From: a virus
Strand: one strand, 5' to 3'
Virus record (IMG/VR): IMGVR_UViG_3300029288_006769
Coordinates: 1-58,366 of that record
Length of the DNA: 58,366 nucleotides
Shown: piece after piece, positions 1-58,366 of the stretch
How positions within the stretch are numbered: position 1 is the first letter of the stretch
Layout: each line of letters starts with the position of its first letter
Made by a program: the position numbers and the translations under genes
Notes under the pieces: model-generated
The model's input: only the letters and a program-made list of their open reading frames with translations
Databases searched by the model: none
What the model was told of the DNA's origin: nothing

Positions 1-152
1 ATGCCTTGCAAGCCAGTAATACCCTGCAAACCTGTATTTCCTTGGTTGCCACCACTTACAAGTTCATTATTCACCTTATTTAAAATTCTGTAAACATCGT
101 CAAAAACTTTATCGACGTTTACAACACCACAAGTTTTTCTAATGTACGGCAT
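1..152 (-). CDS. tail-fibre-like protein, N-terminal part; gene continues beyond the left edge
   Basis: ATG at 152..150 overlaps the TAA of the upstream gene (TAATG). The translation MPYIRKTCGVV...GNQGNTGLQGITGLQG ends in collagen-like G-x-x repeats typical of phage fibres. Confidence 0.35.
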   Translation of the reverse strand, partial: MPYIRKTCGVVNVDKVFDDVYRILNKVNNELVSGGNQGNTGLQGITGLQG

Positions 153-583
153 TATGCTCCACCTGTAGTTGTTGTTTCTACTGGTTCAACTTTTCTTGCA
201 CTTGTAGTGCATTTTAAACCACCATCGAAATCGAATTTATTCTTATAAACAACATAATTTGCTGTTTTTGCTCCATAAGTCGGCACATTGATCGTGTCAC
301 CAAGTTCAAGTGCAGGAGTACCACGCCAATTAAGAGTCAAATCACGTCTTGGAAGGTGATAAGATGCAAGCAAATTGTCAGCAATTATTTGAGCTACAGT
401 ATCAGTTTGTACAAGATAATTATTTGGGAATCTATAAGTCTTCTTACCATTTTCAGTAATTGAAGGCGTATCAAATGCTGTTTTTATTGTTGACCCTTTA
501 AATGAATATCTTATACCGTCAACTTTAATTTTAAATGTACCAGTATTTGCATGAACTTGAAACAATCGAATTCCGTTGGGCAA
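152..583 (-). CDS. hypothetical protein, probably virion/tail-associated
   Basis: 143-aa track ORF. It is translationally coupled to the downstream fibre-like gene. Confidence 0.35.
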   Translation of the reverse strand: MPNGIRLFQVHANTGTFKIKVDGIRYSFKGSTIKTAFDTPSITENGKKTYRFPNNYLVQTDTVAQIIADNLLASYHLPRRDLTLNWRGTPALELGDTINVPTYGAKTANYVVYKNKFDFDGGLKCTTSARKVEPVETTTTGGA

Positions 584-887
584 AAATCATGAAAGAAATG
601 GCAAAACTGGTTTTAATTGACTCAAATAAAAAAACTGTTTATATTGGAGAAGAGAGTGAAAATTCAGGTTTAATCGAATACACAGAACAAACTGGTAGCG
701 AATACAGTAAACATTTTTTTGAACGCTGGGATCAAACACAAACTCTTATGCTAGAATTCATAATTTATGACAAAAATAACAAACCAATCACTTGTTTAAA
801 AGGCCTCTGGGACATAAACCATTGGGATTATCTTGATTTTTTTCCAACAAATAATATTCAAATTGTTAGTCCTTCTCATAATTCAAA

Positions 888-1277
888 ATGAATTTAGATT
901 TGGGCAAAATATCTGTCAGTGTTTCTGATACATGTATTTCTATTTATTGGGTAGAAAATCTTGGACATAATGCATGTGTAGAATCTGATCAGATTATCCC
1001 AAATCATTGGATGATTACTAGAGCTCTTGTTAGACCTGATGGTTATAGAAACCAGGGTCTTGGTTCTCATTTATTGAAAATTTTAATCGAAGAAATAAAA
1101 AAGAAAAAAGGAAAAAGTATTCTTGTTACTCCAGGTGGTTATGATGGAGAAACAGAAAAACAATTTCGCTTTTATGAAAAAAATGGGTTTATTACTCCCA
1201 AACAAGATCAAATTCCTGCTGTTTTTGACATAACAAAACAAGAACATTTAAATCAAACAAGAATCTTTTTATTATAA
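888..1277 (+). CDS. GNAT family N-acetyltransferase
   Basis: RNQGLGSHLL matches GNAT motif A (Q/RxxGxG/A). The C-terminal FYEKNGF is a typical GNAT signature. Confidence 0.55.
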   Translation: MNLDLGKISVSVSDTCISIYWVENLGHNACVESDQIIPNHWMITRALVRPDGYRNQGLGSHLLKILIEEIKKKKGKSILVTPGGYDGETEKQFRFYEKNGFITPKQDQIPAVFDITKQEHLNQTRIFLL

Positions 1278-1350
1278 TGCCCTTACCCAGATTCGAACTG
1301 AGATAGACACCGTTTTAGAGACGGCCGCTTTACCATTAAGCCATAAGGGC
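1278..1350 (-). tRNA. amber suppressor tRNA, anticodon CUA
   Basis: The reverse complement folds as a 73-nt cloverleaf: acceptor GCCCTTA/TAAGGGC; D-arm GCTT-AATGGTA-AAGC; anticodon stem GCCGT/ACGGT with loop CT-CTA-AA (U33, A37); T-arm CTCAG-TTCGAAT-CTGGG; discriminator A. Confidence 0.8.
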
Positions 1351-1351
1351 T

Positions 1352-1657
1352 TTATGCTGTTTTTAATTCCTTAAAAATAATTCCATCGTCATAACATGCA
1401 ATTGCAGTTAATTGGCCTTCAAGATCAGGTTCGTGAAAACTCCTATGGATTTTCCCAGATTCAGATACTTTTGCGTGCCATGCTTTCAGTTCAAGCAAGT
1501 TACGAACTTTGAGAAAGACAATTGTTGAATTTCCCCAAATTTTGAATTGTTCAGGGAAATCAAGCGCGTATTGCGCAAGGGCATGACTGCCCTGCACAAT
1601 ACGATATGTCTCAGAAAGATCAGCACGCACTAACACATACATTTTCAGTGTAGGCAT
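1352..1657 (-). CDS. peptidyl-tRNA hydrolase PTH2-like protein
   Basis: MYVLVRADL...VQGSHALAQYA resembles the PTH2 N-terminal core (VVRxDLxMxxGKxAAQxSHAA). SD GGAGA lies 6 nt upstream of the ATG at 1657. The gene ends 2 nt before the tRNA. Confidence 0.45.
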   Translation of the reverse strand: MPTLKMYVLVRADLSETYRIVQGSHALAQYALDFPEQFKIWGNSTIVFLKVRNLLELKAWHAKVSESGKIHRSFHEPDLEGQLTAIACYDDGIIFKELKTA

Positions 1658-1919
1658 TTTTGATCTCCTGGACTTTGGCCATATCAGGTTTATTATTTTC
1701 AGCACAACATTTTTCAATTTGTTCATAAGTCTTTCCTTTCAAAAGACTGTAAGCTATATGATGTAAACGATAATCTTTTGCCAAATATTTTAATTGTTTA
1801 AAATAACCTCCGTCAGCACCACTATTACTTTTTTGATAAAGTTTGAGTTCTGCTGTCAGAGTTCTTATGATTGCAGCTTGTTCTTTTAAATAATTTTTGA
1901 GATTTAATATCTTTGACAT
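1620..1919 (-). CDS. hypothetical protein
   Basis: 99-aa track ORF. It overlaps the PTH2-like start region in another frame. Confidence 0.3.
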   Translation of the reverse strand: MSKILNLKNYLKEQAAIIRTLTAELKLYQKSNSGADGGYFKQLKYLAKDYRLHHIAYSLLKGKTYEQIEKCCAENNKPDMAKVQEIKNAYTENVCVSAC

Positions 1920-2219
1920 TGCTAGTCTCCTGTTTATTATTGTTTTGAGTTCTGTTTGAAGATACAGTTACAATAAAAACGGGAGACTTACAGAGGTTTA
2001 AAAACTCTTACCTATATAAAACCAATAATCTACTGCATTTTTGTCTCTTTTTAAAAGTTTATATTTGCTTTCCTTTTAAATATAATCTAAAAATTTCAAA
2101 AAGGAAACAAAAATATGATCGAGTCACTAAAACTTTCAAATCGTAAAAAGCAGATAAGCACGAATTCATGAAAAGACCATATTGGCAAAATAAAAATGCT
2201 ATTGTGATTTATTAATAAT

Positions 2220-2465
2220 ATGCTTAAAATTTCAAGGCCTAATAAAGAAAATAAGTCTAAGATAATTTCATTACGGCTGAAACCTAATCAGATGAAGGAC
2301 GTTTTAAAATTAAAAGGCGACCTTAAGTTTGAGACTGTTACAGACTTAATGTGTTATTCTTTAGATATTTTTAAACGCTTACATGAATGGAAATTATTAA
2401 ACTATCATTTTTATATTGCTAATCCAGAAAATAAAAATTACAAAGAGGTCGAACTTGAATTATGA
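2220..2465 (+). CDS. hypothetical protein
   Basis: Track ORF whose end overlaps the start of the next gene (ATGA). Confidence 0.3.
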   Translation: MLKISRPNKENKSKIISLRLKPNQMKDVLKLKGDLKFETVTDLMCYSLDIFKRLHEWKLLNYHFYIANPENKNYKEVELEL

Positions 2466-2785
2466 AAACTATTACTATTACAATAGAAGCTTCAAGTCCA
2501 CAAGACACGCATAAATGCACTGTCGACCCTTCTGTCGTTGTCAATCCCCCTGCAATTCAATACTTCAAAGGTATCGAATATGCTTTATTCGGTAAAAAAC
2601 AACCAAGAGACGACCGTAAAACAGAAATTATAAAACATATAGTAACATGTTTGTCTTCAAAAGATTACCCAAATCCTCCAATTTGTTCTGAACGTAAAGC
2701 AAGAAAACTAGCAAATGAACATGTCGGTTCTTTGCTTGAAAAATTGAAACATACAACAAAAACAACTACGAGAGTAAATGTTTGA
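2462..2785 (+). CDS. hypothetical protein
   Basis: Track ORF in a coupled gene series. Confidence 0.3.
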   Translation: MKTITITIEASSPQDTHKCTVDPSVVVNPPAIQYFKGIEYALFGKKQPRDDRKTEIIKHIVTCLSSKDYPNPPICSERKARKLANEHVGSLLEKLKHTTKTTTRVNV

Positions 2786-3029
2786 AACCCTTGAATGCGT
2801 TCAATGCGGCTTTTGTTGCACGCTTGGTCCTTGTCCCTTTGGTGATTGGAACCCTATCACTCACCAGTGTAATTATTTAACCGTCAATAATAAATGTTCG
2901 AAATATGATGAAATCAAACAAAATCCATTTTCTAATTTCTCGCCAGCATTTGATACTGGCTGTTCATCAACAATTGGAAATATTAGAAGAAAAAATAAAA
3001 TAAGAGAGTTACTATGCTCTCAGAAATAA
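2778..3029 (+). CDS. small Cys-rich protein, putative Fe-S/zinc cluster protein
   Basis: CVQCGFCCTLGPCP fits the CxxCGxCC motif of the YkgJ/UPF0153 family. Confidence 0.35.
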   Translation: MFETLECVQCGFCCTLGPCPFGDWNPITHQCNYLTVNNKCSKYDEIKQNPFSNFSPAFDTGCSSTIGNIRRKNKIRELLCSQK

Positions 3030-3301
3030 CGACCTGTTCAATTTGCAGGAGAGAAACACCAGAAAAATTTTTAGAAAAACACCATCTGACTCCTGCTTCA
3101 AAAGGTGGTAAAGGCGGAAAAACAATTCTAGTATGCATTGATTGTGGAAATCAAATCCATTTGCTTTTCACAAATAATGAGTTAAGAGATTCCTACAATA
3201 CTCTCGAAAAACTACTTGAACATCCTAAGATAAAAACTTGGATCAAATGGATTCGAAAACAAAAATTCGGTGTATGTATGAAGGAGAAGAAAAAGAAATA
3301 A
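3014..3301 (+). CDS. HNH endonuclease
   Basis: HHLTPASKGGKGGKTILVCIDCGNQIH matches the H-N-H motif with zinc-binding cysteines. Confidence 0.55.
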   Translation: MLSEITTCSICRRETPEKFLEKHHLTPASKGGKGGKTILVCIDCGNQIHLLFTNNELRDSYNTLEKLLEHPKIKTWIKWIRKQKFGVCMKEKKKK

Positions 3302-3302
3302 A

Positions 3303-4121
3303 ATGGAAACTTTTTCTGATAATGGCCTAATTGTTTCAAGAAAAGACAATGTTACGACATTATCTTCTGAAACCGACTCTAGTTTTACAAAAAAAATCAA
3401 AACAAAAATCTATATGCCTGATGAATATACTCGAGCTTATAATGAAGTCTTGTCAGGAGAAGACGTAATCGTTCTGGGTATGAATGGATTCTCAACTATT
3501 ACTCCAGAACGTTGTTCTGAATGGGGAATACAATTTGGAGCTTATGAAGCTGCTTGTGAATTTCTTCTTTCTCATGCAATTGAAAAATTACAACATTATT
3601 TCAGAGGTATTAGTATTAGACTTGCCAATGGAGCCTCAGATATTGGTGTTGATCTCGCTATAAATAACACTGCTAAAAAATTTGGATTACCATTGCTTGG
3701 ACACAGTTGTCCCAAGTATTTAAAATATGTCAGGGAAGATATTGACATTCCTATATACGTGGCTCAAAATCAAGAAAGATACTCTAATGCTTTCACAGAT
3801 TCATTAGATATTCTTATTACAGCAAATGGTGGTGAAGTTACTTTCAAAGCTGATATTGATGCAGCTTTCAATAAAGCAAAACATGTAATCCCAATTGATA
3901 TATTGAGTAGCATTTCGACTACTGGTGGTCCACCTGCTTTTGACAAAAATGGAAAAGTGCTTGACGCAGTAAAAGCTTTTAACGAAAGAGTACACATTAT
4001 TGCAATGCAAATAAATAATGCAGGAGCAGACCAATGGGAAACTATAGTCGATAACTGCGAAAAAATAATAACATCAATAAGCCGCAAAAAACTATCCGCA
4101 AAAAGAGCATTCAGAATCTAA
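3303..4121 (+). CDS. hypothetical protein, possibly a Rossmann-fold nucleotide-binding (SLOG/DprA-like) protein
   Basis: 272-aa track ORF. The Gly-rich segments LANGASDIGVDLA and ITANGGEV suggest a nucleotide-binding fold; the assignment is weak. Confidence 0.3.
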   Translation: METFSDNGLIVSRKDNVTTLSSETDSSFTKKIKTKIYMPDEYTRAYNEVLSGEDVIVLGMNGFSTITPERCSEWGIQFGAYEAACEFLLSHAIEKLQHYFRGISIRLANGASDIGVDLAINNTAKKFGLPLLGHSCPKYLKYVREDIDIPIYVAQNQERYSNAFTDSLDILITANGGEVTFKADIDAAFNKAKHVIPIDILSSISTTGGPPAFDKNGKVLDAVKAFNERVHIIAMQINNAGADQWETIVDNCEKIITSISRKKLSAKRAFRI

Positions 4122-4184
4122 ATGCAAACATTACAAGATCTCTATAATTCTATCCCAAAATTTACTTGTACACCAGGTTGCAAT

Positions 4185-4670
4185 CTATGCTGTGGCCCTA
4201 CACCATGCAATACTATTGAACAACAAATTCTTAACATACAACAACCTATATTGCCATAAATTTATAGAATCAAAACCTTTAGCCTTTATTGTCTCTACAA
4301 CTTGTTTAATAAATTCTTTTACAGCTTTAAATGATTGATAAGTCTCATCCCTTGAAAGATCTTTATACTTGTTTATGATCATAAACTTATCAATTTGAGC
4401 AACAAGATCAGCATTTTCTTTACTAAATTGTTCTTTCTTTTTCCCAAACTCCTTATGGTATCCTATAAATTTTTCTTTAAACCCTTCAGGTAAATCTTTA
4501 TTGCCCTTTATCATGTCAATGACATCCATGTAGGGTACATGTCTATTAACAATAAATTCAGCATAAATAGCTTTTACATCTTTGTCGTTCTTGACAAATT
4601 TTTCAAATTCAATTCGTGTTTTTTCGGATGCAAAAGCAACAACTTCACGTACTATTTTTTCATAATTCAT
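4185..4670 (-). CDS. hypothetical protein
   Basis: 161-aa track ORF with an AGGAAA-type RBS. Confidence 0.35.
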   Translation of the reverse strand: MNYEKIVREVVAFASEKTRIEFEKFVKNDKDVKAIYAEFIVNRHVPYMDVIDMIKGNKDLPEGFKEKFIGYHKEFGKKKEQFSKENADLVAQIDKFMIINKYKDLSRDETYQSFKAVKEFIKQVVETIKAKGFDSINLWQYRLLYVKNLLFNSIAWCRATA

Positions 4671-5720
4671 ATCTATTTCCTTTTCATAAACTTACACGTA
4701 TAAAAACTCTATAAAAATTCTATTTCATGTGATTTCTAATATAATTAGACATGAAGTGTAGACGTTGCAATCATGATATTGGTGATATTCTATGGCATGG
4801 TTGGGAATTATGCGACCATTGCGGCTATCGATTCCATGTAGAAACACAACAGAGCCCAGATGATAAGGAATTAAAACATGAAAACAACACAAACAAACTT
4901 GCTCATTGCTAATGAAGTTTCATCAGAAACAATTTCTCTCATACGTTCTTTTCTGTACGAAACTGCCATTGTCAATAATGCTACACAAATTATGGTTCAC
5001 AGCAAAGACGCAAACAGTATAAACAGAACTCATTTCAATGCAGAACTCAAAAAAATTATAGATCCTGCCTACAATGGTTATTATTTTTTTACTATGTATT
5101 AAAAATATGGCAACCCTATCAATTATCTACGATTTTCATACTATGATAACAGTATGCAATAGCCCCCTCACCGGGTCGGCTGAGCATATCGGAACTTTGT
5201 TTTGGGGATGCATCTCCATTCAAGTAGTACAATATGCGAAGCAGGGTTTACCGTCCGTTAGAGTGACGCGTCAACGCTCTACTGAAATCACGTTCGAACC
5301 GTGGCGGTGGGGCTACAGCATACTCGACATATCCATGCTACAATCAGCGCGGGCACCACGGGCCAAACAAAACAAAGCCCATAAGGTGATTACATAGACA
5401 CACCCAACACCATTCTAAAGGGTATCTATTATGCTATCGAAAATCAAACAAATTTGCATTCAATTCCCAAAGTGCCCATGCAAACCCCCTATTTGCTCAA
5501 CTTATCCACATCGAACAGTTTATCCGTGCCAAACAGCTAAACTTACTTGTCCCTTATGGCAAACTGAATGTCTTGTAGACAGTAACCCAGATTCATGGGA
5601 TCTGGTCACCATACAATCAATCGTAGAAAAATATCATGATTAAATCATTCTTGATCAAACTGTGCATCTATTGCGGCAATACAAACCGTAACAGAAGCTT
5701 TTGGGTGTGTCTGTCGTTTT

Positions 5721-6416
5721 TTGTTGTCTCATTCATCATACGATTTGTCATATCAAATACTTTCACAATCGGGCTGCATATCGCATGCATTAGTATCTTT
5801 GTTATACAATATGTATCCATGCTCACTTATGACACCTTTGACAAAAAATCCAAATATGCTTCATAAAGCTATCATAACAGCATACAGAGAAAAAACACAT
5901 TTTTATTTCTCTTGCTTTATCTTTGTTTATAAAACCAGCATGACGCATAAAAAAGACAATTTTCTCAGTTTTAAAGACATAAAAACAACATGTATGCTGT
6001 TTAAAAAATACCATCGTCTCAAAATAGCGATACGTAATCACTATTTCATAGTACATATTTACAATAATCCCAAAGACTTGATATCCTTCGTCGATAAATA
6101 TGAAGGCAAACCCAGAACAGCAAAAGCAAGCAAATTAAGCGGTGCATACCTTGTCAATATAAGCAATAATAAGAAAATAGGCACCATAGCGCTTACATTT
6201 CAAGCTCTAGCACACCCATTAATCATACACGAATGTAGTCATGCAGCTCTATCCTACCACTCCACCATATTCAATAAAAACGACAAACCTACTATCAATA
6301 CGAGTAAACAAGAAGAATTTTTCTGTGACCTTGTCAGTTTCTTATATGCTGAAATAACTAACTATACTACGAATTCATATAGAACGCTCAATACGCGTGT
6401 CGGTAAAATAATATGA
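5721..6416 (+). CDS. hypothetical protein
   Basis: 231-aa track ORF. Confidence 0.25.
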   Translation: MLSHSSYDLSYQILSQSGCISHALVSLLYNMYPCSLMTPLTKNPNMLHKAIITAYREKTHFYFSCFIFVYKTSMTHKKDNFLSFKDIKTTCMLFKKYHRLKIAIRNHYFIVHIYNNPKDLISFVDKYEGKPRTAKASKLSGAYLVNISNNKKIGTIALTFQALAHPLIIHECSHAALSYHSTIFNKNDKPTINTSKQEEFFCDLVSFLYAEITNYTTNSYRTLNTRVGKII

Positions 6417-6590
6417 AAATTGGTAGTAACATAATAAACTTACGACATTAAGGAAAATTATGGAAGAATTAATTGAAGCTCTACAGATTTTATTAAAATA
6501 TGGGTGTCCTCAATTCCCAACACATTGTGAACATGACACTTTATGTAGACATAAATCCTGATCTAGTAAACGCTGATGATCTGAGTAGAC

Positions 6591-7607
6591 TTGAACAACT
6601 ACATTTTTCACCAGATAGTGACAATCCCATGTTCAAATCAACAAATTTTGGGAGCTGCTAAACATACAGGAGACACTTTGTTAATCAATTTTATAATATT
6701 ACTTGCTGGCATAGCTATTGCTGGGCTTGGTGGCGACATTTTCGTACGGGGCGCTGTAGGACTTGGACGCTGGGCACGTATTTCACCTGCTATAATAGGT
6801 GTTACAATTGCTGCTTTTGCTACATCAAGCCCAGAACTATCTGTCGCAATCAATTCAGCTCTTTCTGGTACACCTCAAATCTCTCTTGGTGACTGCCTCG
6901 GCAGCAATGTCGTCAACATAGCTTTAATACTTGCTATTGCTCTTTTAATCTCAAACATAAAAACGACAAGAGAAAGCATTAAACGTGATTTTCCTGTTGC
7001 ATTATTCATACCTTTACTTACACTCTTGCTTTTCATTGACAATAATTTCTCGCGTCTTGACGGTATCATCACTATATCTATTTTCTTAACCTGGCTTATT
7101 TTTACAATACTCCATATCATCAAACATAAAAAACAGCAAGCACAGATTTCTACTTTACATCCAGGACTCATTTTGCTTTTCTGTACGCTTGGGCTTATAT
7201 TACTCATTACAGCTGGCAAATGTATAGTTCATGGTGCAAGCAATATAGCAGCTACATTCGGTATTAGTTCGTTCATCATAGGTGCAACTATTGTTGCTGT
7301 TGGCACATCAGTACCAGAACTTGCTACAACTATTATTTCAAAATTACGGGGCCACGACGATATAAGCTTAGGCACTATTATCGGCAGTAACATATTCAAC
7401 GGCTCGTTCATCATACCACTTGCTGCTATTATTAACCCTATCAATCAACCTGTAACTTCAATCATTGTACCACTTGCTTTCAGCACGCTTTGTCTATTTA
7501 CCTGCTACCCTACACGCTCGGGCACCATAACAAAACAACAAGGCGTAATTTTGCTAGGCATTTACATAATCTATATCGTTCTTGTACTTACTGGAGTATC
7601 TAAATGA
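6591..7607 (+). CDS. Na+/Ca2+ exchanger family (CaCA, YrbG-like) cation antiporter
   Basis: Polytopic membrane protein with two alpha-repeat signatures, AFATSSPELSVAINSALSG and AVGTSVPELATTIISKLRG, plus GSNIFN. Confidence 0.75.
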   Translation: MNNYIFHQIVTIPCSNQQILGAAKHTGDTLLINFIILLAGIAIAGLGGDIFVRGAVGLGRWARISPAIIGVTIAAFATSSPELSVAINSALSGTPQISLGDCLGSNVVNIALILAIALLISNIKTTRESIKRDFPVALFIPLLTLLLFIDNNFSRLDGIITISIFLTWLIFTILHIIKHKKQQAQISTLHPGLILLFCTLGLILLITAGKCIVHGASNIAATFGISSFIIGATIVAVGTSVPELATTIISKLRGHDDISLGTIIGSNIFNGSFIIPLAAIINPINQPVTSIIVPLAFSTLCLFTCYPTRSGTITKQQGVILLGIYIIYIVLVLTGVSK

Positions 7608-8122
7608 ACACTATCAAAATTATTACACAATCCAGCTCACTACCTGATCTGCCTTACAACAAACAACACATAATTCACTCTATACAAGACTTAAATGCTT
7701 CATTACCTGATAAAAACATAGTTCCGCTCCTGTTTCAAGACCACTGGAACCCGTTTAACATTTTAACAACGCTTAATATAGACAATACGCCCTTGTTAGC
7801 TACTCGATACACTTGTCCACTCAACCCAAATAATATCTACTACGGCATTACGCCAGTTTTTATTTTCTCTGAAAACATATCTAAATATGCAATAAACTCA
7901 TTACCTAATTATATCTTTGACACCACAGATCCATCTATATACACTTACACAAAAATATATAGCCCAAAAACTAATAATCTAAGTCCTTTTATAAAAACTT
8001 ACTTGGGCACTGGTTATTCAACACACCCGACTAAACGTAATGATTATACTGTTGTGCTTGCAAACCTGCAACTAACAAATGAAGACTATATACTTGCAGT
8101 TACGCTGAGTAGAAAGGAGTAA
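7604..8122 (+). CDS. hypothetical protein
   Basis: Track ORF coupled to the CaCA gene by an ATGA overlap. Confidence 0.35.
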   Translation: MNTIKIITQSSSLPDLPYNKQHIIHSIQDLNASLPDKNIVPLLFQDHWNPFNILTTLNIDNTPLLATRYTCPLNPNNIYYGITPVFIFSENISKYAINSLPNYIFDTTDPSIYTYTKIYSPKTNNLSPFIKTYLGTGYSTHPTKRNDYTVVLANLQLTNEDYILAVTLSRKE

Positions 8123-8123
8123 T

Positions 8124-8375
8124 ATGTCTGATAATATCATGTTTAAATTAAATTCTTTTGATGATTTGAAACAATTACCAGAAGCCAATGTCACAAAATT
8201 TATAGACGGCCCAATGCAAGGTCAGATTGCTGGCATAAAAATCAAACTGCTTGAACGTAATTGCTGGTACGGCGAACCAAAAGTTGCATGGGACAAAAAG
8301 GATTTTTGCGAAAAAATAGTAGTTTGGCAAAATTTACCAACATTACCAAGCGTCAAAAAGCAATGCTCAGAGTAA
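8124..8375 (+). CDS. hypothetical protein
   Basis: Track ORF with an AGGAG RBS. Confidence 0.3.
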   Translation: MSDNIMFKLNSFDDLKQLPEANVTKFIDGPMQGQIAGIKIKLLERNCWYGEPKVAWDKKDFCEKIVVWQNLPTLPSVKKQCSE

Positions 8376-8391
8376 CACTAAATTACTCATA

Positions 8392-10155
8392 CTATTTCTT
8401 CATATCAGGTAATGCAAGACCACTATAAAATCTTCTTATGTCTGAAACTATAAAATCTAAATCAGAATTTCCAGCAATAGACAAATTATAAAAATTTACT
8501 CCAGGTTTGTCAGGATTTATAGGAATTTTTCTTGCAGTACTTATTGTTCTTTTAACTGGTTCTGTTTGTAGATTTGGCGGTAATGCAAGATCTTCAGCTA
8601 CAAAATAAATATCAAATATTTGTCCAGAAGAAAGTTGTTTGATTTGAGCATAAGTCTCTATATCAGAAGCTGAAAAACTACCTGAATGTACATGTTCATC
8701 ATAAGCATCAGTTCCTGCTCTAACTTGTTGTGACGTTGGTGCTACAGATTTTTCAGGCAATACTACATAATAAACAACACATTGTTCATCTAATTTTATA
8801 AGAAAATTTGCGTTTTGCATTGTAACAGAATCTTGCTTAGGATAACCAAATGCCCAATTTGGTTCATCTATATCAGGCACCACTATTGTTTCATTGTCAG
8901 TCTCATTATCACTATTATGTATAACAAGAATTTGTTCGCCTATTGGAGTATTTTCACCCTGTTGCAATATGATTTCCGTATCTGTTACGCTTTCAATTAT
9001 AAAAGCCGTTCCTCCAATAGTTCCTGTTGGATCTGTTAATTCTGGTATAAAACCACTCCCGGTCACTTTCCATTTTTTCGAACCTAATGATACCACAGAT
9101 AATATTATAGGTTGTACAGTAACTATCCAGTATGTCGATTGATTAAACCAATTGTTATACCTCCACACAATCTCATTTTCTGTTTCTGCTCTGTCAAGGA
9201 TAACACGAGTTTCATCAAGAACACCAATAAATGACATACCAGTAAGACCGAACTGAAAAGCTTGTCCGGGATTATTTGGGTATATAGAAGAGACGTCCGC
9301 TGTAAATGTTCCATTAATTCGGACACCATCTATAAAAACCTTAAATCGTTTATTATTTTGAATTGTATGATCATCATCTACTTGAGTCAAATCACCAACA
9401 ACATCAATCAAAAACCAATTATCGTTTGTAATAATACCCGTTAAGTCTACTACAAAAGCAAAATTCAAAGCATCGAAAGTAAACACGCATGTAGAGATGT
9501 TCGTCATAAAAATACGAAATCCCGTGCCATGAACAGCCCAACAACTTAATGAATCTGCTGTTGTTTTTTTCATCAACATCTTAACAGAAAATTTTGTTTT
9601 TCCATCAATAGGTATTCCAACAGGTTCATTGAAGGTTGCTATGCTGGAAGTACTATCGAACCCAAGACCTCTATCGATCTTTCCAGCTTTATCATATGAC
9701 ACACTAACACCATGAGAATGAGGAACGCCATCAATATTACCAGCGCACCTATTCATTAAATTTGGTCCTGAAGCTTCCATATAACCATTAGAAGCAACAT
9801 GACCTGTAGATGTAAATACCGAAGTAGAATTGTCTTTAGATAAACTTGCACCAGCTTGTAAATAATAAAACCGATTCTGTTGTGCTGAACCTAAAAACCA
9901 TAATGAACCTGCTGGAGTAGAAATATTATAGTTTGTATCGATATATCTTGAAACTTCTAATCCTGTAATGCTATCAACAACCCCAATTTTTTCGGCTGTG
10001 GAAGCAATAGTCTTCCATAAATCAAATTTTGTGCTAGACAAATCTGAAACACTAAACAACTGATCAATACTATTTATAACAACAGGAATAAAATCATTAT
10101 TTGGAGTCAATTTAATAACTCTTTCAGTCTCAGGTAACAATGGTATAGAACTCAT
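8392..10155 (-). CDS. large beta-rich hypothetical protein, possible fibre/adhesin or lectin-fold structural protein
   Basis: 587-aa intact ORF with an AGGAGG RBS. Segments such as FKVFIDGVRINGTF are concanavalin/LamG-like. Confidence 0.4.
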   Translation of the reverse strand: MSSIPLLPETERVIKLTPNNDFIPVVINSIDQLFSVSDLSSTKFDLWKTIASTAEKIGVVDSITGLEVSRYIDTNYNISTPAGSLWFLGSAQQNRFYYLQAGASLSKDNSTSVFTSTGHVASNGYMEASGPNLMNRCAGNIDGVPHSHGVSVSYDKAGKIDRGLGFDSTSSIATFNEPVGIPIDGKTKFSVKMLMKKTTADSLSCWAVHGTGFRIFMTNISTCVFTFDALNFAFVVDLTGIITNDNWFLIDVVGDLTQVDDDHTIQNNKRFKVFIDGVRINGTFTADVSSIYPNNPGQAFQFGLTGMSFIGVLDETRVILDRAETENEIVWRYNNWFNQSTYWIVTVQPIILSVVSLGSKKWKVTGSGFIPELTDPTGTIGGTAFIIESVTDTEIILQQGENTPIGEQILVIHNSDNETDNETIVVPDIDEPNWAFGYPKQDSVTMQNANFLIKLDEQCVVYYVVLPEKSVAPTSQQVRAGTDAYDEHVHSGSFSASDIETYAQIKQLSSGQIFDIYFVAEDLALPPNLQTEPVKRTISTARKIPINPDKPGVNFYNLSIAGNSDLDFIVSDIRRFYSGLALPDMKK

Positions 10156-10241
10156 AAAGACCTCCTTTTTACTTAAAAATTATAAAAACTTTACAACTAT
10201 TAAATTGGCAACATTAAAAACATTCCTCGATATCTAAAATC

Positions 10242-10583
10242 ATGATTACCGACCTGACAATCGACACTTCTTCTGATTTAGACAAATTTATTGCTCTCTA
10301 CAACAGAGTTGGCATCAAACCCGAATTAGAAAAACACGAGCATGGTACTAACCTTATGCTTTCTGTTCCTAATATAGTTTCCAAACGCTCGAAAATACAA
10401 GGCCATGCAGGGTTCTACACCATTCTATACTTTGACATAAATGGCAAATTCAAATATCAAGAAATCAAAGAACCAGCTACCAACAAAGTCGCTCTTTATG
10501 ATGCTTTTGTTGCGGGACGCAGTTCTATACATATGTCATATCCTGATTCAGTTGCATTCGATAAATGGTGTCATCATGCATAG
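10242..10583 (+). CDS. hypothetical protein
   Basis: Track ORF. Confidence 0.3.
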   Translation: MITDLTIDTSSDLDKFIALYNRVGIKPELEKHEHGTNLMLSVPNIVSKRSKIQGHAGFYTILYFDINGKFKYQEIKEPATNKVALYDAFVAGRSSIHMSYPDSVAFDKWCHHA

Positions 10584-11348
10584 CAATACTATGCAAGTCA
10601 CACCCTTGGCAACTCTTTCAATTAGCATCGATTTAAGCTGCTATGTTAAACTATGACCTGCTCCCAGACCATATCATTGCACGTATGGTAGTCATTATCG
10701 GCCAACCAGGCAAACACATCAAACAATTGGTGCGCCACCATACAGGGCACACTATAACCATAGCTCCTAAGTACTATAAACGGATTTTCAACAAAGCCCG
10801 TAGCCACCTTAAAGCGCACCACTACATAGTCATTGACACCTGGCCCAAATTACTAACAGAACGTGTTTAAACACTATGCAAATCACGCCCCTAATTTTAA
10901 AACAACAAGGGTTTATCCCGACTACCTTAAAAAACATATACTCAAAAAGAGTACACGAACTCATTTTTCTCGAATTCGATATGAATGATTGCTTTATAAC
11001 TATTGTCAGAATGCTCGAAATACCGAAAGCAAGACGGGACAACATCTGTGACAGGCACAAAATAGTGTTCCCTCAAAAAATAGACACAATTTCAAAACTC
11101 AATCAAGTTGTAGCTGTTTTTACTGGTAATTGGTAACTTATGCAAACACAGTTGCTCAAAGTAATTGCTAATCGGTTTGCTATTATTATGTGGTAGACTT
11201 TCATGTCCAGTCTGGTGGCTCATTACATTTGAAGACGAAGAAATCAAAAAATTAGCCATTGATCTCTATACAAGACATAAGCTAGAAATAGATATTGGTG
11301 TTGCAACATTACTTGCAAAACGTTTTGTACGAGAAGGAGAATAATTAT

Positions 11349-11600
11349 ATGCGTAAAATCTATTTACTCATTACAATTGCATTGCTTATAGCCTGCACAG
11401 ACCCTAAAGGCACCATACAAATACTTACTAAACAGGGTTACAAAAATATAACCATTACAGGCTACAGGCCTTTCTCATGCTGGAAAAATGACCTAGCTAC
11501 AGGGTTCACAGCCACAGACTCCAATGGCTTTTATGTCACTGGCTGCAATTGCTACAATGTCCTAACTGGCTCACGTATCAAAATAGACAAACACAAATAA
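11349..11600 (+). CDS. lipoprotein
   Basis: MRKIYLLITIALLIAC carries the lipobox L-I-A-C. RBS GAAGGAGA lies upstream. The start is internal to track ORF 11295..11600. Confidence 0.5.
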   Translation: MRKIYLLITIALLIACTDPKGTIQILTKQGYKNITITGYRPFSCWKNDLATGFTATDSNGFYVTGCNCYNVLTGSRIKIDKHK

Positions 11601-11685
11601 GGCCTAATTAACACTAAAAATTACAATTACAAAAAATTAATTATTTACTGTGTTTATCATAACACACCCCTAAAAAGGAGTTGTT

Positions 11686-12276
11686 ATGCATAAACATGCG
11701 GCCCATTGTACTATTTGCAACATACTTGGCAACACAAACATAAACGTGCGACATACACGTGCCCAAACTAAACAAGGAGGCAATGACGACATGCTCGCAC
11801 AACTAAAAACACTACTACCCAACAACACCACTGTCACACCATCAATCAACGATTCTTACAAAATCGACTTTGACAGCCTTATTACCATTGACAAACACCT
11901 CAAAACACTACAACAAAAACTACCAGACTACACAGTACGCCACGTACCTAGCACGCTCTATGTCGTTGTAGAACCCAAAATAAAACAAGAAACAATTAAC
12001 CTGCCATTCGAACTCACAACTGCACATGGCCACCTTGATACTGAAACCCTACGCAAAATACAAAAACACTTGTATGACACGTCAACAAACAAAGCAGACT
12101 TGCACAAAAATGTGCTCCACTACTTCAAACACATACCTAACCTACGCGAATCCTTTGAACACTTTATCATAACTAAACAACCCGCAAACAAACACACACC
12201 CGAAAGACTAGTTGATCATTTTATTTGGGACATATCAAAACTAGAAACAAACAAAAAAAAGAAAAAGTTTGAATAG
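11686..12276 (+). CDS. hypothetical protein
   Basis: 196-aa track ORF with an AAAGGAG RBS. Confidence 0.35.
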   Translation: MHKHAAHCTICNILGNTNINVRHTRAQTKQGGNDDMLAQLKTLLPNNTTVTPSINDSYKIDFDSLITIDKHLKTLQQKLPDYTVRHVPSTLYVVVEPKIKQETINLPFELTTAHGHLDTETLRKIQKHLYDTSTNKADLHKNVLHYFKHIPNLRESFEHFIITKQPANKHTPERLVDHFIWDISKLETNKKKKKFE

Positions 12277-12279
12277 TAA

Positions 12280-12600
12280 TGCTCCTCGATATATAAAGTA
12301 AAAACATAACCCTAACAACTCTATCAACCCAATCATCTTGAACCGCAAAGACAAGTAAGCTATCCCTATCAATTTTCTTAAGGTCTCTGCTTAATAGAAT
12401 CACCCTATCAACTCTTTCAACCCAATCAAACTGAGCCAACTTGAACCCTCTGCTTAGGCGACTCGCTACGGGGGCCCTGGTACCCCCTCGAGTATACCTC
12501 CCTATACCTGCACCAGAAGGTATCTAGAAGGCCCTCTAGCATGCCTGTCTAGAGGGGGTATATAGACCATAGGTAGGGTTATTCAAATGTGCCTGCCGGG
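12280..12600. repeat. convergent intergenic region with imperfect ~30-bp direct repeats and GC-rich palindromic hairpins
   Basis: Direct repeats AACTCTaTCAACCCAATCA...TTGAACC occur twice. Hairpins GGGGG-CCCTGGTA-CCCCC and CCCTCTAG-n9-CTAGAGGG are present. Plus-strand genes end at 12276 and minus-strand genes end at 12579. Confidence 0.5.
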
Positions 12601-12803
12601 GTTATAGTATTTATAACTGTGATTTCCTGGTTCTTGTTTTTGGTGGGAGCATCGAAAGAAACCGTGGTGATGTTGATTCCTTTTTTTGCCAGGGCATTGA
12701 GGATTTTGGCAATTCTTTTGGTGAAGGTGGCTTGAGTTTCTTCATCGGTTTTGATTAGGTTGACTTGCATTTGCTCTCCTTTGTTTGTTGTTGAATTGTG
12801 CAT
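12579..12803 (-). CDS. hypothetical small protein
   Basis: Track ORF with promoter/SD motif downstream of 12803 on the plus strand. Confidence 0.55.
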   Translation of the reverse strand: MHNSTTNKGEQMQVNLIKTDEETQATFTKRIAKILNALAKKGINITTVSFDAPTKNKNQEITVINTITPAGTFE

Positions 12804-12842
12804 AAACTCTCCTTTTGTTGTACAAGAGTTATATCGCTTGTT

Positions 12843-13088
12843 TTACTTGTACCTGCCAATTAGCTGGTCGTAGATTTGTACTGCTTCATAGAGCCCAATG
12901 TTTGTGGCAGTGCGCAAGCTTTTGACAAATTCGAGTTTCGTTGGAGCTGGGGTTGACATTAACCAGTCATCGGCATATTTTCTGGCTTCGTCGAAAGTGT
13001 ATGTTATCTTGAGTTTTTTCAAGATGTCATCGTCCGGGTATCTTGTCAAAAGAGTGTGATGTTGTTCCGAAGTTAAAATGACGTACAT
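12843..13088 (-). CDS. hypothetical small protein (81 aa)
   Basis: Start moved to the internal Met (MYVILTSEQ...) because the promoter/SD motif CATAAACTCTCC...AGTATATCGCAAG follows 13088. Confidence 0.5.
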   Translation of the reverse strand: MYVILTSEQHHTLLTRYPDDDILKKLKITYTFDEARKYADDWLMSTPAPTKLEFVKSLRTATNIGLYEAVQIYDQLIGRYK

Positions 13089-13224
13089 AAACTCTCCTTT
13101 TTGTTGATAGTAAGTATATCGCAAGTAAGGAGAGACACTGCCCGCAAACCGACTAGCATAAAACAAGTTAGGGCCCATGTAATATATAGGCCCTTGGCTT
13201 GCGGTGTGCTAAACCAGGTCGCTG

Positions 13225-13662
13225 TTAGGTGTCGCTGGTTTCGTCATAATGAATGGTGAAGGAGATTGTCAGTTTTTTGTCGTCGAATTTGAAGTTGGTG
13301 TAGTAGGAGTCCACAAAGCAGTCATCCCTGCCATGGTAGGTGAAATCGAAGTACCGCAAGTCATCCCAGTATTCCCGGACTGACATGTCTTTGGCAGCGA
13401 TCTTGACGCCCTCGGACGTCTCATATTCCCGGTGTTCCTCGGTGGGATTGTCGTAGGCATGCTTGATTTTGTCGTAGAGTGCCTGGTCACAGCCAAAGGT
13501 GATTGTCAAGCCCTCATTTTTGAGATCGCGGAGTTCCGGCAGTTTGTTGGGCAAGCGGTTTTTCCAGTTTTTGGTTTCGAAAGCTTTAAGGGTGAGGTCG
13601 GTGATTACCAATGACTTGAGTTTCTTGGACTTGACCGTGACCGTTTTCTTGCTGATTTCCAT
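13225..13662 (-). CDS. hypothetical protein
   Basis: 145-aa track ORF with motif after 13662. Confidence 0.55.
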   Translation of the reverse strand: MEISKKTVTVKSKKLKSLVITDLTLKAFETKNWKNRLPNKLPELRDLKNEGLTITFGCDQALYDKIKHAYDNPTEEHREYETSEGVKIAAKDMSVREYWDDLRYFDFTYHGRDDCFVDSYYTNFKFDDKKLTISFTIHYDETSDT

Positions 13663-13778
13663 ACCCTCTCTCCTTTGTTAAGTGGTTTTTCCTTTGATAG
13701 TAATTATATCGCAAGAAAACAATCTGATTGCCAAAAACAAAACGGGGCCCGTAGGCCCCAGGGTGAAGGGAAAGCGCA

Positions 13779-14150
13779 TTAGGCAGTTGCCAGGGCGGTG
13801 GTGTCGGCGGCCGGTGCTTTGGCAGTTTTGGTCGTCTTCTTGCTGCTTTGCTTGAAGTATTTCGCCAGGATCTTGTCGAGGTCAACCGTGTCCTCCACAC
13901 CGGCGATGATTCCGCGGACGCTGCCGAGGTGGCATTTCTCGATCTGTTCACCGGTGTACGCCTTGACCCGGTCCCCGAGTTCCTTGAGAACGCTGGTGAC
14001 TTCCAGGGCTCTGCCTTTGAGAATCGCTTTCTTTTCGCCCCGGACGAAGGTGATGCAGGTTTTCTTCGCGATCATTTCGACACCGGCCGGCAGCGTGACT
14101 GCGTTCACTGCAATTGCGTTGGTGTTGGCGGTTGCGGCTTTCTTGCTCAT
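13779..14150 (-). CDS. hypothetical protein, paralog of 17107..17391
   Basis: Internal start MSKKAATANT sits behind the motif. It shares ...TLPxGVEM...ITFxRGEKKAxLKGRALEVT...IEKCHLG...DL.KILA.Y with the paralog. Confidence 0.55.
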   Translation of the reverse strand: MSKKAATANTNAIAVNAVTLPAGVEMIAKKTCITFVRGEKKAILKGRALEVTSVLKELGDRVKAYTGEQIEKCHLGSVRGIIAGVEDTVDLDKILAKYFKQSSKKTTKTAKAPAADTTALATA

Positions 14151-14208
14151 AGAAACTCCTTTGAAAAGGTTGATTGATTTGTTGTTGATAGTGATTATAT
14201 CGATTGTT

Positions 14209-14369
14209 TTACGCCTGACTGCCAGCCTGTGTTTCGCTCTCTGCTGGCCTATTGTCAATTGCCATGTCAGCCAAGAAAGAGATAAGTTGTTTTTCAGCTT
14301 GTTCTCTCTTTCTGAACCTGTCAAAGATTGCTTGTTGCTTGGGACTTGCTTTTTTATATTTGCGTTCCA
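14209..14369 (-). CDS. hypothetical small basic protein (~53 aa)
   Basis: MERKYKKASPKQQAIFDRFRKREQAEKQ... with SD GGAGGAGG. It is not in the ORF track (<60 aa). Coordinates are approximate. Confidence 0.35.
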
Positions 14370-14413
14370 TGTGAATCCTCCTCCTTCATATCGCCAGAAG
14401 AGAAAAAGGCTGC

Positions 14414-14602
14414 CTAATTGGCAGCCTGAGTACGCTGGTCAAGCCGTATTGCGCTGGGGAATTCGATTTTCGGCGTGGTGCCCCGGGCAGCCATGATTGC
14501 GGCTTTTTCAACCTGGAACTGCGCCATTGCCAACCGGATGCTCTCTTCGATTTCACGGTTGCGCATACGTTTCGGATATAGGGTCCTGGTTACTTCAGCC
14601 AT
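14414..14602 (-). CDS. hypothetical small protein (62 aa)
   Basis: Internal start MAEVTRTLYPKR sits behind the motif at 14603..14640. Confidence 0.5.
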   Translation of the reverse strand: MAEVTRTLYPKRMRNREIEESIRLAMAQFQVEKAAIMAARGTTPKIEFPSAIRLDQRTQAAN

Positions 14603-14732
14603 TTTCTCTCCTTTGTTGAGTACAATTACTATATCGCGGGTTTTTAGTGGGCTTGCCAAATCAGCGCGGGCCCGACGAGCAAACACAAAGCTCCCACCTA
14701 TAGGTAACCTATGGGCATGAGCTTGAATGTGC

Positions 14733-14972
14733 TTAGGGATTGTACCAGAACACTAGGATAAAGGTATAACCGGTTTGAGTTTTGGCGAAGTTTTCGATGC
14801 CATAGAAGTCGATCGAAGATCTGCCAAGGTCATTGTCCTCGAGGAAATCGAGCACATTTTCTTCGCTGAGATCATTGGCAGTCGTGAGTTTGACCGGGAC
14901 TCTTGACTTGTCGTTCTCATCCCGGATATCGATAATTTCTTTGGCTTTCAAATTTCTGGCAACTTGGTACAA
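14733..14972 (-). CDS. hypothetical protein with a possible +1/-1 frame discontinuity near its 5' end
   Basis: The ORF begins with TTG at 14972, while the motif-supported ATG at 15012 is out of frame and its frame stops after ~30 codons. An in-frame TGA sits at 15009-15011. Confidence 0.4.
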   Translation of the reverse strand: MYQVARNLKAKEIIDIRDENDKSRVPVKLTTANDLSEENVLDFLEDNDLGRSSIDFYGIENFAKTQTGYTFILVFWYNP

Positions 14973-15038
14973 GCTCGGCAGACTGGTAGCAATGATACCA
15001 GAAAGCGTTCATTAACTCTCTCCTTTGTTGTGCAATAA

Positions 15039-15368
15039 CTATATCGTTGTCAGGTCCAGTGGCTGCCATAGTTCGATTTGTTCGATAGCCAGTTGCAAGT
15101 CAGCCAAGTTTTTGATTTGACCCTCCCACTGGAGTATTGGGCTTATAGGGTTCAACTTGAACCCATGGATCGAATGGATTCTGCCACTCGGATAAATGAC
15201 AAAGTCAATCTCCTCATCGTTGATTCTGTCATATATGGTGGCAAAAATTGAGGGTATGGTAGAGTCGCTGTCTTGGTGGTCAAGAAATACAGCTGTAAAC
15301 CGTTTGGGCAATATGGCAGCCAGGGTTTCTTTTGTGAGAATGTGCATGTGCGAATTTAAGACATTCAT
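15039..15368 (-). CDS. hypothetical protein
   Basis: 109-aa track ORF with SD GGAGAAAA. It has a variant upstream element lacking TATATCG. Confidence 0.5.
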   Translation of the reverse strand: MNVLNSHMHILTKETLAAILPKRFTAVFLDHQDSDSTIPSIFATIYDRINDEEIDFVIYPSGRIHSIHGFKLNPISPILQWEGQIKNLADLQLAIEQIELWQPLDLTTI

Positions 15369-15427
15369 GGTGTCATTTTCTCCTTGTTAAGCGTAATAAC
15401 GTAAGGGGGCGGTTTGACCGCCAACCC

Positions 15428-15493
15428 TTAGCCCTCAATTGCTCCAACGCCCATGAGCACCAGAATGCCAACCAAGTAGATCCCCATAACCAT
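15428..15493 (-). CDS. 21-aa hydrophobic micro-protein (MVMGIYLVGILVLMGVGAIEG)
   Basis: The motif plus SD precede the ATG. A GC hairpin, GGCGGTTTGACCGCC, follows immediately. Coordinates are approximate. Confidence 0.3.
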   Translation of the reverse strand: MVMGIYLVGILVLMGVGAIEG

Positions 15494-15702
15494 AACTCTC
15501 TCCTTTGTTGTGGTGTAGAGTTGATATCGTGCGTTTTGTGTTTGGCAACCAACACAGTTTCGGGCGATATAGTTAATACTGCTAAACGGCGAGGGCTTGT
15601 GCAGGGAGATCGGGGTAGTGTATTTGCTAAACTTGCTTGCTTACGCGTTATACGCTCTTGTACTTGCATACGCCTGCGCTTGTATACGCACTATAGCGCT
15701 TA

Positions 15703-15762
15703 TAAAAACAAAAAAGGTAGGAGCCAAAGGCGCCCTGCCTGGGCACTCATTGGCTACCTACC
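15703..15762 (-). terminator. intrinsic terminator (long hairpin plus U-tract) on the minus strand
   Basis: Minus strand reads GGTAGGTAGCCAATGAGTGCCCAGGCAGGGCGCCTTTGGCTCCTACC followed by TTTTTTGTTTTT, ~40 nt after the stop of gene 15802..16170. Confidence 0.6.
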
Positions 15763-15801
15763 AGTTAAAGGAGAGAGAGATTTTGAGGTGAATTTCGCTT
15801 G

Positions 15802-16170
15802 TTATGCGGCTGCAATTTTTTCTCTGGCAGTCATGACTTTTGCAGCCAAGTCCGTGAACCGAGTTTCTTCCTCAGCAAGTTTCTTTTTATATTCAGCTTC
15901 GATCGCTGCCATGCGATCAGCATGATCTTGATGAACATCACCCGCATGCTCAATCAAGTCATAGGCAGAGTAGATATCGTCAGCGTAAGCGCTGTAGCCC
16001 ATGCCAGGGCCTGAGCGGCTCAACTTGCTGTGTGGCACGTTGACAAGTACGATTCTTGCCTTAGAGTACTTTTTGCGATCATTGGCAATGCGCGTCTTGA
16101 CTTCTTCTTTGTCAGATGAATAGATGCCCGTGAAATGCAGGCCTTGAGCGTGTGCTTGTTGTTCGTTCAT
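15802..16170 (-). CDS. hypothetical protein (123 aa)
   Basis: Internal start MNEQQAHAQ sits behind the motif at 16171..16215. Confidence 0.5.
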   Translation of the reverse strand: MNEQQAHAQGLHFTGIYSSDKEEVKTRIANDRKKYSKARIVLVNVPHSKLSRSGPGMGYSAYADDIYSAYDLIEHAGDVHQDHADRMAAIEAEYKKKLAEEETRFTDLAAKVMTAREKIAAA

Positions 16171-16199
16171 AGTTTTGCTCTCCTTTTGTTTGATAAGAG

Positions 16200-16607
16200 C
16201 TATATCGAGCGTTTCCGGCATGCATGCCATTGATCAATTGCTTTTTGTACGCTGTTTGGCATGCTGTCTGCCAGTTCTTCGTCATTCATTACCATGTCAA
16301 GAGCATCTTCGGCAGCTTTGAGTCTTGCTTTATCAACTGCAAGACATTTTCGTGTCTCATCGCTTGATGGCTGGAATGTATTCCCTTCATCACCAACTTC
16401 AATAAGGCCTTCATGGATCAAGCCGGAAAGCTGTGTGGCAATTTCATACATTTCACATTCCATACCCTGTGACTTCAGGTAGGAATAAATCTCTTTGGCA
16501 GTCACTGGCGCCACAGCATAGATATACTCTTTGATAACGGACCTTCGAATTGCAAGACCCTTGTTTGCTTGTATTTCTTCAGCAGTCTTTCGAATTTTCT
16601 TATCCAT
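16200..16607 (-). CDS. hypothetical protein
   Basis: 135-aa track ORF with motif after 16607. Confidence 0.55.
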   Translation of the reverse strand: MDKKIRKTAEEIQANKGLAIRRSVIKEYIYAVAPVTAKEIYSYLKSQGMECEMYEIATQLSGLIHEGLIEVGDEGNTFQPSSDETRKCLAVDKARLKAAEDALDMVMNDEELADSMPNSVQKAIDQWHACRKRSI

Positions 16608-16634
16608 CGTTTCTCTCCTTGTTGGTGATAGAAG

Positions 16635-16787
16635 CTATATCGAGCGTTGAGCGGGCTTTGCCAAATCGCGTTTGAGCAAAAGCATACTTTGGTGTATATA
16701 AGGCCCTGCATCACTTGTAACGGCGCAATTGATGGCGACTTGCAGCGGGACACGGCACATTCTTGCATAGTCTCTTGCCCAGTTCAT
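16635..16787 (-). CDS. micro-ORF 3 of the coupled trio (50 aa)
   Basis: MNWARDYARMCRVPLQ... Its TAG stop lies inside the next gene's CGATATAG promoter core. Confidence 0.35.
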   Translation of the reverse strand: MNWARDYARMCRVPLQVAINCAVTSDAGPYIHQSMLLLKRDLAKPAQRSI

Positions 16788-16852
16788 TGCCATGGCTTGA
16801 GTTTTTCTTCGCCTATTTGTGCAATCCATTCAAGATCAAGTTGAGCGCTCAT
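16784..16852 (-). CDS. micro-ORF 2 of the coupled trio (22 aa)
   Basis: MSAQLDLEWIAQIGEEKLKPWQ, linked by ATGA overlaps at both ends. Confidence 0.25.
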   Translation of the reverse strand: MSAQLDLEWIAQIGEEKLKPWQ

Positions 16853-16998
16853 TGTCTGCCCTCTTTCTTGAGGATTGCATGCAAGACATACAAGTCGATT
16901 ATTTCTCTGTTGAGTTGACGTACTTGTTCAGTCACGCCAGCTTTTTGTACTACGTGGAGCAGTTTGAGTTTTGATTCGATTTGAAGTTCAAAGTTCAT
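16849..16998 (-). CDS. micro-ORF 1 of a coupled trio (49 aa)
   Basis: The motif at 16999..17035 precedes MNFELQIESK... Its TGA overlaps the next ATG. Confidence 0.35.
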   Translation of the reverse strand: MNFELQIESKLKLLHVVQKAGVTEQVRQLNREIIDLYVLHAILKKEGRQ

Positions 16999-17106
16999 AC
17001 TTTATCTCCTTGTACTGACTATATCGAGAGCAAAAGCACAAGCCGCCATAAAACAAAAAGAGCCCTGGAGTTAACCAGAGCTCTTCCTGCCCGTGGAATT
17101 GGCAGC

Positions 17107-17391
17107 TTACTTGTAATAGGCGGCCAGGATTTTGGTCAGGTCGATGGCATCGGCCACGCCACGGACGACGCCCTTGATCGCGCCGAGGTGGCATTTTTCG
17201 ATGATTTCCTCGGTGTACGTTTCGATGCGCTTGAGCGTCTTGGGCGTGTTGGTGACTTCCAGGGCCCGGCCCTTGAGCACCGCTTTCTTTTCACCGCGGA
17301 TGAACGTGATCGCGGATTTGCCGGGTTTCATTTCCACGCCCTTGGGCAGCGTAACGGCATTCAGGTCAATGGCGGCAACTGCTTTACTCAT
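17107..17391 (-). CDS. hypothetical protein, paralog of 13779..14150
   Basis: 94-aa track ORF. The upstream leader CTCATAG(T/A)AACTCCTTTGAAAAGGTTG... is also duplicated. Confidence 0.55.
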   Translation of the reverse strand: MSKAVAAIDLNAVTLPKGVEMKPGKSAITFIRGEKKAVLKGRALEVTNTPKTLKRIETYTEEIIEKCHLGAIKGVVRGVADAIDLTKILAAYYK

Positions 17392-17518
17392 AGTAACTCC
17401 TTGAAAAGGTTGTGTTCCTCCTGATAGAGGTTATGTCGCATGTTTTTGCAGGACCTGCCAATGTACTTACTTGTAGTATTGCTGCTACGCGCGTATAGCG
17501 CGCACGCAAGCGCTTGAG

Positions 17519-17575
17519 CACAAACAAAAAAGGTAGGGAGTTACAAGGGTGTTGAGCACCCATTGGCTACCTACC
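17519..17575 (-). terminator. intrinsic terminator on the minus strand, paralogous to 15703..15762
   Basis: Minus strand reads GGTAGGTAGCCAATGGGTGCTCAACACCCTTGTAACTCCCTACC followed by TTTTTTGTTTGT. The outer stem is conserved and the inner stem covaries (GGGTG/CACCC versus GCCC/GGGC). Confidence 0.6.
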
Positions 17576-17582
17576 ATGTGTA

Positions 17583-17744
17583 TTAAGTTAGAAAGAAGAA
17601 TTCGTCCAGCGAACTTGCAGTGTTGAGAGCGATTGCCAGATTGAGAAAGTCTTCTTGGCCAATTACTGTGTCACGGTCAGGCCGTCCACCCAGGAACGGG
17701 ATACTTACTGGTATCTGGTATTTTGTTTTTTGTGTGCGTTCCAT
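17583..17744 (-). CDS. hypothetical small protein (53 aa)
   Basis: The motif CATAACTCTCTCTCCTTGTTAGTTGTTAAAAACTATATCGAGAG precedes it. It is not in the ORF track. Confidence 0.4.
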   Translation of the reverse strand: MERTQKTKYQIPVSIPFLGGRPDRDTVIGQEDFLNLAIALNTASSLDEFFFLT

Positions 17745-17917
17745 AACTCTCTCTCCTTGTTAGTTGTTAAAAACTATATCGAGAGATTTTGAGTAACTAC
17801 CAACATAGCTACGACTGTGCGTAGCACAACAAGTCGTTATTATATATTGTACCATTAAGTGTAGTGCAATAAAACAGCGCTGGGCCCCGTAGGGCCCTTG
17901 GCTGTAAGGAGAGAAAG

Positions 17918-18562
17918 TTATTTGATATAAGGTTTGGATTTGCCACAGAGTGCCCGGAGTTGTGCCACATTGGCAGCATTGCCGGCAATTTTGTAGAGCC
18001 GTTCATCGAAACCTTCCTTCAGTTCGTACTTCATGACCGTCTGGAAGAACTTGCTGAAGTTGGCACCGAGCAATTTTGTCAGCTCTGCTTTCAAGACAGC
18101 ATCCTCGAAAACTTCGGGTTTGAGGGTGACAATCGGTTTTGTCTTGACTTCGACAGCGAACTGGTCGCCGAGCAAGACCTTGAGTGTGTCGATTGCGTCG
18201 GTTGAAACTGAGAACTTGTCCTGGGAGATGAAGGTGGCTTTCGTCTTGCCGTCGTCGCTCAGTACTGAATAGGACCCGGAAAAATCGCCTGCAAGGCCGT
18301 CGGTATCCTGGCGGTTCAAGCAGAGTTCCAGCAGGGGTCCTTCCTCGGACCGGAAGGTACCTTCGGCGGCTTTCATTTCGCGTTTGGCTTTCAGCATTTT
18401 CTCCAGTTTTGCTGACTGAGCCGCATCCAGCTTGATGACAGGTTTTTTGTCCTTGGATTTGACGGCATCCGGGGAAATTGTGGATGTGCCGACCATTTGT
18501 TCGAATGACAGATCGGTATTTGCCGTTGCAACGGCAACTGGATCTGCTTTTCTTTTGGCCAT
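17918..18562 (-). CDS. hypothetical protein
   Basis: 214-aa track ORF with motif after 18562. Confidence 0.55.
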   Translation of the reverse strand: MAKRKADPVAVATANTDLSFEQMVGTSTISPDAVKSKDKKPVIKLDAAQSAKLEKMLKAKREMKAAEGTFRSEEGPLLELCLNRQDTDGLAGDFSGSYSVLSDDGKTKATFISQDKFSVSTDAIDTLKVLLGDQFAVEVKTKPIVTLKPEVFEDAVLKAELTKLLGANFSKFFQTVMKYELKEGFDERLYKIAGNAANVAQLRALCGKSKPYIK

Positions 18563-18704
18563 AGAAACTCCTTTGGTTAAAGTACGTTCACTATGTCGCT
18601 CAATTTTGGCTGGGCTGCCTTGAAATGTTTTCTGTGTTCGTGACAGTAACCCATGATATCTCTCCTTGTTAGAAGCTATATCGTGAGTTTATACTGTTTT
18701 GCCA

Positions 18705-18926
18705 TTAATGCGGGCAGTCACATTGGGGCCCAAGTAAAGAGGAGCATCTTGGGCAAAGGACAATGTCTTTGAAATACTCAATGACAAGCAAGTCGTCGTC
18801 AAGTGGCAGGAAATTGTCGAGGATAATCTCTTGCACTCGGTCAACAGTTTCTTCATTGAGACCCAGCTGGTTTATAACGGCTTCAGCTGTTTCCAGTAAA
18901 GTATCAGCTACATTGCTCATAAACAT
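18705..18926 (-). CDS. hypothetical small protein (73 aa)
   Basis: Internal start MFMSNVADT with SD GGGAGA. It is coupled to the upstream micro-protein. Confidence 0.4.
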   Translation of the reverse strand: MFMSNVADTLLETAEAVINQLGLNEETVDRVQEIILDNFLPLDDDLLVIEYFKDIVLCPRCSSLLGPQCDCPH

Positions 18927-19012
18927 CTCCCTACCAGCATGCCGCCGATAAAAGCAACTGTGCTGCACATAACAAGTATGAGCAGCAAGTATTTTGCTTT
19001 TGGGTGTTTCAT
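18917..19012 (-). CDS. 31-aa single-pass membrane micro-protein (MKHPKAKYLLLILVMCSTVAFIGGMLVGRCL)
   Basis: ATGA overlaps at both ends. Coordinates are approximate. Confidence 0.3.
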   Translation of the reverse strand: MKHPKAKYLLLILVMCSTVAFIGGMLVGRCL

Positions 19013-19416
19013 TTGCCCGACCTGCAATTGGCATTACTTCGTGTTTTTTCTTCTTCTTTGAAGTTGATGCTCAAGCCATCGTTAGGCATGGTCAAGTTCG
19101 CTTCCGTGCCGCAAGAGCAAACATAACGCATTGAACTCACACGGCCATTACCACCGCCGCCTGTACTCTCCATGTTTTTATGGCATTTGGGACATTTGAT
19201 CTTGATGAAGAGTTTCATGACGTCGAAGATACTATTACAAGTCGAGTGCCAGTCGATGTCGTGTTTGGTCATGTACTGGATTGCTTCGACTCGATAATTA
19301 TCTCGGGTAGCATGTTCGAAGAAGTCACGTTCAATGAGTGCTGTCTGATCAACTTCGAGTTCGCCTAACTGCAGGCGTACACCGGGGCATTTTTTCTGAA
19401 AATCTTTGAGTTTCAT
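19009..19416 (-). CDS. zinc-ribbon protein
   Basis: The motif follows 19416. It carries CPKCHKN and CSCG Cys pairs. It is the first gene of a coupled chain. Confidence 0.5.
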   Translation of the reverse strand: MKLKDFQKKCPGVRLQLGELEVDQTALIERDFFEHATRDNYRVEAIQYMTKHDIDWHSTCNSIFDVMKLFIKIKCPKCHKNMESTGGGGNGRVSSMRYVCSCGTEANLTMPNDGLSINFKEEEKTRSNANCRSGK

Positions 19417-19604
19417 AATGGTTTCTCTCCTTTGTTACTAGCTATATCGTGCGCTGTTGAGTTACAGCCAAACAAAGCTCCCCGCATTTTACGTTTGGCA
19501 TGTCTACCGGAGTTTCCGAAGTATTTGAGTACTTGGGAAACTCCGCATGCCGCCCCAACCAGCAGAATGGCTGTTGTGCAAGGGAGCTTTGTTAAGCTGC
19601 CTTG

Positions 19605-19955
19605 TTATTTATCACTCAGCAACATGTAAGCTGCCATTACTTTATCAAACATTGCACGATTCTTATCATTGGCGTTACTGGCATCATGAGAAAAATTGTC
19701 TTGCCGGTATTTGAGCACCAGTCTAGCCATTGCTTTACGGATTTCAGTAACGGTGGCAGTTTCAGACACGCCCAAAATAATGTGAGGAGATTCTCCATGC
19801 TGGAGGATCTGAAGCGCTTGTTCTCGGCTCATTTTTATGAAATTGAATGCTTGCGCCCATTGCTCTGGGTTGCCAGCTTCACCGTTGTATGTACCGTAGG
19901 GTGAAGAGTCTTTCCAGATATTGCGCTTTGGTTTGCCGGTTCTGGTTCGTGGCAT
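19605..19955 (-). CDS. J-domain-like protein with a degenerate HPD motif
   Basis: ILGVSETATVTEIRKAMARLVLKYRQD...MFDKVMAAYMLLSD matches the DnaJ J-domain pattern, but with RQD in place of HPD. Confidence 0.4.
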   Translation of the reverse strand: MPRTRTGKPKRNIWKDSSPYGTYNGEAGNPEQWAQAFNFIKMSREQALQILQHGESPHIILGVSETATVTEIRKAMARLVLKYRQDNFSHDASNANDKNRAMFDKVMAAYMLLSDK

Positions 19956-19990
19956 GGTTATCTCTCCTTGTTAGTAGCTATATCGTGGGT
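19956..19990 (-). promoter_or_regulatory. phage promoter/SD element (archetype copy)
   Basis: Minus strand reads CCACGATATAGCTACTAACAAGGAGAGATAACC-ATG. Confidence 0.6.
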
Positions 19991-20232
19991 TACTGTTTGA
20001 GTTGCCGGTATTTCCAATTGGAGTAGTTGAACTCCAACTTGAGCGTTTCCGGGAGCAACCTGAACGTTTGTGTTGTCAACATGGGTACATTTGCACTGTC
20101 TTCAAGCCGTTGAGCAACCAGTAGCAAGTCGTGTACCCTTGAAAGTTGCTCAGGGGTGTACTCTTCCGGAGCATCCATGTCCGTACAACCAAGTTGATCG
20201 CCATCTTTTTTGGGTGTAATTTTGTTTGCCAT
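19990..20232 (-). CDS. hypothetical small acidic protein (80 aa)
   Basis: Internal start MANKITPKK sits behind the motif at 20233..20266. Confidence 0.5.
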   Translation of the reverse strand: MANKITPKKDGDQLGCTDMDAPEEYTPEQLSRVHDLLLVAQRLEDSANVPMLTTQTFRLLPETLKLEFNYSNWKYRQLKQ

Positions 20233-20266
20233 ACTCTCTCCTTTGTTAGTAACTATATCGTGAGCT
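20233..20266 (-). promoter_or_regulatory. phage promoter/SD element
   Basis: Minus strand reads CTCACGATATAGTTACTAACAAAGGAGAGAGT-ATG. Confidence 0.6.
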
Positions 20267-20276
20267 ACAGAGAGAG

Positions 20277-20654
20277 TTACCGAGTGTAAGCAGGCAAGTT
20301 TGCAGTCCACTCTTGAGAGTCAGTCAACTTAGACAAGACCGCGAAAAATATGTCATCATAGACTTCCAGGATTTTCTTGCCCAGTTTTGTACGCAGTTTG
20401 CCAGCGTATTTGAACTTGCCCTCGTCCGTGAATACATACACGGTTTCTTTTTCTGTCTTGACGACAAACCAGGAAATGCTGTGGTGTTGTTTTTTGAAGA
20501 ACGATAACGTACCAGTAGTGGTGCCGTCCGAAATACTTAATGCGCCCTCGACTTGCTGTGGATTGGCTTCAAGATTATCTGCTATAGCTCGTGAGGAAAG
20601 TTCTTTATCTACGGCGCTCAAGGCAACTGTTTTGGGAGCCATTACCCTTACCAT
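20277..20654 (-). CDS. hypothetical protein
   Basis: Track ORF with the motif variant ...ATCAATATCGCAG after its start. Confidence 0.5.
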   Translation of the reverse strand: MVRVMAPKTVALSAVDKELSSRAIADNLEANPQQVEGALSISDGTTTGTLSFFKKQHHSISWFVVKTEKETVYVFTDEGKFKYAGKLRTKLGKKILEVYDDIFFAVLSKLTDSQEWTANLPAYTR

Positions 20655-20789
20655 AGAACCTCCTTATTACATGCATCAATATCGCAGAAACTCAGTAAAA
20701 CTGCCACATAGCTACGACCCAGTGTAGCACATACAAATAGAGCCACAGGTAGACCCATGGCCCTCAATTACTTGTTGTGTTAGTCCGGC

Positions 20790-21104
20790 TTACGCTGCAT
20801 GAGCGATGGCGAGTCTGGGTGCCGCAATTGCCGGTGCAGTTTTGATAGCATCTTCGAGTCGTGAGCGCCCGTATTTGCGACCCTTAAGGCCCATGGAATC
20901 AAGATGTTTGCATGAGCCATGACGGATATTGCCCCGGCAACTGCACGTCCAGTAGCCGCCGGCTGAATCGAAGGAAACCCGGTAAAGCGAATTGCTTGAC
21001 TGGGACCGCACGTTGAAGCGGCATTTGTATCGGCTGTCATCCGGGAATGTTTCAACTGCGGCTGCCGGCACCAGGTAATTGGTTGTTGCTATTGCGTTGT
21101 TCAT
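20790..21104 (-). CDS. SWIM zinc-finger protein
   Basis: YRVSFDSAGGYWTCSCRGNIRHGSCKHL matches the CxC...CxH SWIM motif. The motif-supported start is MNNAIATT. Confidence 0.5.
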   Translation of the reverse strand: MNNAIATTNYLVPAAAVETFPDDSRYKCRFNVRSQSSNSLYRVSFDSAGGYWTCSCRGNIRHGSCKHLDSMGLKGRKYGRSRLEDAIKTAPAIAAPRLAIAHAA

Positions 21105-21160
21105 AACTCTCTCCTTGTTATTGGTGTAATAGCTATATCGTGAGTTATGTAACAACTGCC

Positions 21161-21445
21161 TTACAGGCCAAAGGTTTCAAGCGCCTTTATTACCGTTGCA
21201 CAGTCATTGGCGTTGTAGTCAAGTGAGCCTTCAATGTCGGCAGCCAGAATCCGGATGCAATCATCGATCAATTCGATTTCTTCAGGAGTGCTTGCATAGG
21301 CGCTCTTGTTTTCTGAGTAGCCGTGGTAGAATTCCTGCAAGCAATGTTCGTTGGGATCGAGTTCCTGCCAGTCGCTCTGTTCGGCTTGCTTCGAAAAGTG
21401 GTCAATCACGTGGAGTTCGAGTTCGGTACGTTCGTGTGCGTGCAT
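21161..21445 (-). CDS. hypothetical acidic protein (94 aa)
   Basis: Internal start MHAHERTELE sits behind the motif at 21446..21485. Confidence 0.5.
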   Translation of the reverse strand: MHAHERTELELHVIDHFSKQAEQSDWQELDPNEHCLQEFYHGYSENKSAYASTPEEIELIDDCIRILAADIEGSLDYNANDCATVIKALETFGL

Positions 21446-21529
21446 TGTTTTCTCTCCTTTGTTGATAAGAATTATATCGCGAGTAGCAATTGGGTTGCCA
21501 AACAAAACAACAGCCATTGAGCTAAAACA

Positions 21530-21890
21530 AGTTGAGGCCCAGCCAACATTGCTTTTTGGTTGACTGGAGCCCCGATTCGTAGTAATTCGACCGACGCCGG
21601 TTTGTTCAACGGTGGTTTAGAAAACTCTTGCCTTAAAGGAATCCGGTTGGATACCCTTGCGGCACCAGCCGCAGTACGATGGTTCGCGTCGGTTTGGCGT
21701 CGATTCGGCTGCAGGGGACCAGAGCCACCGCGGCGGTTGCCAGCGTCCTGGCAATCATTCGGATAGTCTCGGCCGCGTTCTGGCGATCATCGATAATAAA
21801 AAAACCATTCAACATTTCGCGGTCCCTCTCGCCGATTGTTCAGAAATGGCCCCTCGGGTTTTTTTGCCGGTACCCCGGGGCGTTGTTTTG
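21530..21890. other. GC-rich (~58%) island that is anomalous for the array; candidate structured RNA or atypical 60-aa gene (21633..21815, minus)
   Basis: Composition departs sharply from the flanks. A promoter-like AATATCGAGTG lies at ~21895 and GAGAGGGA sits 8 nt upstream of the ATG at 21815. GC palindromes CCCCGGGG are present, and a T7 run is present at 21859-21865. Confidence 0.3.
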
Positions 21891-21989
21891 TACCTTATTA
21901 ATATCGAGTGTTTAGTTTTTGACTGCCTTAATTTTTTTTAAAAAAACGTTTGACCATTATACGCTCTTGCTGCGCGTCCATATCTCTCC

Positions 21990-22361
21990 TTAAAAGAAAA
22001 ACGCCATTACTTCTTGCGGCGTTGTAGTTGCTGTCATGATTTTTTCGATATCAATAACGTCCTGCGGTTTATATCGTATGTTTTTCTTATCGAGCCAAGC
22101 TCTTATTGCATCCATACGAGATTTTTTCATGGCACCAGAGAATTCTGTCCGATTATATGTGGCAGCAATTTGAGCTTCAAGATTGTTAAGAAAGCCTTTT
22201 TTCTCTGCTTGGCGGTAGTGTCTGCACAACTTGCGGAACCCAAAGCCCTTGCATGAACAACTGTCGTGAGTTACTTTGTATGTGTGCCCTGAGCCAGAGA
22301 CGCACTCGACGTACCCTTGCTTGAGGGTAAATATGTCGGGTCCTTGTGGTTTATAGCCCAT
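21990..22361 (-). CDS. SWIM zinc-finger protein
   Basis: YKVTHDSCSCKGFGFRKLCRHY matches the SWIM motif, with the promoter motif after 22361. Confidence 0.5.
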   Translation of the reverse strand: MGYKPQGPDIFTLKQGYVECVSGSGHTYKVTHDSCSCKGFGFRKLCRHYRQAEKKGFLNNLEAQIAATYNRTEFSGAMKKSRMDAIRAWLDKKNIRYKPQDVIDIEKIMTATTTPQEVMAFFF

Positions 22362-22395
22362 AACATCTCTCCTTGTTAAAAACTATATCGAGAGT
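22362..22395 (-). promoter_or_regulatory. phage promoter/SD element
   Basis: Minus strand reads CTCTCGATATAGTTTTTAACAAGGAGAGATGTT-ATG. Confidence 0.6.
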
Positions 22396-22405
22396 TTTTT
22401 GGGGG

Positions 22406-22579
22406 TTACCAATTACCTTCATTCATTAAAGCAACAAGACGCTTTACTTTTGTAACCGGCAACCCAACTTGTTTTGCCCATTTTGCAGCTGGCACTTTGA
22501 AAACAATATTGCTTTCATTTGCTTTTTTAGTTGCCATGAACAACTTGAAAAGCTTGTATTCTTTTTCTTTTGCAGTCAT
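22406..22579 (-). CDS. hypothetical small basic protein (57 aa)
   Basis: Internal start MTAKEKEY, coupled to the upstream gene through TAATATG. Confidence 0.4.
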   Translation of the reverse strand: MTAKEKEYKLFKLFMATKKANESNIVFKVPAAKWAKQVGLPVTKVKRLVALMNEGNW

Positions 22580-22580
22580 A

Positions 22581-22964
22581 TTACCAGTCCTTATCCGGCA
22601 TTTCATCTTCCTGCCAACTGTATCCGGTTGCTTCTTTACGTGCGAGCATAGCAGAGAGCCGGTCTAGCATATCAGGCTGACGGTGCCTTTTATGTTTCCT
22701 TGGCGCTCGTTGCGCCTTGCTCGTCAGGCCCGTAGTAATGCTTGAAGCGAGCATTGCATCAAAGGATGCAATATGATATTGATTGGCACATGCAGCGGCA
22801 ATTTCATCAATTGCGAAACATTCGAAGTCGGACATACAGGTGATTTGAGCAGCCTTGTCCCATATCAACTCCCTTGACACGTCCTTGTAACCTGTCAAAA
22901 GGATACGCATTATGCCAATTGCTTTAGAAAGCAGAATTGCTTTTTTGTTTGTGTTTGCGTCCAT
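22581..22964 (-). CDS. hypothetical protein
   Basis: 127-aa track ORF with motif after its start. Confidence 0.55.
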   Translation of the reverse strand: MDANTNKKAILLSKAIGIMRILLTGYKDVSRELIWDKAAQITCMSDFECFAIDEIAAACANQYHIASFDAMLASSITTGLTSKAQRAPRKHKRHRQPDMLDRLSAMLARKEATGYSWQEDEMPDKDW

Positions 22965-23075
22965 GAGTTCTCTCCTTGTTAGGAGCTATATCGTGAGTTA
23001 CAATTTTGTTGCCAAACAAAAAGGGCGCCCAGCCTAACTGGTACGCCCCCAAGGAGAGAACGAGAGGAATCTTGT

Positions 23076-24161
23076 TTACGGCTCCGGAAAGAAACCGGCA
23101 CCGGCCAGAATGGAGCTTGCCTTGCGCACAATGCTCTTCTTGTTTTTCGGGTTTGTACTTGCTAAACCCGCAAGTTCTGCAGGTACACTTTCGCCCGGAA
23201 GATTCTGGATAAGGGCCAGTGTAATCTCGATGATTTCGTTCCCGGTGAGTCCGTCCAGTGAAATTTTACCACCGGATTGCGTCGTCTTGAGTTCGGCTAT
23301 CTTGTCAGCGTGAATTCTGGCCATCTCAGCCCGCACAACTTTCTTGTTGGCCTTCTTGGTTCCGGTTTCTTTCTTTTCACTGTTCCGGCGCATGGATTTC
23401 TCGGTGGCGTGGTCCAGCAATGGAATTGCGTTCGGGTCAATTTCCTTGCCAGCGTTGAGTGACACAACCTCGTAGCGGCATACCCGCATTTTCTGGTTGT
23501 TGTAGTCTTCAGGCACCGCAACCACGTCTCGGGGATTTACCTTGACCTCGATCTTGACGTTATGGTTATACTGACTCCAGACGTAGTCGAAAGCAGCAAC
23601 ATGCAAGCCGTTGCTGCAAGTTTCTCTGCGGCTCGGGTTGACTCTGGCACGGTCCATGGTAACCACTGCACCGATATTATTGCAGAAGTTACCAGTATAA
23701 GCGTCTACCAGATCGCCTTTATCGTTGCGGTTCACGCCCTTGTACGCAAGGAAGCAACCGTCGTGTGTGATGACCATCCTGTTGGCTTCCAGGAAAAGAA
23801 ACAAGTGCGCCTTGCTCTCTTCGCTGGGATTTGATTGAATGTTGCGCCAGAAGTTGAGCAGCGGTAAATACGGCAGCTCTTTTCTTGCGAACTCGACGAT
23901 ACGATCGATGATCACATCATGTACTTCGGTACCGTCAATCATGACGGTACCAGCATCGCGGTCAACGCTGAATTCGCCCTGGCCGTAGTTTTCGATTTTC
24001 TTGGCGACATCCAGCTGAGCAAGTATTTCATCGTCACTTGCGCCGGATGTGAGAAGCGGCAAGATTTTGTCATGCTTCTCGGAACCGATTTCCAGGGTGA
24101 TGGGCCGCATCGACCCGATCGATACCACCAGGTATCTACCTGTGGACAACCATTGTGCCAT
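23076..24161 (-). CDS. rIIB: rIIB-like protein
   Basis: CSNGLHVAAFDYV...VKVNPRDVVAVPEDYNNQKMRVCRYEVV and ITHDGCFLAYKGV match the conserved rIIB-family blocks as I recall them. The gene sits downstream of the rIIA-like gene. The motif follows 24161. Confidence 0.45.
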   Translation of the reverse strand: MAQWLSTGRYLVVSIGSMRPITLEIGSEKHDKILPLLTSGASDDEILAQLDVAKKIENYGQGEFSVDRDAGTVMIDGTEVHDVIIDRIVEFARKELPYLPLLNFWRNIQSNPSEESKAHLFLFLEANRMVITHDGCFLAYKGVNRNDKGDLVDAYTGNFCNNIGAVVTMDRARVNPSRRETCSNGLHVAAFDYVWSQYNHNVKIEVKVNPRDVVAVPEDYNNQKMRVCRYEVVSLNAGKEIDPNAIPLLDHATEKSMRRNSEKKETGTKKANKKVVRAEMARIHADKIAELKTTQSGGKISLDGLTGNEIIEITLALIQNLPGESVPAELAGLASTNPKNKKSIVRKASSILAGAGFFPEP

Positions 24162-24233
24162 ATAAACTCTCCTTGTTAATGTTCCTTAGCTATATCGCTT
24201 CTTTTTTCTCGAGTGCCAACATTTGCCTGAACT

Positions 24234-24404
24234 TCACTTTGCACTGGAAGATCCTATCATCCTTTGCATCTGCAATACGGTGATCATCTTGTATTTACCG
24301 TTTATAAAACCTCGATATTTTTGATATGCTTCATTCCAGTGCATTGGACCTTTAGATGTGGCATAAGCTCTCTTCATATTTTTAGGTGGACCTTTATCGG
24401 GCAT
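24234..24404 (-). CDS. hypothetical small protein (56 aa)
   Basis: Internal start MPDKGPPKN with SD GGAGGAACAAATG. It lies directly after a terminator. Confidence 0.35.
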   Translation of the reverse strand: MPDKGPPKNMKRAYATSKGPMHWNEAYQKYRGFINGKYKMITVLQMQRMIGSSSAK

Positions 24405-24418
24405 TTGTTCCTCCAGTG

Positions 24419-24458
24419 TAAAAAAAAGGCCCTCCTTGCGACTCGCTGGTTGAGGGCT
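24419..24458 (-). terminator. intrinsic terminator on the minus strand
   Basis: Minus strand reads AGCCCTC...GAGGGCC followed by TTTTTTTT. Confidence 0.5.
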
Positions 24459-24606
24459 ACCCCTGGATGTCCAATGGGCTTCGTAGGTATCCATTAGATG
24501 AGTCTACCGGAGCTCATACTTTGCGTGTTTTTACCTTGCGGTAATCATTCCGGTCTAGTATGCTCCGGTATAGCTTTATATCACACGCTCACGTGCAAAT
24601 TGCCAT

Positions 24607-24906
24607 TTATTCTTCAGGGTCCATGAGTCTTGAATAGACCATACATTCGAATTCAACCCTTGCATCGACTTCTTTGAGGATTTCCTGTACTGTGCTCTGA
24701 TCTGTGTAGCCAAAGATTCTGACTTTTTTTCGCCATACTCCGTTGGCATCTTCTTCAAAGGTGACCATAACCTTATGACCCAGAACATCCACTACGTAAT
24801 TATGATTGGCAGTCAGTCCTGCAAATGACAGTTCTGAAAGCGTCGAATTTGCTTCAAAAGGATACTGCCTTGCATAGGACGTAACAGTTGCTATTGATTT
24901 ATCCAT
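24607..24906 (-). CDS. hypothetical protein
   Basis: 99-aa track ORF with motif after 24906. It lies between the rIIA-like and rIIB-like genes. Confidence 0.5.
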   Translation of the reverse strand: MDKSIATVTSYARQYPFEANSTLSELSFAGLTANHNYVVDVLGHKVMVTFEEDANGVWRKKVRIFGYTDQSTVQEILKEVDARVEFECMVYSRLMDPEE

Positions 24907-25047
24907 GTTATCCCTCCTGTACTAACTATATCGCGCTTTAAAAGCACTACTGCCCGCAGCCCGTTTAGCATAAATACAAGTGGGGTAATGGTTTCCTATT
25001 ACCCCTACTTTCAATATGTGCTCGTGCCTATTCGCGCTGATTGATAA

Positions 25048-27225
25048 TTATACCAGTTTACCTGCCTGTATTAAGGCATTTTCACGTTCCGTTATGTATT
25101 CTTGTATTGTGCTTGAGTTGCAATCAAGCTCATACCGGCTCAAGTAATTGAGCATAGGGAACGACTTGTACATGGCATCAATCTGTGTTTTCAAGTTGCT
25201 CAACTGGCTTGTTGCCGCATATTTTTTCACCAGCTCATCAGGCACCGTTATTTCAAGCTTTATTGACAAACTCTTTATAAGAGTCATCAAGTCACAAAAG
25301 GTTTTGCTTGCATATTTGTATCTCTGCAACCAGGTTTTGTCGCCCACAATTGTCATTATACTGCTTGCATCGATCAATTGTGTAATTATCGCTGGTGTAA
25401 GTAACTTGCGTTTCTCATCAAGACTCTCAACCAGACCAACCAGCCTTGAACCCCGGTTTTTATTTGCATATATTACATTGAATGCAGGTACCAGTTTCGC
25501 TTTCATTGCAATACGGAGCATCCGATACTCATCATCTTGGTATGAAATGTTCGGTATCTGGAGTATATCATCCACAAGCACCAGAGCATAGTTAGCCGAC
25601 GTAAAAGGCGAACCGCTCTCGCTTGTTATTTGATTTCCATCAACCTTGATATATTGATAAGTGCCCGGTTTGCTGGATGCACCCCGTCTTGCATAGTGGA
25701 TATCCTGGTCAAAATATTGTATCCAGACTTTGAGCGTATCAGGTTGACGGACACTGGGTATTTTCACCGTACCAGCATTAGTTTTGGTCACTTTCATCTT
25801 TTCAACTTGGCTATATAAGGAATATGTTATGCCCAGTTTTGCAAGCGTTTTAATATCCTTGAGATACCGGCGGTAACCCTTGTTGATTGTCCTGCGGTCT
25901 TCTTTATTGAGTTCCCAATACCGCAAGTACTTGGGTTCCGTAGGCCGTATGGCTATATAATCGTTCCCGCCAGCAAAGATCGTGGCATCCTTTAAAGGTA
26001 TATAGGACGGTGTTGCATCGAACAAGAAGACTCTGTCTTTGATAAGTGAAGTACTGATTTCAGTTGTCTTTGTTCTGGTCACTTTCCCGTGGTCATTTGA
26101 CACATCAAAAAACTGGAGCGTCTGGAAATGACTGTCAAGCCGCAGATTCAATGACCGGTTGTCAAAGTTCTTCACCTCTTTCCAGTACGGGTCACTACCT
26201 GATAAATGTGCATCAAGGTACTTGTAAAGCGTCCCTTGTTTTGTGCTCTGATAAAACAAAGCAGCCTGCAACCAGGTAGTGCATTTCTTGAACTCAGTTT
26301 GATAGACAGACTTGACTTCATTTATAAAAGCCACAAAAGCAAGATTGATTGCGCTCTTTGTTTTCTCGTCGTACTGGACATGTTCCCGGTTAGCACTTAT
26401 TGTAAGCACACCAACCGGAAACTTGAATATGACTTGGTGGTCATAAATGGTGTGTCCTGCCCAGTTGATTTGTGAACTTGAAATCGGGTAGAAGATACCG
26501 TCAAGCAACAACCCATATCCCTGACCCAGGAAATCCTGCTTGACTATCATGAATTGGTCGTTGTCAAGCACCGTTTCGATTTTGAGGCGTTCAAGTTTGA
26601 GCCCGAAGTTTTTGTATACCGGGCGCATCGGCCAGAAGATAGTTGCTTTGTAGCATTCCTGCTCAAAGTTAGTACGGTCGCCTGATTTGATCGGGACCAG
26701 TATCGTTGTACCGTTAGCTTCTTGCGTTTCAGCCGTATCAATGCAGTATATTTTGCCCTTGCGGCCCTGTTCGATTGCAGCCACATAAGTATACTTGATA
26801 CCAGCAACGATTGTTTCGATCGTAAAATTGTCTGTGTAACTGAAAGGCGTTTTGGCGCCCAAGCCAAAGCCACCAGTGAAAGTGTCGCTCTCTCTCTTGG
26901 TTGAACTCCCGTAGTTGACAAACACATCAGCCATGCGTTCAGGAGATATACCAGTACCGAAATCCTTAAAGTATATCACCATGTCGCTCATGCTCAAGTG
27001 GCTGTTGGCAATACCAATTTCGATCGGTACGTTGTTTTCAGCTTCACGGTTGGCGTCTCTGGAATTGCTGCTCACTTCCCTGCAAATTGCACCAATTGGG
27101 TTACTGTACAACTTGCTGCGCAGTATTTCGAGTATCAAGCCCATATCAGCTTCTTTGATACCGAAACTGAGCTCTTGGAATGCAGCGCTCGTTGTTACGG
27201 TTGTCGGTTTGCCTGCTAACTTCAT
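25048..27225 (-). CDS. rIIA: rIIA-like protein with an N-terminal GHKL (Bergerat-fold) ATPase domain
   Basis: N-box EVSSNSRDA, G1 box FKDFGTGIS and G2 box TGGFGLGAKTPFSY identify the GHKL domain. The length (725 aa) and position upstream of the rIIB-like gene fit rIIA. The motif follows 27225. Confidence 0.55.
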   Translation of the reverse strand: MKLAGKPTTVTTSAAFQELSFGIKEADMGLILEILRSKLYSNPIGAICREVSSNSRDANREAENNVPIEIGIANSHLSMSDMVIYFKDFGTGISPERMADVFVNYGSSTKRESDTFTGGFGLGAKTPFSYTDNFTIETIVAGIKYTYVAAIEQGRKGKIYCIDTAETQEANGTTILVPIKSGDRTNFEQECYKATIFWPMRPVYKNFGLKLERLKIETVLDNDQFMIVKQDFLGQGYGLLLDGIFYPISSSQINWAGHTIYDHQVIFKFPVGVLTISANREHVQYDEKTKSAINLAFVAFINEVKSVYQTEFKKCTTWLQAALFYQSTKQGTLYKYLDAHLSGSDPYWKEVKNFDNRSLNLRLDSHFQTLQFFDVSNDHGKVTRTKTTEISTSLIKDRVFLFDATPSYIPLKDATIFAGGNDYIAIRPTEPKYLRYWELNKEDRRTINKGYRRYLKDIKTLAKLGITYSLYSQVEKMKVTKTNAGTVKIPSVRQPDTLKVWIQYFDQDIHYARRGASSKPGTYQYIKVDGNQITSESGSPFTSANYALVLVDDILQIPNISYQDDEYRMLRIAMKAKLVPAFNVIYANKNRGSRLVGLVESLDEKRKLLTPAIITQLIDASSIMTIVGDKTWLQRYKYASKTFCDLMTLIKSLSIKLEITVPDELVKKYAATSQLSNLKTQIDAMYKSFPMLNYLSRYELDCNSSTIQEYITERENALIQAGKLV

Positions 27226-27274
27226 TGCTCTCTCCTTGTTAGTGTTTTTCCTTACACTAACTATATCGTGAGTT
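27226..27274 (-). promoter_or_regulatory. phage promoter/SD element upstream of the rIIA-like gene
   Basis: Minus strand reads CTCACGATATAGTTAGTGTAAGGAAAAACACTAACAAGGAGAGAGCA-ATG. Confidence 0.6.
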
Positions 27275-27292
27275 CTCGCTGTTTAGCCAATG

Positions 27293-27499
27293 TTAGGGTC
27301 GTGGGATTTGCTGGGTTTCCATCATTGTATCAACTGCACTTGACACCCTTACTTCTAATTCAAGTGCGTCCAAGTCAACCACGTTGTCTCCCTCGTCAAA
27401 ACTCAACGGGCCTTTCGGTATTTTACCGGCTGCCTGTGCTTCTTCTACTAAGCACATAAAAATTTGCTTGTTTGCAAAATCCTCAGCACGTACAATCAT
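27293..27499 (-). CDS. hypothetical small acidic protein
   Basis: Track ORF with motif after 27499. Confidence 0.5.
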   Translation of the reverse strand: MIVRAEDFANKQIFMCLVEEAQAAGKIPKGPLSFDEGDNVVDLDALELEVRVSSAVDTMMETQQIPRP

Positions 27500-27620
27500 A
27501 AAATAATCCTCCTGTTACGTGCTATATCGCGTTTCCTTTTCATGTTTGCCAACTATTTATATAACAAAAAAGCCGCTTGGCACCCGCCAATACGGCTTCA
27601 ACAAGGAGAGAAACTTTTAT

Positions 27621-27953
27621 TTACGTAGTTACTGGCTCTTCAAACTTGGGCTTCTCTTTTGCCATTTTAAACATGCCAAACAACATGTGCAAAGGGCTGG
27701 TAAGCAACCAGAGCACTAACCACACAATCAAGTATATAACCATAGTACCTATAAAGGTAAACATGGTTTCAAACCCTGGTTCTGTTGGTGCTCCATATTT
27801 CAAAACTGCACTTGCAAATACCGGGCAACCAACCAGCACGGCAATTATCCCCACCCATTCCAATATGGGTACAACATGACAGAGCAACTTCCAAAAGAAA
27901 GTTACTATGTATATAATCGGAATCGTGATCAGGGCCATAACGACTACAGCCAT
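27621..27953 (-). CDS. integral membrane protein (3-4 TM)
   Basis: Hydrophobic segments VVMALITIPIIYIVTFFW, IIAVLVGCPVFASAV and IYLIVWLVLWLL. The motif follows 27953. Confidence 0.5.
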   Translation of the reverse strand: MAVVVMALITIPIIYIVTFFWKLLCHVVPILEWVGIIAVLVGCPVFASAVLKYGAPTEPGFETMFTFIGTMVIYLIVWLVLWLLTSPLHMLFGMFKMAKEKPKFEEPVTT

Positions 27954-28052
27954 ATATCACCTCCTGTTACTTTCTATATCGTGTATTGTTTAAAAACAGC
28001 CAAGGGCGCCCAACCAATATGCGCCCCAGCTATAAAAGGTTTGCTACTTGCT

Positions 28053-28931
28053 TTAGTTCGCCAGTGCAACCGCCGTTTTCCAGGCTTCCTCTTTCAGGTA
28101 ACTGGCGCCCAGCACGCTGTTTGCCAGCCGTGTTTCTGCATCCGCACTCCGGTAATGATCAATCCACTCGATATAACCGTTGTACAAGTCGTACAACGTC
28201 CCCTGCCCGGTGCCCTTACCGGCTTCGTAAAGTTCGGTCACCTTGTTTATCAGGTTTTTCTGGCGGGTCCCGCCCTCTGCACCGCTGAAGCATTCCTTGA
28301 TGAATTTGTCAACCATGGCCGCATCGCACACCACCTGTGCAAGCACCTTGCACTGTGCTTCGAACTTGTCGAAGTAAGCGGTGCCCTGGGCAAGTATCCG
28401 CATGGCTTCACCGGCTTTGACTTCGCCGTTTTTGGTATGATGCACTTTGCATTTATTTTCGTTCGCCCAGCCCATCAGGCCGTTCTTGCATACCTGACGC
28501 CAGACGCGGTAGATCGCCGTGAAGGGATAGGAACCGTCGAAGGTGTTGATCAGCTGAATTTTACGGAATGTTTCGTCGCCCTTGCGTATTTCAACCGGGC
28601 TCCCCACCGTGGCTTCCAGGATGAGTTTGCGCCCGCCGTCGATCACGTATGCACTGGTGTACTTGGCGTTGTTCTGCTGACATGCGGTATCGAACCAGGC
28701 ATATGCAAAGGAGTTCTGCAAGGGAGTATACCGATCTCCCACTAGCCCGATGATTGCGTGATTGTCGCTCCGCACCACGGCTTTGTTGTCCGGGATTTTG
28801 ATACCTGCAGGTATGTCGCCGGCACCGAGAGTCTGTATGGGCACCAGTTCGGCGCGCCATTTTGATTCGCTCTTATCGAGCGCTTCTTCTGCGGTTGTAA
28901 CTCCGCCAAGGTCATAAAACGTTGCTTTCAT
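28053..28931 (-). CDS. DUF932 family (phage/plasmid-related) protein
   Basis: LINTFDGSYPFTA matches the NS(H/F)DGS signature region of DUF932/TIGR03299. The length is ~290 aa. A motif variant, CAATATCGTGTG, is upstream. Confidence 0.45.
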   Translation of the reverse strand: MKATFYDLGGVTTAEEALDKSESKWRAELVPIQTLGAGDIPAGIKIPDNKAVVRSDNHAIIGLVGDRYTPLQNSFAYAWFDTACQQNNAKYTSAYVIDGGRKLILEATVGSPVEIRKGDETFRKIQLINTFDGSYPFTAIYRVWRQVCKNGLMGWANENKCKVHHTKNGEVKAGEAMRILAQGTAYFDKFEAQCKVLAQVVCDAAMVDKFIKECFSGAEGGTRQKNLINKVTELYEAGKGTGQGTLYDLYNGYIEWIDHYRSADAETRLANSVLGASYLKEEAWKTAVALAN

Positions 28932-28987
28932 AACTCTGCTCCTTGGTTAAGGGTTTTGTTGGTTACAAAAGCAATATCGTGTGTTTC

Positions 28988-29329
28988 TCACCGTTTTGCC
29001 AAAACTGCTGCAACTTTATGGTGCAACGCCAACATACCCCGTATATCCTTAGCTGTCAGTCTGTGTGCAAACGGGTATTGATAAGCATCACCGAGTGGCA
29101 GGTGTATTAGTACTACCGGGGCTAAACTTACAATTATGTAGCGGGCATCTCCGTCAGCCACGCCAAAACTGATTTCTTCTCCGGCTTCGGGCCATTTACC
29201 ATGCTCCTTTGCCCAGGCTTTCACCTGCTCAACAAAAGCATGTTCTCGTATTACGTTCTCTTCTCTGGGCAACTTATGGTCCCATTTGGGAGCCTCGATA
29301 CCTTTTGGTGGGTCATATACTTTCCCCAT
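28988..29329 (-). CDS. hypothetical protein
   Basis: Track ORF with motif after 29329. Confidence 0.5.
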   Translation of the reverse strand: MGKVYDPPKGIEAPKWDHKLPREENVIREHAFVEQVKAWAKEHGKWPEAGEEISFGVADGDARYIIVSLAPVVLIHLPLGDAYQYPFAHRLTAKDIRGMLALHHKVAAVLAKR

Positions 29330-29391
29330 TATCCCTCCTTGTTATTTGCTATATCGCGTGCTGCTCATGGTTCTGCCTATACCCGAACCAC

Positions 29392-29613
29392 TCATAATCG
29401 CAAACAAGAGACTCGCACAAAATTCCTGCCTGTCTCGTACGCTCTTACTGGCTTGCCACATTTCGGGCAAATTTTGGGTGGCTCTAACTGGTCAGGCCAT
29501 GTTACATAGCGACAAGAGCTACAAATTAGCTGGTGGTCAACATGCCCACCATACGCCTTCTTGTCATATTCAAAAAGTTTACCACCACATTTCGGGCAAA
29601 TCAAGTCGCTCAT
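29392..29613 (-). CDS. zinc-ribbon protein
   Basis: CPKCGGK...CSSC...CPKCGKP provides two CxxC pairs. An ATGA overlap links it to the upstream gene. Confidence 0.45.
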   Translation of the reverse strand: MSDLICPKCGGKLFEYDKKAYGGHVDHQLICSSCRYVTWPDQLEPPKICPKCGKPVRAYETGRNFVRVSCLRL

Positions 29614-29843
29614 AATGCTTCTCCAGCTGCTTGTTCGGCATTTGACATGTCAGCCAAATGTTTGCCACGCTCAATAAAAAAACGTACTTGATCCCTGTAC
29701 TTCTTGGGTATTGTGTCCCAAGTCTCTCGGATCCGCACCACTTCTTCGACTTTGTCAGTCCAGTGCGTAAATTCGTCAGCCTCATGTATGGGTAATCCCC
29801 AACTATTCTTGGGCTGATAATCGTCTTCTTTTTTCCGTTTCAT
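29610..29843 (-). CDS. hypothetical basic protein (77 aa)
   Basis: Internal start MKRKKEDDY is supported by an ATGA overlap. Confidence 0.4.
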   Translation of the reverse strand: MKRKKEDDYQPKNSWGLPIHEADEFTHWTDKVEEVVRIRETWDTIPKKYRDQVRFFIERGKHLADMSNAEQAAGEAL

Positions 29844-30202
29844 TTTTCGTACTCCGGCTTCCACATTACAAAGTTCAAGTACTGCTGCTCAGTCCACTCG
29901 TACTCAATATCATTGCCGAAAGTCAACTGGTACTGTACAGCTTCAACAAGCGTATCATGCACTGCTTTTGTATAGGTTATCCCATACCTTGGTATGTTTT
30001 CACGCAGCCCGCTCGCCAAACTACAATTTATAAGGTATAGGATTTTATGGTTAGGCATGTCGAGCAAAGCGACGATCATGTTAGCCACTTTATGTGCCAA
30101 CTCAATCATTACCTGTGGTATTGCTTCAGGGTGCTCAAGGTCAATCCCACACCCAGCCAAAAAAACCTCGCACAACCGGCTACGTTCATTTTGCGTGTTC
30201 AT
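29840..30202 (-). CDS. hypothetical protein (first of a three-gene coupled operon)
   Basis: Motif after 30202. Its TGA overlaps the next ATG. Confidence 0.5.
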   Translation of the reverse strand: MNTQNERSRLCEVFLAGCGIDLEHPEAIPQVMIELAHKVANMIVALLDMPNHKILYLINCSLASGLRENIPRYGITYTKAVHDTLVEAVQYQLTFGNDIEYEWTEQQYLNFVMWKPEYEK

Positions 30203-30296
30203 ACTCTCTCCTTTATTACTCTAACCATATCGTGCGCTCAAAACAAAAAAGCCAAGGTTACCCCTGGCTCATTTTATACTTGTTAGTTCTTTATTT

Positions 30297-31211
30297 CTAA
30301 AAGTGTCGTTTAAATTCTTTTGCATTGTTTAAACCAACCAAGTAATCTTGAGCAGCTTTAAGCGTCAAGCTATGCGTACCCTGGAAACTCACATACCGTA
30401 TTTCAACTTTGTTACCCTTGTGCGTTGCACTGGCGCCAAATAACGGCTGGTGCTCTCCTTGTTGCTTATTCCAGGGTGTCGCTTCCCATGTTCTCAAGTG
30501 TCCGTTTATTGCGTCAGCAACTTCCATAGCACACATCCCGTATACATCCTTAGTCACACGTGCTTTCGGCTTGTACCCGGTCACTACTGGTGCTGCACTC
30601 TTGTCTGCAAGTAAATTGCTTGCTTCACCTACCGGCAACAACTTAACCAGGGTACTCTCATCCACGTTCAACCCGTGCTGAGTCTGCAAAAATACTCCCA
30701 GTTGGCAAGCAACCTGTGTTTGCATTGTGCCCAGTTCCTCTTCAGCCTGCTGCACAACGAAATCGTCATTCTCGCCAAAATGGCTCAATATGGTATCAGC
30801 CTGCGACAAAAAGTCTTCCAGTTTCCTCTTACCAGCACTCCCACCAGCCACAGCCTCGTACAAATCTTTCTTCAAGTCGGCTATCCTGCTGCGCAGCTCC
30901 TGGCGGCTATCTCCCAAGCGCTCTTTCATCCGGCTCCGCACCGTTTTAGGCCGCTCAACTTGCTCCGTTATTATTTGGCCATCAAGCCCACGGTAACGCT
31001 CCAGGGTACAGGGCACCTCGCCATTGTACATAAGTGTACGGGTCATCTGCTCAAAAGTGAGCGCCACCCTTGCCACCAGCCTGCCATCAGGGTCTTTTAT
31101 TTCCATGCTTACGTAGTGGTGCTGGGGTACCATTGCTCCATTGAGCCAGCTACCACTGCTGCTGGTCATGGTCATACACACTGTGCTTGTTTCTTTGCCT
31201 TCCAATTTCAT
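30297..31211 (-). CDS. hypothetical protein (304 aa)
   Basis: Track ORF with an ATGA overlap to the upstream gene. Confidence 0.5.
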   Translation of the reverse strand: MKLEGKETSTVCMTMTSSSGSWLNGAMVPQHHYVSMEIKDPDGRLVARVALTFEQMTRTLMYNGEVPCTLERYRGLDGQIITEQVERPKTVRSRMKERLGDSRQELRSRIADLKKDLYEAVAGGSAGKRKLEDFLSQADTILSHFGENDDFVVQQAEEELGTMQTQVACQLGVFLQTQHGLNVDESTLVKLLPVGEASNLLADKSAAPVVTGYKPKARVTKDVYGMCAMEVADAINGHLRTWEATPWNKQQGEHQPLFGASATHKGNKVEIRYVSFQGTHSLTLKAAQDYLVGLNNAKEFKRHF

Positions 31212-31486
31212 ATTAGGTCCCTCTCTCCCTGTTCGTAAATACGAAAATCAGTTTCCTCTCGTGCAATTTCATCAAGCGTAGTTTCGAGCTGCTTAAGCAT
31301 TTGTTCAGCCGCTCGCTTGTCAGCAGCTATACGCATACACTTGTCGTATCGTTCACTGGGCATACACGGCCTGCACGTATCAAACTGGCATGTTTCAAAC
31401 GTAAGTATGTCAATTTGAGTAATTTCGGGCAGTGCCTCAGCCGCCTGCTGCGCTCTCATTTCGCGTTCGTTGCTGTCATCCCACAT
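31208..31486 (-). CDS. hypothetical acidic protein
   Basis: Motif after 31486. It is coupled to the downstream 304-aa gene. Confidence 0.5.
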   Translation of the reverse strand: MWDDSNEREMRAQQAAEALPEITQIDILTFETCQFDTCRPCMPSERYDKCMRIAADKRAAEQMLKQLETTLDEIAREETDFRIYEQGERDLI

Positions 31487-31655
31487 AACAACTCCTTGTT
31501 AGTTGCTATATCGTGTGAAGCCAGGCTCCTTACCAGGTCATGTTCTTAAACACCTGGCGGTGCTTGCCAAAACCGAAATCCAAATAAACCACGCACTTGG
31601 GCTGCATCTTAAAAAACTTACGTACCTGTGCCATAACTTGCTCCTTGTTTAGGTG

Positions 31656-32744
31656 TTACTTGCCACATATTTTCTTTATATCAGGTTCGGGCACCCATAT
31701 GCCCTGGTATTTTGTCAACTCTCCATTGCACTTAAATAATAACTCTCCAGCTCCTTTAAGGCGCTCAGCCCCCGGCTCATCAAGTATTATGCGACTATCT
31801 TGTCTGCTCTCTACTCTAAAAGCCACCCTTGCTGGCATGTTAGCCTTTATCAAACCTGTCATTATTTCGACTACCGGGCGCTGTGTTGCCATTACAATAT
31901 GCATACCAGCAGCCCTTGCCAACTGTGCCAACCGAGTTATTTTATCACTTATTGTCTTGTCTTCGCTCTGCATCATCAAGTCAGCCACCTCATCAATTAC
32001 CAAAACTATATATGGTAACTTTGTTTTGGCTACTTGGTTATATGCATCAAGAGATTTAACGTCGTGCCTTGCAAGCAACTCATACCGGCTCTCCATTTCG
32101 TCTACCAAACTACTAAGCAAACCGCTTGCTTGGTCAAGTTTAGTAGCTATAGGTGCATACAAGTGCGGTACGCTCCGGTACAAAGCAAACTCAACCCGTT
32201 TTGGGTCAACCAATGCGAGTTGCACTTGCTCCGGCTGTAATTTATACAACAAACTCAGTATAGCAACGTTCAAGAAAACAGATTTACCCGAGCCAGTAGT
32301 ACCGGCTACCAATAAATGGGGCATACGGCTCAAATCAATTACCTTGTTTGCGCTCAATACTACTGGCAACCGCTCATTTGCTATATGATTAAAGGTTGTT
32401 ATGCCCGTAAAATCAAGTGGAGTGGCATTAACTACAGGAGTGCTAACGTCTGGTGTAGTTGATGCCACTAAATCTGCAGGAAACATTATCAAATACTTGC
32501 TCACTTCAAAATCAATCTCTCCTATATATTTAAGGTCGCGCTCAATTTTATCAAGCTTACTCGCTATCATCCCTACGTTCACACGTTTTATGCGCTCTAC
32601 CTCGTCCTCCACCTCACTATAATGTAACCTGGCCTGCATTTGCCTTATGTCTAACGGGCTCGCGCCGCACCCTACCATGCTACTCAACGTTTTACACAAC
32701 GCCCGGTCAACTTTCAAAGTTTCCAATATCTCCTTAAGATTCAT
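31656..32744 (-). CDS. FtsK/SpoIIIE-family DNA-translocase-like ATPase
   Basis: Walker A LLVAGTTGSGKS, Walker B IVLVIDEVADL, then MHIVMATQRP and NMPARVAFRVESRQDSRIIL. The motif follows 32744. Confidence 0.7.
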   Translation of the reverse strand: MNLKEILETLKVDRALCKTLSSMVGCGASPLDIRQMQARLHYSEVEDEVERIKRVNVGMIASKLDKIERDLKYIGEIDFEVSKYLIMFPADLVASTTPDVSTPVVNATPLDFTGITTFNHIANERLPVVLSANKVIDLSRMPHLLVAGTTGSGKSVFLNVAILSLLYKLQPEQVQLALVDPKRVEFALYRSVPHLYAPIATKLDQASGLLSSLVDEMESRYELLARHDVKSLDAYNQVAKTKLPYIVLVIDEVADLMMQSEDKTISDKITRLAQLARAAGMHIVMATQRPVVEIMTGLIKANMPARVAFRVESRQDSRIILDEPGAERLKGAGELLFKCNGELTKYQGIWVPEPDIKKICGK

Positions 32745-33194
32745 AGTCGCTCCACATGGGTTATTGGTTTACGTAGCGTTATATCGTGCGCTTTTCCTTA
32801 ACTAACCAAAACATACATGCTAAATACTCGCCAGGGTACTATACCCATGTTTACCCTATACACTATATCGTGTGCTATATTGCTGGCAGCCACAACACAC
32901 CCGCCAAAAATTGTACCCTGCCAAAACTATAACAAAACAGTTAAACAGCGCGCACAAGCAGCCAAATAACAACTCTAACACACTAAAAGCTATCTAGCGT
33001 TGTAGCGCTATCACCACATGAATTACAAGATTTAGAGCAACCTACTTGTGGAATTTACTAACATATTTACTAGCATAAAAGGTAGGAATATAGCACAACA
33101 TATAACTCATACAAAAAGAGCGGAGCAAACCGTGGTAGCACTCCATAAGTTCACCCCGCCCAGTATTGCATAAGAGTTACGAAAGGAGAAGCTC

Positions 33195-33611
33195 TTACGC
33201 AAAATATTTGGTTACCAACTCGTTCAACTCGTCCTGGCTGGTCACTTTCCCCAGCATACGCGTTTTCCCCAGGTGGTTCTTCTTCGCTTCTTCCTCGCTT
33301 ACTGCTTTAAAACCCTTCAACCCGGTTACCTTATGGGTCAAACCCACACTGGCTCCACGTACCCACATACGTTTCTCTCCGGCTTCTGCCGTAATTACGT
33401 ACTTGGTCTCATTCACGGTCACGCCCTTGGTTGCCTTAATTTTCAAAGGCTCCTTCTTCACACGCGGCTGCTTTGCCTTCTTGTCCTTGTCTACCGGCTT
33501 AGTCTGCTTGGGTTCCGGTTTTTTCCCTGTTGCGGCTTTCTTCGCCATTTCGTCTTCTCCTCCTACCGGCTGCGTATCTCCCGCCTCCGGAATCGTTCCT
33601 GTATCGCCCAT
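33195..33611 (-). CDS. Lys-rich hypothetical protein (possible nucleic-acid binding)
   Basis: Track ORF. The motif AATTTATATCGTGCACTC lies upstream. Confidence 0.45.
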   Translation of the reverse strand: MGDTGTIPEAGDTQPVGGEDEMAKKAATGKKPEPKQTKPVDKDKKAKQPRVKKEPLKIKATKGVTVNETKYVITAEAGEKRMWVRGASVGLTHKVTGLKGFKAVSEEEAKKNHLGKTRMLGKVTSQDELNELVTKYFA

Positions 33612-33702
33612 ATCGTCAACTCCTTCTAGAAAATCAGTTGAACTAGCATCTACAGCATAAATTTATATCGTGCACTCAATATTATGTCTTTTATTTTACA
33701 GT

Positions 33703-33933
33703 TTACCCAGCAAATCTATGTGCAGCCTCTATCTCTTCTCTGCTCAATATACTCTCTTCCTTATAAACTATAACTACCGGCGCTCTATCCTCCTCCAACC
33801 CAGTATTATAAGCAACACACTCTACTACATGCAATGCCTTCTCAAAGCGCTCCTGATATAGCCGCGCCTCTTCTCTCCCAAACTCCTTATTCACCGCAAG
33901 CAGCTCCCTCAATTTTTTCGTTTCTATCAGCAT
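33703..33933 (-). CDS. hypothetical small protein
   Basis: Track ORF coupled to the upstream gene. Confidence 0.4.
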   Translation of the reverse strand: MLIETKKLRELLAVNKEFGREEARLYQERFEKALHVVECVAYNTGLEEDRAPVVIVYKEESILSREEIEAAHRFAG

Positions 33934-33935
33934 AA

Positions 33936-34148
33936 CTATTCCTCCTGCTGCTCACACACGTGCGCAACAAACTTGTCCAAATTTATCTCTTCGTTCAACT
34001 TATCTTCATTCCCTCTATACTTACACCCTTTACACTTTTTATCAGCTCCCGGCTCCTTACAAAACGAAAGCCGAAAGATAATATTCGTGGCAAACAAACC
34101 ACAACGATACTCCTTCTCCCACCTACGCTTTCTTTTCATACTACTCAT
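33936..34148 (-). CDS. Cys-rich basic small protein (71 aa), leaderless candidate
   Basis: Internal start MSSMKRKRRW. The promoter core CGATAT runs directly into ATG with no SD. Confidence 0.35.
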   Translation of the reverse strand: MSSMKRKRRWEKEYRCGLFATNIIFRLSFCKEPGADKKCKGCKYRGNEDKLNEEINLDKFVAHVCEQQEE

Positions 34149-34439
34149 ATCGCCCGAACATCTATTACATTGCCAACACAGAACGACACCTAGCAGACGC
34201 ACGCGCCTGCACGCGCTACGCGCGTACGCGAAGCTCTCGAGTTTTTCAAACTTGCTCGATATGCCCGAGCCACAACCAACAAAAAACAAGCAACAAAAAA
34301 ACTCCCTCAACAACCAGCCACATGCCCGACACACCCGAGCAAACTTGCATAACTATTTACCAGTGCACTTGAATGCGCATATACGCGCTTGCAATTCTCA
34401 TATACATTATGCGTTCTAGAACACGTTTATAGGGTTATA

Positions 34440-34582
34440 GGAACTGAACAGCAAAAACAGGGCCCTAGTTTCTTATAGCTGTTCAGTCTTATAGCCGTTC
34501 AGCATAGCTGCTCAAGCTGTTCTCTTAGCGGGTTCTGTTTAGCTGCTCTCGTTCTTTAAGCTGTTTAAAGCCGTTTTAGGTC
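34440..34582. promoter_or_regulatory. divergent control region with inverted and direct iteron-like repeats; candidate origin/early promoter hub
   Basis: GAACTGAACAGC and AGCTGTTCAGTC form an inverted pair. Six to seven degenerate direct copies of TAGCTGTTCAG follow. The region lies between the minus-strand array and the plus-strand block, exactly where the strand compositional bias flips. Confidence 0.45.
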
Positions 34583-34717
34583 TTGTATAGTTGTTCTACC
34601 ATGTTTTGTAGTGAGTTTGTTGTTTCCTTTTTTGTTTGTTTGGATGTCGTGTGTTTTTTTTTAGATTGCCATGTTTTTATAGTTTATAATTTCTTGTTGT
34701 TGAATGGGGGGTTTTGT

Positions 34718-35551
34718 ATGTTTGAGCGTAGGGAGTTTCGTGTTGGTTGGTTGCGGGCGTGGTGGGTGTGGTGTAGGGAGGTAGATCGAGTTAGTAGGTG
34801 GAGGGAAGTTGTAGTTATAAAGCGTAGGCTTGAGTGTGAGTTGGTAGAGCGGGCGTTTGTGCGTATGAATAGGGTTGGTTGGACGGCGATGTTGGGTTGT
34901 GATGATTATGACCGGTGTGTTGAGTTGGGCGTGAGTTTGAATGTGGCTGGGGTGCATTTGGTGCGGGATGGTAGTGTGGGGCGTGGTTGTACGTGGTGGG
35001 AGGCGCCGGTGGTGGTTAGGGAAGCAGCTGGTTTGGAGCCCTTGTATGGGCATGTGGGTAGTAGAGCTGTAGGTGTTACAGGTATGCAGGGTGTGACTGG
35101 CGCGGGAGGGTTGTGGGATAACCGTAATAATGACGTTTGGTATGAGCCTACATTACGTGGTACTGGTTTTGGGGATATAGTTGAGCCTGTTGCAATAGGT
35201 GACGTTAGTTATGCTGATTATTTTGGTGGTAGGCCGGTGGAGGTGCAGGTAAGTTTTGACGTGGTTAAGAATAAGCAGTTAGTGGAGCAGGGCCCTAAGG
35301 TTAATAGGCGTATGGGTTGGGTGGTAAATGAGCGTATAGAGCAGCAGCCCAAGCCTGAGCAGCCAGTAATGGGACAGCATATAGAGCAGCCGGGGTGTGT
35401 GCATACAAAGCCCGTTGTAGTGGCACACCCGTTGGTGAGCGACCCGGCTGCAAGGGTTAGGGCCCGTTGGGCTGAGTTATTGCGGTTAGCAGACGCAACA
35501 CATAATGAAAACGAGCGTACTGGTGATGATACCCGTGAGCAGGGTGCATAG
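34718..35551 (+). CDS. hypothetical protein encoded by an extremely C-poor reading frame
   Basis: A ~280-codon open frame in DNA with ~6-10% C. Stop codons need no C, so chance ORFs should be ~9 codons. The likely start is MFERREF; the track ORF's upstream F/V/C-rich 45 aa are probably leader. Confidence 0.45.
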   Translation: MFERREFRVGWLRAWWVWCREVDRVSRWREVVVIKRRLECELVERAFVRMNRVGWTAMLGCDDYDRCVELGVSLNVAGVHLVRDGSVGRGCTWWEAPVVVREAAGLEPLYGHVGSRAVGVTGMQGVTGAGGLWDNRNNDVWYEPTLRGTGFGDIVEPVAIGDVSYADYFGGRPVEVQVSFDVVKNKQLVEQGPKVNRRMGWVVNERIEQQPKPEQPVMGQHIEQPGCVHTKPVVVAHPLVSDPAARVRARWAELLRLADATHNENERTGDDTREQGA

Positions 35552-35907
35552 AGGGTGATATATAGATAGTTGGGTATGAGCCGTGAGGAGGAGTTATGTT
35601 GTGGGAGAGCTTGAAGCGTTATTATTTGTAGTTGATTTGCACTATACAGAGCATGCCGTTGATAAGCTTGTAGATAAGCTTGACTTGACAAATTACGCTA
35701 TGGTGCGTATGAAGGAGGAGGGTGGATATGCGCAGGTTTAAATAGTGCAAGCTGCTGGCCATAACCCTGAGTTTTATGTAGTAGAGTATAGAGTGTGGTT
35801 TTTGTTGTAGTTGTGGTAAAAATAGTATACCAATAGATATAACCATAGTAAGCAGCTTGAAGTAGTGGGTAATATGTATGATAACCCAGAGTTGAGGGAG
35901 CAGGTAG

Positions 35908-36102
35908 TTGGGAAAGAGTAGTGAACCAATTAGAATGTGGACAGTTTTAAGTGATTGTGCAATATGCCATATTACCGTGCCGGGGGCGCCTTATTTGAGT
36001 ACTGATATTAGGTATACGCTTGACGAATATAAACGCATAATGGAGTATGAGTTACGCCAGCAGAAACGGAAGCGGCGAGCACATAGCACACATTTTAAAT
36101 AA
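35908..36102 (+). CDS. hypothetical small basic protein
   Basis: Track ORF with SD GGGAGCAGG. Confidence 0.35.
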   Translation: MGKSSEPIRMWTVLSDCAICHITVPGAPYLSTDIRYTLDEYKRIMEYELRQQKRKRRAHSTHFK

Positions 36103-36111
36103 GGAGTTTTT

Positions 36112-36267
36112 ATGCAGTTTGGTTGCGGGCATAGCATAGTAAAGTGTAAGGCATGTGGTAAGGTGATAAGCCAGTGCCGGTGTTTGAATGCAAATAAGCC
36201 GGTGGTGTGGAGCGTGTGCGACAAATGTAAGGCTGGTGTTGACCCTAAGCAAGAGGTAAGGGGATGA
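36112..36267 (+). CDS. zinc-ribbon micro-protein (51 aa)
   Basis: MQFGCGHSIVKCKACGK...CDKCKAG with SD AAGGAG. It is not in the ORF track. Confidence 0.35.
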   Translation: MQFGCGHSIVKCKACGKVISQCRCLNANKPVVWSVCDKCKAGVDPKQEVRG

Positions 36268-36270
36268 GCT

Positions 36271-36549
36271 GTGTGCGTGATAACAAGAAAAGCAGATGAC
36301 GTAGTGGTGAGCATTAGTTTGATACCTGGGTTAGCCAGACTGATGAATGATAGATTACAGGGTGGGCAGTATGTGTTGTTTTGCGAAGATTGTGCCCGTA
36401 AAGCTGGATTAGAGAGCAGTTTTGAAAATAGTATTATAGGCGTGATAGCAGGACAGGGCGTGTGTTGTCAGGGTTGTGATAGGGATATAGGTGGTAGAGA
36501 TGTTTATTTGCCCGATAAGCGTTTGAAATTTAAGTGGATAGCAAAATAA
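36271..36549 (+). CDS. small protein, member 1 of the C-terminal KFKW(L/I)A family
   Basis: It ends ...DKRLKFKWIAK. Its non-ATG start is inferred from the track. Confidence 0.45.
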   Translation: MCVITRKADDVVVSISLIPGLARLMNDRLQGGQYVLFCEDCARKAGLESSFENSIIGVIAGQGVCCQGCDRDIGGRDVYLPDKRLKFKWIAK

Positions 36550-37167
36550 ATGTTGAGTGAACGTTGTAAGTATTGTGTGCATAGAGATGATAATGAGAGG
36601 GTTTCACACTGGCAACAAAATTTTAGTTGTATAAAGTGTGCTGGTTTGAGCAGCTTGGTTTTTTTTAAGTTGGATAGAACACAGATTAATAAAACGGTAG
36701 TTGAAAAACCAAGGCCAAGTGCTGCTGGACGGTTCAAGTTTGTGTTTAAGGATATGTATGATGAGAAGAAGCAAGACGATAACCGTAAGCAGTACGTACA
36801 GGATTTAGTAAACAAGTTAGCTGCTCTACATCGTAGCCAGTTGACACGGTTTGTAGGTTTGTTAGAGCGCATAAAAGAGTTTAAGGATGTGGAGCCGTGG
36901 CAGTGGGTGTGGTATGACTGTGATAACCCGATAACATGGCCAGAGCTCGGTGTGCCCGTGCTTGTTATGGTAGGGCAAGCTTATAACCGGTATTATATGG
37001 TTTTAGAGCGCAGGGTGTTAGAGCGTAATGGGAGTGTGGATAAGTGTTGCTGGTTTATGCATGTTGAAAATTGGTTTTTGCGTGACGATATGAACGTGGT
37101 GTGTTGGTGTTTAATAGGCCCACCGCCCGTATTACCTGCACCAGTGCCGACAGCGATACCTATATGA
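36550..37167 (+). CDS. hypothetical protein
   Basis: 205-aa track ORF whose ATG abuts the preceding TAA. Confidence 0.45.
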   Translation: MLSERCKYCVHRDDNERVSHWQQNFSCIKCAGLSSLVFFKLDRTQINKTVVEKPRPSAAGRFKFVFKDMYDEKKQDDNRKQYVQDLVNKLAALHRSQLTRFVGLLERIKEFKDVEPWQWVWYDCDNPITWPELGVPVLVMVGQAYNRYYMVLERRVLERNGSVDKCCWFMHVENWFLRDDMNVVCWCLIGPPPVLPAPVPTAIPI

Positions 37168-37376
37168 ATATACGTAAACTAGCAAGACGTAAACCGGCAA
37201 CAAGAATAGCTGTACCAGAAGAGGTAAAAAGTAAAGTAATACGTGTGCGTGTAACTGAGCAAGAATTTAAGACAATATATAGTGCTGCTAAACAGCGTGG
37301 AGTAACAGTAAGTATGTTGTTGATTGAAACTGTATTGAAAAAAATAAAAAGGGAGTTAAAAAATGGATGTGCTTGA
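37164..37376 (+). CDS. ribbon-helix-helix (CopG/MobC-like) DNA-binding protein
   Basis: KVIRVRVTEQEFKTIYSAAKQRGVTVSMLLIETVL fits the RHH beta-alpha-alpha pattern. An ATGA overlap gives the start at MNIRKLARRK. Confidence 0.45.
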   Translation: MNIRKLARRKPATRIAVPEEVKSKVIRVRVTEQEFKTIYSAAKQRGVTVSMLLIETVLKKIKRELKNGCA

Positions 37377-37521
37377 TGGTATTGAAAAGTTTGCTGACAG
37401 AGTGGGTAAGCTATTTGGGAGTAAGGGGTGGGTGATAAAAGCATTTGTTATGTTTGCGTGCGTGCTTGTGTGTGGCGGGTTGATAGTGATAGGAGCACTT
37501 GCAAAGAAGGATAGCAAATGA
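37363..37521 (+). CDS. 52-aa single-TM membrane micro-protein
   Basis: MDVLDGIEKFADRVGKLFGSKGWVIKAFVMFACVLVCGGLIVIGALAKKDSK. Its ATGA overlaps the next gene. Confidence 0.3.
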   Translation: MDVLDGIEKFADRVGKLFGSKGWVIKAFVMFACVLVCGGLIVIGALAKKDSK

Positions 37522-37733
37522 GTGCTGACAATAGCGAAATGATGAAGGAGCTGATAGAAGCACTTTGTTTTTATGCTGACCCTGATACTTATTTTGCTAT
37601 AGGTTTTTTTCCTGATTTGCCGTGTGGTGAGTTTATTAAAGATTTTGACGAGTCGAAAAAGCCTGGAGCAAGGGCCCGTAGTGTAATAAAAAAATACCAA
37701 GCAGAGTTACAGGGGTTATATGACGATAGATGA
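37518..37733 (+). CDS. hypothetical small protein
   Basis: Track ORF in a coupled series. Confidence 0.4.
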   Translation: MSADNSEMMKELIEALCFYADPDTYFAIGFFPDLPCGEFIKDFDESKKPGARARSVIKKYQAELQGLYDDR

Positions 37734-37989
37734 TGGCGAATATTACAGTGCGATACCGTATGTGCAGCTACGTAGACGCAGGGTAAGGCAGCCTGAAAAG
37801 AAGGAAATACGGCTTGACGTTGATGCATTTAGACAGGAGTTGCTTGATAATATAAAGCAGAACCCAACACAGATAGGTGATAAGCATATTGTAATGTGTT
37901 GGCCTGAGACAGAATCAACACGCCGTGTAAGGTTGAAGAAGTTTTTAGAAAAGCGTTTTTGTGTTGCGCCCTTGTTTAGACGAGGATGA
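37720..37989 (+). CDS. hypothetical small basic protein
   Basis: Track ORF. Confidence 0.4.
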   Translation: MTIDDGEYYSAIPYVQLRRRRVRQPEKKEIRLDVDAFRQELLDNIKQNPTQIGDKHIVMCWPETESTRRVRLKKFLEKRFCVAPLFRRG

Positions 37990-38122
37990 TAGCAATATAC
38001 ATGTGCGCTGGTTGTTTGAAAAGACTGAAAATGGTTTTTTGGTGGCAGGTTTGAGTTTGTGAAAGCAGAGAAAAGGGTACAAAAGCAGCAAATTGAAAAA
38101 AATAAATTGAGGTTTATAGTTA

Positions 38123-38302
38123 ATGAAAACTGAGGAAGTGATAAGTGCTTTGAGCGAGGCTTGTAAGTGTGGTGATAGTGCAGGTTTGCGGCAGTACCAC
38201 CAGCAGACAGCACCGCATATAAGTTATGTTGAGTGGCTTGAACGTAGAGTAGTTATATTGACTGAGTATATAGTTGAGAAAGCATTGAAAGAGCAAAAAT
38301 GA
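38123..38302 (+). CDS. hypothetical small protein (59 aa)
   Basis: MKTEEVISALSEACKCGDSAGL... Its ATGA overlaps the gene at 38299. Confidence 0.3.
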   Translation: MKTEEVISALSEACKCGDSAGLRQYHQQTAPHISYVEWLERRVVILTEYIVEKALKEQK

Positions 38303-38697
38303 CCATAGATGATTTGTGGCGCCCAAAGCCGAATCTGTGTGTGGCAAAAGATCTTGACGTCGAAATGTATTATGAGGACGTAATAAGTTGTATACAGAGT
38401 AACCCAAGGCAGAATGAAAATAAGGACCGTGTGTTGTGCAGGTACCAGAATCGAAATGTTTTGTTGGTTAGGTTTGTTAGAGAGGGCTATAATTATTTTA
38501 TTTTGAAGACATGGGGCTTTAAGGAAGCTTGTTCTGATTTTAGTATCAATTATAAGTTGTTGCATGTGCGTTGGGTGTTAGAGTATAGAGCAAGGCCCGA
38601 TGATATAGGTAGGTTTGAGTTGGTGAGAGAAGATGATGGAGATAGAGTGCAAGTGAAAGAGCAGCCTAAAATGAAGTTTAAGTGGCTGGCAGAATAG
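38299..38697 (+). CDS. small protein, member 2 of the C-terminal KFKW(L/I)A family
   Basis: It ends ...EQPKMKFKWLAE. Confidence 0.45.
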   Translation: MTIDDLWRPKPNLCVAKDLDVEMYYEDVISCIQSNPRQNENKDRVLCRYQNRNVLLVRFVREGYNYFILKTWGFKEACSDFSINYKLLHVRWVLEYRARPDDIGRFELVREDDGDRVQVKEQPKMKFKWLAE

Positions 38698-38709
38698 AAA
38701 GTTTGACAA

Positions 38710-39303
38710 ATGGCACGGCTTGGTGAGCGTAAGAGTATACGGTTAGAGAGCAATGATGGATTGGCGACTATAAGAGCAAACTTGTTAGCTGACCCGCAGC
38801 AGACAAGCCGTAGGAAACTTATGTTTGGGAAAAGCACTGGTATAACCTATGCTAATTTTAGTTTGCCGGTTTGGTTAAAGCGCGGGTATGAGTTGTACCG
38901 GGTGCGTAATAGTATAATCGAGTGGGACAGCACGAGCCGGACGTTTAGGTTAGTGCCCAAGGTGACAATGGATACATTGGTGGCTACGAGCGATGTGACT
39001 AAGAATAAGTTTAAATGGTTAGTTGATGAAACATTGGTTACATTAAAAAACCGCGATTTGGGTGATATAAGTAATGATATCCATCGATACTATGATGTAA
39101 TTACAAAGCCGCCAGCGACAAAGCCTTCAAGTGGTGGACAGTCGATACCTTGGAATTATATAACAACAAGCGAGGTGAATACGAATCCGTGTAATTGTTG
39201 TGGACTTTATGAGGTTTGTGAATCTTGTTGTGATGCTCAGTATCGTTTTGTATTTGACGATAGACCCGAGCCAAAGCCTAAGTTTGCATTTGTGTTTGGG
39301 TGA
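38710..39303 (+). CDS. protein with an internal KNKFKWLVDE and a C-terminal PKPKFAFVFG (family member 3)
   Basis: The motif occurs twice in one protein. Confidence 0.45.
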   Translation: MARLGERKSIRLESNDGLATIRANLLADPQQTSRRKLMFGKSTGITYANFSLPVWLKRGYELYRVRNSIIEWDSTSRTFRLVPKVTMDTLVATSDVTKNKFKWLVDETLVTLKNRDLGDISNDIHRYYDVITKPPATKPSSGGQSIPWNYITTSEVNTNPCNCCGLYEVCESCCDAQYRFVFDDRPEPKPKFAFVFG

Positions 39304-39306
39304 GTT

Positions 39307-39585
39307 ATGTGGACTGTGCGTGTAAATGATGGTTTTTGTACATGGGAGTATGAAATGACAGGTGAACATAGTAGCGTTGCAAATACAAGTATAGCTAATG
39401 TGATTAATGCAATTACTAAGAATACTGGTTTGATAGTTACAAAAGCTACTTTTATTAATGCAATTGAGCCGCAACAAGTGGAGTCGCAGGTAGACAAGCA
39501 GAATAAGCAGAACATAAAGTTTAAAAGTGGAAAAATAGGTGACCCAAAAATAAATGTAAAGTTTAAATTTTTAGCACAGGAGTGA
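39307..39585 (+). CDS. small protein, member 4 of the family
   Basis: It ends NIKFKSGKIGDPKINVKFKFLAQE. Confidence 0.45.
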   Translation: MWTVRVNDGFCTWEYEMTGEHSSVANTSIANVINAITKNTGLIVTKATFINAIEPQQVESQVDKQNKQNIKFKSGKIGDPKINVKFKFLAQE

Positions 39586-39588
39586 AGT

Positions 39589-39900
39589 ATGGTAAAAGAG
39601 ATAGTGGAGAATTTTGCAAAGAGTGGTGTGTCCCAGGCTGCTTTAGAGCGTATACTTGATTTGGGCCAGGGAGATTTGAGCAAAGAAGAGACGCCAGAAA
39701 TGATAGCTCTTATGCGTATTGTGGCGACATATCCTTGGTTGCTTAGTGTAGCTGAGCATCATTATGACGAAAAGTATGCAAATAGAGTCGTGTTGCATGT
39801 GGGTGTAGATGCATTGCTCGATATGCAAGAGCAATTAGCAGGTAGTGAGTGCAAGTGCGAAAAAGAGCAGCCAGCAAGTGAAGATGCAGGTAAGAGCTAA
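39589..39900 (+). CDS. hypothetical acidic protein
   Basis: Track ORF with SD AGGAGTGAAG. Confidence 0.45.
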   Translation: MVKEIVENFAKSGVSQAALERILDLGQGDLSKEETPEMIALMRIVATYPWLLSVAEHHYDEKYANRVVLHVGVDALLDMQEQLAGSECKCEKEQPASEDAGKS

Positions 39901-39928
39901 TTTGCATTGATTTTATTTTTATTATAGA

Positions 39929-40390
39929 TTGCGCGCAAGCGCGCACAGAGAGGGATTAGTAGTCATGTGGTTGGATACATTTAATGATACTGAAATAAAT
40001 GTAGGCATATGTGAAGCTTGTATGCAGGAGTTTTTCCCTGATGATAAACTTATGGAGAGTGCTGCTTCTTATCTGTGCCCTATATGTATGAGTGTAATTC
40101 AAGTAAGGGGCAAGATGGGCGTGCTTAAGTTGAGGAAAAGCGTATTTGAAGCACTCATGAACACAAAAACTAAACGTTTTATATTGTGCAAGCGTTGTGC
40201 TGACAGCAGGAATTTAACCAGCGAGAATATGACAAGTCCGTTCACAGACAAAAACAAGTATGTATGTCGGTTGTGTGGTAATAAAGAGGGACATGCTGAA
40301 TATATGTTGCCGAATAAAGAAGCAGATTTGTTGTTGAGAAAAAAGAACTCGAAAACAATTGACAAGTTAAAATTTCGTTTTATACAGTGA
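39929..40390 (+). CDS. multi-CxxC zinc-finger protein
   Basis: CEACMQE...CPICMS...CKRCAD...CRLCGN gives four CxxC pairs. Confidence 0.45.
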   Translation: MRASAHREGLVVMWLDTFNDTEINVGICEACMQEFFPDDKLMESAASYLCPICMSVIQVRGKMGVLKLRKSVFEALMNTKTKRFILCKRCADSRNLTSENMTSPFTDKNKYVCRLCGNKEGHAEYMLPNKEADLLLRKKNSKTIDKLKFRFIQ

Positions 40391-40397
40391 GTGTTAA

Positions 40398-40703
40398 ATG
40401 GCAAGAATTTGTGGCAAGCGTGGTAGAGCGATACCGTCAAGTAAGGTTTTTTGTTTCGATTGTGAGGTGAGCATGTTGGAGAAGCAGAAGAGCCCTGATG
40501 AAGAATTGAGAATGAGAGCCAATGAAATAATGTTGGGTTCAAAAGGTTTCATGTTGTTTGCTGTTACTCATTCTGGCGCAATAGAAGCTGTAGGTGATAC
40601 AACTAGACTTACGACAGTAGAACAACTTGGACTTGAGTACTATGTGCAAGAATTTAATCCGATTGAAATTGATGAAGACGAAGACGACCGAGCACCTTTT
40701 TGA
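40398..40703 (+). CDS. zinc-ribbon protein with an acidic tail
   Basis: ICGKRG...CFDCEV and a C-terminal IEIDEDEDD tract. Confidence 0.4.
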   Translation: MARICGKRGRAIPSSKVFCFDCEVSMLEKQKSPDEELRMRANEIMLGSKGFMLFAVTHSGAIEAVGDTTRLTTVEQLGLEYYVQEFNPIEIDEDEDDRAPF

Positions 40704-40715
40704 ACAGGAGAAAAT

Positions 40716-41213
40716 GTGGCTCTAGCTTTAAATATAGGTTGCCATGACATACATATTGCTGGTATGGTAAATGTAGACAATGACGCAGCAATGAAGCCTG
40801 ATTTGTTATTAGATTGTACGAAATTGACAAGCAAGTTTGAAAAGAACAGCGTTGATTTTGTGTATGCCGGGCATTTTTTTGAGCATTTTGATGTGCATGT
40901 AGGCAAACAAATTGTAATCGATATTTTTACTATATTGAAGGATTATGGTGTTCTAGTTGCTACAGTACCAGATTATACAAAATGTTTTGGTATGAAGATT
41001 GAGGAAGCTGAGCGAATTATTATAGCAGTGGGTACCCATAAGGTACTTATGAACATAGATAGATTGAGAGATTATTTGTGTTGTGCTGGTTTTAAAACTG
41101 TGGTACAAGCAAAGCCGAGTGAGTTAGCACATTGTCCGTTTCCTAATGTAGAGTGGCAGACAAGTATAATAGGCATAAAGCACCCGCATATAAATTTCCA
41201 TGGTATAGCATAG
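40716..41213 (+). CDS. class I SAM-dependent methyltransferase-like protein
   Basis: LNIGCH resembles motif I (LDxGCG-like) and VDFVYAGHFFEHF resembles a post-II motif. The size and pattern fit the Methyltransf_11/23 families. Confidence 0.45.
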   Translation: MALALNIGCHDIHIAGMVNVDNDAAMKPDLLLDCTKLTSKFEKNSVDFVYAGHFFEHFDVHVGKQIVIDIFTILKDYGVLVATVPDYTKCFGMKIEEAERIIIAVGTHKVLMNIDRLRDYLCCAGFKTVVQAKPSELAHCPFPNVEWQTSIIGIKHPHINFHGIA

Positions 41214-41417
41214 TTACCAGTACCATGTGTTGTTTTCATCTACGCTTGTGTCAATGCGGCCATTGATTCTATCTGATATGTTTGTTATGATTATGCTCAA
41301 GAATGCAGCAATGCCTATAATCCATAAAATAGTTTGTAACATAAGATTAATATACTACAATTAATAGGCTTTTGAATCAGTTCGAGTAGGTACGGGCACA
41401 TAGGTAATTATGGTGTT

Positions 41418-41720
41418 TTATTTTTTTATGGTTAGCCGCCATAGAATGATTGCTTTGCCGAGGTGCCCAGTTTTGCAAAGGTCTATTTTACTTAAAGTTG
41501 AGTAGTTTGTGGTGAGCAGTCCGCTGTTGAACCCTGAGCCCGTGTATTCGGGACAATCGTCAAAAAAAACATATTTTTTGATACTGTCGGGCGAAATTGG
41601 GGGATGTGACAGTATAAGGTTAAGAGCGCCGAAAGCTTTTCGAATTGCTATGCTTTGCTGATTTCGTGCTAAAATTTCTTTGAGAGCCTCAAAATCTGCA
41701 AGGGTGTATGTGTGTGTCAT
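41418..41720 (-). CDS. hypothetical protein
   Basis: Internal start MTHTYTL with SD AGGAGTAAAACC. Confidence 0.35.
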   Translation of the reverse strand: MTHTYTLADFEALKEILARNQQSIAIRKAFGALNLILSHPPISPDSIKKYVFFDDCPEYTGSGFNSGLLTTNYSTLSKIDLCKTGHLGKAIILWRLTIKK

Positions 41721-41812
41721 GGTTTTACTCCTAAGGTATACAGGGCAATGTACAAAAGGCAACCATAGATAATTATTAGGTTGCCTTTTGGGTATGACTA
41801 CGACCGTCGCGC

Positions 41813-43393
41813 TTATAAAGATAATGAAATTAGTTTGGGCCTGATTTTTGTATCCACCAGGACAATTTTTGTTTGTGCTGTGGCCGGGTATTTTGTGTTT
41901 GTTATTACTTTGAGTGATGCAAGTTCTCCCATGAGTGCACCGTCATAGGTGATTGTTACCAGGTTGCTGGTGTTTGCCTGGAATTCCGAGTTGTTGATTT
42001 GATGAATTGCACCCTGTAATGACGAACCTGCTCTGAAAGCGTAAGTTGCACCACCTGAACCGGCAATATGGATATAACCTTTGAACAAGCCAGGCCAACC
42101 GATTTGCCAGAGTTTCCCGCCGTCTTTTACGTAGAGCAACGTAGTAGAACTCGAGCTTGATTCGTACCAGTTACTGTTGATGCTCAACTCTTTGCTTACT
42201 ATGAAAATTACTTTGCCGGAAAAGATGCCCTGAACATCAGCAGTATAGAATGTTGGTACCGAATTGGAAATGGCAACAACCAGATAACCATTCCAAAGTT
42301 GATCGGCTGGTGTGTTGTCGTATGCATTTTGCAAGTTGGTACCGTTGAGTTTTGTGAAACCTAACGTTGAGAATTCTTTGATTTTATCCGAGGAAATTGT
42401 TGTCATGTTGATTATCGTTGCGTTTTCATTACCGCCTGAGATGTCAACATAGTCACTGATATTGAAGGAGCCTTTGTTTTCAAGAGCAGTGAGATTTTGG
42501 AATTGAGAAGCCATGCAACTACCTGAATGATAGGCTTTGTGGTTTTTCATGTCGACTTTGAAGGTGCCACTGATACTGTTCGTAAAGTACCCTTCTCCAT
42601 TGATATTGAGCGTGTTGAGCAGTTCAATATTTCTTTTGAAACCTGCTTTACCATTGACATCAAGTGAAGAGTTTTGCAATTTTACGGGCGTTTGGAAATA
42701 GGCATTTCCGTTAACAGTGAGTTGCCCGTTGAATTCCGTAGTAGTTCCATTGTCCCCGGTTTTGAGATAGCCGTTGATGATCGAGCCCGAGGCGTTGGAA
42801 TTGAACCGAACGCCACCACCGAAGTAGACATTGCCGTTGACGGTCATTTTCTGGTTGAAGTCGTAGCCGTCTTTCTGGATGTAGATTGCAAAGTCCTGTA
42901 CGGATGGTCGGTCAAATTCGGTACCGTCGAGTTGGTATGTTGCAACGGCTGTTTTTTTCTTGCCTGAAAATTGACCATAGCCGTTTCCTTGAACTATGAT
43001 ATGCGGGATGTTGTAACCGCCGTCACCTAATGCTTCACCGATTCCAAGAATGCAGACTGAAAATTTGGCTGGGTCGGTGACATTTGTGCTCATCGAGATT
43101 TTCTGTTCGCTTGAAGGGTCCGCCGAAAGGAGCCATTTTTTCGATTTTTCGGTCAGGTAATTGTTCATTACCGTTATCGATTCAACGGATTTCTTTTCAA
43201 GTTGGGTTTCGCAGGCTTTAACCGCAGTCGAAGCAGCCTGGTATGCGGAACGTGTTTTCCCTGCGTTTGCAACATTTGTCCTGTCATAACCGACCGTTTT
43301 GAGCATGACAGCGCCGGTAATACCGACGACGCAAACGAGACAAAGGGTGTAGACAATTGCGGCTGAACCGCGTTGATTGTTAAAGTTGAACAT
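41813..43393 (-). CDS. PilX-like type IV pilus minor pilin / assembly protein
   Basis: The N-terminus NNQRGSAAIVYTLCLVCVVGITGAVML resembles the PilX_N consensus (QRG followed by a hydrophobic helix). It is the last gene of the pilin-like operon. Confidence 0.35.
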   Translation of the reverse strand: MFNFNNQRGSAAIVYTLCLVCVVGITGAVMLKTVGYDRTNVANAGKTRSAYQAASTAVKACETQLEKKSVESITVMNNYLTEKSKKWLLSADPSSEQKISMSTNVTDPAKFSVCILGIGEALGDGGYNIPHIIVQGNGYGQFSGKKKTAVATYQLDGTEFDRPSVQDFAIYIQKDGYDFNQKMTVNGNVYFGGGVRFNSNASGSIINGYLKTGDNGTTTEFNGQLTVNGNAYFQTPVKLQNSSLDVNGKAGFKRNIELLNTLNINGEGYFTNSISGTFKVDMKNHKAYHSGSCMASQFQNLTALENKGSFNISDYVDISGGNENATIINMTTISSDKIKEFSTLGFTKLNGTNLQNAYDNTPADQLWNGYLVVAISNSVPTFYTADVQGIFSGKVIFIVSKELSINSNWYESSSSSTTLLYVKDGGKLWQIGWPGLFKGYIHIAGSGGATYAFRAGSSLQGAIHQINNSEFQANTSNLVTITYDGALMGELASLKVITNTKYPATAQTKIVLVDTKIRPKLISLSL

Positions 43394-43404
43394 AGAACCT
43401 CCTT

Positions 43405-44508
43405 TTAAAAAATTCCGTTGTTGAGCGTTTCGATTGTTTCAGTGCGTGTTTTCCATTCGTATTTCCCCGTTCTAGCTATTGATATGTTTCCTATTTCAAA
43501 TGGAGTAGTTTGGGCGTTACCTATATCGTTGGATTTGCTCCTTGTGACCATGGAAATTTTTATTGCGCGTACTGTTTTCTTTTTGGCAACTGATACACTG
43601 TCGAGCCATACAAATTTGCCGTAGTCCTGGCGTCTTACTTCAACACCATTGAGCATAAGTTGCCCTGAACTTTTTGTCCAGTATCGTATGGCAATTTTTC
43701 CTGTAGACGTTGCTTGCGTGTTGATTGTCAGGTGCTGGACGCGATTAACAGGCAGGAATTTTTCCACGCCCTTGTTTACTGTACTGTTGACAATACAACA
43801 TTGTAGCGAATCGAATATTTTGTCAGATACAATATCCAGTGCGACATTAAGGCGTTGGTTGGTGTCATTTGCAAATGATGTGTTGTAATAGATCATCCCT
43901 CTGCTTATACCAGAGAAATCGAACCGAACAGAGGAGCCTACGACTGTTGCTGTTGGTGTCGCACCGGATTCTGAGGCAATCAACCAGTTGCCGGGGATAG
44001 GTATCGGGTTCAAGTCCTGGAGCATCGAATCATTGGCAAATACTCCATATTGAAATTGTAGTCCTTGTACGTTAGCGCAAAATCGCAATTTCTGATTGTT
44101 GAGTTTCCTTATAAGGTTGTTCGAATCCAAATAGAATTCAACCGAGTCGGTCCGGACGTATTCACCGGTTTCTGACAGTTTTGCTTTGTAAATTTTCAGA
44201 GTGTCACTTGGGTCGCCCTGGCGTGCAACAAATGATGATGAATCCGCGATAAATGCGTTCGAAACAAGGTGTTTGTCGAATTTGGTGCCGTTGGGCGTCA
44301 GGTAGAATTTGCAGCCCATGTTGCGTATTTCGCGTACAAGGACGACAAGTGCATCTCTTGCATCGATCTGCATTTTTGTCATTTGCTGGGTTCTGTTGCT
44401 ACTCTTGGTTATGTCGGCATAGGATTTGTGCCAGAGTGAAATGACGATGCCGAAGATTACAATGCAGATCAGCAGTTCGATAATTGAAAGACCTTTTTGG
44501 TTGTTCAT
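43405..44508 (-). CDS. type IV prepilin-like protein (PilW/pseudopilin-like)
   Basis: MNNQKG|LSIIELLICIVIFGIV matches the prepilin peptidase site: G, then E at +5, then a hydrophobic helix. Confidence 0.55.
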   Translation of the reverse strand: MNNQKGLSIIELLICIVIFGIVISLWHKSYADITKSSNRTQQMTKMQIDARDALVVLVREIRNMGCKFYLTPNGTKFDKHLVSNAFIADSSSFVARQGDPSDTLKIYKAKLSETGEYVRTDSVEFYLDSNNLIRKLNNQKLRFCANVQGLQFQYGVFANDSMLQDLNPIPIPGNWLIASESGATPTATVVGSSVRFDFSGISRGMIYYNTSFANDTNQRLNVALDIVSDKIFDSLQCCIVNSTVNKGVEKFLPVNRVQHLTINTQATSTGKIAIRYWTKSSGQLMLNGVEVRRQDYGKFVWLDSVSVAKKKTVRAIKISMVTRSKSNDIGNAQTTPFEIGNISIARTGKYEWKTRTETIETLNNGIF

Positions 44509-44831
44509 TATATCCCCCTTGCAAACTGGGCATTTTTTGTTTTGTTGAAGGCACGCCAGGTGACTGTGATTGTTACTTGACTTACCTTTCCGGTGTCGGT
44601 GATTGTCCAGGTACGGACAAATTTGTAGTTGTCGACAACGGTTGAATCGACTCCGTTTGAGGGAGTGATTTGCACTTTGAGTTCCGCGAATTTGTCTTCA
44701 GCGACCAATTGCGCATTGTCGTTTAACCGCGCATCCTGTGACATCAGCAGAACATTGCGATAGCTCGCTGACATGTTGAGAGATACCATTGCAAGGATGA
44801 ACAATGCAATGATCAAACTGAGCAGCCTCAT
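44508..44831 (-). CDS. membrane-anchored PilV-like protein (first gene of the operon)
   Basis: Internal start MRLLSLIIALFILAMVSL with SD GGAGGCACC. The phage promoter core GAGATATCGTGCGC lies at 44878..44891. Confidence 0.35.
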   Translation of the reverse strand: MRLLSLIIALFILAMVSLNMSASYRNVLLMSQDARLNDNAQLVAEDKFAELKVQITPSNGVDSTVVDNYKFVRTWTITDTGKVSQVTITVTWRAFNKTKNAQFARGI

Positions 44832-44892
44832 GGTGCCTCCTACGTTAATTTTTGGTGAAGTTTTTTTCCTACAATGAGAGATATCGTGCGCC
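44832..44892 (-). promoter_or_regulatory. phage promoter/SD element driving the pilin-like operon
   Basis: Minus strand reads GCGCACGATATCTCTCATTGTAGG...GGAGGCACC-ATG. Confidence 0.5.
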
Positions 44893-44933
44893 CGGGTGTA
44901 ATCTGCCAACTATATTACATAGAACAGTGAGAA

Positions 44934-45227
44934 CTATATAGGTATAAATTCATCCTTATAACCTAATAGCATTCCTTCAGGGAAGCCTATGTTGCGGAGT
45001 CTTGCTAAAACAAAAGCAAACTGATGTTGTTCTGGTAACTCTGGAATTTCATATTCCAAAAGTTTTTCTATATAAACACGAGCTTCTTTGGGAGAGCATG
45101 TTTTGGGAAATAAAAACTTGAATTTTTTGTAATACTTTATTTTTTCGACTTTTTTTCTTTTTTCAAGGGTATCTTTGAATAATAGATATGAAATAAAAAA
45201 ACAAATTAATGCTAGTGCAATAGACAT
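44934..45227 (-). CDS. small membrane protein
   Basis: N-terminal TM segment IALALICFFISYLLF. Confidence 0.35.
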   Translation of the reverse strand: MSIALALICFFISYLLFKDTLEKRKKVEKIKYYKKFKFLFPKTCSPKEARVYIEKLLEYEIPELPEQHQFAFVLARLRNIGFPEGMLLGYKDEFIPI

Positions 45228-45237
45228 AGTTTACTCG

Positions 45238-45717
45238 TTAAACGATTAGTTCCCAGACAGCATCTTTTTTAGTTCCTGTTTTTTTGACTATTTTTCTTGA
45301 CTTCATTGTCCATAAAGTTTGTTGTACTTGCAAATATGCTATATGTATCTTATTGTCAGGGAAAAGTTTTTTTAAGCGAAGTTGGTTAACAATTTCGGTT
45401 ACTGCACCGTGTTTTATTTCTTGCAAAGTTTCACGTGTTACTTGTGACCAGTTTACTGACTTACAAGTCCAATCTGATTCTGATTCTATACCATTAAATA
45501 CTTCTTTATCTGGTATAAACATGATACTGTGCTCAAAAGAATCAATAACCCCAGTGTGTACGCAGCTTTCTAAGAAGTGAACAAATGCAAGCGTATGACG
45601 GTCGAAAGGCTTAGTTCTATGAATTTCTTGCAGAAACCCAATTCGGGACTTGGTTTTTATTACGTAGCACTTTGAAACACTTGTACTTTTGTCTTCAACA
45701 ATGACTGTTTCGCTCAT
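45238..45717 (-). CDS. hypothetical protein
   Basis: Track ORF. Confidence 0.4.
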   Translation of the reverse strand: MSETVIVEDKSTSVSKCYVIKTKSRIGFLQEIHRTKPFDRHTLAFVHFLESCVHTGVIDSFEHSIMFIPDKEVFNGIESESDWTCKSVNWSQVTRETLQEIKHGAVTEIVNQLRLKKLFPDNKIHIAYLQVQQTLWTMKSRKIVKKTGTKKDAVWELIV

Positions 45718-46060
45718 TTTCCCATTCCTGTTTGTTTCTTTCGACTTGTGCTGTCAGAGCCACGTCGAATTGTTCTCCTGTGCAAATTTGCAAAGCAACA
45801 TATTTTTCCTTGTAATGCCACCAGCCTTCAACTTTGTATTCCCAGATCATTTGAAGAGCTTTTGGGACATCAGCTTCTTTGAGAACTGGGTAGACATTTG
45901 AACGTGCTACTTCGAAACCTGCATTGCGTAGGAAGCAGTCCTGGATTCCCATTTGAGACAGGTCGCCAGAGAGATAGAACTTGAATTCACTTGGAGCCCG
46001 TTCGTTTGAAACAGCCGATGAAAGCAGACTGACAACGCCGGGAGCAATTGAAAATTGCAT
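45695..46060 (-). CDS. hypothetical protein
   Basis: Track ORF with SD AGGAGG. Confidence 0.4.
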   Translation of the reverse strand: MQFSIAPGVVSLLSSAVSNERAPSEFKFYLSGDLSQMGIQDCFLRNAGFEVARSNVYPVLKEADVPKALQMIWEYKVEGWWHYKEKYVALQICTGEQFDVALTAQVERNKQEWENERNSHC

Positions 46061-46149
46061 ATAACCTCCTTAGAACAAGGCTGGAAATGTTGAGTGCTTT
46101 AGCTCGCTGACCGTCTAGCATTCTTCTTTTCAAGGACCAATAGGACACA

Positions 46150-46503
46150 TTAAGGATAGACAATGAAGTACCTATCCAGTTGTTCAAGTTTTTTTACGTA
46201 TTCCAGAGAAAACTCTACAAATTTTAATGGTCTGTATTTTCCTGTTTCAATGTCATTTGCTGTTATGACGGAAAATTCGACAGGATTGTGACCTTTGTCA
46301 TCTACCCACCATTTCTTTGAAAAAATCTCGTATTGATCCTGAGGTATGGCTTTTCGCCTTATGCCCTGGAATATTTTTGAAAGACCTTCATACACCAAAA
46401 TCAGACCTGGAATCAAGAGCCAAAGCAAAAAAACATCGTAATGATATGTGAACAGACCAGTACAAACAATAAGTACACCGACAACAAATCTGTATAAGTT
46501 CAT
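46150..46503 (-). CDS. two-TM membrane protein
   Basis: VVGVLIVCTGLFTYHYDVFLLWLLIPGLILVY. Confidence 0.4.
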   Translation of the reverse strand: MNLYRFVVGVLIVCTGLFTYHYDVFLLWLLIPGLILVYEGLSKIFQGIRRKAIPQDQYEIFSKKWWVDDKGHNPVEFSVITANDIETGKYRPLKFVEFSLEYVKKLEQLDRYFIVYP

Positions 46504-46943
46504 TTTGACTCCATAACTTCATCAAGGAATTCGTGTGCAAACCGAGCAGGTGTTTTTGTACCATCCCACAGAACAGTCACAAGCGGGAAATCTTTTATTC
46601 TTTTTACGGTACCTTTCCTGTCAGGTCTCGAATTTCTGGCAACAAAGATTCCCAAGCAACTGAGCTTGACACGGCTCCCTATTGCAAAGGGCAATTTGGG
46701 ATTTTGTATGTCTTCGATTTTTTCGATGATTTCAAGGTGCTCTGCTGTCCATTTGATAATTTGACCATTCGCACGGATATAGAGACAATTGTTGTCGGAG
46801 CCACCGTATTCCGCAACAGTGCCTGTAAAATCAAGGCTAGACAGGGTAGACTTGACAAGGTCCCCGATTCTTTTCCCGTAATATCGAGTCCTTGCTTCAT
46901 TGTCAAAAGGCTTTAGCATCGTGTTTCCTTTCAAGCGCACCAA
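46500..46943 (-). CDS. hypothetical protein
   Basis: Track ORF coupled to the downstream gene. Confidence 0.4.
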   Translation of the reverse strand: MVRLKGNTMLKPFDNEARTRYYGKRIGDLVKSTLSSLDFTGTVAEYGGSDNNCLYIRANGQIIKWTAEHLEIIEKIEDIQNPKLPFAIGSRVKLSCLGIFVARNSRPDRKGTVKRIKDFPLVTVLWDGTKTPARFAHEFLDEVMESK

Positions 46944-47332
46944 GCACTGTAATGCTCTTCTTCAGGTTGAAAAATAACTTTTCTCGTACTTGCAAGGGTA
47001 AAATAAGTTTGACTACCAAACTGAGTTCGTACTCCGCTTATTTTAAGAGCGAAGAAAGCATCAAACACTTTATGGTCGCCGACAAATCTTAAGAGACAAC
47101 CACAAATAGTCCCTTGCTGGACAAAACCGGCTTCTTGAAGTTTCGTTTGTAAGAATTCCCAATTCTCATAATGCTCTTCAAAGCATCTAAAACTTCCTCG
47201 AACACATCGATAATCGCCTGACTTGCAATTAGCGATTTTTGCACATATGCTCGGATCAGTAAATAATTTTTTACGGTAGTCTTTGAAAGAGTTGTTCATC
47301 CTATTAAAACTCCCAGTGCAATACCAGCACAA
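46931..47332 (-). CDS. hypothetical protein
   Basis: Track ORF. Confidence 0.35.
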   Translation of the reverse strand: MCWYCTGSFNRMNNSFKDYRKKLFTDPSICAKIANCKSGDYRCVRGSFRCFEEHYENWEFLQTKLQEAGFVQQGTICGCLLRFVGDHKVFDAFFALKISGVRTQFGSQTYFTLASTRKVIFQPEEEHYSAWCA

Positions 47333-47384
47333 CTTGCAAGGACAATAATGATGGTTTTGAGTGCAAAGTCTCCATTCATATTAT

Positions 47385-47597
47385 TTAAAATCGAAAGTTG
47401 ACTATGTGTTTGCCATGGCAGGTTTGCACGGGCGTTGTTGAGACTTCTTTTAAATTGTTTTTCTTACAGGACCACAATCTTCCCAGATTAGAGTCTAAAA
47501 AACTTCCCAATTTGCCGCATGAACATTTTCCCGCACCGTGGAATTGAATATGGATACAGCCTTCGCATGTGTCCGTACGTGTCTGTGTCGATGTCAT
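47385..47597 (-). CDS. Cys-rich small protein
   Basis: CEGC...CSCGK...C Cys clusters. The phage promoter motif plus SD (CATAAAACCTCC...GTATATCGTAT) lie upstream. Confidence 0.45.
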   Translation of the reverse strand: MTSTQTRTDTCEGCIHIQFHGAGKCSCGKLGSFLDSNLGRLWSCKKNNLKEVSTTPVQTCHGKHIVNFRF

Positions 47598-48303
47598 AAA
47601 ACCTCCATTTTGGGGATATGGAGTATATCGTATAAGTTTTTAGAACTGCCACCTTAATATCTTTCTTGGTAGTAAAGAACTTTCATTGATTCGAGCGCTT
47701 TATTATTTTTCTCCAAGTATCCCTTGAAATTTTATATTTGAAAAAACAAACATCATTGTCATTGCCGAATGCAATGACATCGTCTGATTCGACTATAATT
47801 GGAATTTGTATAAAATCATTACTATCATTTATCATAGTTCTTGAGGTGAAAGCATGAATTGCGCCTTGATAGATCATATTGCCACGCTATACCAAAAACT
47901 CCTTTAGCTCGTATGAAATCTTGTGTATTTAGTTTTATCAGCTCATACTGATACCATGTACAAATACCTCCTCTAGAAAGATGAAACCATTTCCAGAAAG
48001 TCAATTTTGCTATGTTTTTTTGTTTTTATTCTGTTTACTGTAAGGCACATAGAGTCAGTTAGAATAGGCTCGAGCACAACAAAAATATTTCATAATAGTA
48101 TTATTCAATCCCAATACGGGGCTCAAATTTGTCGCAAATTTGGTGCCAATAAACTGTTTGGTCTTGATCTAAATCGCAAACACTCCAAGCATATTCATTT
48201 TCAGCATGTGTGCAATTGAAACAACATCGAGCTTCTCGTAAATTCATATCTCGTAAATTCATATTATATTTTATATTCAACTCAAACTAATATAAAAAGA
48301 AAT

Positions 48304-48534
48304 ATGAAAAAAGAAGATCTAGCAAATCGTTTGTTTTCTGATGTGAACGCAATAGTACCTGCGATTTTTAAAGGTTGCGTCATCTATAACAGACCAAGAG
48401 GCGGCTGGAAAGTTAAAGGTAGATTCCAGCTCGTGAATGATATATCTTTCGAAGATTTAGTTAAAAAATTAAAAGGAACTAACTTGACAGCTAGTATTGT
48501 AAAACGACACATCTGTATAACAAAGGATTATTAA
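48304..48534 (+). CDS. hypothetical small protein
   Basis: Track ORF. Confidence 0.35.
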   Translation: MKKEDLANRLFSDVNAIVPAIFKGCVIYNRPRGGWKVKGRFQLVNDISFEDLVKKLKGTNLTASIVKRHICITKDY

Positions 48535-48906
48535 ATGGATTTAAATGAATTTGTAGAAAAATTTGGTACTTTGTGTATACCGTATAAATCTAGTTTAGAT
48601 GATTTCTTTGGAGAAATGAAACTCTTCAAAAGACAGAATGAGTATAAAATTACTGGTGGCCCAGAAGGTTATCTTACATTCTCTGAAAGTCAGCCTGCAT
48701 TTGATTATTTTGAAAGTTTCTTTACTAATATTGGAGTGTTACAATGTCAAGTTATAACTGAAAATCCTGCATTAGCTGATGAAGAAGATTTAGAAAAGAT
48801 CCAAGAAGCTATAAACAAGAAAGTTGAAAGAACACAGACACTTGCTTGTTCGGGCGATCCTGCTGTCAGCGTAGGGCGTGGTTGGGTATCGACAGACAAC
48901 AACTAA
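48535..48906 (+). CDS. hypothetical protein
   Basis: Track ORF abutting the previous gene. Confidence 0.35.
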   Translation: MDLNEFVEKFGTLCIPYKSSLDDFFGEMKLFKRQNEYKITGGPEGYLTFSESQPAFDYFESFFTNIGVLQCQVITENPALADEEDLEKIQEAINKKVERTQTLACSGDPAVSVGRGWVSTDNN

Positions 48907-49131
48907 CTATCCTAAAGAAACAATAAATAAACCAATTTCTAGTAACTCTTCCGTTGTTAATCTTATTGATCTATTCAAGAAAAAAGAAGTCTGTCCTTGA
49001 ATTCTTTGTACACATCCAATATGTTTTCTGCCTTTATATATCTCATGAAACCAATAGGAACGATAATGGCGTTTGAATGTGAGTGTTCTAGTTTGCTTTG
49101 TTATTACGAACTGGCTTTTCATTCGCCTTTC

Positions 49132-49470
49132 TTAATTATCCCAAATCGATCTAGTTGCTGTCATTTTGTTTCGAGCATGCATAATTGAATCTGCTTTAGC
49201 TTTCCGAGCAGCACAATACTTGCAGTTACCTTTATGTGTTGGGCCACCATGGTAATCTGATGCTACAAAGAAATATTCACATGAATCGAATTCAAACACT
49301 TTGATGTCCCATGTCAATGAACCATCAACTAATTGATATTTAATTATAGAGTCTTGTATAGAATCTGTTCGAACTTTTGCGTTTATTATTTTTTCAGGTT
49401 TTTCAGGTGTGCTATCAAAAGAACAAACTACGCAGAAAAGCACTATAAAAATAGAACCTGTATATCTCAT
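49132..49470 (-). CDS. secreted small protein
   Basis: N-terminal signal-like MRYTGSIFIVLFCVVCS. Confidence 0.4.
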   Translation of the reverse strand: MRYTGSIFIVLFCVVCSFDSTPEKPEKIINAKVRTDSIQDSIIKYQLVDGSLTWDIKVFEFDSCEYFFVASDYHGGPTHKGNCKYCAARKAKADSIMHARNKMTATRSIWDN

Positions 49471-49853
49471 TATTTTTCCCTTGGTAGAATTGTAGTAACA
49501 ACTTTTTCTTTGAAAACAATGGTAAAAGGTATGTCAGCAATTTCCTTATGAAATCTACCTGACTTTAGCGTTTGTATCATTGTTTCTACATCTGGTGTTA
49601 AAATTTCACTCTCAATCTTCTCAATGTCCATTTTGTAGACACGCTCTAAATAGCGTATAATTGCATGTTCGGTAACTATAGGTTTCTTTGAATCTTCTAA
49701 TAAGTGTTTTTGTTCTAATTCATTCTTTTGAATGTCGTTTTGTGTTCTGTTTATTTCTTTGTTTAAATCATTTCTTTGCCCAATAAGAGTTTCTAATTTA
49801 GATTTTAAATTAGCGAGTCTTGTTTGAATAAGTTTTAGAACATCATGACTCAT
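49470..49853 (-). CDS. hypothetical coiled-coil protein
   Basis: Track ORF with an ATGA overlap. Confidence 0.4.
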   Translation of the reverse strand: MSHDVLKLIQTRLANLKSKLETLIGQRNDLNKEINRTQNDIQKNELEQKHLLEDSKKPIVTEHAIIRYLERVYKMDIEKIESEILTPDVETMIQTLKSGRFHKEIADIPFTIVFKEKVVTTILPREK

Positions 49854-50215
49854 TTTCGACTTTCACATGCTTTCCAAGTTTCATCTATACTCGGGTATCT
49901 GTCGTTTTCTTCCTGGAATTTCTCTACAAACTCTTCAAAGGTTCCTGCAGAAACAACTTCTTCGATTTCTTGTTGTTCTTGCTCTTCTTTCAAATGGGCA
50001 TTCTGAATTCTAAGTTCACCAATCTGTTCTTCAAGCTCATCAATTTTGGTTTCAAGTTCAGCATAATCTGATGCAGAGTTATGGTTCAACTCATCAAGAA
50101 GCCCTTCAATTATTTCGTCTGTTGTAGAACGACGTGAAATCTCGAAAAGCTTAAAAGTTGTTGCCTCGTCAAAATTCTTGCTACGGATAAGCAATTGAAG
50201 TTCTTGTAGTTCCAT
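49850..50215 (-). CDS. acidic coiled-coil protein
   Basis: E-rich heptad-like sequence. Confidence 0.4.
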   Translation of the reverse strand: MELQELQLLIRSKNFDEATTFKLFEISRRSTTDEIIEGLLDELNHNSASDYAELETKIDELEEQIGELRIQNAHLKEEQEQQEIEEVVSAGTFEEFVEKFQEENDRYPSIDETWKACESRK

Positions 50216-50286
50216 GAGAAAAGCTCCTTTGAAAATCTGTTTGACTTGTTTAGATTTTCTATATTGGGAGCCTTTATAAATTTATT

Positions 50287-50736
50287 TTATTGAATATAAG
50301 TATACACGGTTTTTGCCCAAAAAGTACTTTTAATTGGAATCTCCAAAAGCTGTTTATGTTGAGTATAAAAAAATACACCTTTTTTGGGATAGAATGTAAA
50401 CATTTCTACGGCGCCATTGTAGATTCCTACAGCTGTAATTTTATCGCCATCATCAAGTATTATAGTGGCTAACCGCGTGGTAGGTAAATTCTTTACGTCC
50501 CAAACATCAGAAAGATTCTTTGTATGATCAAAAATTACAGTAATATCATTTTTGTTATCATCAAAGATGAAAACTGGATACACTCCTGAAAAACCATCAT
50601 CTTCGACTGTCATTTTACCATCTTGGTAACCGAACCATTTTCCTTGAAGCGGTGTTTCGCATTTTGCAATAAAATAAGGTTTTGCTAAAATAGCAATGTT
50701 CAACAATAAAACAAGAAGATAACTCAAATAATTCAT
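50287..50736 (-). CDS. secreted protein
   Basis: Signal peptide MNYLSYLLVLLLNIAILAKP. Confidence 0.4.
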   Translation of the reverse strand: MNYLSYLLVLLLNIAILAKPYFIAKCETPLQGKWFGYQDGKMTVEDDGFSGVYPVFIFDDNKNDITVIFDHTKNLSDVWDVKNLPTTRLATIILDDGDKITAVGIYNGAVEMFTFYPKKGVFFYTQHKQLLEIPIKSTFWAKTVYTYIQ

Positions 50737-50751
50737 ATAAACCTTTCTAAT

Positions 50752-51348
50752 TTATTGACATAGGATTCCACTCTTTACGAAAGCTTTATCAAGTTTCTTG
50801 AGCTCTATATGGATTTTTTTGTCGATATCTTGCCATGTCATCCCTGTCAGTTCAAAATATATTGCTAAACGTTCTTCTAACCATGCTTTCTTGTCAGGAA
50901 CTTCATTAAAGGAAGGAACACCGTGGTATCTGTCAGCTAAAGACTTAAAACCTACGTCATCAACTATACAAGACTTATATTTGTCTGGGATCTTGTTCCA
51001 AATTGTTTTCACAAATATCGGGCATTTTTCATTACCATCGTATATGTAATAAGGAACTTCTCCAACATTTTTTATTTTTATTGTCTTACCTATCTTTATA
51101 GCCATCCATTTGACTACAAGAAAAATGTAATCTCTTTCTGGTTCGCAAGCATTGTAATCAAAACCGATAGCATTTTTCCTGTGATCATAAGACAAGCCTG
51201 TAGAATCTGCTATGTTTATTGCTAGTCGCGAATAATTATCTTTTTGATTGAATAATTGTGCAGGTTCTACATAGTGCTCCTGCAAAAATTCCCACATTTT
51301 AAGTAAGAGGACTTTGTTTTTTGCAATGCAAGAAATGCTATATCCCAT
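50752..51348 (-). CDS. hypothetical protein (third gene of the ATPase cassette)
   Basis: Coupled downstream of the 145-aa gene. Confidence 0.4.
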   Translation of the reverse strand: MGYSISCIAKNKVLLLKMWEFLQEHYVEPAQLFNQKDNYSRLAINIADSTGLSYDHRKNAIGFDYNACEPERDYIFLVVKWMAIKIGKTIKIKNVGEVPYYIYDGNEKCPIFVKTIWNKIPDKYKSCIVDDVGFKSLADRYHGVPSFNEVPDKKAWLEERLAIYFELTGMTWQDIDKKIHIELKKLDKAFVKSGILCQ

Positions 51349-51350
51349 TG

Positions 51351-51788
51351 TTACACCTCGACATAAACCGAATGCGTGAATTCTGGTGCCCTGACATCAG
51401 GCACGTCTTTAATTGTCATACCCAGTCTGACAGCAATTACGACTTCACCATCCTTATCAGACCATGAAAGGATTCCTTTTTTATATTCAAGGTCGTCTAT
51501 AGGACCAGAACATTTGGAACGAAATTTTCCATTTTTTTTGCATTCTACGACAAGTTTCTCTTTTCTTCTGCTTATAACTTCAGCAGCAATTAGATATTCT
51601 TTTTTCGTTTTCGAAACTGCTTTCTTGATTGGTTCGCATTTCACAATGAAGTAATTCTGGTGAGTGAAAACTTTCTCCATGACATCTTCTGCTTCTTTAA
51701 AAGTCATGGGGTCATTGCCTACGAAATGCAGTTTGCCATTATACTTCCACATGATAGCATAGAAAGGTTTCATATTCCCTCCAATCAT
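51351..51788 (-). CDS. hypothetical protein (second gene of the ATPase cassette)
   Basis: ATGA overlap with the ATPase gene. Confidence 0.4.
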   Translation of the reverse strand: MIGGNMKPFYAIMWKYNGKLHFVGNDPMTFKEAEDVMEKVFTHQNYFIVKCEPIKKAVSKTKKEYLIAAEVISRRKEKLVVECKKNGKFRSKCSGPIDDLEYKKGILSWSDKDGEVVIAVRLGMTIKDVPDVRAPEFTHSVYVEV

Positions 51789-52441
51789 TTATTGCTTGCC
51801 TTTATTAAAGCTGCAATTTCATCGTATACTTTTTCGTTTCTTGCAAAAAGATCTTCAAGATTACCAGGTTCGTCAACAGTATTAAGCCAAGTTTTAAGAT
51901 CAGAACAACCACCAACCCGGAGATGAGACGGATTCAAGGGAAGTAACTGACGGATCAAAGGCTTGCTGTGAGAAATAACAACAACAACAACACCTTTTGT
52001 CAGAGCCGGAAGGTTTTCGACAAATTCTTTTATTTTGACACCAACAGCACCAGAATATTTCTCGCTGAGCCCAATATCAAGCTCATCCCAAATAATATAA
52101 TGTTCGTTTTCTCTTTTCTGGCAATTTTTAATACCATTGACTACGGTTAATGCAGTCAGATAACCAGTAGAATTGTATGACTCATCACCATATATCATAG
52201 CAGAAGGAATGCCTGAAGAGCTACGCCCTTGTTGCGAAAGATGTATTACCTCGAGCTTCATTTGTTTTAAAATGGTGTAGTAAATACGACGGACAAAAGA
52301 TTTTCCAGTAGCATTTTCTCCGGTGACTACGACAATGTCTTTGTGCCCAGGGTCAAAGTGTGTGTTTAAAGGACCATTGAGACAAGCGAGCTCACACATA
52401 TCCGTAGTTAGAGCCACCATGTTCTTGGTTGAGTATTTCAT
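51785..52441 (-). CDS. small ABC-type/AAA ATPase
   Basis: Walker A VVVTGENATGKS, LSQQGRSSSG, Walker B IIWDELD and H-loop VVVVISHSK. It is preceded directly by the promoter core TTTATATCG with no SD (leaderless). Confidence 0.55.
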   Translation of the reverse strand: MKYSTKNMVALTTDMCELACLNGPLNTHFDPGHKDIVVVTGENATGKSFVRRIYYTILKQMKLEVIHLSQQGRSSSGIPSAMIYGDESYNSTGYLTALTVVNGIKNCQKRENEHYIIWDELDIGLSEKYSGAVGVKIKEFVENLPALTKGVVVVVISHSKPLIRQLLPLNPSHLRVGGCSDLKTWLNTVDEPGNLEDLFARNEKVYDEIAALIKASNK

Positions 52442-52460
52442 ACGGTTTATATCGTATTAA
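52442..52460 (-). promoter_or_regulatory. leaderless variant of the phage promoter, directly abutting the ATG of the ATPase gene
   Basis: Minus strand reads AATACGATATAAACCGT-ATG with no SD. Confidence 0.4.
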
Positions 52461-52916
52461 ATAGACTACTCAACCAATATATATTGTTTTTTAAATAGTT
52501 TCGCTAGAAGCCTGAAGAAAATGTTTTCTTTAGAAAATACAATGTCCGCAATATCTTTTCATTTTGCTATAATTTTCTCATATTCTTCGTCAGACAAACT
52601 TGTCCAAAGTAATTCGCCTGTTTCTTCGTCTACTAAGTTCCAGTGACTAAATTCGCCATTACCAGTAAATTCTTCATGTAATTTGGGTTTCATTTTTTAT
52701 CTCCTTTATTTACAGCACATTTTTTACACCACATAGCCACTATGCATAATTCTCCATCAAGATCAGAATGTTCTTTCATTGTTTTGCCTGATGTGTATAA
52801 CGAAACAAACTTGCCACATTGTTCACAGTTCATTGTAGATTTATTCTTCATAGAGGAATTTATATCTTTTCTAAGGAACTGTTATTATAATTAGTTCACA
52901 AGGAGAAAAACAAAAC

Positions 52917-53465
52917 ATGATTAAACATATTTATACGAAGTCTAGACGTGAAGTCGAGCATGCAATCATTACCGGTACAAGGTTATCAAAACAAACTTGG
53001 GCTTTAATATCTATTTGGAGTGGAGAAGAGCTTGTAACTCCTTTTAAGAATAGAGAAACGCTTGCAAGAATTGGATGTCCTGAAGCTTTGAGCGTTCGGT
53101 TTTCAGATGTCACAAAAGATGAATTTGAGAAGCGAGACCTTGCAAAAAATGGGTGTGTACTTTTTACAGAAGAAGCGGCAAAAGAAATTGTCAAGTTTGT
53201 CAACAAAATCAATGACATGGAAATACCAGACTTGTTTATACATTGTGCGGCTGGAATTTCAAGATCACCTGCTGTTGGATTATTTACTTGCAAATATCTA
53301 AATTTGGATGAAGCAGAGTTTAGAAAAGCAAATCCTCATATTTTACCAAATTTTTATGTTCTTAATATTCTAAATCAAGTCTCAGGTATAAATTCTAATT
53401 ATACCGAGTTTTGGATGACTCAAGAAAACATTGAAAAAAGAAACAAATTAGCTGAATTGTTTTAA
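52917..53465 (+). CDS. dual-specificity/tyrosine protein phosphatase (Cys-X5-Arg)
   Basis: HCAAGISRSPA matches the CX5R P-loop signature. Confidence 0.6.
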   Translation: MIKHIYTKSRREVEHAIITGTRLSKQTWALISIWSGEELVTPFKNRETLARIGCPEALSVRFSDVTKDEFEKRDLAKNGCVLFTEEAAKEIVKFVNKINDMEIPDLFIHCAAGISRSPAVGLFTCKYLNLDEAEFRKANPHILPNFYVLNILNQVSGINSNYTEFWMTQENIEKRNKLAELF

Positions 53466-54392
53466 ATGAAAGAATTCAGAAAAACACAAGAAGGAAGATT
53501 CATTTGTGAAGAATGCAATGAAACTTTTTCATCAAAAACGTTTTTAAGTATTCATAATATCAAGAAACATTGTTTGTCTCCAAAACAATATTATGACAAA
53601 TGGATTAAAGAAGAAGGTGAAGGAATTTGCGAATATTGTGGAAAAGAAGCAAGATTTATAAGAAGCGATACTGGATATCAACCAACCTGTTGCAGAGAAC
53701 ATGCTCACAAAATTGCTTTTAAAAAAACTAAACAAACAATGTTAAATAATTCTGGTGTAATAAACAATTTCCAAAGAGAATATGTAAAGACTAAAATAAA
53801 ACAAACAAATGTAAAAAAATTTGGATTTGATAACCCAAATAAGAACAAAGATGTTTTGCTTAAAAGATCTAACACTTGTTTGAAAAAATATGGAACAAGT
53901 GTTGCTATGAAATCTGATATTGTAAAAGAAAATGCGAGACAACTTTGTTTTAAAAAATACGGAGTATACTATAGTTTCCAAAGAGAAGATGTAAAACAAA
54001 AAATTACTGCTATTATTCTTGAAAGATATGGTGTTGAGCATCCATCGCAAAATTTAAGTTCACATAACAAAGGATTAAAAACAAGACTTCTCATTAAAAA
54101 TTTTAATGGAACAAATATAACTTATCAGGGTTCTTTTGAACTTGATTTTCTTGTTCATTATTTTGATAAACTTGAAATAAGAAACGGATTGTCATTTAGA
54201 TATGGGAAAAGAATGTATCACTCAGATTTTTATTTACCAGAATTCAATATGATCGTCGAAATAAAAAGCAGTTGGACTCTAAAATTAGATAATTTTATTA
54301 ATGAAAAATCAAAAACTGTTGTCGATCATGGATTCAAGTTCATTTTAATTGTCAACAAAAACTATGCTGAATTTGATAAAGCTATCTCTTGA
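53466..54392 (+). CDS. C2H2 zinc-finger protein with tandem KKYG repeats and a C-terminal PD-(D/E)XK-like motif; homing-endonuclease-like
   Basis: N-terminal FICEECNETF...HNIKKH. Repeats KKFGFDNP, KKYGTSVA, KKYGVYYS and ERYGVEHP. C-terminal DFYLPEFNMIVEIKS provides D...ExK. Confidence 0.35.
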   Translation: MKEFRKTQEGRFICEECNETFSSKTFLSIHNIKKHCLSPKQYYDKWIKEEGEGICEYCGKEARFIRSDTGYQPTCCREHAHKIAFKKTKQTMLNNSGVINNFQREYVKTKIKQTNVKKFGFDNPNKNKDVLLKRSNTCLKKYGTSVAMKSDIVKENARQLCFKKYGVYYSFQREDVKQKITAIILERYGVEHPSQNLSSHNKGLKTRLLIKNFNGTNITYQGSFELDFLVHYFDKLEIRNGLSFRYGKRMYHSDFYLPEFNMIVEIKSSWTLKLDNFINEKSKTVVDHGFKFILIVNKNYAEFDKAIS

Positions 54393-54870
54393 GAACTTCT
54401 CTTATGATTTTCTCAGTATTGACAGTTTGCTTAAAGCCTTGCGGAGTCATAGTAATCCCAAGAGTCTTTTCGACAACTTTCTTGTCATTTGCTTGCATCG
54501 TTTCGTGATCCTGGAATTCCCATCTGACTTTTCCAATTGCTTTTGCATCCCCCAGTTTGAAGTCCGAAATGACATCAAGTTTGTACTGGTCAGGGAAATC
54601 TTCTCCCCAAGCAACAACCCATTGGTTTTCGCCGCTCTCCATGATCCTGCCTCTGGGTAAACCCCGATAATTGTCCTCGATGAGTTCTACAGCTTTGTCT
54701 CTGTATCTGCGGCGAAGCAAGTTGACAATAGTATCCCAGAGCATGAGATGCACGGCTTCATTTCCTTCATCGTCATGCTCGGAATAAATAGTGTAATTAC
54801 CTGTCTTCGGGTCCGGGACAAGGTAGAACACGCCAGTCTTGGGTTTTTCAAAAGCTTTTTTCTGTTCCAT
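54382..54870 (-). CDS. hypothetical protein
   Basis: Track ORF. Confidence 0.4.
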   Translation of the reverse strand: MEQKKAFEKPKTGVFYLVPDPKTGNYTIYSEHDDEGNEAVHLMLWDTIVNLLRRRYRDKAVELIEDNYRGLPRGRIMESGENQWVVAWGEDFPDQYKLDVISDFKLGDAKAIGKVRWEFQDHETMQANDKKVVEKTLGITMTPQGFKQTVNTEKIIREVLKR

Positions 54871-55062
54871 TTACGATTCTTTCTTAGGTAAGACCTTCAA
54901 GGTCGCAACAGCTTGTTGCAGATTGGTAATGCACTTCTTGGCGATTTTGAGCAACTCTCCATCTCCACAAGAAGAGCAGAACAACATTCCGTTGATTTTT
55001 ACCGTTGCATCTTTTTGGCAGAAGCAGCAACAGCCTTGTTTGACTTTTTCAACGACAATCAT
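54871..55062 (-). CDS. Cys-rich small protein (63 aa)
   Basis: Internal start MIVVEKVKQGCCCFCQ is supported by the promoter/SD motif at 55063..55113. Confidence 0.45.
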   Translation of the reverse strand: MIVVEKVKQGCCCFCQKDATVKINGMLFCSSCGDGELLKIAKKCITNLQQAVATLKVLPKKES

Positions 55063-55246
55063 AACGATCTCCTTATAAAACGAAGATAAAACCTCGATGT
55101 CTATATCGTTTAGAAGCTTAATTGCTGCCGAATTATTTTCGACGACCAATGAAGATTGTTAAAAGAAGCAGAACGACTGTTACTCTTGTCATTTTTCTAC
55201 TGCTTTTATAGAGTCATTGGATATTACCAACAAGAGAGGAGTTTTT

Positions 55247-55999
55247 ATGAATATTATTCCAGATGTTTGGCGGTACAGTGAGGCGGCTGATCACGGGCCA
55301 AAAGCTTTAGACAATTTTGAGTTTCTAAAAGACAAAAAACTCACTAAAAACGATCACAAAGAATGTTTTTCTTATGTGAGCGAGGAAGAGAAACGTGTTG
55401 TATTTGTTTTTGCTGGTACTAAGGGCAATCTGAAATCATGGGCAAAAGATTTCTTGGCTTTGCCTTTGAAAAAAGATAGTCTGATTAACACAAAAACAAA
55501 TGAACCCGGTATTATTCATGCTGGCTTTTATGAACTGTGGTTAAAATCAAAACAAATGGTTGATGATACTCTTGTTAGAGCAGGTGACAAAGAAATAGTA
55601 GTTGGGGGAATGAGTCAAGGCGGGGCTCTGGCCGTATTGTGTGCAAGACATTTAGTCAAGAACAGAAATGTCAATAAATCAAATCTTACTCTAGTCACTT
55701 TTGGAGCTCCTGCACAAGGAATTGGAGAATATGCAACTCAAGTGAATGAATTGCTTAGCATGCATTATAGAGTTGTAGATGGTTATGATATTGTTCCTAC
55801 AATGCCGCCAGCAGTGGCTGGGTTTGTACATTCAGGTAGTTTAATTTGGCTAAAAGCACCTTGGTGGCACAAACTATTCATATTTATGAAAGTCCGTGCT
55901 CATTTCTATTCTTCTTACACCAAGGGTTTATTGAAGAAATTTACTAAACTCGAGGACCAAACTGAATTGAAAATAGTATTAAAAAGGGTATCAATCTAA
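55247..55999 (+). CDS. class 3 lipase / alpha-beta hydrolase
   Basis: VGGMSQGGALAVLCA gives the GxSxG nucleophile elbow in a Lipase_3-like context. SD AGAGGAG precedes MNIIPDVW. Confidence 0.55.
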   Translation: MNIIPDVWRYSEAADHGPKALDNFEFLKDKKLTKNDHKECFSYVSEEEKRVVFVFAGTKGNLKSWAKDFLALPLKKDSLINTKTNEPGIIHAGFYELWLKSKQMVDDTLVRAGDKEIVVGGMSQGGALAVLCARHLVKNRNVNKSNLTLVTFGAPAQGIGEYATQVNELLSMHYRVVDGYDIVPTMPPAVAGFVHSGSLIWLKAPWWHKLFIFMKVRAHFYSSYTKGLLKKFTKLEDQTELKIVLKRVSI

Positions 56000-56163
56000 T
56001 CAGTCTCGTAAGGCACGAGCACATCAAGTTATTGGGGCTATAGGATCTGTAGTCCCATCTTTTTTGGGTTCTTCGGCCTCGTCTGCTCTACACAATTTAG
56101 TCTGTTTATCGAAAAGCTGACACCCGACTAAAATGCAATAGTAATAATTTTTGGGTTTTGTCA

Positions 56164-56556
56164 TTACTCACCTGGCTTATCGATTACTCGAAGATGTGCT
56201 ACTCGAGCATTGAAGATACAACAGAATGTGCTGTCTATGTAATTGTAAACAATTTTACCCATGTACCACTGTTCTTTACGATCTCCGAACTCATTGTCTA
56301 TGATTTGTGCGATTTTAAGCTCTGCTTGATAGAGTTTGTTCGATTCGCTTTCGCTCACGCACACTTCAATTGCGGCCCCATTTTGGAAAAGTAAAGCAAT
56401 ATTCGGATTTAAGACAAGTAGTCTTTCACATTCTTTTTCAAGAGCCCCGGTAATAAGTTCAGTGAGTCCATCAGAATATTGGGTGAATCCACCAGTATAC
56501 ATCCAGGTGCCGTTTGGATTTTGGATGATACATACTTTATATGTCATTTCGTCCAT
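56164..56556 (-). CDS. hypothetical protein
   Basis: Track ORF with SD AAGGAG. Confidence 0.4.
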   Translation of the reverse strand: MDEMTYKVCIIQNPNGTWMYTGGFTQYSDGLTELITGALEKECERLLVLNPNIALLFQNGAAIEVCVSESESNKLYQAELKIAQIIDNEFGDRKEQWYMGKIVYNYIDSTFCCIFNARVAHLRVIDKPGE

Positions 56557-56754
56557 GTCACGCTCCTTTATTCGAGTTTACGTACCCATGAATTTTCAAA
56601 ACTCGTATCAGCTCCGAAAACCTCTGTTATCTTGTCTCTGACAGTGTGAACAGCTTTGCAGCCTTCTGTCATATGTGGGTCATAAGTTTTCGTACGAGAT
56701 AACGGTTACAATCACGGTGAAAACTGATGTTGATACTACATTTTTCTCTCCGTT

Positions 56755-57234
56755 CTATTTGGATCGAGTTTTCTTGGGAAACAGAGATGTTTTTCTTGGG
56801 ACAGGGCTCTTTTTGAGAACAGCAAGAACTCGCTGGTAGCTCAAACCGACTACTTTGCGTTTGCTTTTGTATTTTGTCCATCCGCAAAAAGCACATTTCA
56901 ACCCATAAGACTGCTCAACAAGACATGATTCGTTACAAGAAGGACATTTGAGTTTTTGTTTCTTCGCTTTAATGGGAGCATAATTTTGACAAGTGTGCTC
57001 AACTGCTTTTAAGAATTCATAAATTGCATAGGCATGTTGTTTTTTGCGGGGGCAATGTAAGTGCTTATCGTAACAGAACACGAATTTGTTTCTGATCCAT
57101 AGACCGTGTTTCGTTTTAGTACGACCAAACTTGATATCTTTTACGGGTATTTCAACTTTTGTTATATTAACAATTACAAAACTGACAGCTAGTCTTACTG
57201 GCAGACTGTTTAAATTGACATAATAATCTTTCAT
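56755..57234 (-). CDS. basic protein with a CxxC...CxxC zinc ribbon
   Basis: CPSCNESC...CAFCGW. Confidence 0.35.
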   Translation of the reverse strand: MKDYYVNLNSLPVRLAVSFVIVNITKVEIPVKDIKFGRTKTKHGLWIRNKFVFCYDKHLHCPRKKQHAYAIYEFLKAVEHTCQNYAPIKAKKQKLKCPSCNESCLVEQSYGLKCAFCGWTKYKSKRKVVGLSYQRVLAVLKKSPVPRKTSLFPKKTRSK

Positions 57235-57243
57235 GATCTTCCT

Positions 57244-57498
57244 TTAATAAAGTGTTGCTATCTTTTCTTTATCACGAAAATTATTGGTTTCGTAATAACC
57301 AGCAGTTAAAGACGATCTTGCTTCATTAAAGGCTATAATCTCTCGAGCTGATTTTTTGACGGTACCTTCGTGCTTGTCCACTGTACAAAAATCATGATCA
57401 AGCAGATCTTGGTCTTGAATCATTCTTATTAAGTCTCTGCCCTTCATAATACTTCTTTCTACGACTGAAAAAGCCAAGAAAAAGAAATCCACATGCAA
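57244..57498 (-). CDS. small protein, tandem paralog A
   Basis: MKGRDLIRMIQDQDLLDHDFCTVDKHEGTVKKSAREIIAFNEAR... It is ~70% identical to 57645..57848. Confidence 0.4.
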   Translation of the reverse strand: MHVDFFFLAFSVVERSIMKGRDLIRMIQDQDLLDHDFCTVDKHEGTVKKSAREIIAFNEARSSLTAGYYETNNFRDKEKIATLY

Positions 57499-57644
57499 TT
57501 ATTGAGTGCAAAATTCCTGTAATAAACGTGTTGAAAGAAGTGACTTTAACAAGGTCGGTATGCAATAACAAGCTTTCAGTATAACACTGTAAAGCCATGC
57601 CGGAAAACAACACGAAGACAATATTAAACAACCTATCTTTTTCC

Positions 57645-57848
57645 TTAGTTAAAAATTGCTATTTTTTCATCGCTGTTAAAATTATCAGTTTCGTAATAAC
57701 CACCAGCAGAGGACAATCTTGCATCGTTAAAGACTATAATCTCCCGAGCTGATTTTTTGATAGCACCTTCATGTCTGTCCACCGTACAAAAATCATGGTC
57801 GAGTAGATTTTGTTCCCGAATCATTTTTATTAAGTCTCTGCCCTTCAT
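57645..57848 (-). CDS. small protein, tandem paralog B
   Basis: MKGRDLIKMIREQNLLDHDFCTVDRHEGAIKKSAREIIVFNDAR... Confidence 0.4.
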   Translation of the reverse strand: MKGRDLIKMIREQNLLDHDFCTVDRHEGAIKKSAREIIVFNDARLSSAGGYYETDNFNSDEKIAIFN

Positions 57849-58366
57849 AGTTTCTTCCTATTCTATTTCCTTGTCAATATTTTATAAAAACAATATCGAT
57901 TATCTTCAGAAAGGTTGCCAATGACAAAAGAACAATGGCAAAGTTTAAAAGTCGGTGATTTTATCTACTCAAAAACTGGAAGTAAACGAGAAATCGTAAA
58001 AATCTCCCAAAAAAATGGATTAACTGATTGTGTTTCTTTAAAAATTTTGCGTCATTCAAAGTACAACGATAAACTAACCGTTTATTGCGCAAACGATCGT
58101 AAACACTGGCAGCTTAAATTGTAACCCAAACAGTAGTAGACAGTTTTTCAACATTGATTGGTACGTAATTTTTTGACTCAATACGAAATTTTTCGGGTAC
58201 ATCGAAGCTAAACATTTTGTATTTTTTATCTCCTGCTAAAATAGCAGCTTCTTTATCAAGGATATTTATCTTTGTTTTCAAGAAAGCCAAATAGGTATAC
58301 AGACCTGTAAATACATTATTTTTGACACAGACAAAACCGGCTTCGAGAAGCAATTGAACGGTCAAA

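Follow-up and report, generated by a model that had tools for sequence, protein, structure and literature searches.

A basic and aromatic terminal peptide recurs on small proteins of an uncultured huge phage and may serve as a docking tail

Why would seven nearby small genes of an uncultured huge phage encode the same short peptide, K-x-K-F-K-W/F-L/I-A, and place it at the very end of the protein in six cases out of seven? In huge phages, small ORFan genes that offer no route to function number in the hundreds, and a peptide that seven of them have in common, on different scaffolds, opens a whole gene block to direct experiment. We analysed this block in a window of 58,366 nucleotides, i.e., the whole stretch of DNA available to us. 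Its phage setting, already proposed by the initial annotation, is borne out by the presence of homologues of rIIA (25048-27225, minus strand; phrog_612, E = 1e-69) and rIIB (23076-24161, minus strand), and the same genes are on record on a 424-kb contig. The NCBI bin label, Nanoarchaeia, is probably wrong. We also considered a conjugative mobile element, suggested by FtsK/SpoIIIE, DUF932 and NikA-like matches; the rII genes, homing-endonuclease matches and the 424-kb contig favour a huge phage. Stop-codon recoding, prompted by a tRNA with a CTA anticodon, was set aside, since reading TAG as sense does not clearly lengthen the genes. The block genes may be expressed early, as their size, their packing and the neighbouring rII genes suggest.

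All the copies of the peptide, like the genes that carry them, lie on the plus strand. The first one, g4 (36271..36549; 92 aa), is a zinc-ribbon protein (CxxC...CxxC) ending in ...DKRLKFKWIAK; its copy K-R-L-K-F-K-W-I-A-K (36517..36546) is followed by TAA and directly by the ATG of g5 (36550-37167). The pseudogene g9 (37720..38133) keeps, in frame 0, the remnant K-N-K-L-R-F-I-V-N-E-N (38098..38130). The intact protein g11 (38299..38697; 132 aa), which has no Pfam or PHROG family match, ends in ...PKMKFKWLAE, i.e., K-M-K-F-K-W-L-A-E (38668..38694) and then TAG. In g12 (38710..39303; 197 aa), a domain spanning approximately residues 1-108 is fused to a Cys-rich C-terminal half, and there are two copies: an internal one at the end of this domain (K-N-K-F-K-W-L-V-D-E, 39001..39030) and a degenerate C-terminal one (K-P-K-F-A-F-V-F-G, 39274..39300), preceded by YRFVFDD. 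The next gene, g13 (39307..39585; 92 aa, or 76 aa when called from an internal Met), ends in ...NVKFKFLAQE, with its copy K-I-N-V-K-F-K-F-L-A-Q-E at 39547..39582 and a half copy, I-K-F-K (39514-39525), 11 codons upstream. Finally, g15 (39965..40390; 141 aa, two zinc ribbons) ends in ...DKLKFRFIQ; its copy K-L-K-F-R-F-I-Q (40364..40387) has CGT at the basic position and precedes TGA. A doubtful internal copy, R-F-K-F-V-F-K-D (36730..36753), is found in g5 just past its N-terminal zinc ribbon; its segment RFKFVFKD is closer, in DNA and in peptide, to a core strand (GGRFEFV) of the family to which g9 and g11 belong (family A, below) than to the tail. The four sequences first quoted, in g4, g11, g12 and g13, are thus all present, and the copies of g15 and of the pseudogene g9, which had been missed, have to be added to the list.

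These copies define the consensus K-x-K-(F/L)-(K/R)-(W/F)-(L/I/V)-(A/V), followed by 0-3 residues. Can such a recurrence arise by chance? The pattern K[FL][KR][FW][ILV] occurs within the last 10 residues of five of the 17 block proteins, against a mean of 0.002 proteins (maximum 1) in 20,000 within-protein shuffles; for a looser pattern, found in six proteins, 0.005 are expected. These patterns were set post hoc, from data already inspected, and the excess still amounts to several orders of magnitude. A chance origin is excluded. Moreover, a six-frame scan of the whole 58-kb window found no C-terminal copy outside the block. Copies are also absent from about 370 kb of unrelated loci with FtsK relatives and from 41 kb of the huge phage that is nearest among those deposited, and neither block nor motif is present around the FtsK relatives of 28 genomes. 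The closest phage by rIIA, LR756500.1 (38% amino acid identity), has only the rII genes in common with the window and no motif copies. As seven of the eight copies lie in one frame, we also considered a split polyprotein. This was rejected: one frame holds 10 of the 17 genes, which departs only marginally from the usual, and the intervening stop codons differ.

The carriers had been described as otherwise dissimilar. They do span at least three different scaffolds, and between the carrier groups the tail is the sole shared feature; several of them are, on the contrary, related to each other. Judging from their alignments, one group (family A) is made up of tandem paralogues: g9, g11 and, from g12, its N-terminal half. 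Indeed, g9 and g11 align with a Smith-Waterman z of 13, which is still 12.7 once the tails are removed. To read g9 through, one has to pass from frame 0 to +1 at a T5 run near 37956-37960 and return to frame 0 at a T6 run (38035-38040); the product repaired in this way has 136 aa. The g9 sequence is identical across the independent assemblies compared (L003, L040, L001/L002), and the protein P0004 is its intact orthologue. The N-terminal half of g12 joins the family through its orthologue P0003: the family profile matches P0003 (E = 1e-19) and P0004 (E = 7e-19) over about 110 positions, with the conserved blocks IRLD, NPxQ, GYNYF, HVRW and GRFELV. In the relative L038, the two halves of g12 are separate, overlapping ORFs, and ...FEFDDRPEVKPK of the C-terminal region is retained up to the contig end.

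The second, putative group (family B) brings together g4 and g15, which have a common CxxC...CxxC...LPxK architecture. The C-terminal half of g15 aligns to g4 at 30% identity, the four Cys, LMN and LPxK all falling in register, although their Smith-Waterman z is only 1.0 with the tails removed. In the variant L040, a 152-nt insertion splits g4 into ORFs of 59 and 68 aa, the latter retaining the ribbon and the tail. The other two scaffolds, that of g13 and that of the Cys-rich half of g12, form no group with any other carrier, that of g13 being unrelated to families A and B. Between groups, the likeness resides in the tail: g4 and g11 give a z of 4.1, which falls to -1.3 when the last 12 residues are removed, and 21 of 25 nt are identical between their tails. 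Within families A and B, the tail would have been inherited by duplication rather than acquired independently. No tail-bearing protein matches a Pfam or PHROG profile above threshold, and the database search with g13 returned only itself. Word-indexed searches of 5.8 billion proteins (g11; g4 with g15; g13 with the C-terminal half of g12) returned only self clusters; among 50,697 phage records, neither blastn nor tblastn recovered a match to the block, g12 or g15, and the IMG/VR scan gave no useful match. A scan for promoters and terminators gave no signal above background.

Is the tail an appendage or a part of the fold? Its basic side chains alternate with aromatic and aliphatic ones, so that it would form an amphipathic strand. 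It could thus be the last beta-strand of a C-terminal hairpin, pairing with the RFxLV-type strand upstream, completing the fold or mediating homo- or hetero-oligomerisation, and shared through duplication and module shuffling. Such a structural role, which we consider possible but rather unlikely, agrees with the alternating pattern, suited to an amphipathic sheet, with the paralogy of g9, g11 and the N-terminal half of g12 over their whole length, with the common architecture of g4 and g15, and with the internal position of the motif in g12. Similar strands also precede the tail in several carriers (RFELV, RFEFV, TFRLV, YRFVFDD, IKFK). However, the AlphaFold2 model of P0004, built on the family alignment (mean pLDDT 76, pTM 0.67; residues 5-100 confident), closes the domain at the GGKFEL segment, its last core strand (model residues 89-97), and leaves linker and tail unplaced. 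Residues 101-116, which comprise them, have a pLDDT below 50 and lie outside the confident core; with an alignment of seven rows, this low value is weak evidence of disorder. For g11 (three rows; pLDDT 37.6), the model shows no usable fold, and fold searches gave no significant structural match. In addition, the spacing between the putative partner strand and the tail is not fixed. As counted on aligned sequences, 16-22 residues separate the RFxLV strand from the tail in family A, a difference of 6 residues; in family B the linker has 0 or 15 extra residues, owing to an insertion between LPNK and the tail in g15 relative to g4. The same tail also stands on scaffolds that have no detectable similarity, such as g4 and g11 once trimmed, or g13.

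A further question is whether the tail is maintained as a peptide or as a nucleotide sequence. As the codon comparisons indicate, the constraint bears on the peptide and not on the RNA or the DNA, in agreement with what had been proposed from the first copies. Across the copies, the basic position is encoded by AAG, AAA, AGG or CGT, the aromatic one by TGG or TTT and the aliphatic one by ATA, CTG, TTA or GTG; multi-base codon changes thus retain the chemistry. The close variants L001-L005 and L040 have identical tails and therefore provide no substitution data. Distant homologues were sought among about 15 billion proteins, and P0003 and P0004 are the only non-self relatives found by the profile search (1.84 billion representatives). 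Both retain the motif, as NKFRWLVDE in P0003 and as a terminal TKFEWIFN in P0004. From g12 to P0003 (dN/dS = 0.15), whose full motif reads K-N-K-F-R-W-L-V-D-E, K is replaced by R via AAA to CGT.

A constraint on the nucleotides would require that a stretch rich in AU and free of structure (AAGUUUAAR...) acts, from a position 10-30 nt ahead of the next start, as an initiation or coupling enhancer, the peptide being a by-product. The arrangement of the genes lends itself to this idea: six of the eight copies lie immediately 5' of the next gene start (spacers of 0-12 nt), the codons for Lys, Phe and Ile are the richest in AU within a G-rich strand, and three of six junctions fold worse than shuffles (z about +1.3 to +1.5). 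Nevertheless, the internal copies of g12 and P0003 have no nearby start, and P0004 retains its tail despite a convergent downstream gene, so that this tail cannot serve a downstream start. The 10 motif codons of g12 and P0003 are without synonymous difference, but the run of identical codons spans residues 66-108, and no synonymous conservation specific to the motif is seen. Basic residues are moreover encoded by CGT, CGG and AGG and aromatic ones by TGG or TTT, which represents two to three base changes, and the conserved TGG and GCA are not AU-rich. The eight tail-less genes compared also abut downstream starts, and their C-termini show no likeness. Finally, the junctions share no RNA fold (fold z from -1.5 to +1.5), and Rfam finds no RNA element at them (the only match in the search is a tRNA at 1278-1350). 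We hold this explanation to be very improbable.

We find it harder still to credit that the nascent tail slows termination or release on the ribosome and thereby tunes re-initiation at the tightly packed downstream gene. It is true that the tail comes just before the stop, with three residues after the aromatic position in four of the seven C-terminal copies, and that tail-bearing genes do not overlap the next start, as most other block genes do. On the other hand, the distance to the stop ranges from 2 to 5 residues, internal copies exist, P0004 has no such downstream gene and, to our knowledge, the tail resembles no arrest peptide.

The most economical reading of this anatomy would be a docking or degron function, and we see an even chance that the tail is a tethered docking peptide for one common putative partner. 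The tail would be a short linear module, borne at the tip of a linker that is hydrophilic and variable, and would tether different small effector domains (zinc ribbons, a lineage-specific alpha/beta domain and others) to one target, most likely through strand addition into the groove of a hub protein. We infer both this binding and its candidate targets, which are a protein hub of the host or of the phage, nucleic acid, an anionic membrane, or else a protease or adaptor, in which last case the tail would be a degron. The module may have spread by tandem duplication within families and by exchange of 3' ends, or fusion and fission, between them. Some points do not suit a strict docking tail. 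At least 38 residues follow the internal motif of g12 and of its orthologue, in which a signal that has to be strictly C-terminal would fail. The central basic position is occupied by E in P0004, and that charge would thus not be essential. In families A and B, what we see as a tail may be no more than the best-conserved strand of a fold passed on by descent. In addition, the family is restricted to the lineage of this uncultured phage, which makes the evolutionary sampling thin. A more specific version of docking, to which we grant a small likelihood, is an addressing code particular to this huge-phage lineage, in which a basic-aromatic peptide, whose second half resembles the AlkB-homologue-2 PCNA-interacting motif (APIM), steers small zinc-ribbon and ORFan effectors to one essential hub. 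This hub could be a sliding clamp, that of the host or that of the phage, or a compartment or membrane site built by the phage, and new effectors would be recruited via a 3' cassette of about 25 nt.

Identifying the hub would at once give the whole gene block a site of action. It would also reveal the route by which phage effectors acquire a target, namely duplication and the swap of a tiny 3' module, a route that the indel, fusion/fission and pseudogene variants described here illustrate.

Several known systems can be compared with these tails. The APIM consensus is [KR]-[FYW]-[LIVA]-[LIVA]-[KR]. By inspection, KWIAK of g4 fits five of its five positions, and KWLAE of g11, the internal KWLVD of g12, RWLVD of P0003, KFLAQ of g13 and RFIVN of g9 fit four of five, the final basic residue being missing; g15, the C-terminal copy of g12 and P0004 (EWIFN) do not match. 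The conserved upstream half of the tail, K-x-K-F, is not part of APIM, a degenerate motif of five residues that is easily met by chance. RWLVK peptides are growth-inhibiting ligands of the E. coli beta-clamp (PMC7261172). This clamp-binding resemblance may be taken as a lead only, and no tail has the Q-L-x-L-F pattern of the bacterial beta-clamp motif (QL[SD]LF or QLxLxL).

Tails that address AAA+ proteases and their adaptors include the XB tail of SspB (LRVVK), which docks as an added strand, RRKKAI of MuA and ssrA (...LAA). The tails described here resemble them by a short C-terminal peptide, a flexible linker and a mix of basic and aliphatic residues; the match in sequence is limited to this general character, and the internal copy of g12 does not fit a strict C-terminal degron. 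The acidic tips of SSB (...DDDIPF) are hub-docking tails as well, and recruit partners through a conserved terminal peptide that a disordered linker carries. Their charge is, however, opposite, and one SSB tail serves many partners, whereas here many proteins have one tail. We also observed that a neighbouring gene, g16, has an acidic C-terminus (...DEDEDDRAPF).

In phage T4, the C-terminal epitopes with which gp43, gp33 and gp55 bind the clamp, their common hub, can be exchanged for one another, and the linkers that carry them diverge and vary in length (PMC2988020). These epitopes are hydrophobic and acidic, whereas the tails here are aromatic and basic, and their carriers are more numerous and are small ORFan proteins instead of a polymerase and transcription factors; no sliding clamp gene was seen in the window. 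The epitopes that bind T4 gp45 would thus be an analogue of the tail, which, by its basic and aromatic rather than acidic composition, is not a member of their class. The likeness to gp43, gp33 and gp55 lies in the design itself, i.e., a very similar short terminal peptide carried by unrelated phage proteins on linkers that diverge in both sequence and length.

The block between ~35.9 and 41.2 kb (plus strand) consists of 17 tightly packed small ORFs, labelled g1 to g17, several of which encode the same short basic-aromatic peptide, referred to here as the tail. The initial annotation had described it in four proteins, and all four sequences were found where it had placed them, i.e., at the C-terminus of g4 (36271-36549, KRLKFKWIAK), g11 (38299-38697, KMKFKWLAE) and g13 (39307-39585, KINVKFKFLAQE), and twice in g12 (38710-39303), as an internal copy (KNKFKWLVDE) and a C-terminal one (KPKFAFVFG). 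We identified two C-terminal copies absent from that list, in g15 (39965-40390, KLKFRFIQ) and in the remnant of g9 (37720-38133, KNKLRFIVNEN). A codon-by-codon alignment of the copies gives the consensus K-x-K-(F/L)-(K/R)-(W/F)-(L/I/V)-(A/V), followed by zero to three residues and the stop codon. An internal RFKFVFKD in g5 (36550-37167) is a doubtful copy, because it is closer to a different strand. The motif is beyond chance: when the residues of each of the 17 proteins were shuffled 20,000 times, the strict pattern K[FL][KR][FW][ILV] within the last ten residues occurred in a mean of 0.002 proteins, versus 5 observed, and a looser pattern in 0.005, versus 6 observed. No C-terminal copy was found elsewhere in the window, in ~370 kb of control loci fetched via FtsK relatives, or in a 41-kb portion of the closest huge phage on deposit. 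The motif is real and more extensive than first reported, it is a feature of the peptide, and its occurrence is restricted to a single huge-phage lineage.

The carriers had been considered unrelated, which holds between groups, where the tail alone is common, and fails within family A (g9, g11 and the N-terminal half of g12). The g9 and g11 proteins are clear paralogues: both start with MTIDD, and their Smith-Waterman z of 13 stays at 12.7 without the last 12 residues. Sequence alignments also place g12 residues 1-108 in this family, whose conserved blocks are IRLD/E, NPxQ, GY(N/E)(Y/L), VRW/IEW, RF(E/R)LV and the tail. In family B, the four Cys, LMN and LPxK of g4 all line up with their counterparts in the C-terminal half of g15, a similarity that has no statistical significance once the tail is removed (z = 1.0). 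The g4-g11 similarity falls from z = 4.1 with tails to -1.3 without them, and neither g13 nor the Cys-rich C-terminal half of g12 matched anything. Since between groups only the tail is common, the motif sits on at least three scaffolds, and part of its multiplicity comes from tandem duplication.

The main rival to a docking role is that the domains brought the tail along by descent, as a strand serving structure or oligomerisation, as the paralogy in family A could suggest; we regard it as a serious but rather improbable reading. The AlphaFold2 model of g11, from a three-row alignment, reached a pLDDT of only 37.6, and that of P0004, a distant family A homologue, 76 (pTM 0.67) with seven rows. 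In this latter model, the confident core covers residues 5-100, the last strand of the final hairpin is the GGKFEL segment (89-97), and residues 101-116, KEKIIQKQTKFEWIFN, have a pLDDT below 50. By our own count on the aligned sequences, a hydrophilic segment of 16-22 residues separates the RF(E/R)LV-type/GGKFEL strand from the tail in family A. Likewise, an insertion of 15 residues, absent from g4, lies between LPNK and the tail in g15.

The earlier proposal of selection on the peptide rather than on RNA is favored by codon changes that keep the chemistry, by the homologues and by the lack of a common junction fold. Indeed, basic positions are encoded by AAG, AAA, AGG and CGT, aromatic ones by TGG and TTT, and aliphatic ones by ATA, CTG, TTA and GTG. 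A family A profile search of 1.84 billion representatives of ~15 billion proteins returned four clusters only, g11, g9 and two new ones, P0003 and P0004, and both of the latter keep the motif. P0003, which comes from another sample and is orthologous to the N-terminal half of g12 (74% nucleotide identity), carries KNKFRWLVDE, with K changed to R through AAA to CGT, in a gene under a dN/dS of 0.15 (dS ~1.25). P0004 is an intact g9 orthologue of 116 aa (locus L035, 3195-3545, in surroundings of 27-40% GC) ending in QTKFEWIFN; a convergent gene comes next, and therefore an RNA element there would have no downstream start to serve. The ten motif codons show zero synonymous changes between g12 and P0003, which could point to the nucleotide level, but this is not motif-specific, synonymous differences being few across the entire region of residues 66-108. 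Six junction RNAs showed no common fold (z from -1.5 to +1.5) and no Rfam match, and tail-less genes of the block also abut downstream starts with C-termini unlike the motif. An RNA-level explanation is very unlikely, and one through the nascent peptide even more so.

The block region is in flux. The g9 gene is a decaying pseudogene (37720-38133, plus strand) with two compensating frameshifts, leaving frame 0 at a T5 run (~37956-37960) and re-entering it at a T6 run (38035-38040) 80 nt on, and this sequence is the same across the independent assemblies compared. In a near-identical variant from another sample (L040), a 152-nt insertion splits g4 into ORFs of 59 and 68 aa (L040 4747-5180; window 36331), and a 12-nt insertion adds a second EVCD to the Cys-rich part of g12 (L040 7341-7946; window 39210). 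At another related locus (L038 339-940, 74% nucleotide identity), each half of g12 has its own ORF, the two overlapping at ATGA, and the gene upstream is not g11-like; either the window g12 is a fusion or L038 carries a split version. The g4 and g11 tail DNAs are identical at 21 of 25 nt, which fits either exchange of a small 3' cassette or a strong codon bias acting on identical peptides (C makes up 12.9% of the strand and 9.4% of third codon positions). Ten of the 17 genes share one reading frame (35935-39900, plus strand), and g11, g12, g13 and g14 follow one another in frame, 12, 3 and 3 nt apart, and end in different stop codons. Tail-bearing genes never overlap the next start, whereas most others in the block overlap it by 4-14 nt.

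Upstream lie, on the minus strand, rIIB (23076-24161), a full-length rIIA homologue (25048-27225; phrog_612, E 1e-69) whose best match is LR756500.1, an uncultured phage of 462 kb, a DUF932 protein (28053-28931) and a 362-aa FtsK/SpoIIIE ATPase (31656-32744) whose nearest relatives, 40-53% identical, come nearly all from Bacillota genomes. Together with g6 (37164-37376), a NikA-like ribbon-helix-helix protein, they make an unusual combination, some being genes of phage type and others of mobilisation type. A conjugative element, considered from FtsK/SpoIIIE, DUF932 and g6, was given up for a large phage in view of the rII genes, the 462-kb phage as best rIIA match, a phage-type homing endonuclease in the flanks and the 424,144-bp contig on which the g15 cluster is recorded. 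The g15 protein (P0005) is deposited at NCBI under a 'Candidatus Nanoarchaeia archaeon' MAG (GCA_028717785.1), a bin label that is probably wrong because gene content and contig size point to a huge bacteriophage, as do a bacterial-type prepilin leader in the adjacent pilin genes, junction Shine-Dalgarno sequences and the rII genes. By likeness to the regions next to rII in T4, 'early' expression is plausible; a promoter scan stayed at background. A type IV pilin-like cluster (41813-47332, minus strand) adjoins the block inside the phage, with a PilW-like protein bearing the prepilin leader (43405-44508) and a 526-aa protein whose N-terminus resembles that of a pilin. The region 12000-47000 is a 44-50% GC island within 33-37% GC flanks; GC skew changes sign near 34450, where the two gene blocks diverge, and 34751-35000 is 47% G, which could reflect an origin, markedly asymmetric transcription or acquisition of the region as a module. 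A tRNA (1278-1350, minus strand; Rfam tRNA, 60.8 bits) with anticodon CTA, reading TAG and labelled Pyl by ARAGORN, is likely a phage amber suppressor; reading TAG as sense gave no clear ORF lengthening in the window.

The zinc-ribbon protein g16 (40398-40703, plus strand; ribbon N-terminal) ends in IEIDEDEDDRAPF, acidic with a final Pro-Phe and reminiscent of SSB C-terminal tips; if SSB-like, it would be a second, different candidate docking tail within the block. The gene directly upstream of P0004 (L035 2825-3151) ends in WDSKFEKIFGKNIY, loosely like TKFEWIFN, and may be a further degenerate copy at a second locus.

Our best-supported reading, to which we give an even chance, is that the tail docks different effector domains onto one partner, to which it would probably add as an amphipathic strand carrying F, W/F and A/V on one side and K, K/R and L/I on the opposite side. 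The motif offers an experimental handle of moderate interest on huge-phage ORFans, its value being limited by the uncultured source. The tail's second half (KWIAK, RWLVD, KWLVD, KWLAE) resembles APIM, and peptides with RWLVK, which bind the beta-clamp of E. coli, are toxic if overexpressed (PMC7261172). An APIM-like clamp partner is kept as a hypothesis and not as membership, because only in g4 is the APIM match complete and the half with the conserved K-x-K-F falls outside it. Action as a degron or adaptor tail, anchoring of the basic-aromatic peptide in a membrane, or contact with nucleic acid would be just as plausible. The closest documented analogue is found in T4, where gp43, gp33 and gp55 share clamp-binding epitopes at their C-termini that can replace one another and are joined by linkers differing in sequence and length (PMC2988020).

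What the first reader, a model, noticed from the sequence alone, without database searches (positions are those of the whole stretch)
41813..44892. Phage-encoded type IV minor-pilin-like operon under the phage promoter
Three consecutive minus-strand genes carry N-termini characteristic of type IV pilus minor pilins. The 367-aa protein has a textbook prepilin leader (QKG|LSIIELLICIVIFGIV, Glu at +5). The 526-aa protein begins with a PilX_N-like QRG-plus-hydrophobic-helix. The first gene is a membrane-anchored ~107-aa protein.

The operon is preceded by the phage promoter core (GAGATATCGTGCGC at 44878) plus an SD, so the phage itself expresses it. Minor pilin sets (PilV/W/X) prime pilus assembly in bacteria. 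A phage copy could remodel or block the host pilus (superinfection exclusion or receptor masking), build a pseudopilus, or decorate the virion.

The operon is rare in tailed phages. It also hints that the host is a Gram-negative bacterium with type IV pili or a T2SS.
Basis: partly seen in the sequence, partly recalled or inferred. Interest (0 to 1): 0.75.

Follow-up and report, generated by a model that had tools for sequence, protein, structure and literature searches.

The report
Huge-phage copy of pilus-tip proteins
A giant bacteriophage, probably infecting cellulose-degrading Fibrobacterota, carries its own three-gene set for the tip complex of the host's type IV pilus, including a large adhesin-like tip protein, so the virus probably decides what sits at the tip of the pili of an infected cell.

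Summary
On the minus strand, 41813-44891 is a compact unit. It has a recurring phage promoter-like motif, a Shine-Dalgarno site, three coupled genes (107, 367 and 526 aa) and a terminator-like hairpin.

The 367-aa protein passes Pfam's thresholds for N_methyl and PilW. All three proteins are homologous to, and in the same order as, genes 2-4 of a four-gene chromosomal minor-pilin operon. In the GTDB species genomes that operon turned up only in Fibrobacterota.

The window belongs to a ~422-kb contig with rIIA/rIIB, so it is a huge phage mis-binned as Nanoarchaeia. Eight phage-type lineages carry the same trio. The seven with a K-like protein in the tree form one clade, and in the five measured the cassette's GC matches the phage contig's.

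Three points are new:
- The phages always lack the first, FimU/GspH-like gene.
- The phage GspI/PilV-like protein has no leader; its Met1 sits at the mature +1 position.

Best reading: a phage-made tip and priming complex, assembled by the host pilus machinery. Whether it serves adhesion, phage exclusion or pilus blockage is inferred, not shown. This is a new variant of a known kind (prophage FimU).

The parts
44878..44891 (-). Phage promoter-like motif GCGCACGATATCTC (core GCGCACGATAT at 44881-44891)
   Evidence: The core occurs 8 times in the window with at most 1 mismatch, against 0.51 expected. All copies are on the minus strand and each lies upstream of an SD plus ATG. A related CGATAT core lies upstream of the trio in L006 and L007.
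44836..44841 (-). Shine-Dalgarno AGGAGG, 4 nt before the ATG of the first gene
   Evidence: Read directly from the sequence.
44508..44831 (-). Gene I: 107-aa leaderless GspI/PilV-like minor pilin (MRLLSLIIALFILA...)
   Evidence: 37% identical (E 1e-22) to the 122-aa second gene of the Chitinispirillaceae minor-pilin operon, which has a normal leader SG|ASLIE. Full-length but sub-threshold TIGR01707 GspI match. AF2 model with pLDDT 82: helix 2-53 plus a 4-stranded sheet. The only full-length Foldseek match is chain R of 9a1f, an XcpGHIJK pseudopilus model (19% identity; assigned to XcpV/GspI by inference); named EpsI/XcpV (GspI) complexes follow. About 45 of 57 short homologue representatives carry Gly-1/Glu+5 leaders.
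43405..44508 (-). Gene J: 367-aa PilW/GspJ-like prepilin (leader MNNQKG, Glu+5); its start overlaps the stop of gene I
   Evidence: Pfam N_methyl 29.7 bits and PilW 26.3 bits, both above gathering score. N_methyl matches 9 of 9 and PilW 6 of 9 family members. 31-33% identical over its full length to the third gene of the bacterial operons.
43398..43404 (-). Shine-Dalgarno AAGGAGG for gene K
   Evidence: Read directly from the sequence.
41813..43393 (-). Gene K: 526-aa tip-pilin-like protein (leader MFNFNNQRG, no Glu+5), a pilin module fused to a beta-helix and a C-terminal beta domain
41816..42877 (-). Part of gene K that encodes residues 173-526: beta-helix (about 176-290) plus the C-terminal beta domain, the tapirin/ComZ-like exposed head
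41753..41790 (-). Terminator-like hairpin (12-bp stem) after gene K
   Evidence: RNA fold of -20.7 kcal/mol, z -2.94. Comparable hairpin-like inverted repeats are visible by eye after the trio in L006 and L007; they were not folded.

Best explanation
This is a phage-borne copy of the core tip and priming complex of the host's type IV filament. It holds the I-, J- and K-type minor pilins (PilV/W/X or GspI/J/K equivalents), taken long ago from a Fibrobacterota minor-pilin operon and kept by a clade of huge phages.

Shown:
- The three genes form one promoter-to-terminator unit with coupled translation.
- J is a canonical prepilin with a PilW domain.
- I and K are full-length homologues of the neighbouring bacterial genes.
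- K carries a large beta-helical head that matches pilus-associated adhesins.

Inferred mechanism:
- After infection the phage promoter drives synthesis of the three proteins, which insert into the inner membrane.
- The host prepilin peptidase cleaves J and K. I needs no cleavage because it is made without a leader.
- The three form a heterotrimer like GspI-J-K or PilV-W-X.
- That heterotrimer docks on the host assembly platform, primes polymerisation of the host major pilin and ends up at the pilus tip, displaying the phage-made tapirin-like head.
- New pili of an infected cell are therefore initiated and tipped by phage proteins.

Inferred pay-off, in order of preference:
(a) Keep adhesive pili being made, and so keep the infected cellulolytic cell attached to its polysaccharide substrate, through a long huge-phage infection in which host gene expression may be shut down (assumed, not tested).
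(b) Replace the host tip so that other phages cannot use it.
For: Identity:
- Pfam N_methyl and PilW above cut-off for J.
- Homology plus conserved gene order of I-J-K with chromosomal operons in Chitinispirillaceae, Fibrobacter and other Fibrobacterota, beside clpB in L009/L018, L013 and L021 and close to ribosomal protein genes in L009.
- Pilin folds in both AF2 models. GspI-type chains supply most of the near-full-length matches for I, though local methyltransferase hits rank first by E-value. ComZ, GspK and a minor pilin appear among the matches for K.

Phage ownership:
- rIIA and rIIB in the window and a contig of 422-424 kb.
- The same locus in five independent assemblies.
- The trio in eight phage-type lineages with unrelated flanking genes.
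- One phage clade in the tree.
- Cassette GC equal to that of each phage contig.
- The promoter motif.

Assembly competence:
- Gly-1 and Glu+5 of J are invariant.
- Gly-1 of K is nearly invariant.
- Glu at +5, counted from Met1, is kept in 3 of 7 leaderless phage I proteins.
- All domains of K are conserved.

Adhesion pay-off:
- Fibrobacteres carry type IV pilus genes that are implicated in cellulose attachment (PMC4704652, PMC3079729).
- The exposed head is the most conserved part among phage copies.
- A related phage contig has a GH5 cellulase about 3 kb from its trio.
Against: - No experiment and no complex prediction shows that the three proteins interact with each other or with host machinery.
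- The phage lacks the H-type (FimU/GspH-like) connector, so it depends on the host's copy, or the complex may not link to the major pilin at all.
- The leaderless I protein has Arg or Lys at +2, and in 4 of 7 lineages it has no Glu+5. That could make it assembly-defective rather than assembly-ready.
- Cellulose binding by the K head is inferred from the fold at 13-14% identity.
- The only experimentally characterised phage-encoded minor pilin (P-FimU) acts in phage exclusion, not adhesion (PMC12952977).
- The rest of the 422-kb genome was not available, so I could not check for other pilus genes or for virion genes.
- The host assignment rests on homologue distribution only.
Confidence: 0.45

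Rival explanations
1. Receptor replacement for superinfection exclusion. The mechanism is the same as in the best explanation (an assembly-competent phage tip complex), but the benefit differs. The phage-made tip cannot be bound by this phage or by competing phages that adsorb to the pilus tip, as shown for prophage-encoded FimU in Pseudomonas.
For: - Experimental precedent: P-FimU is incorporated at the pilus tip, keeps pilus function and blocks tip-binding phages. The same paper reports PilA-like genes in virulent phages (PMC12952977).
- Bacterial K-type genes occur as 2-3 diverged tandem copies, and their exposed head is less conserved than their N-terminal helix, as expected if the host tip is under phage pressure.
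- The cassette sits among small accessory genes under a phage promoter.
Against: - Among phage copies the exposed head is the most conserved region (0.55-0.58) and the N-terminal helix the least (0.35). That is the opposite of the hyper-diversity reported for P-FimU.
- Three large genes are a costly way to mask a receptor.
- No pilus-tip-binding phage of Fibrobacterota is known.
Confidence: 0.3
2. Dominant-negative plug. The phage trio forms a dead-end complex that occupies the pilus (or type II secretion) assembly platform and stops filament assembly. This would remove pili as phage receptors or shut down secretion.
For: - The phage-specific changes sit exactly where assembly is decided: no leader on I, a basic residue at +2, Glu+5 lost in 4 of 7 lineages, and no H-type connector.
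- Overexpression of a single minor pilin is reported to disrupt pilus assembly (cited in PMC12952977).
- The SD sites are strong and the promoter is the phage's own.
Against: - A plug would not need a conserved 350-residue exposed head, yet this is the best-conserved part in phages.
- J and K keep Gly-1, J keeps Glu+5, and 3 of 7 I proteins keep Glu+5, as expected for subunits that are extracted from the membrane and assembled.
- Phages elsewhere manage with a 60-residue PilA fragment or small PilB inhibitors (PMC12952977, PMC13436744).
Confidence: 0.15
3. DNA-uptake tip. The K-type protein is a ComZ-like DNA receptor. The phage would then boost or redirect pilus-mediated DNA uptake, for example to scavenge nucleotides, or block it.
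Against: - Competence has not been described for Fibrobacterota, to my knowledge.
- No other competence genes lie near the cassette, in the phage or in the bacterial loci.
Confidence: 0.04
4. Not a phage feature at all: either bacterial DNA mis-assembled into a phage contig, or the whole contig is a bacterial or plasmid sequence. A related alternative is that the proteins are virion (tail-fibre-like) parts.
For: - NCBI files one copy under a Nanoarchaeia MAG.
- No capsid, terminase or tail gene lies in the 58-kb window.
Against: - The same junctions occur in five independent assemblies from different samples.
- The cassette's GC is close to the host contig's GC in the five other phage-type lineages measured.
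- The phage copies form a distinct clade.
- The phage promoter motif lies upstream.
- rIIA/rIIB, homing endonucleases and dense ORFan genes fill the window, which has no housekeeping genes.
- Class III signal peptides and homology to chromosomal minor-pilin operons argue against virion parts, and the only PHROG hit with a structural label is a 14-bit match at E=0.073 for the first ORF.
Confidence: 0.04

Closest known systems
Prophage-encoded FimU (P-FimU) of F10-like Pseudomonas aeruginosa phages (Sztanko et al., Cell Rep 2026, PMC12952977)
   Same: A phage-encoded homologue of a host type IV pilus minor pilin, expressed from the phage genome and expected to be assembled by the host machinery at the pilus tip.
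   Different: - P-FimU is one gene, the FimU/GspH-type connector, which is exactly the subunit these phages lack. Here three genes (I, J, K types) make up the core tip complex.
- The carriers here are huge phages of 280-424 kb with rIIA/rIIB, not temperate siphophages.
- One subunit is leaderless.
- The exposed parts are conserved rather than hyper-variable.
- Function is untested here.
GspI-GspJ-GspK / XcpV-W-X pseudopilus tip complex of type II secretion, and PilV-PilW-PilX of type IVa pili
   Same: - Gene order is small I-type, then mid-size J-type with Glu+5, then large K-type without Glu+5.
- J matches Pfam PilW.
- The model of I resembles EpsI/XcpV.
   Different: - All three fall below the NCBIfam equivalog cut-offs for GspI and GspJ, and PilX_N does not match.
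- K carries a beta-helix head instead of the alpha-helical insertion of GspK.
- No PilY1 gene is present.
- The cassette is phage-borne and lacks the H-type partner.
Tapirins of Caldicellulosiruptor (PDB 4wa0, 6n2b, 6n2c)
   Different: - Tapirins are separate proteins encoded near the pilus locus of a Gram-positive thermophile. Here the domain is fused to a pilin module.
- Sequence identity is 13-14%.
- Cellulose binding is untested here.
ComZ, competence-associated tip pilin of Thermus thermophilus (PDB 6qvi; PMC6561018)
   Different: 10% identity. ComZ pairs with PilA2 and binds DNA, and it is chromosomal.

Membership tests
Type IV pilin / pseudopilin superfamily (class III signal peptide; Pfam PF07963 N_methyl, TIGR02532) | A short basic leader ending in Gly-1, followed by a hydrophobic helix with Glu at +5 (protein J, 367 aa) | tested here: met
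   N_methyl 29.7 bits (cut-off 21.2) and TIGR02532 20.0 bits (cut-off 16.3). Gly-1 and Glu+5 are invariant in 9 homologues.
Type IV pilin / pseudopilin superfamily | Class III signal peptide in protein I (107 aa) | tested here: not met
   The protein starts MRLLSL with Met1 aligned to the mature +1 residue. It has no leader and no Gly-1, and Ser stands at +5. Its bacterial homologues, and about 45 of 57 short representatives, do have the signal. It is therefore a derived, leaderless member by homology.
Type IV pilin / pseudopilin superfamily | Pilin fold: a long N-terminal helix packed on an antiparallel beta-sheet (proteins I and K) | tested here: met
   - I: AF2 model with helix 2-53 plus 4 strands, pLDDT 82, though only 1 of 5 models is confident. 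Matches include chain R of 9a1f (an XcpGHIJK pseudopilus model; chain identity inferred), TMq 0.63, plus named EpsI/XcpV complexes, but Foldseek E-values are only 0.025-0.2.
PilW (Pfam PF16074) | HMM score at or above the gathering threshold | tested here: met
   26.3 bits against a cut-off of 26.0, residues 301-360. This is a marginal pass, but 6 of 9 family members match, best E 2.5e-7.
GspI (TIGR01707) and GspJ (TIGR01711) equivalogs of type II secretion | Score above the NCBIfam equivalog cut-off | tested here: not met
   GspI scores 16.8-17.3 bits against 44.35, although the match covers the whole profile (2-97 of 101). GspJ scores 12 bits against 64.85. The proteins are therefore GspI/GspJ-like, not equivalogs.
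PilX_N (Pfam PF14341) | HMM match to the N-terminus of the 526-aa protein | tested here: not met
   No hit at E<=1 for the window protein. One of 18 family members matches at E=0.56.
I-J-K minor-pilin tip / priming complex (GspIJK, PilVWX) | Three adjacent genes in the order I-J-K, co-transcribed | tested here: met
   The order and sizes are conserved in eight phage-type lineages and in the six bacterial loci whose full operon was read. Start and stop codons overlap or are closely spaced, with one promoter motif and one hairpin.
I-J-K minor-pilin tip / priming complex | The three proteins form a heterotrimer that primes filament assembly | not testable with these tools
   No multimer prediction or experiment was available.
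Phage-encoded minor pilin used for anti-phage defence (P-FimU type) | Homologue of FimU (H-type minor pilin) encoded by a phage | tested here: not met
   tblastn of four bacterial H-type proteins against the window and five phage loci finds only the shared N-terminal helix of the J gene. No further class III signal is present.
Phage-encoded minor pilin used for anti-phage defence (P-FimU type) | Blocks adsorption of pilus-tip-binding phages | not testable with these tools
   Needs adsorption assays.
Tapirin-like adhesins | The tapirin C-terminal beta-helix fold | tested here: met
Tapirin-like adhesins | Binds cellulose | not testable with these tools
   Needs binding assays with the purified head domain.
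Huge (jumbo) phage | Phage hallmark genes and a genome over 200 kb | tested here: inconclusive
   - rIIA (PHROG E 1e-69) and rIIB (E 2e-56) lie in the window.
- The contigs are 422-424 kb, and relatives reach 282-373 kb.
- Neither the window nor the fetched loci contain a capsid, terminase or tail gene, and the rest of the contig could not be read.

The most novel reading that the evidence does not exclude
A clade of huge phages of cellulolytic Fibrobacterota carries an 'adhesion auxiliary gene set'. It is a self-sufficient pilus-tip initiation complex whose small subunit is made already mature, bypassing the prepilin peptidase, and whose large subunit is a pilin-fused, tapirin-like cellulose adhesin. 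The phage would thereby keep the infected cell piliated and anchored to cellulose while host expression is shut down. This would also identify the long-sought pilus-tip adhesin of Fibrobacterota.
Probability: 0.3. Interest if true: 0.82.

Novelty: new variant of a known kind. Interest (0 to 1): 0.68.

Why it matters
Phage-encoded pilus parts have only recently been shown to matter. The single case is FimU in temperate Pseudomonas phages, which acts in phage-phage competition.

Here a complete tip and priming module of three co-adapted subunits has been kept for a long time by huge phages of an uncultured-rich, biotechnologically important phylum of fibre degraders. If it is functional, it shows that a virus can take over initiation of a host surface filament rather than swap one subunit.

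It offers three further things:
- A natural leaderless pilin, a tool for asking what the leader and N-methylation are for.
- A candidate pilus-tip adhesin in Fibrobacterota. This K-type family has a tapirin-like head, which links cellulose adhesion in Gram-negative Fibrobacterota to that in Gram-positive Caldicellulosiruptor.
- A host marker for a group of 280-424 kb phages, at least one copy of which is currently mis-binned as Nanoarchaeia.

Tried and rejected
Searches that found nothing:
- DNA (blastn) and protein (tblastn) searches of the cassette against 50,697 GenBank phage records gave no match.
- IMG/VR scans with rIIA and with the K-family alignment gave no confirmed relatives. The phage group is therefore absent from those collections, or the pattern search missed it.
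- Profile searches of the I and J families against PDB sequences found only the shared N-terminal pilin helix or chance hits.
- PHROGs gave nothing useful for the three proteins.

The two-sequence alignment was used instead, and only 1 of 5 models was confident.
- The afdb50 fold library was unavailable.

Checks that came back negative:
- Whether the neighbouring genes (97 and 159 aa upstream, 100 aa downstream) travel with the trio. They do not, apart from one weak 159-aa hit elsewhere in L006, so I excluded them from the system.
- Any further prepilin gene or an H-type gene in the window and in five phage loci. None was found.
- Whether the amber-suppressor tRNA means the window is recoded. 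No large ORFs merge when TAG is read as sense, and the three pilin genes are intact under the standard code.

Considered and rejected:
- The 133-aa TTG start for gene I. It would run through the promoter motif, it lacks a Gly-1 cleavage site, and gene callers and the alignment support the ATG at 44831.
- The bactofilin and ice-binding-protein hits to K. These are generic beta-helix similarity.


Full report
**1. What is in the sequence**

On the minus strand there are three consecutive ORFs.
- 44508-44831: 107 aa from the ATG at 44831. A longer TTG reading of 133 aa exists.
- 43405-44508: 367 aa.
- 41813-43393: 526 aa.

The unit is compact.
- GCGCACGATATCTC lies at 44878-44891.
- AGGAGG lies 4 nt before the first ATG.
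- The stop of gene 1 overlaps the start of gene 2 (TAATG).
- AAGGAGG lies 4 nt before the third ATG.
- A 12-bp hairpin at 41753-41790 follows the third stop (-20.7 kcal/mol, z -2.9).

The motif core GCGCACGATAT, with at most one mismatch, occurs 8 times in the window against 0.51 expected. None of 100 shuffles reaches 8. All 8 copies are on the minus strand, and each lies about 15-70 nt upstream of a Shine-Dalgarno site plus ATG. That it is a promoter is inferred from its position. Related phage contigs keep a CGATAT core upstream of the same trio, and hairpin-like inverted repeats are visible downstream.

**2. What the window is**

The window encodes the following.
- rIIA (725 aa, PHROG 612, E 1e-69) and rIIB (E 2e-56).
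- An FtsK/SpoIIIE-type ATPase and a DUF932 protein.
- A homing endonuclease.
- Many small ORFan genes and no housekeeping genes.

The 367-aa protein occurs with 100% identity on contigs of 422,226 and 424,144 bp. It is also found in five independent assemblies with the same neighbours. NCBI files one copy under a 'Candidatus Nanoarchaeia' MAG, which looks like a binning error.

I conclude that this is a huge phage. The caveat is that no virion gene lies in the stretch I could read. Nothing similar is present in GenBank phage records or IMG/VR.

**3. Identity of the three proteins**

*Protein J (367 aa).*
- It starts MNNQKG|LSIIELLICIV.
- It passes the curated cut-offs of Pfam N_methyl (29.7 against 21.2 bits), Pfam PilW (26.3 against 26.0, residues 301-360) and TIGR02532.
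- Across nine homologues N_methyl matches 9 of 9 and PilW 6 of 9.
- Gly-1 and Glu+5 are invariant.

*Bacterial relatives.* The database searches returned few relatives. Their genomic contexts separate into two kinds.

The bacterial kind is a chromosomal four-gene operon, found in six loci:
- L009/L018, Chitinispirillaceae.
- L013.
- L016, Fibrobacterota.
- L021, which carries a Fib_succ_major gene and hydrogenase genes.
- L019 and L020, Fibrobacter (read to the contig end, inside the fourth gene).

L015 and L017 show only the last genes of the operon at a contig end.

The four genes are:
- H: 185-210 aa, with an N_methyl match in L009, L013 and L016.
- I: 116-122 aa.
- J: 364-392 aa.
- K: 521-578 aa, present in one to three tandem copies.

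In L009/L018, L013 and L021 the operon lies next to clpB, and in L009 close to ribosomal protein genes.

*Pairwise matches of the window proteins.*
- I: 37% identical, E 1e-22.
- J: 31-33% identical.
- K: 31% identical, E 4e-70 over its full length, and 44% to the nearest bacterial copy, P0014 in L021.

A scan of one genome per GTDB species with the K-family alignment returned seven loci, all in Fibrobacterota. This makes that phylum the source of the cassette and the probable host. The host inference rests on this distribution alone. The literature separately reports jumbo phages linked by CRISPR spacers to Fibrobacterales (PMC12607003) and jumbo phage families associated with Fibrobacterota (PMC12826114).

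**4. Structures**

Foldseek also ranks a tapirin first (E 2.7e-4).

Tapirins are cellulose-binding proteins encoded beside the type IV pilus locus (bioRxiv 10.1101/359786). ComZ is a pilin with an inserted beta-solenoid, proposed to sit at the pilus tip (PMC6561018).

K is therefore best described as a K-type (tip) pilin fused to an adhesin-like head. Pfam PilX_N does not match it.

*Protein I.* The model has pLDDT 82, from only two sequences, and only one of five models is confident. It is a minimal pilin: helix 2-53 plus four strands. Its only full-length PDB match is chain R of 9a1f, an XcpGHIJK pseudopilus model (TMq 0.63), which I take to be XcpV, the GspI-type subunit. EpsI and XcpV complexes follow, at weak E-values of 0.025-0.2. 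The GspI NCBIfam profile matches over its full length but far below its cut-off.

**5. Phage-specific features**

(a) *The trio is the conserved unit.* The same three genes, with sizes of 98-108, 364-384 and 503-540 aa, occur in eight phage-type lineages:
- the window;
- L006 (54.7 kb, with ribosomal protein S21);
- L007/L008 (with S21 and a GH5 cellulase);
- L011/L012 (373 and 282 kb);
- the contig that carries P0004;
- L022;
- L023;
- L024 (with YopX).

Their neighbours are unrelated from one lineage to the next.

(b) *No H-type gene.* None of the phage loci holds an H-type gene or any further prepilin.

(c) *A leaderless I protein.* In all seven lineages whose DNA I hold, protein I begins M[RK][LI][LIV][SE][LI]. 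Met1 aligns to the mature +1 residue of the bacterial proteins, which have ordinary leaders such as SG|ASLVE.

A full HMMER search of 1.84 billion representatives found 71 relatives. About 45 of the 57 short ones carry Gly-1 and Glu+5. Clear leaderless forms are the phage ones only.

Glu at position 5 from Met1 is kept in three of the seven phage lineages. This fits a protein that is made 'already processed'.

(d) *One phage clade.* In a neighbour-joining tree of K proteins the phage copies form one clade. The bacterial copy of L021 and a copy of unknown context, P0018, branch beside it. All other bacterial copies lie outside (no bootstrap).

(e) *GC content.* The cassette's GC equals that of each phage contig (0.26-0.41 in relatives, 0.44 here), not that of the bacterial loci (0.42-0.52). 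It is therefore an old resident, not a recent capture or an assembly chimera.

(f) *Conservation pattern.* Among phage K proteins the exposed beta-helix and C-domain are the most conserved parts (0.58 and 0.55 mean identity) and the N-terminal helix the least (0.35). Bacterial copies show the reverse: 0.41 and 0.46 against 0.53.

**6. How it most likely works**

*Shown.* This is an autonomous, phage-promoted, translationally coupled operon. It encodes homologues of the I, J and K minor pilins of a Fibrobacterota type IV filament, and K carries an adhesin-like head.

*From established knowledge.* In type II secretion (GspI-J-K) and type IVa pili (PilV-W-X), these three subunits form the complex that starts filament assembly and stays at the tip. 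The H-type subunit links the complex to the major pilin.

*Inferred sequence of events.*
- The phage proteins insert into the inner membrane.
- The host prepilin peptidase cleaves J and K. Protein I needs no cleavage.
- The trimer competes with, or replaces, the host complex on the assembly platform.
- New pili then carry the phage-made head.

*Pay-off.* I rank three possibilities.
- **Sustaining adhesive pili on the polysaccharide substrate during a long infection.** For it: the tapirin-like fold, the conserved head, the retained assembly signals, a GH5 cellulase beside the trio in one relative, and type IV pili implicated in cellulose attachment in this phylum (PMC4704652, PMC3079729).
- **Receptor replacement against other phages.** This is the only experimentally shown role of a phage minor pilin (P-FimU, PMC12952977). 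The conservation pattern argues mildly against an arms race.
- **A dominant-negative plug.** The altered N-terminus of I and the missing H gene suggest it. The conserved 350-residue head and the retained Gly-1 and Glu+5 argue against it.

None of these can be decided without experiments or multimer modelling.

**7. Comparison with what is known, and novelty**

Full-text literature searches turned up the following phage-encoded pilus components.
- FimU of temperate Pseudomonas phages.
- PilA-like genes in Xylella prophages and in four types of virulent phage, including truncated copies in six Pseudomonas phages.
- Small PilB inhibitors.

I found no report of a phage-borne I-J-K set, of a naturally leaderless minor pilin, or of pilins in huge phages.

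The cassette is a member of the pilin superfamily. J meets the sequence criteria. I and K qualify by homology and by fold. The three are not equivalogs of GspI, GspJ or PilX. I rate the finding a new variant of a known kind.

**8. Limits**

- The rest of the 422-kb genome, complex prediction and any wet-lab test were out of reach.
- The model of protein I rests on two sequences.
- The tree has no support values.
- Host and ligand assignments are inferences.

Noticed in passing
window 1278-1350 (-): A tRNA with anticodon CTA, an amber suppressor that ARAGORN labels tRNA-Pyl. Suppressor tRNAs in large phages often go with stop-codon recoding of late genes. Reading TAG as sense raises ORF coverage at 12-36 kb but merges no large ORFs, so recoding of this window is not shown.
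   Followed up: partly
window 1-12000, 12000-36000 and 48000-58366: GC content steps sharply: 0.32-0.37 at both ends against 0.43-0.50 at 12-36 kb. The higher-GC block holds rIIA, rIIB, an FtsK/SpoIIIE ATPase and DUF932. Together with the pilin cassette, it also holds every copy of the GCGCACGATAT upstream motif, always on the minus strand. It may be a separately regulated (early?) module or an acquired block.
   Followed up: partly
L009 3498-8535; L013 10001-13209; L015 1135-4324: Fibrobacterota chromosomes carry two or three diverged tandem copies of the K-type tip pilin with the tapirin-like head, and the operon lies near clpB in L009/L018, L013 and L021. This suggests alternative pilus tips, with different ligands or as an escape from phages. 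The phages carry a single copy.
   Followed up: partly
L007 5898-7494: A related phage-type contig encodes a GH5 cellulase (also matching Glyco_hydro_35) and ribosomal protein S21 about 3 kb upstream of its pilin trio. L006 also has S21, a NAPRTase and an HD-domain protein nearby.
   Followed up: no
L011 20436-21578; L012 13918-15252: The 373-kb and 282-kb relatives carry a TnpB/Cas12f-like gene (OrfB_IS605 plus Cas12f1-like_TNB) about 9 kb downstream of the trio.
   Followed up: no
window 53466-54392 (+) and 55217-55999 (+): A DUF7487 protein with an N-terminal C2H2-like zinc finger, matching homing-endonuclease PHROGs, and an esterase/lipase-like protein. A Lipase_3 gene lies just downstream of the trio in L006 and L007.
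   Followed up: no
NCBI GCA_028717785.1 contig JAQUND010000060.1 (L005): The same phage locus is deposited in a MAG labelled Candidatus Nanoarchaeia or Nanoarchaeota. This is probably a binning error that puts phage genes into archaeal protein sets.
   Followed up: partly
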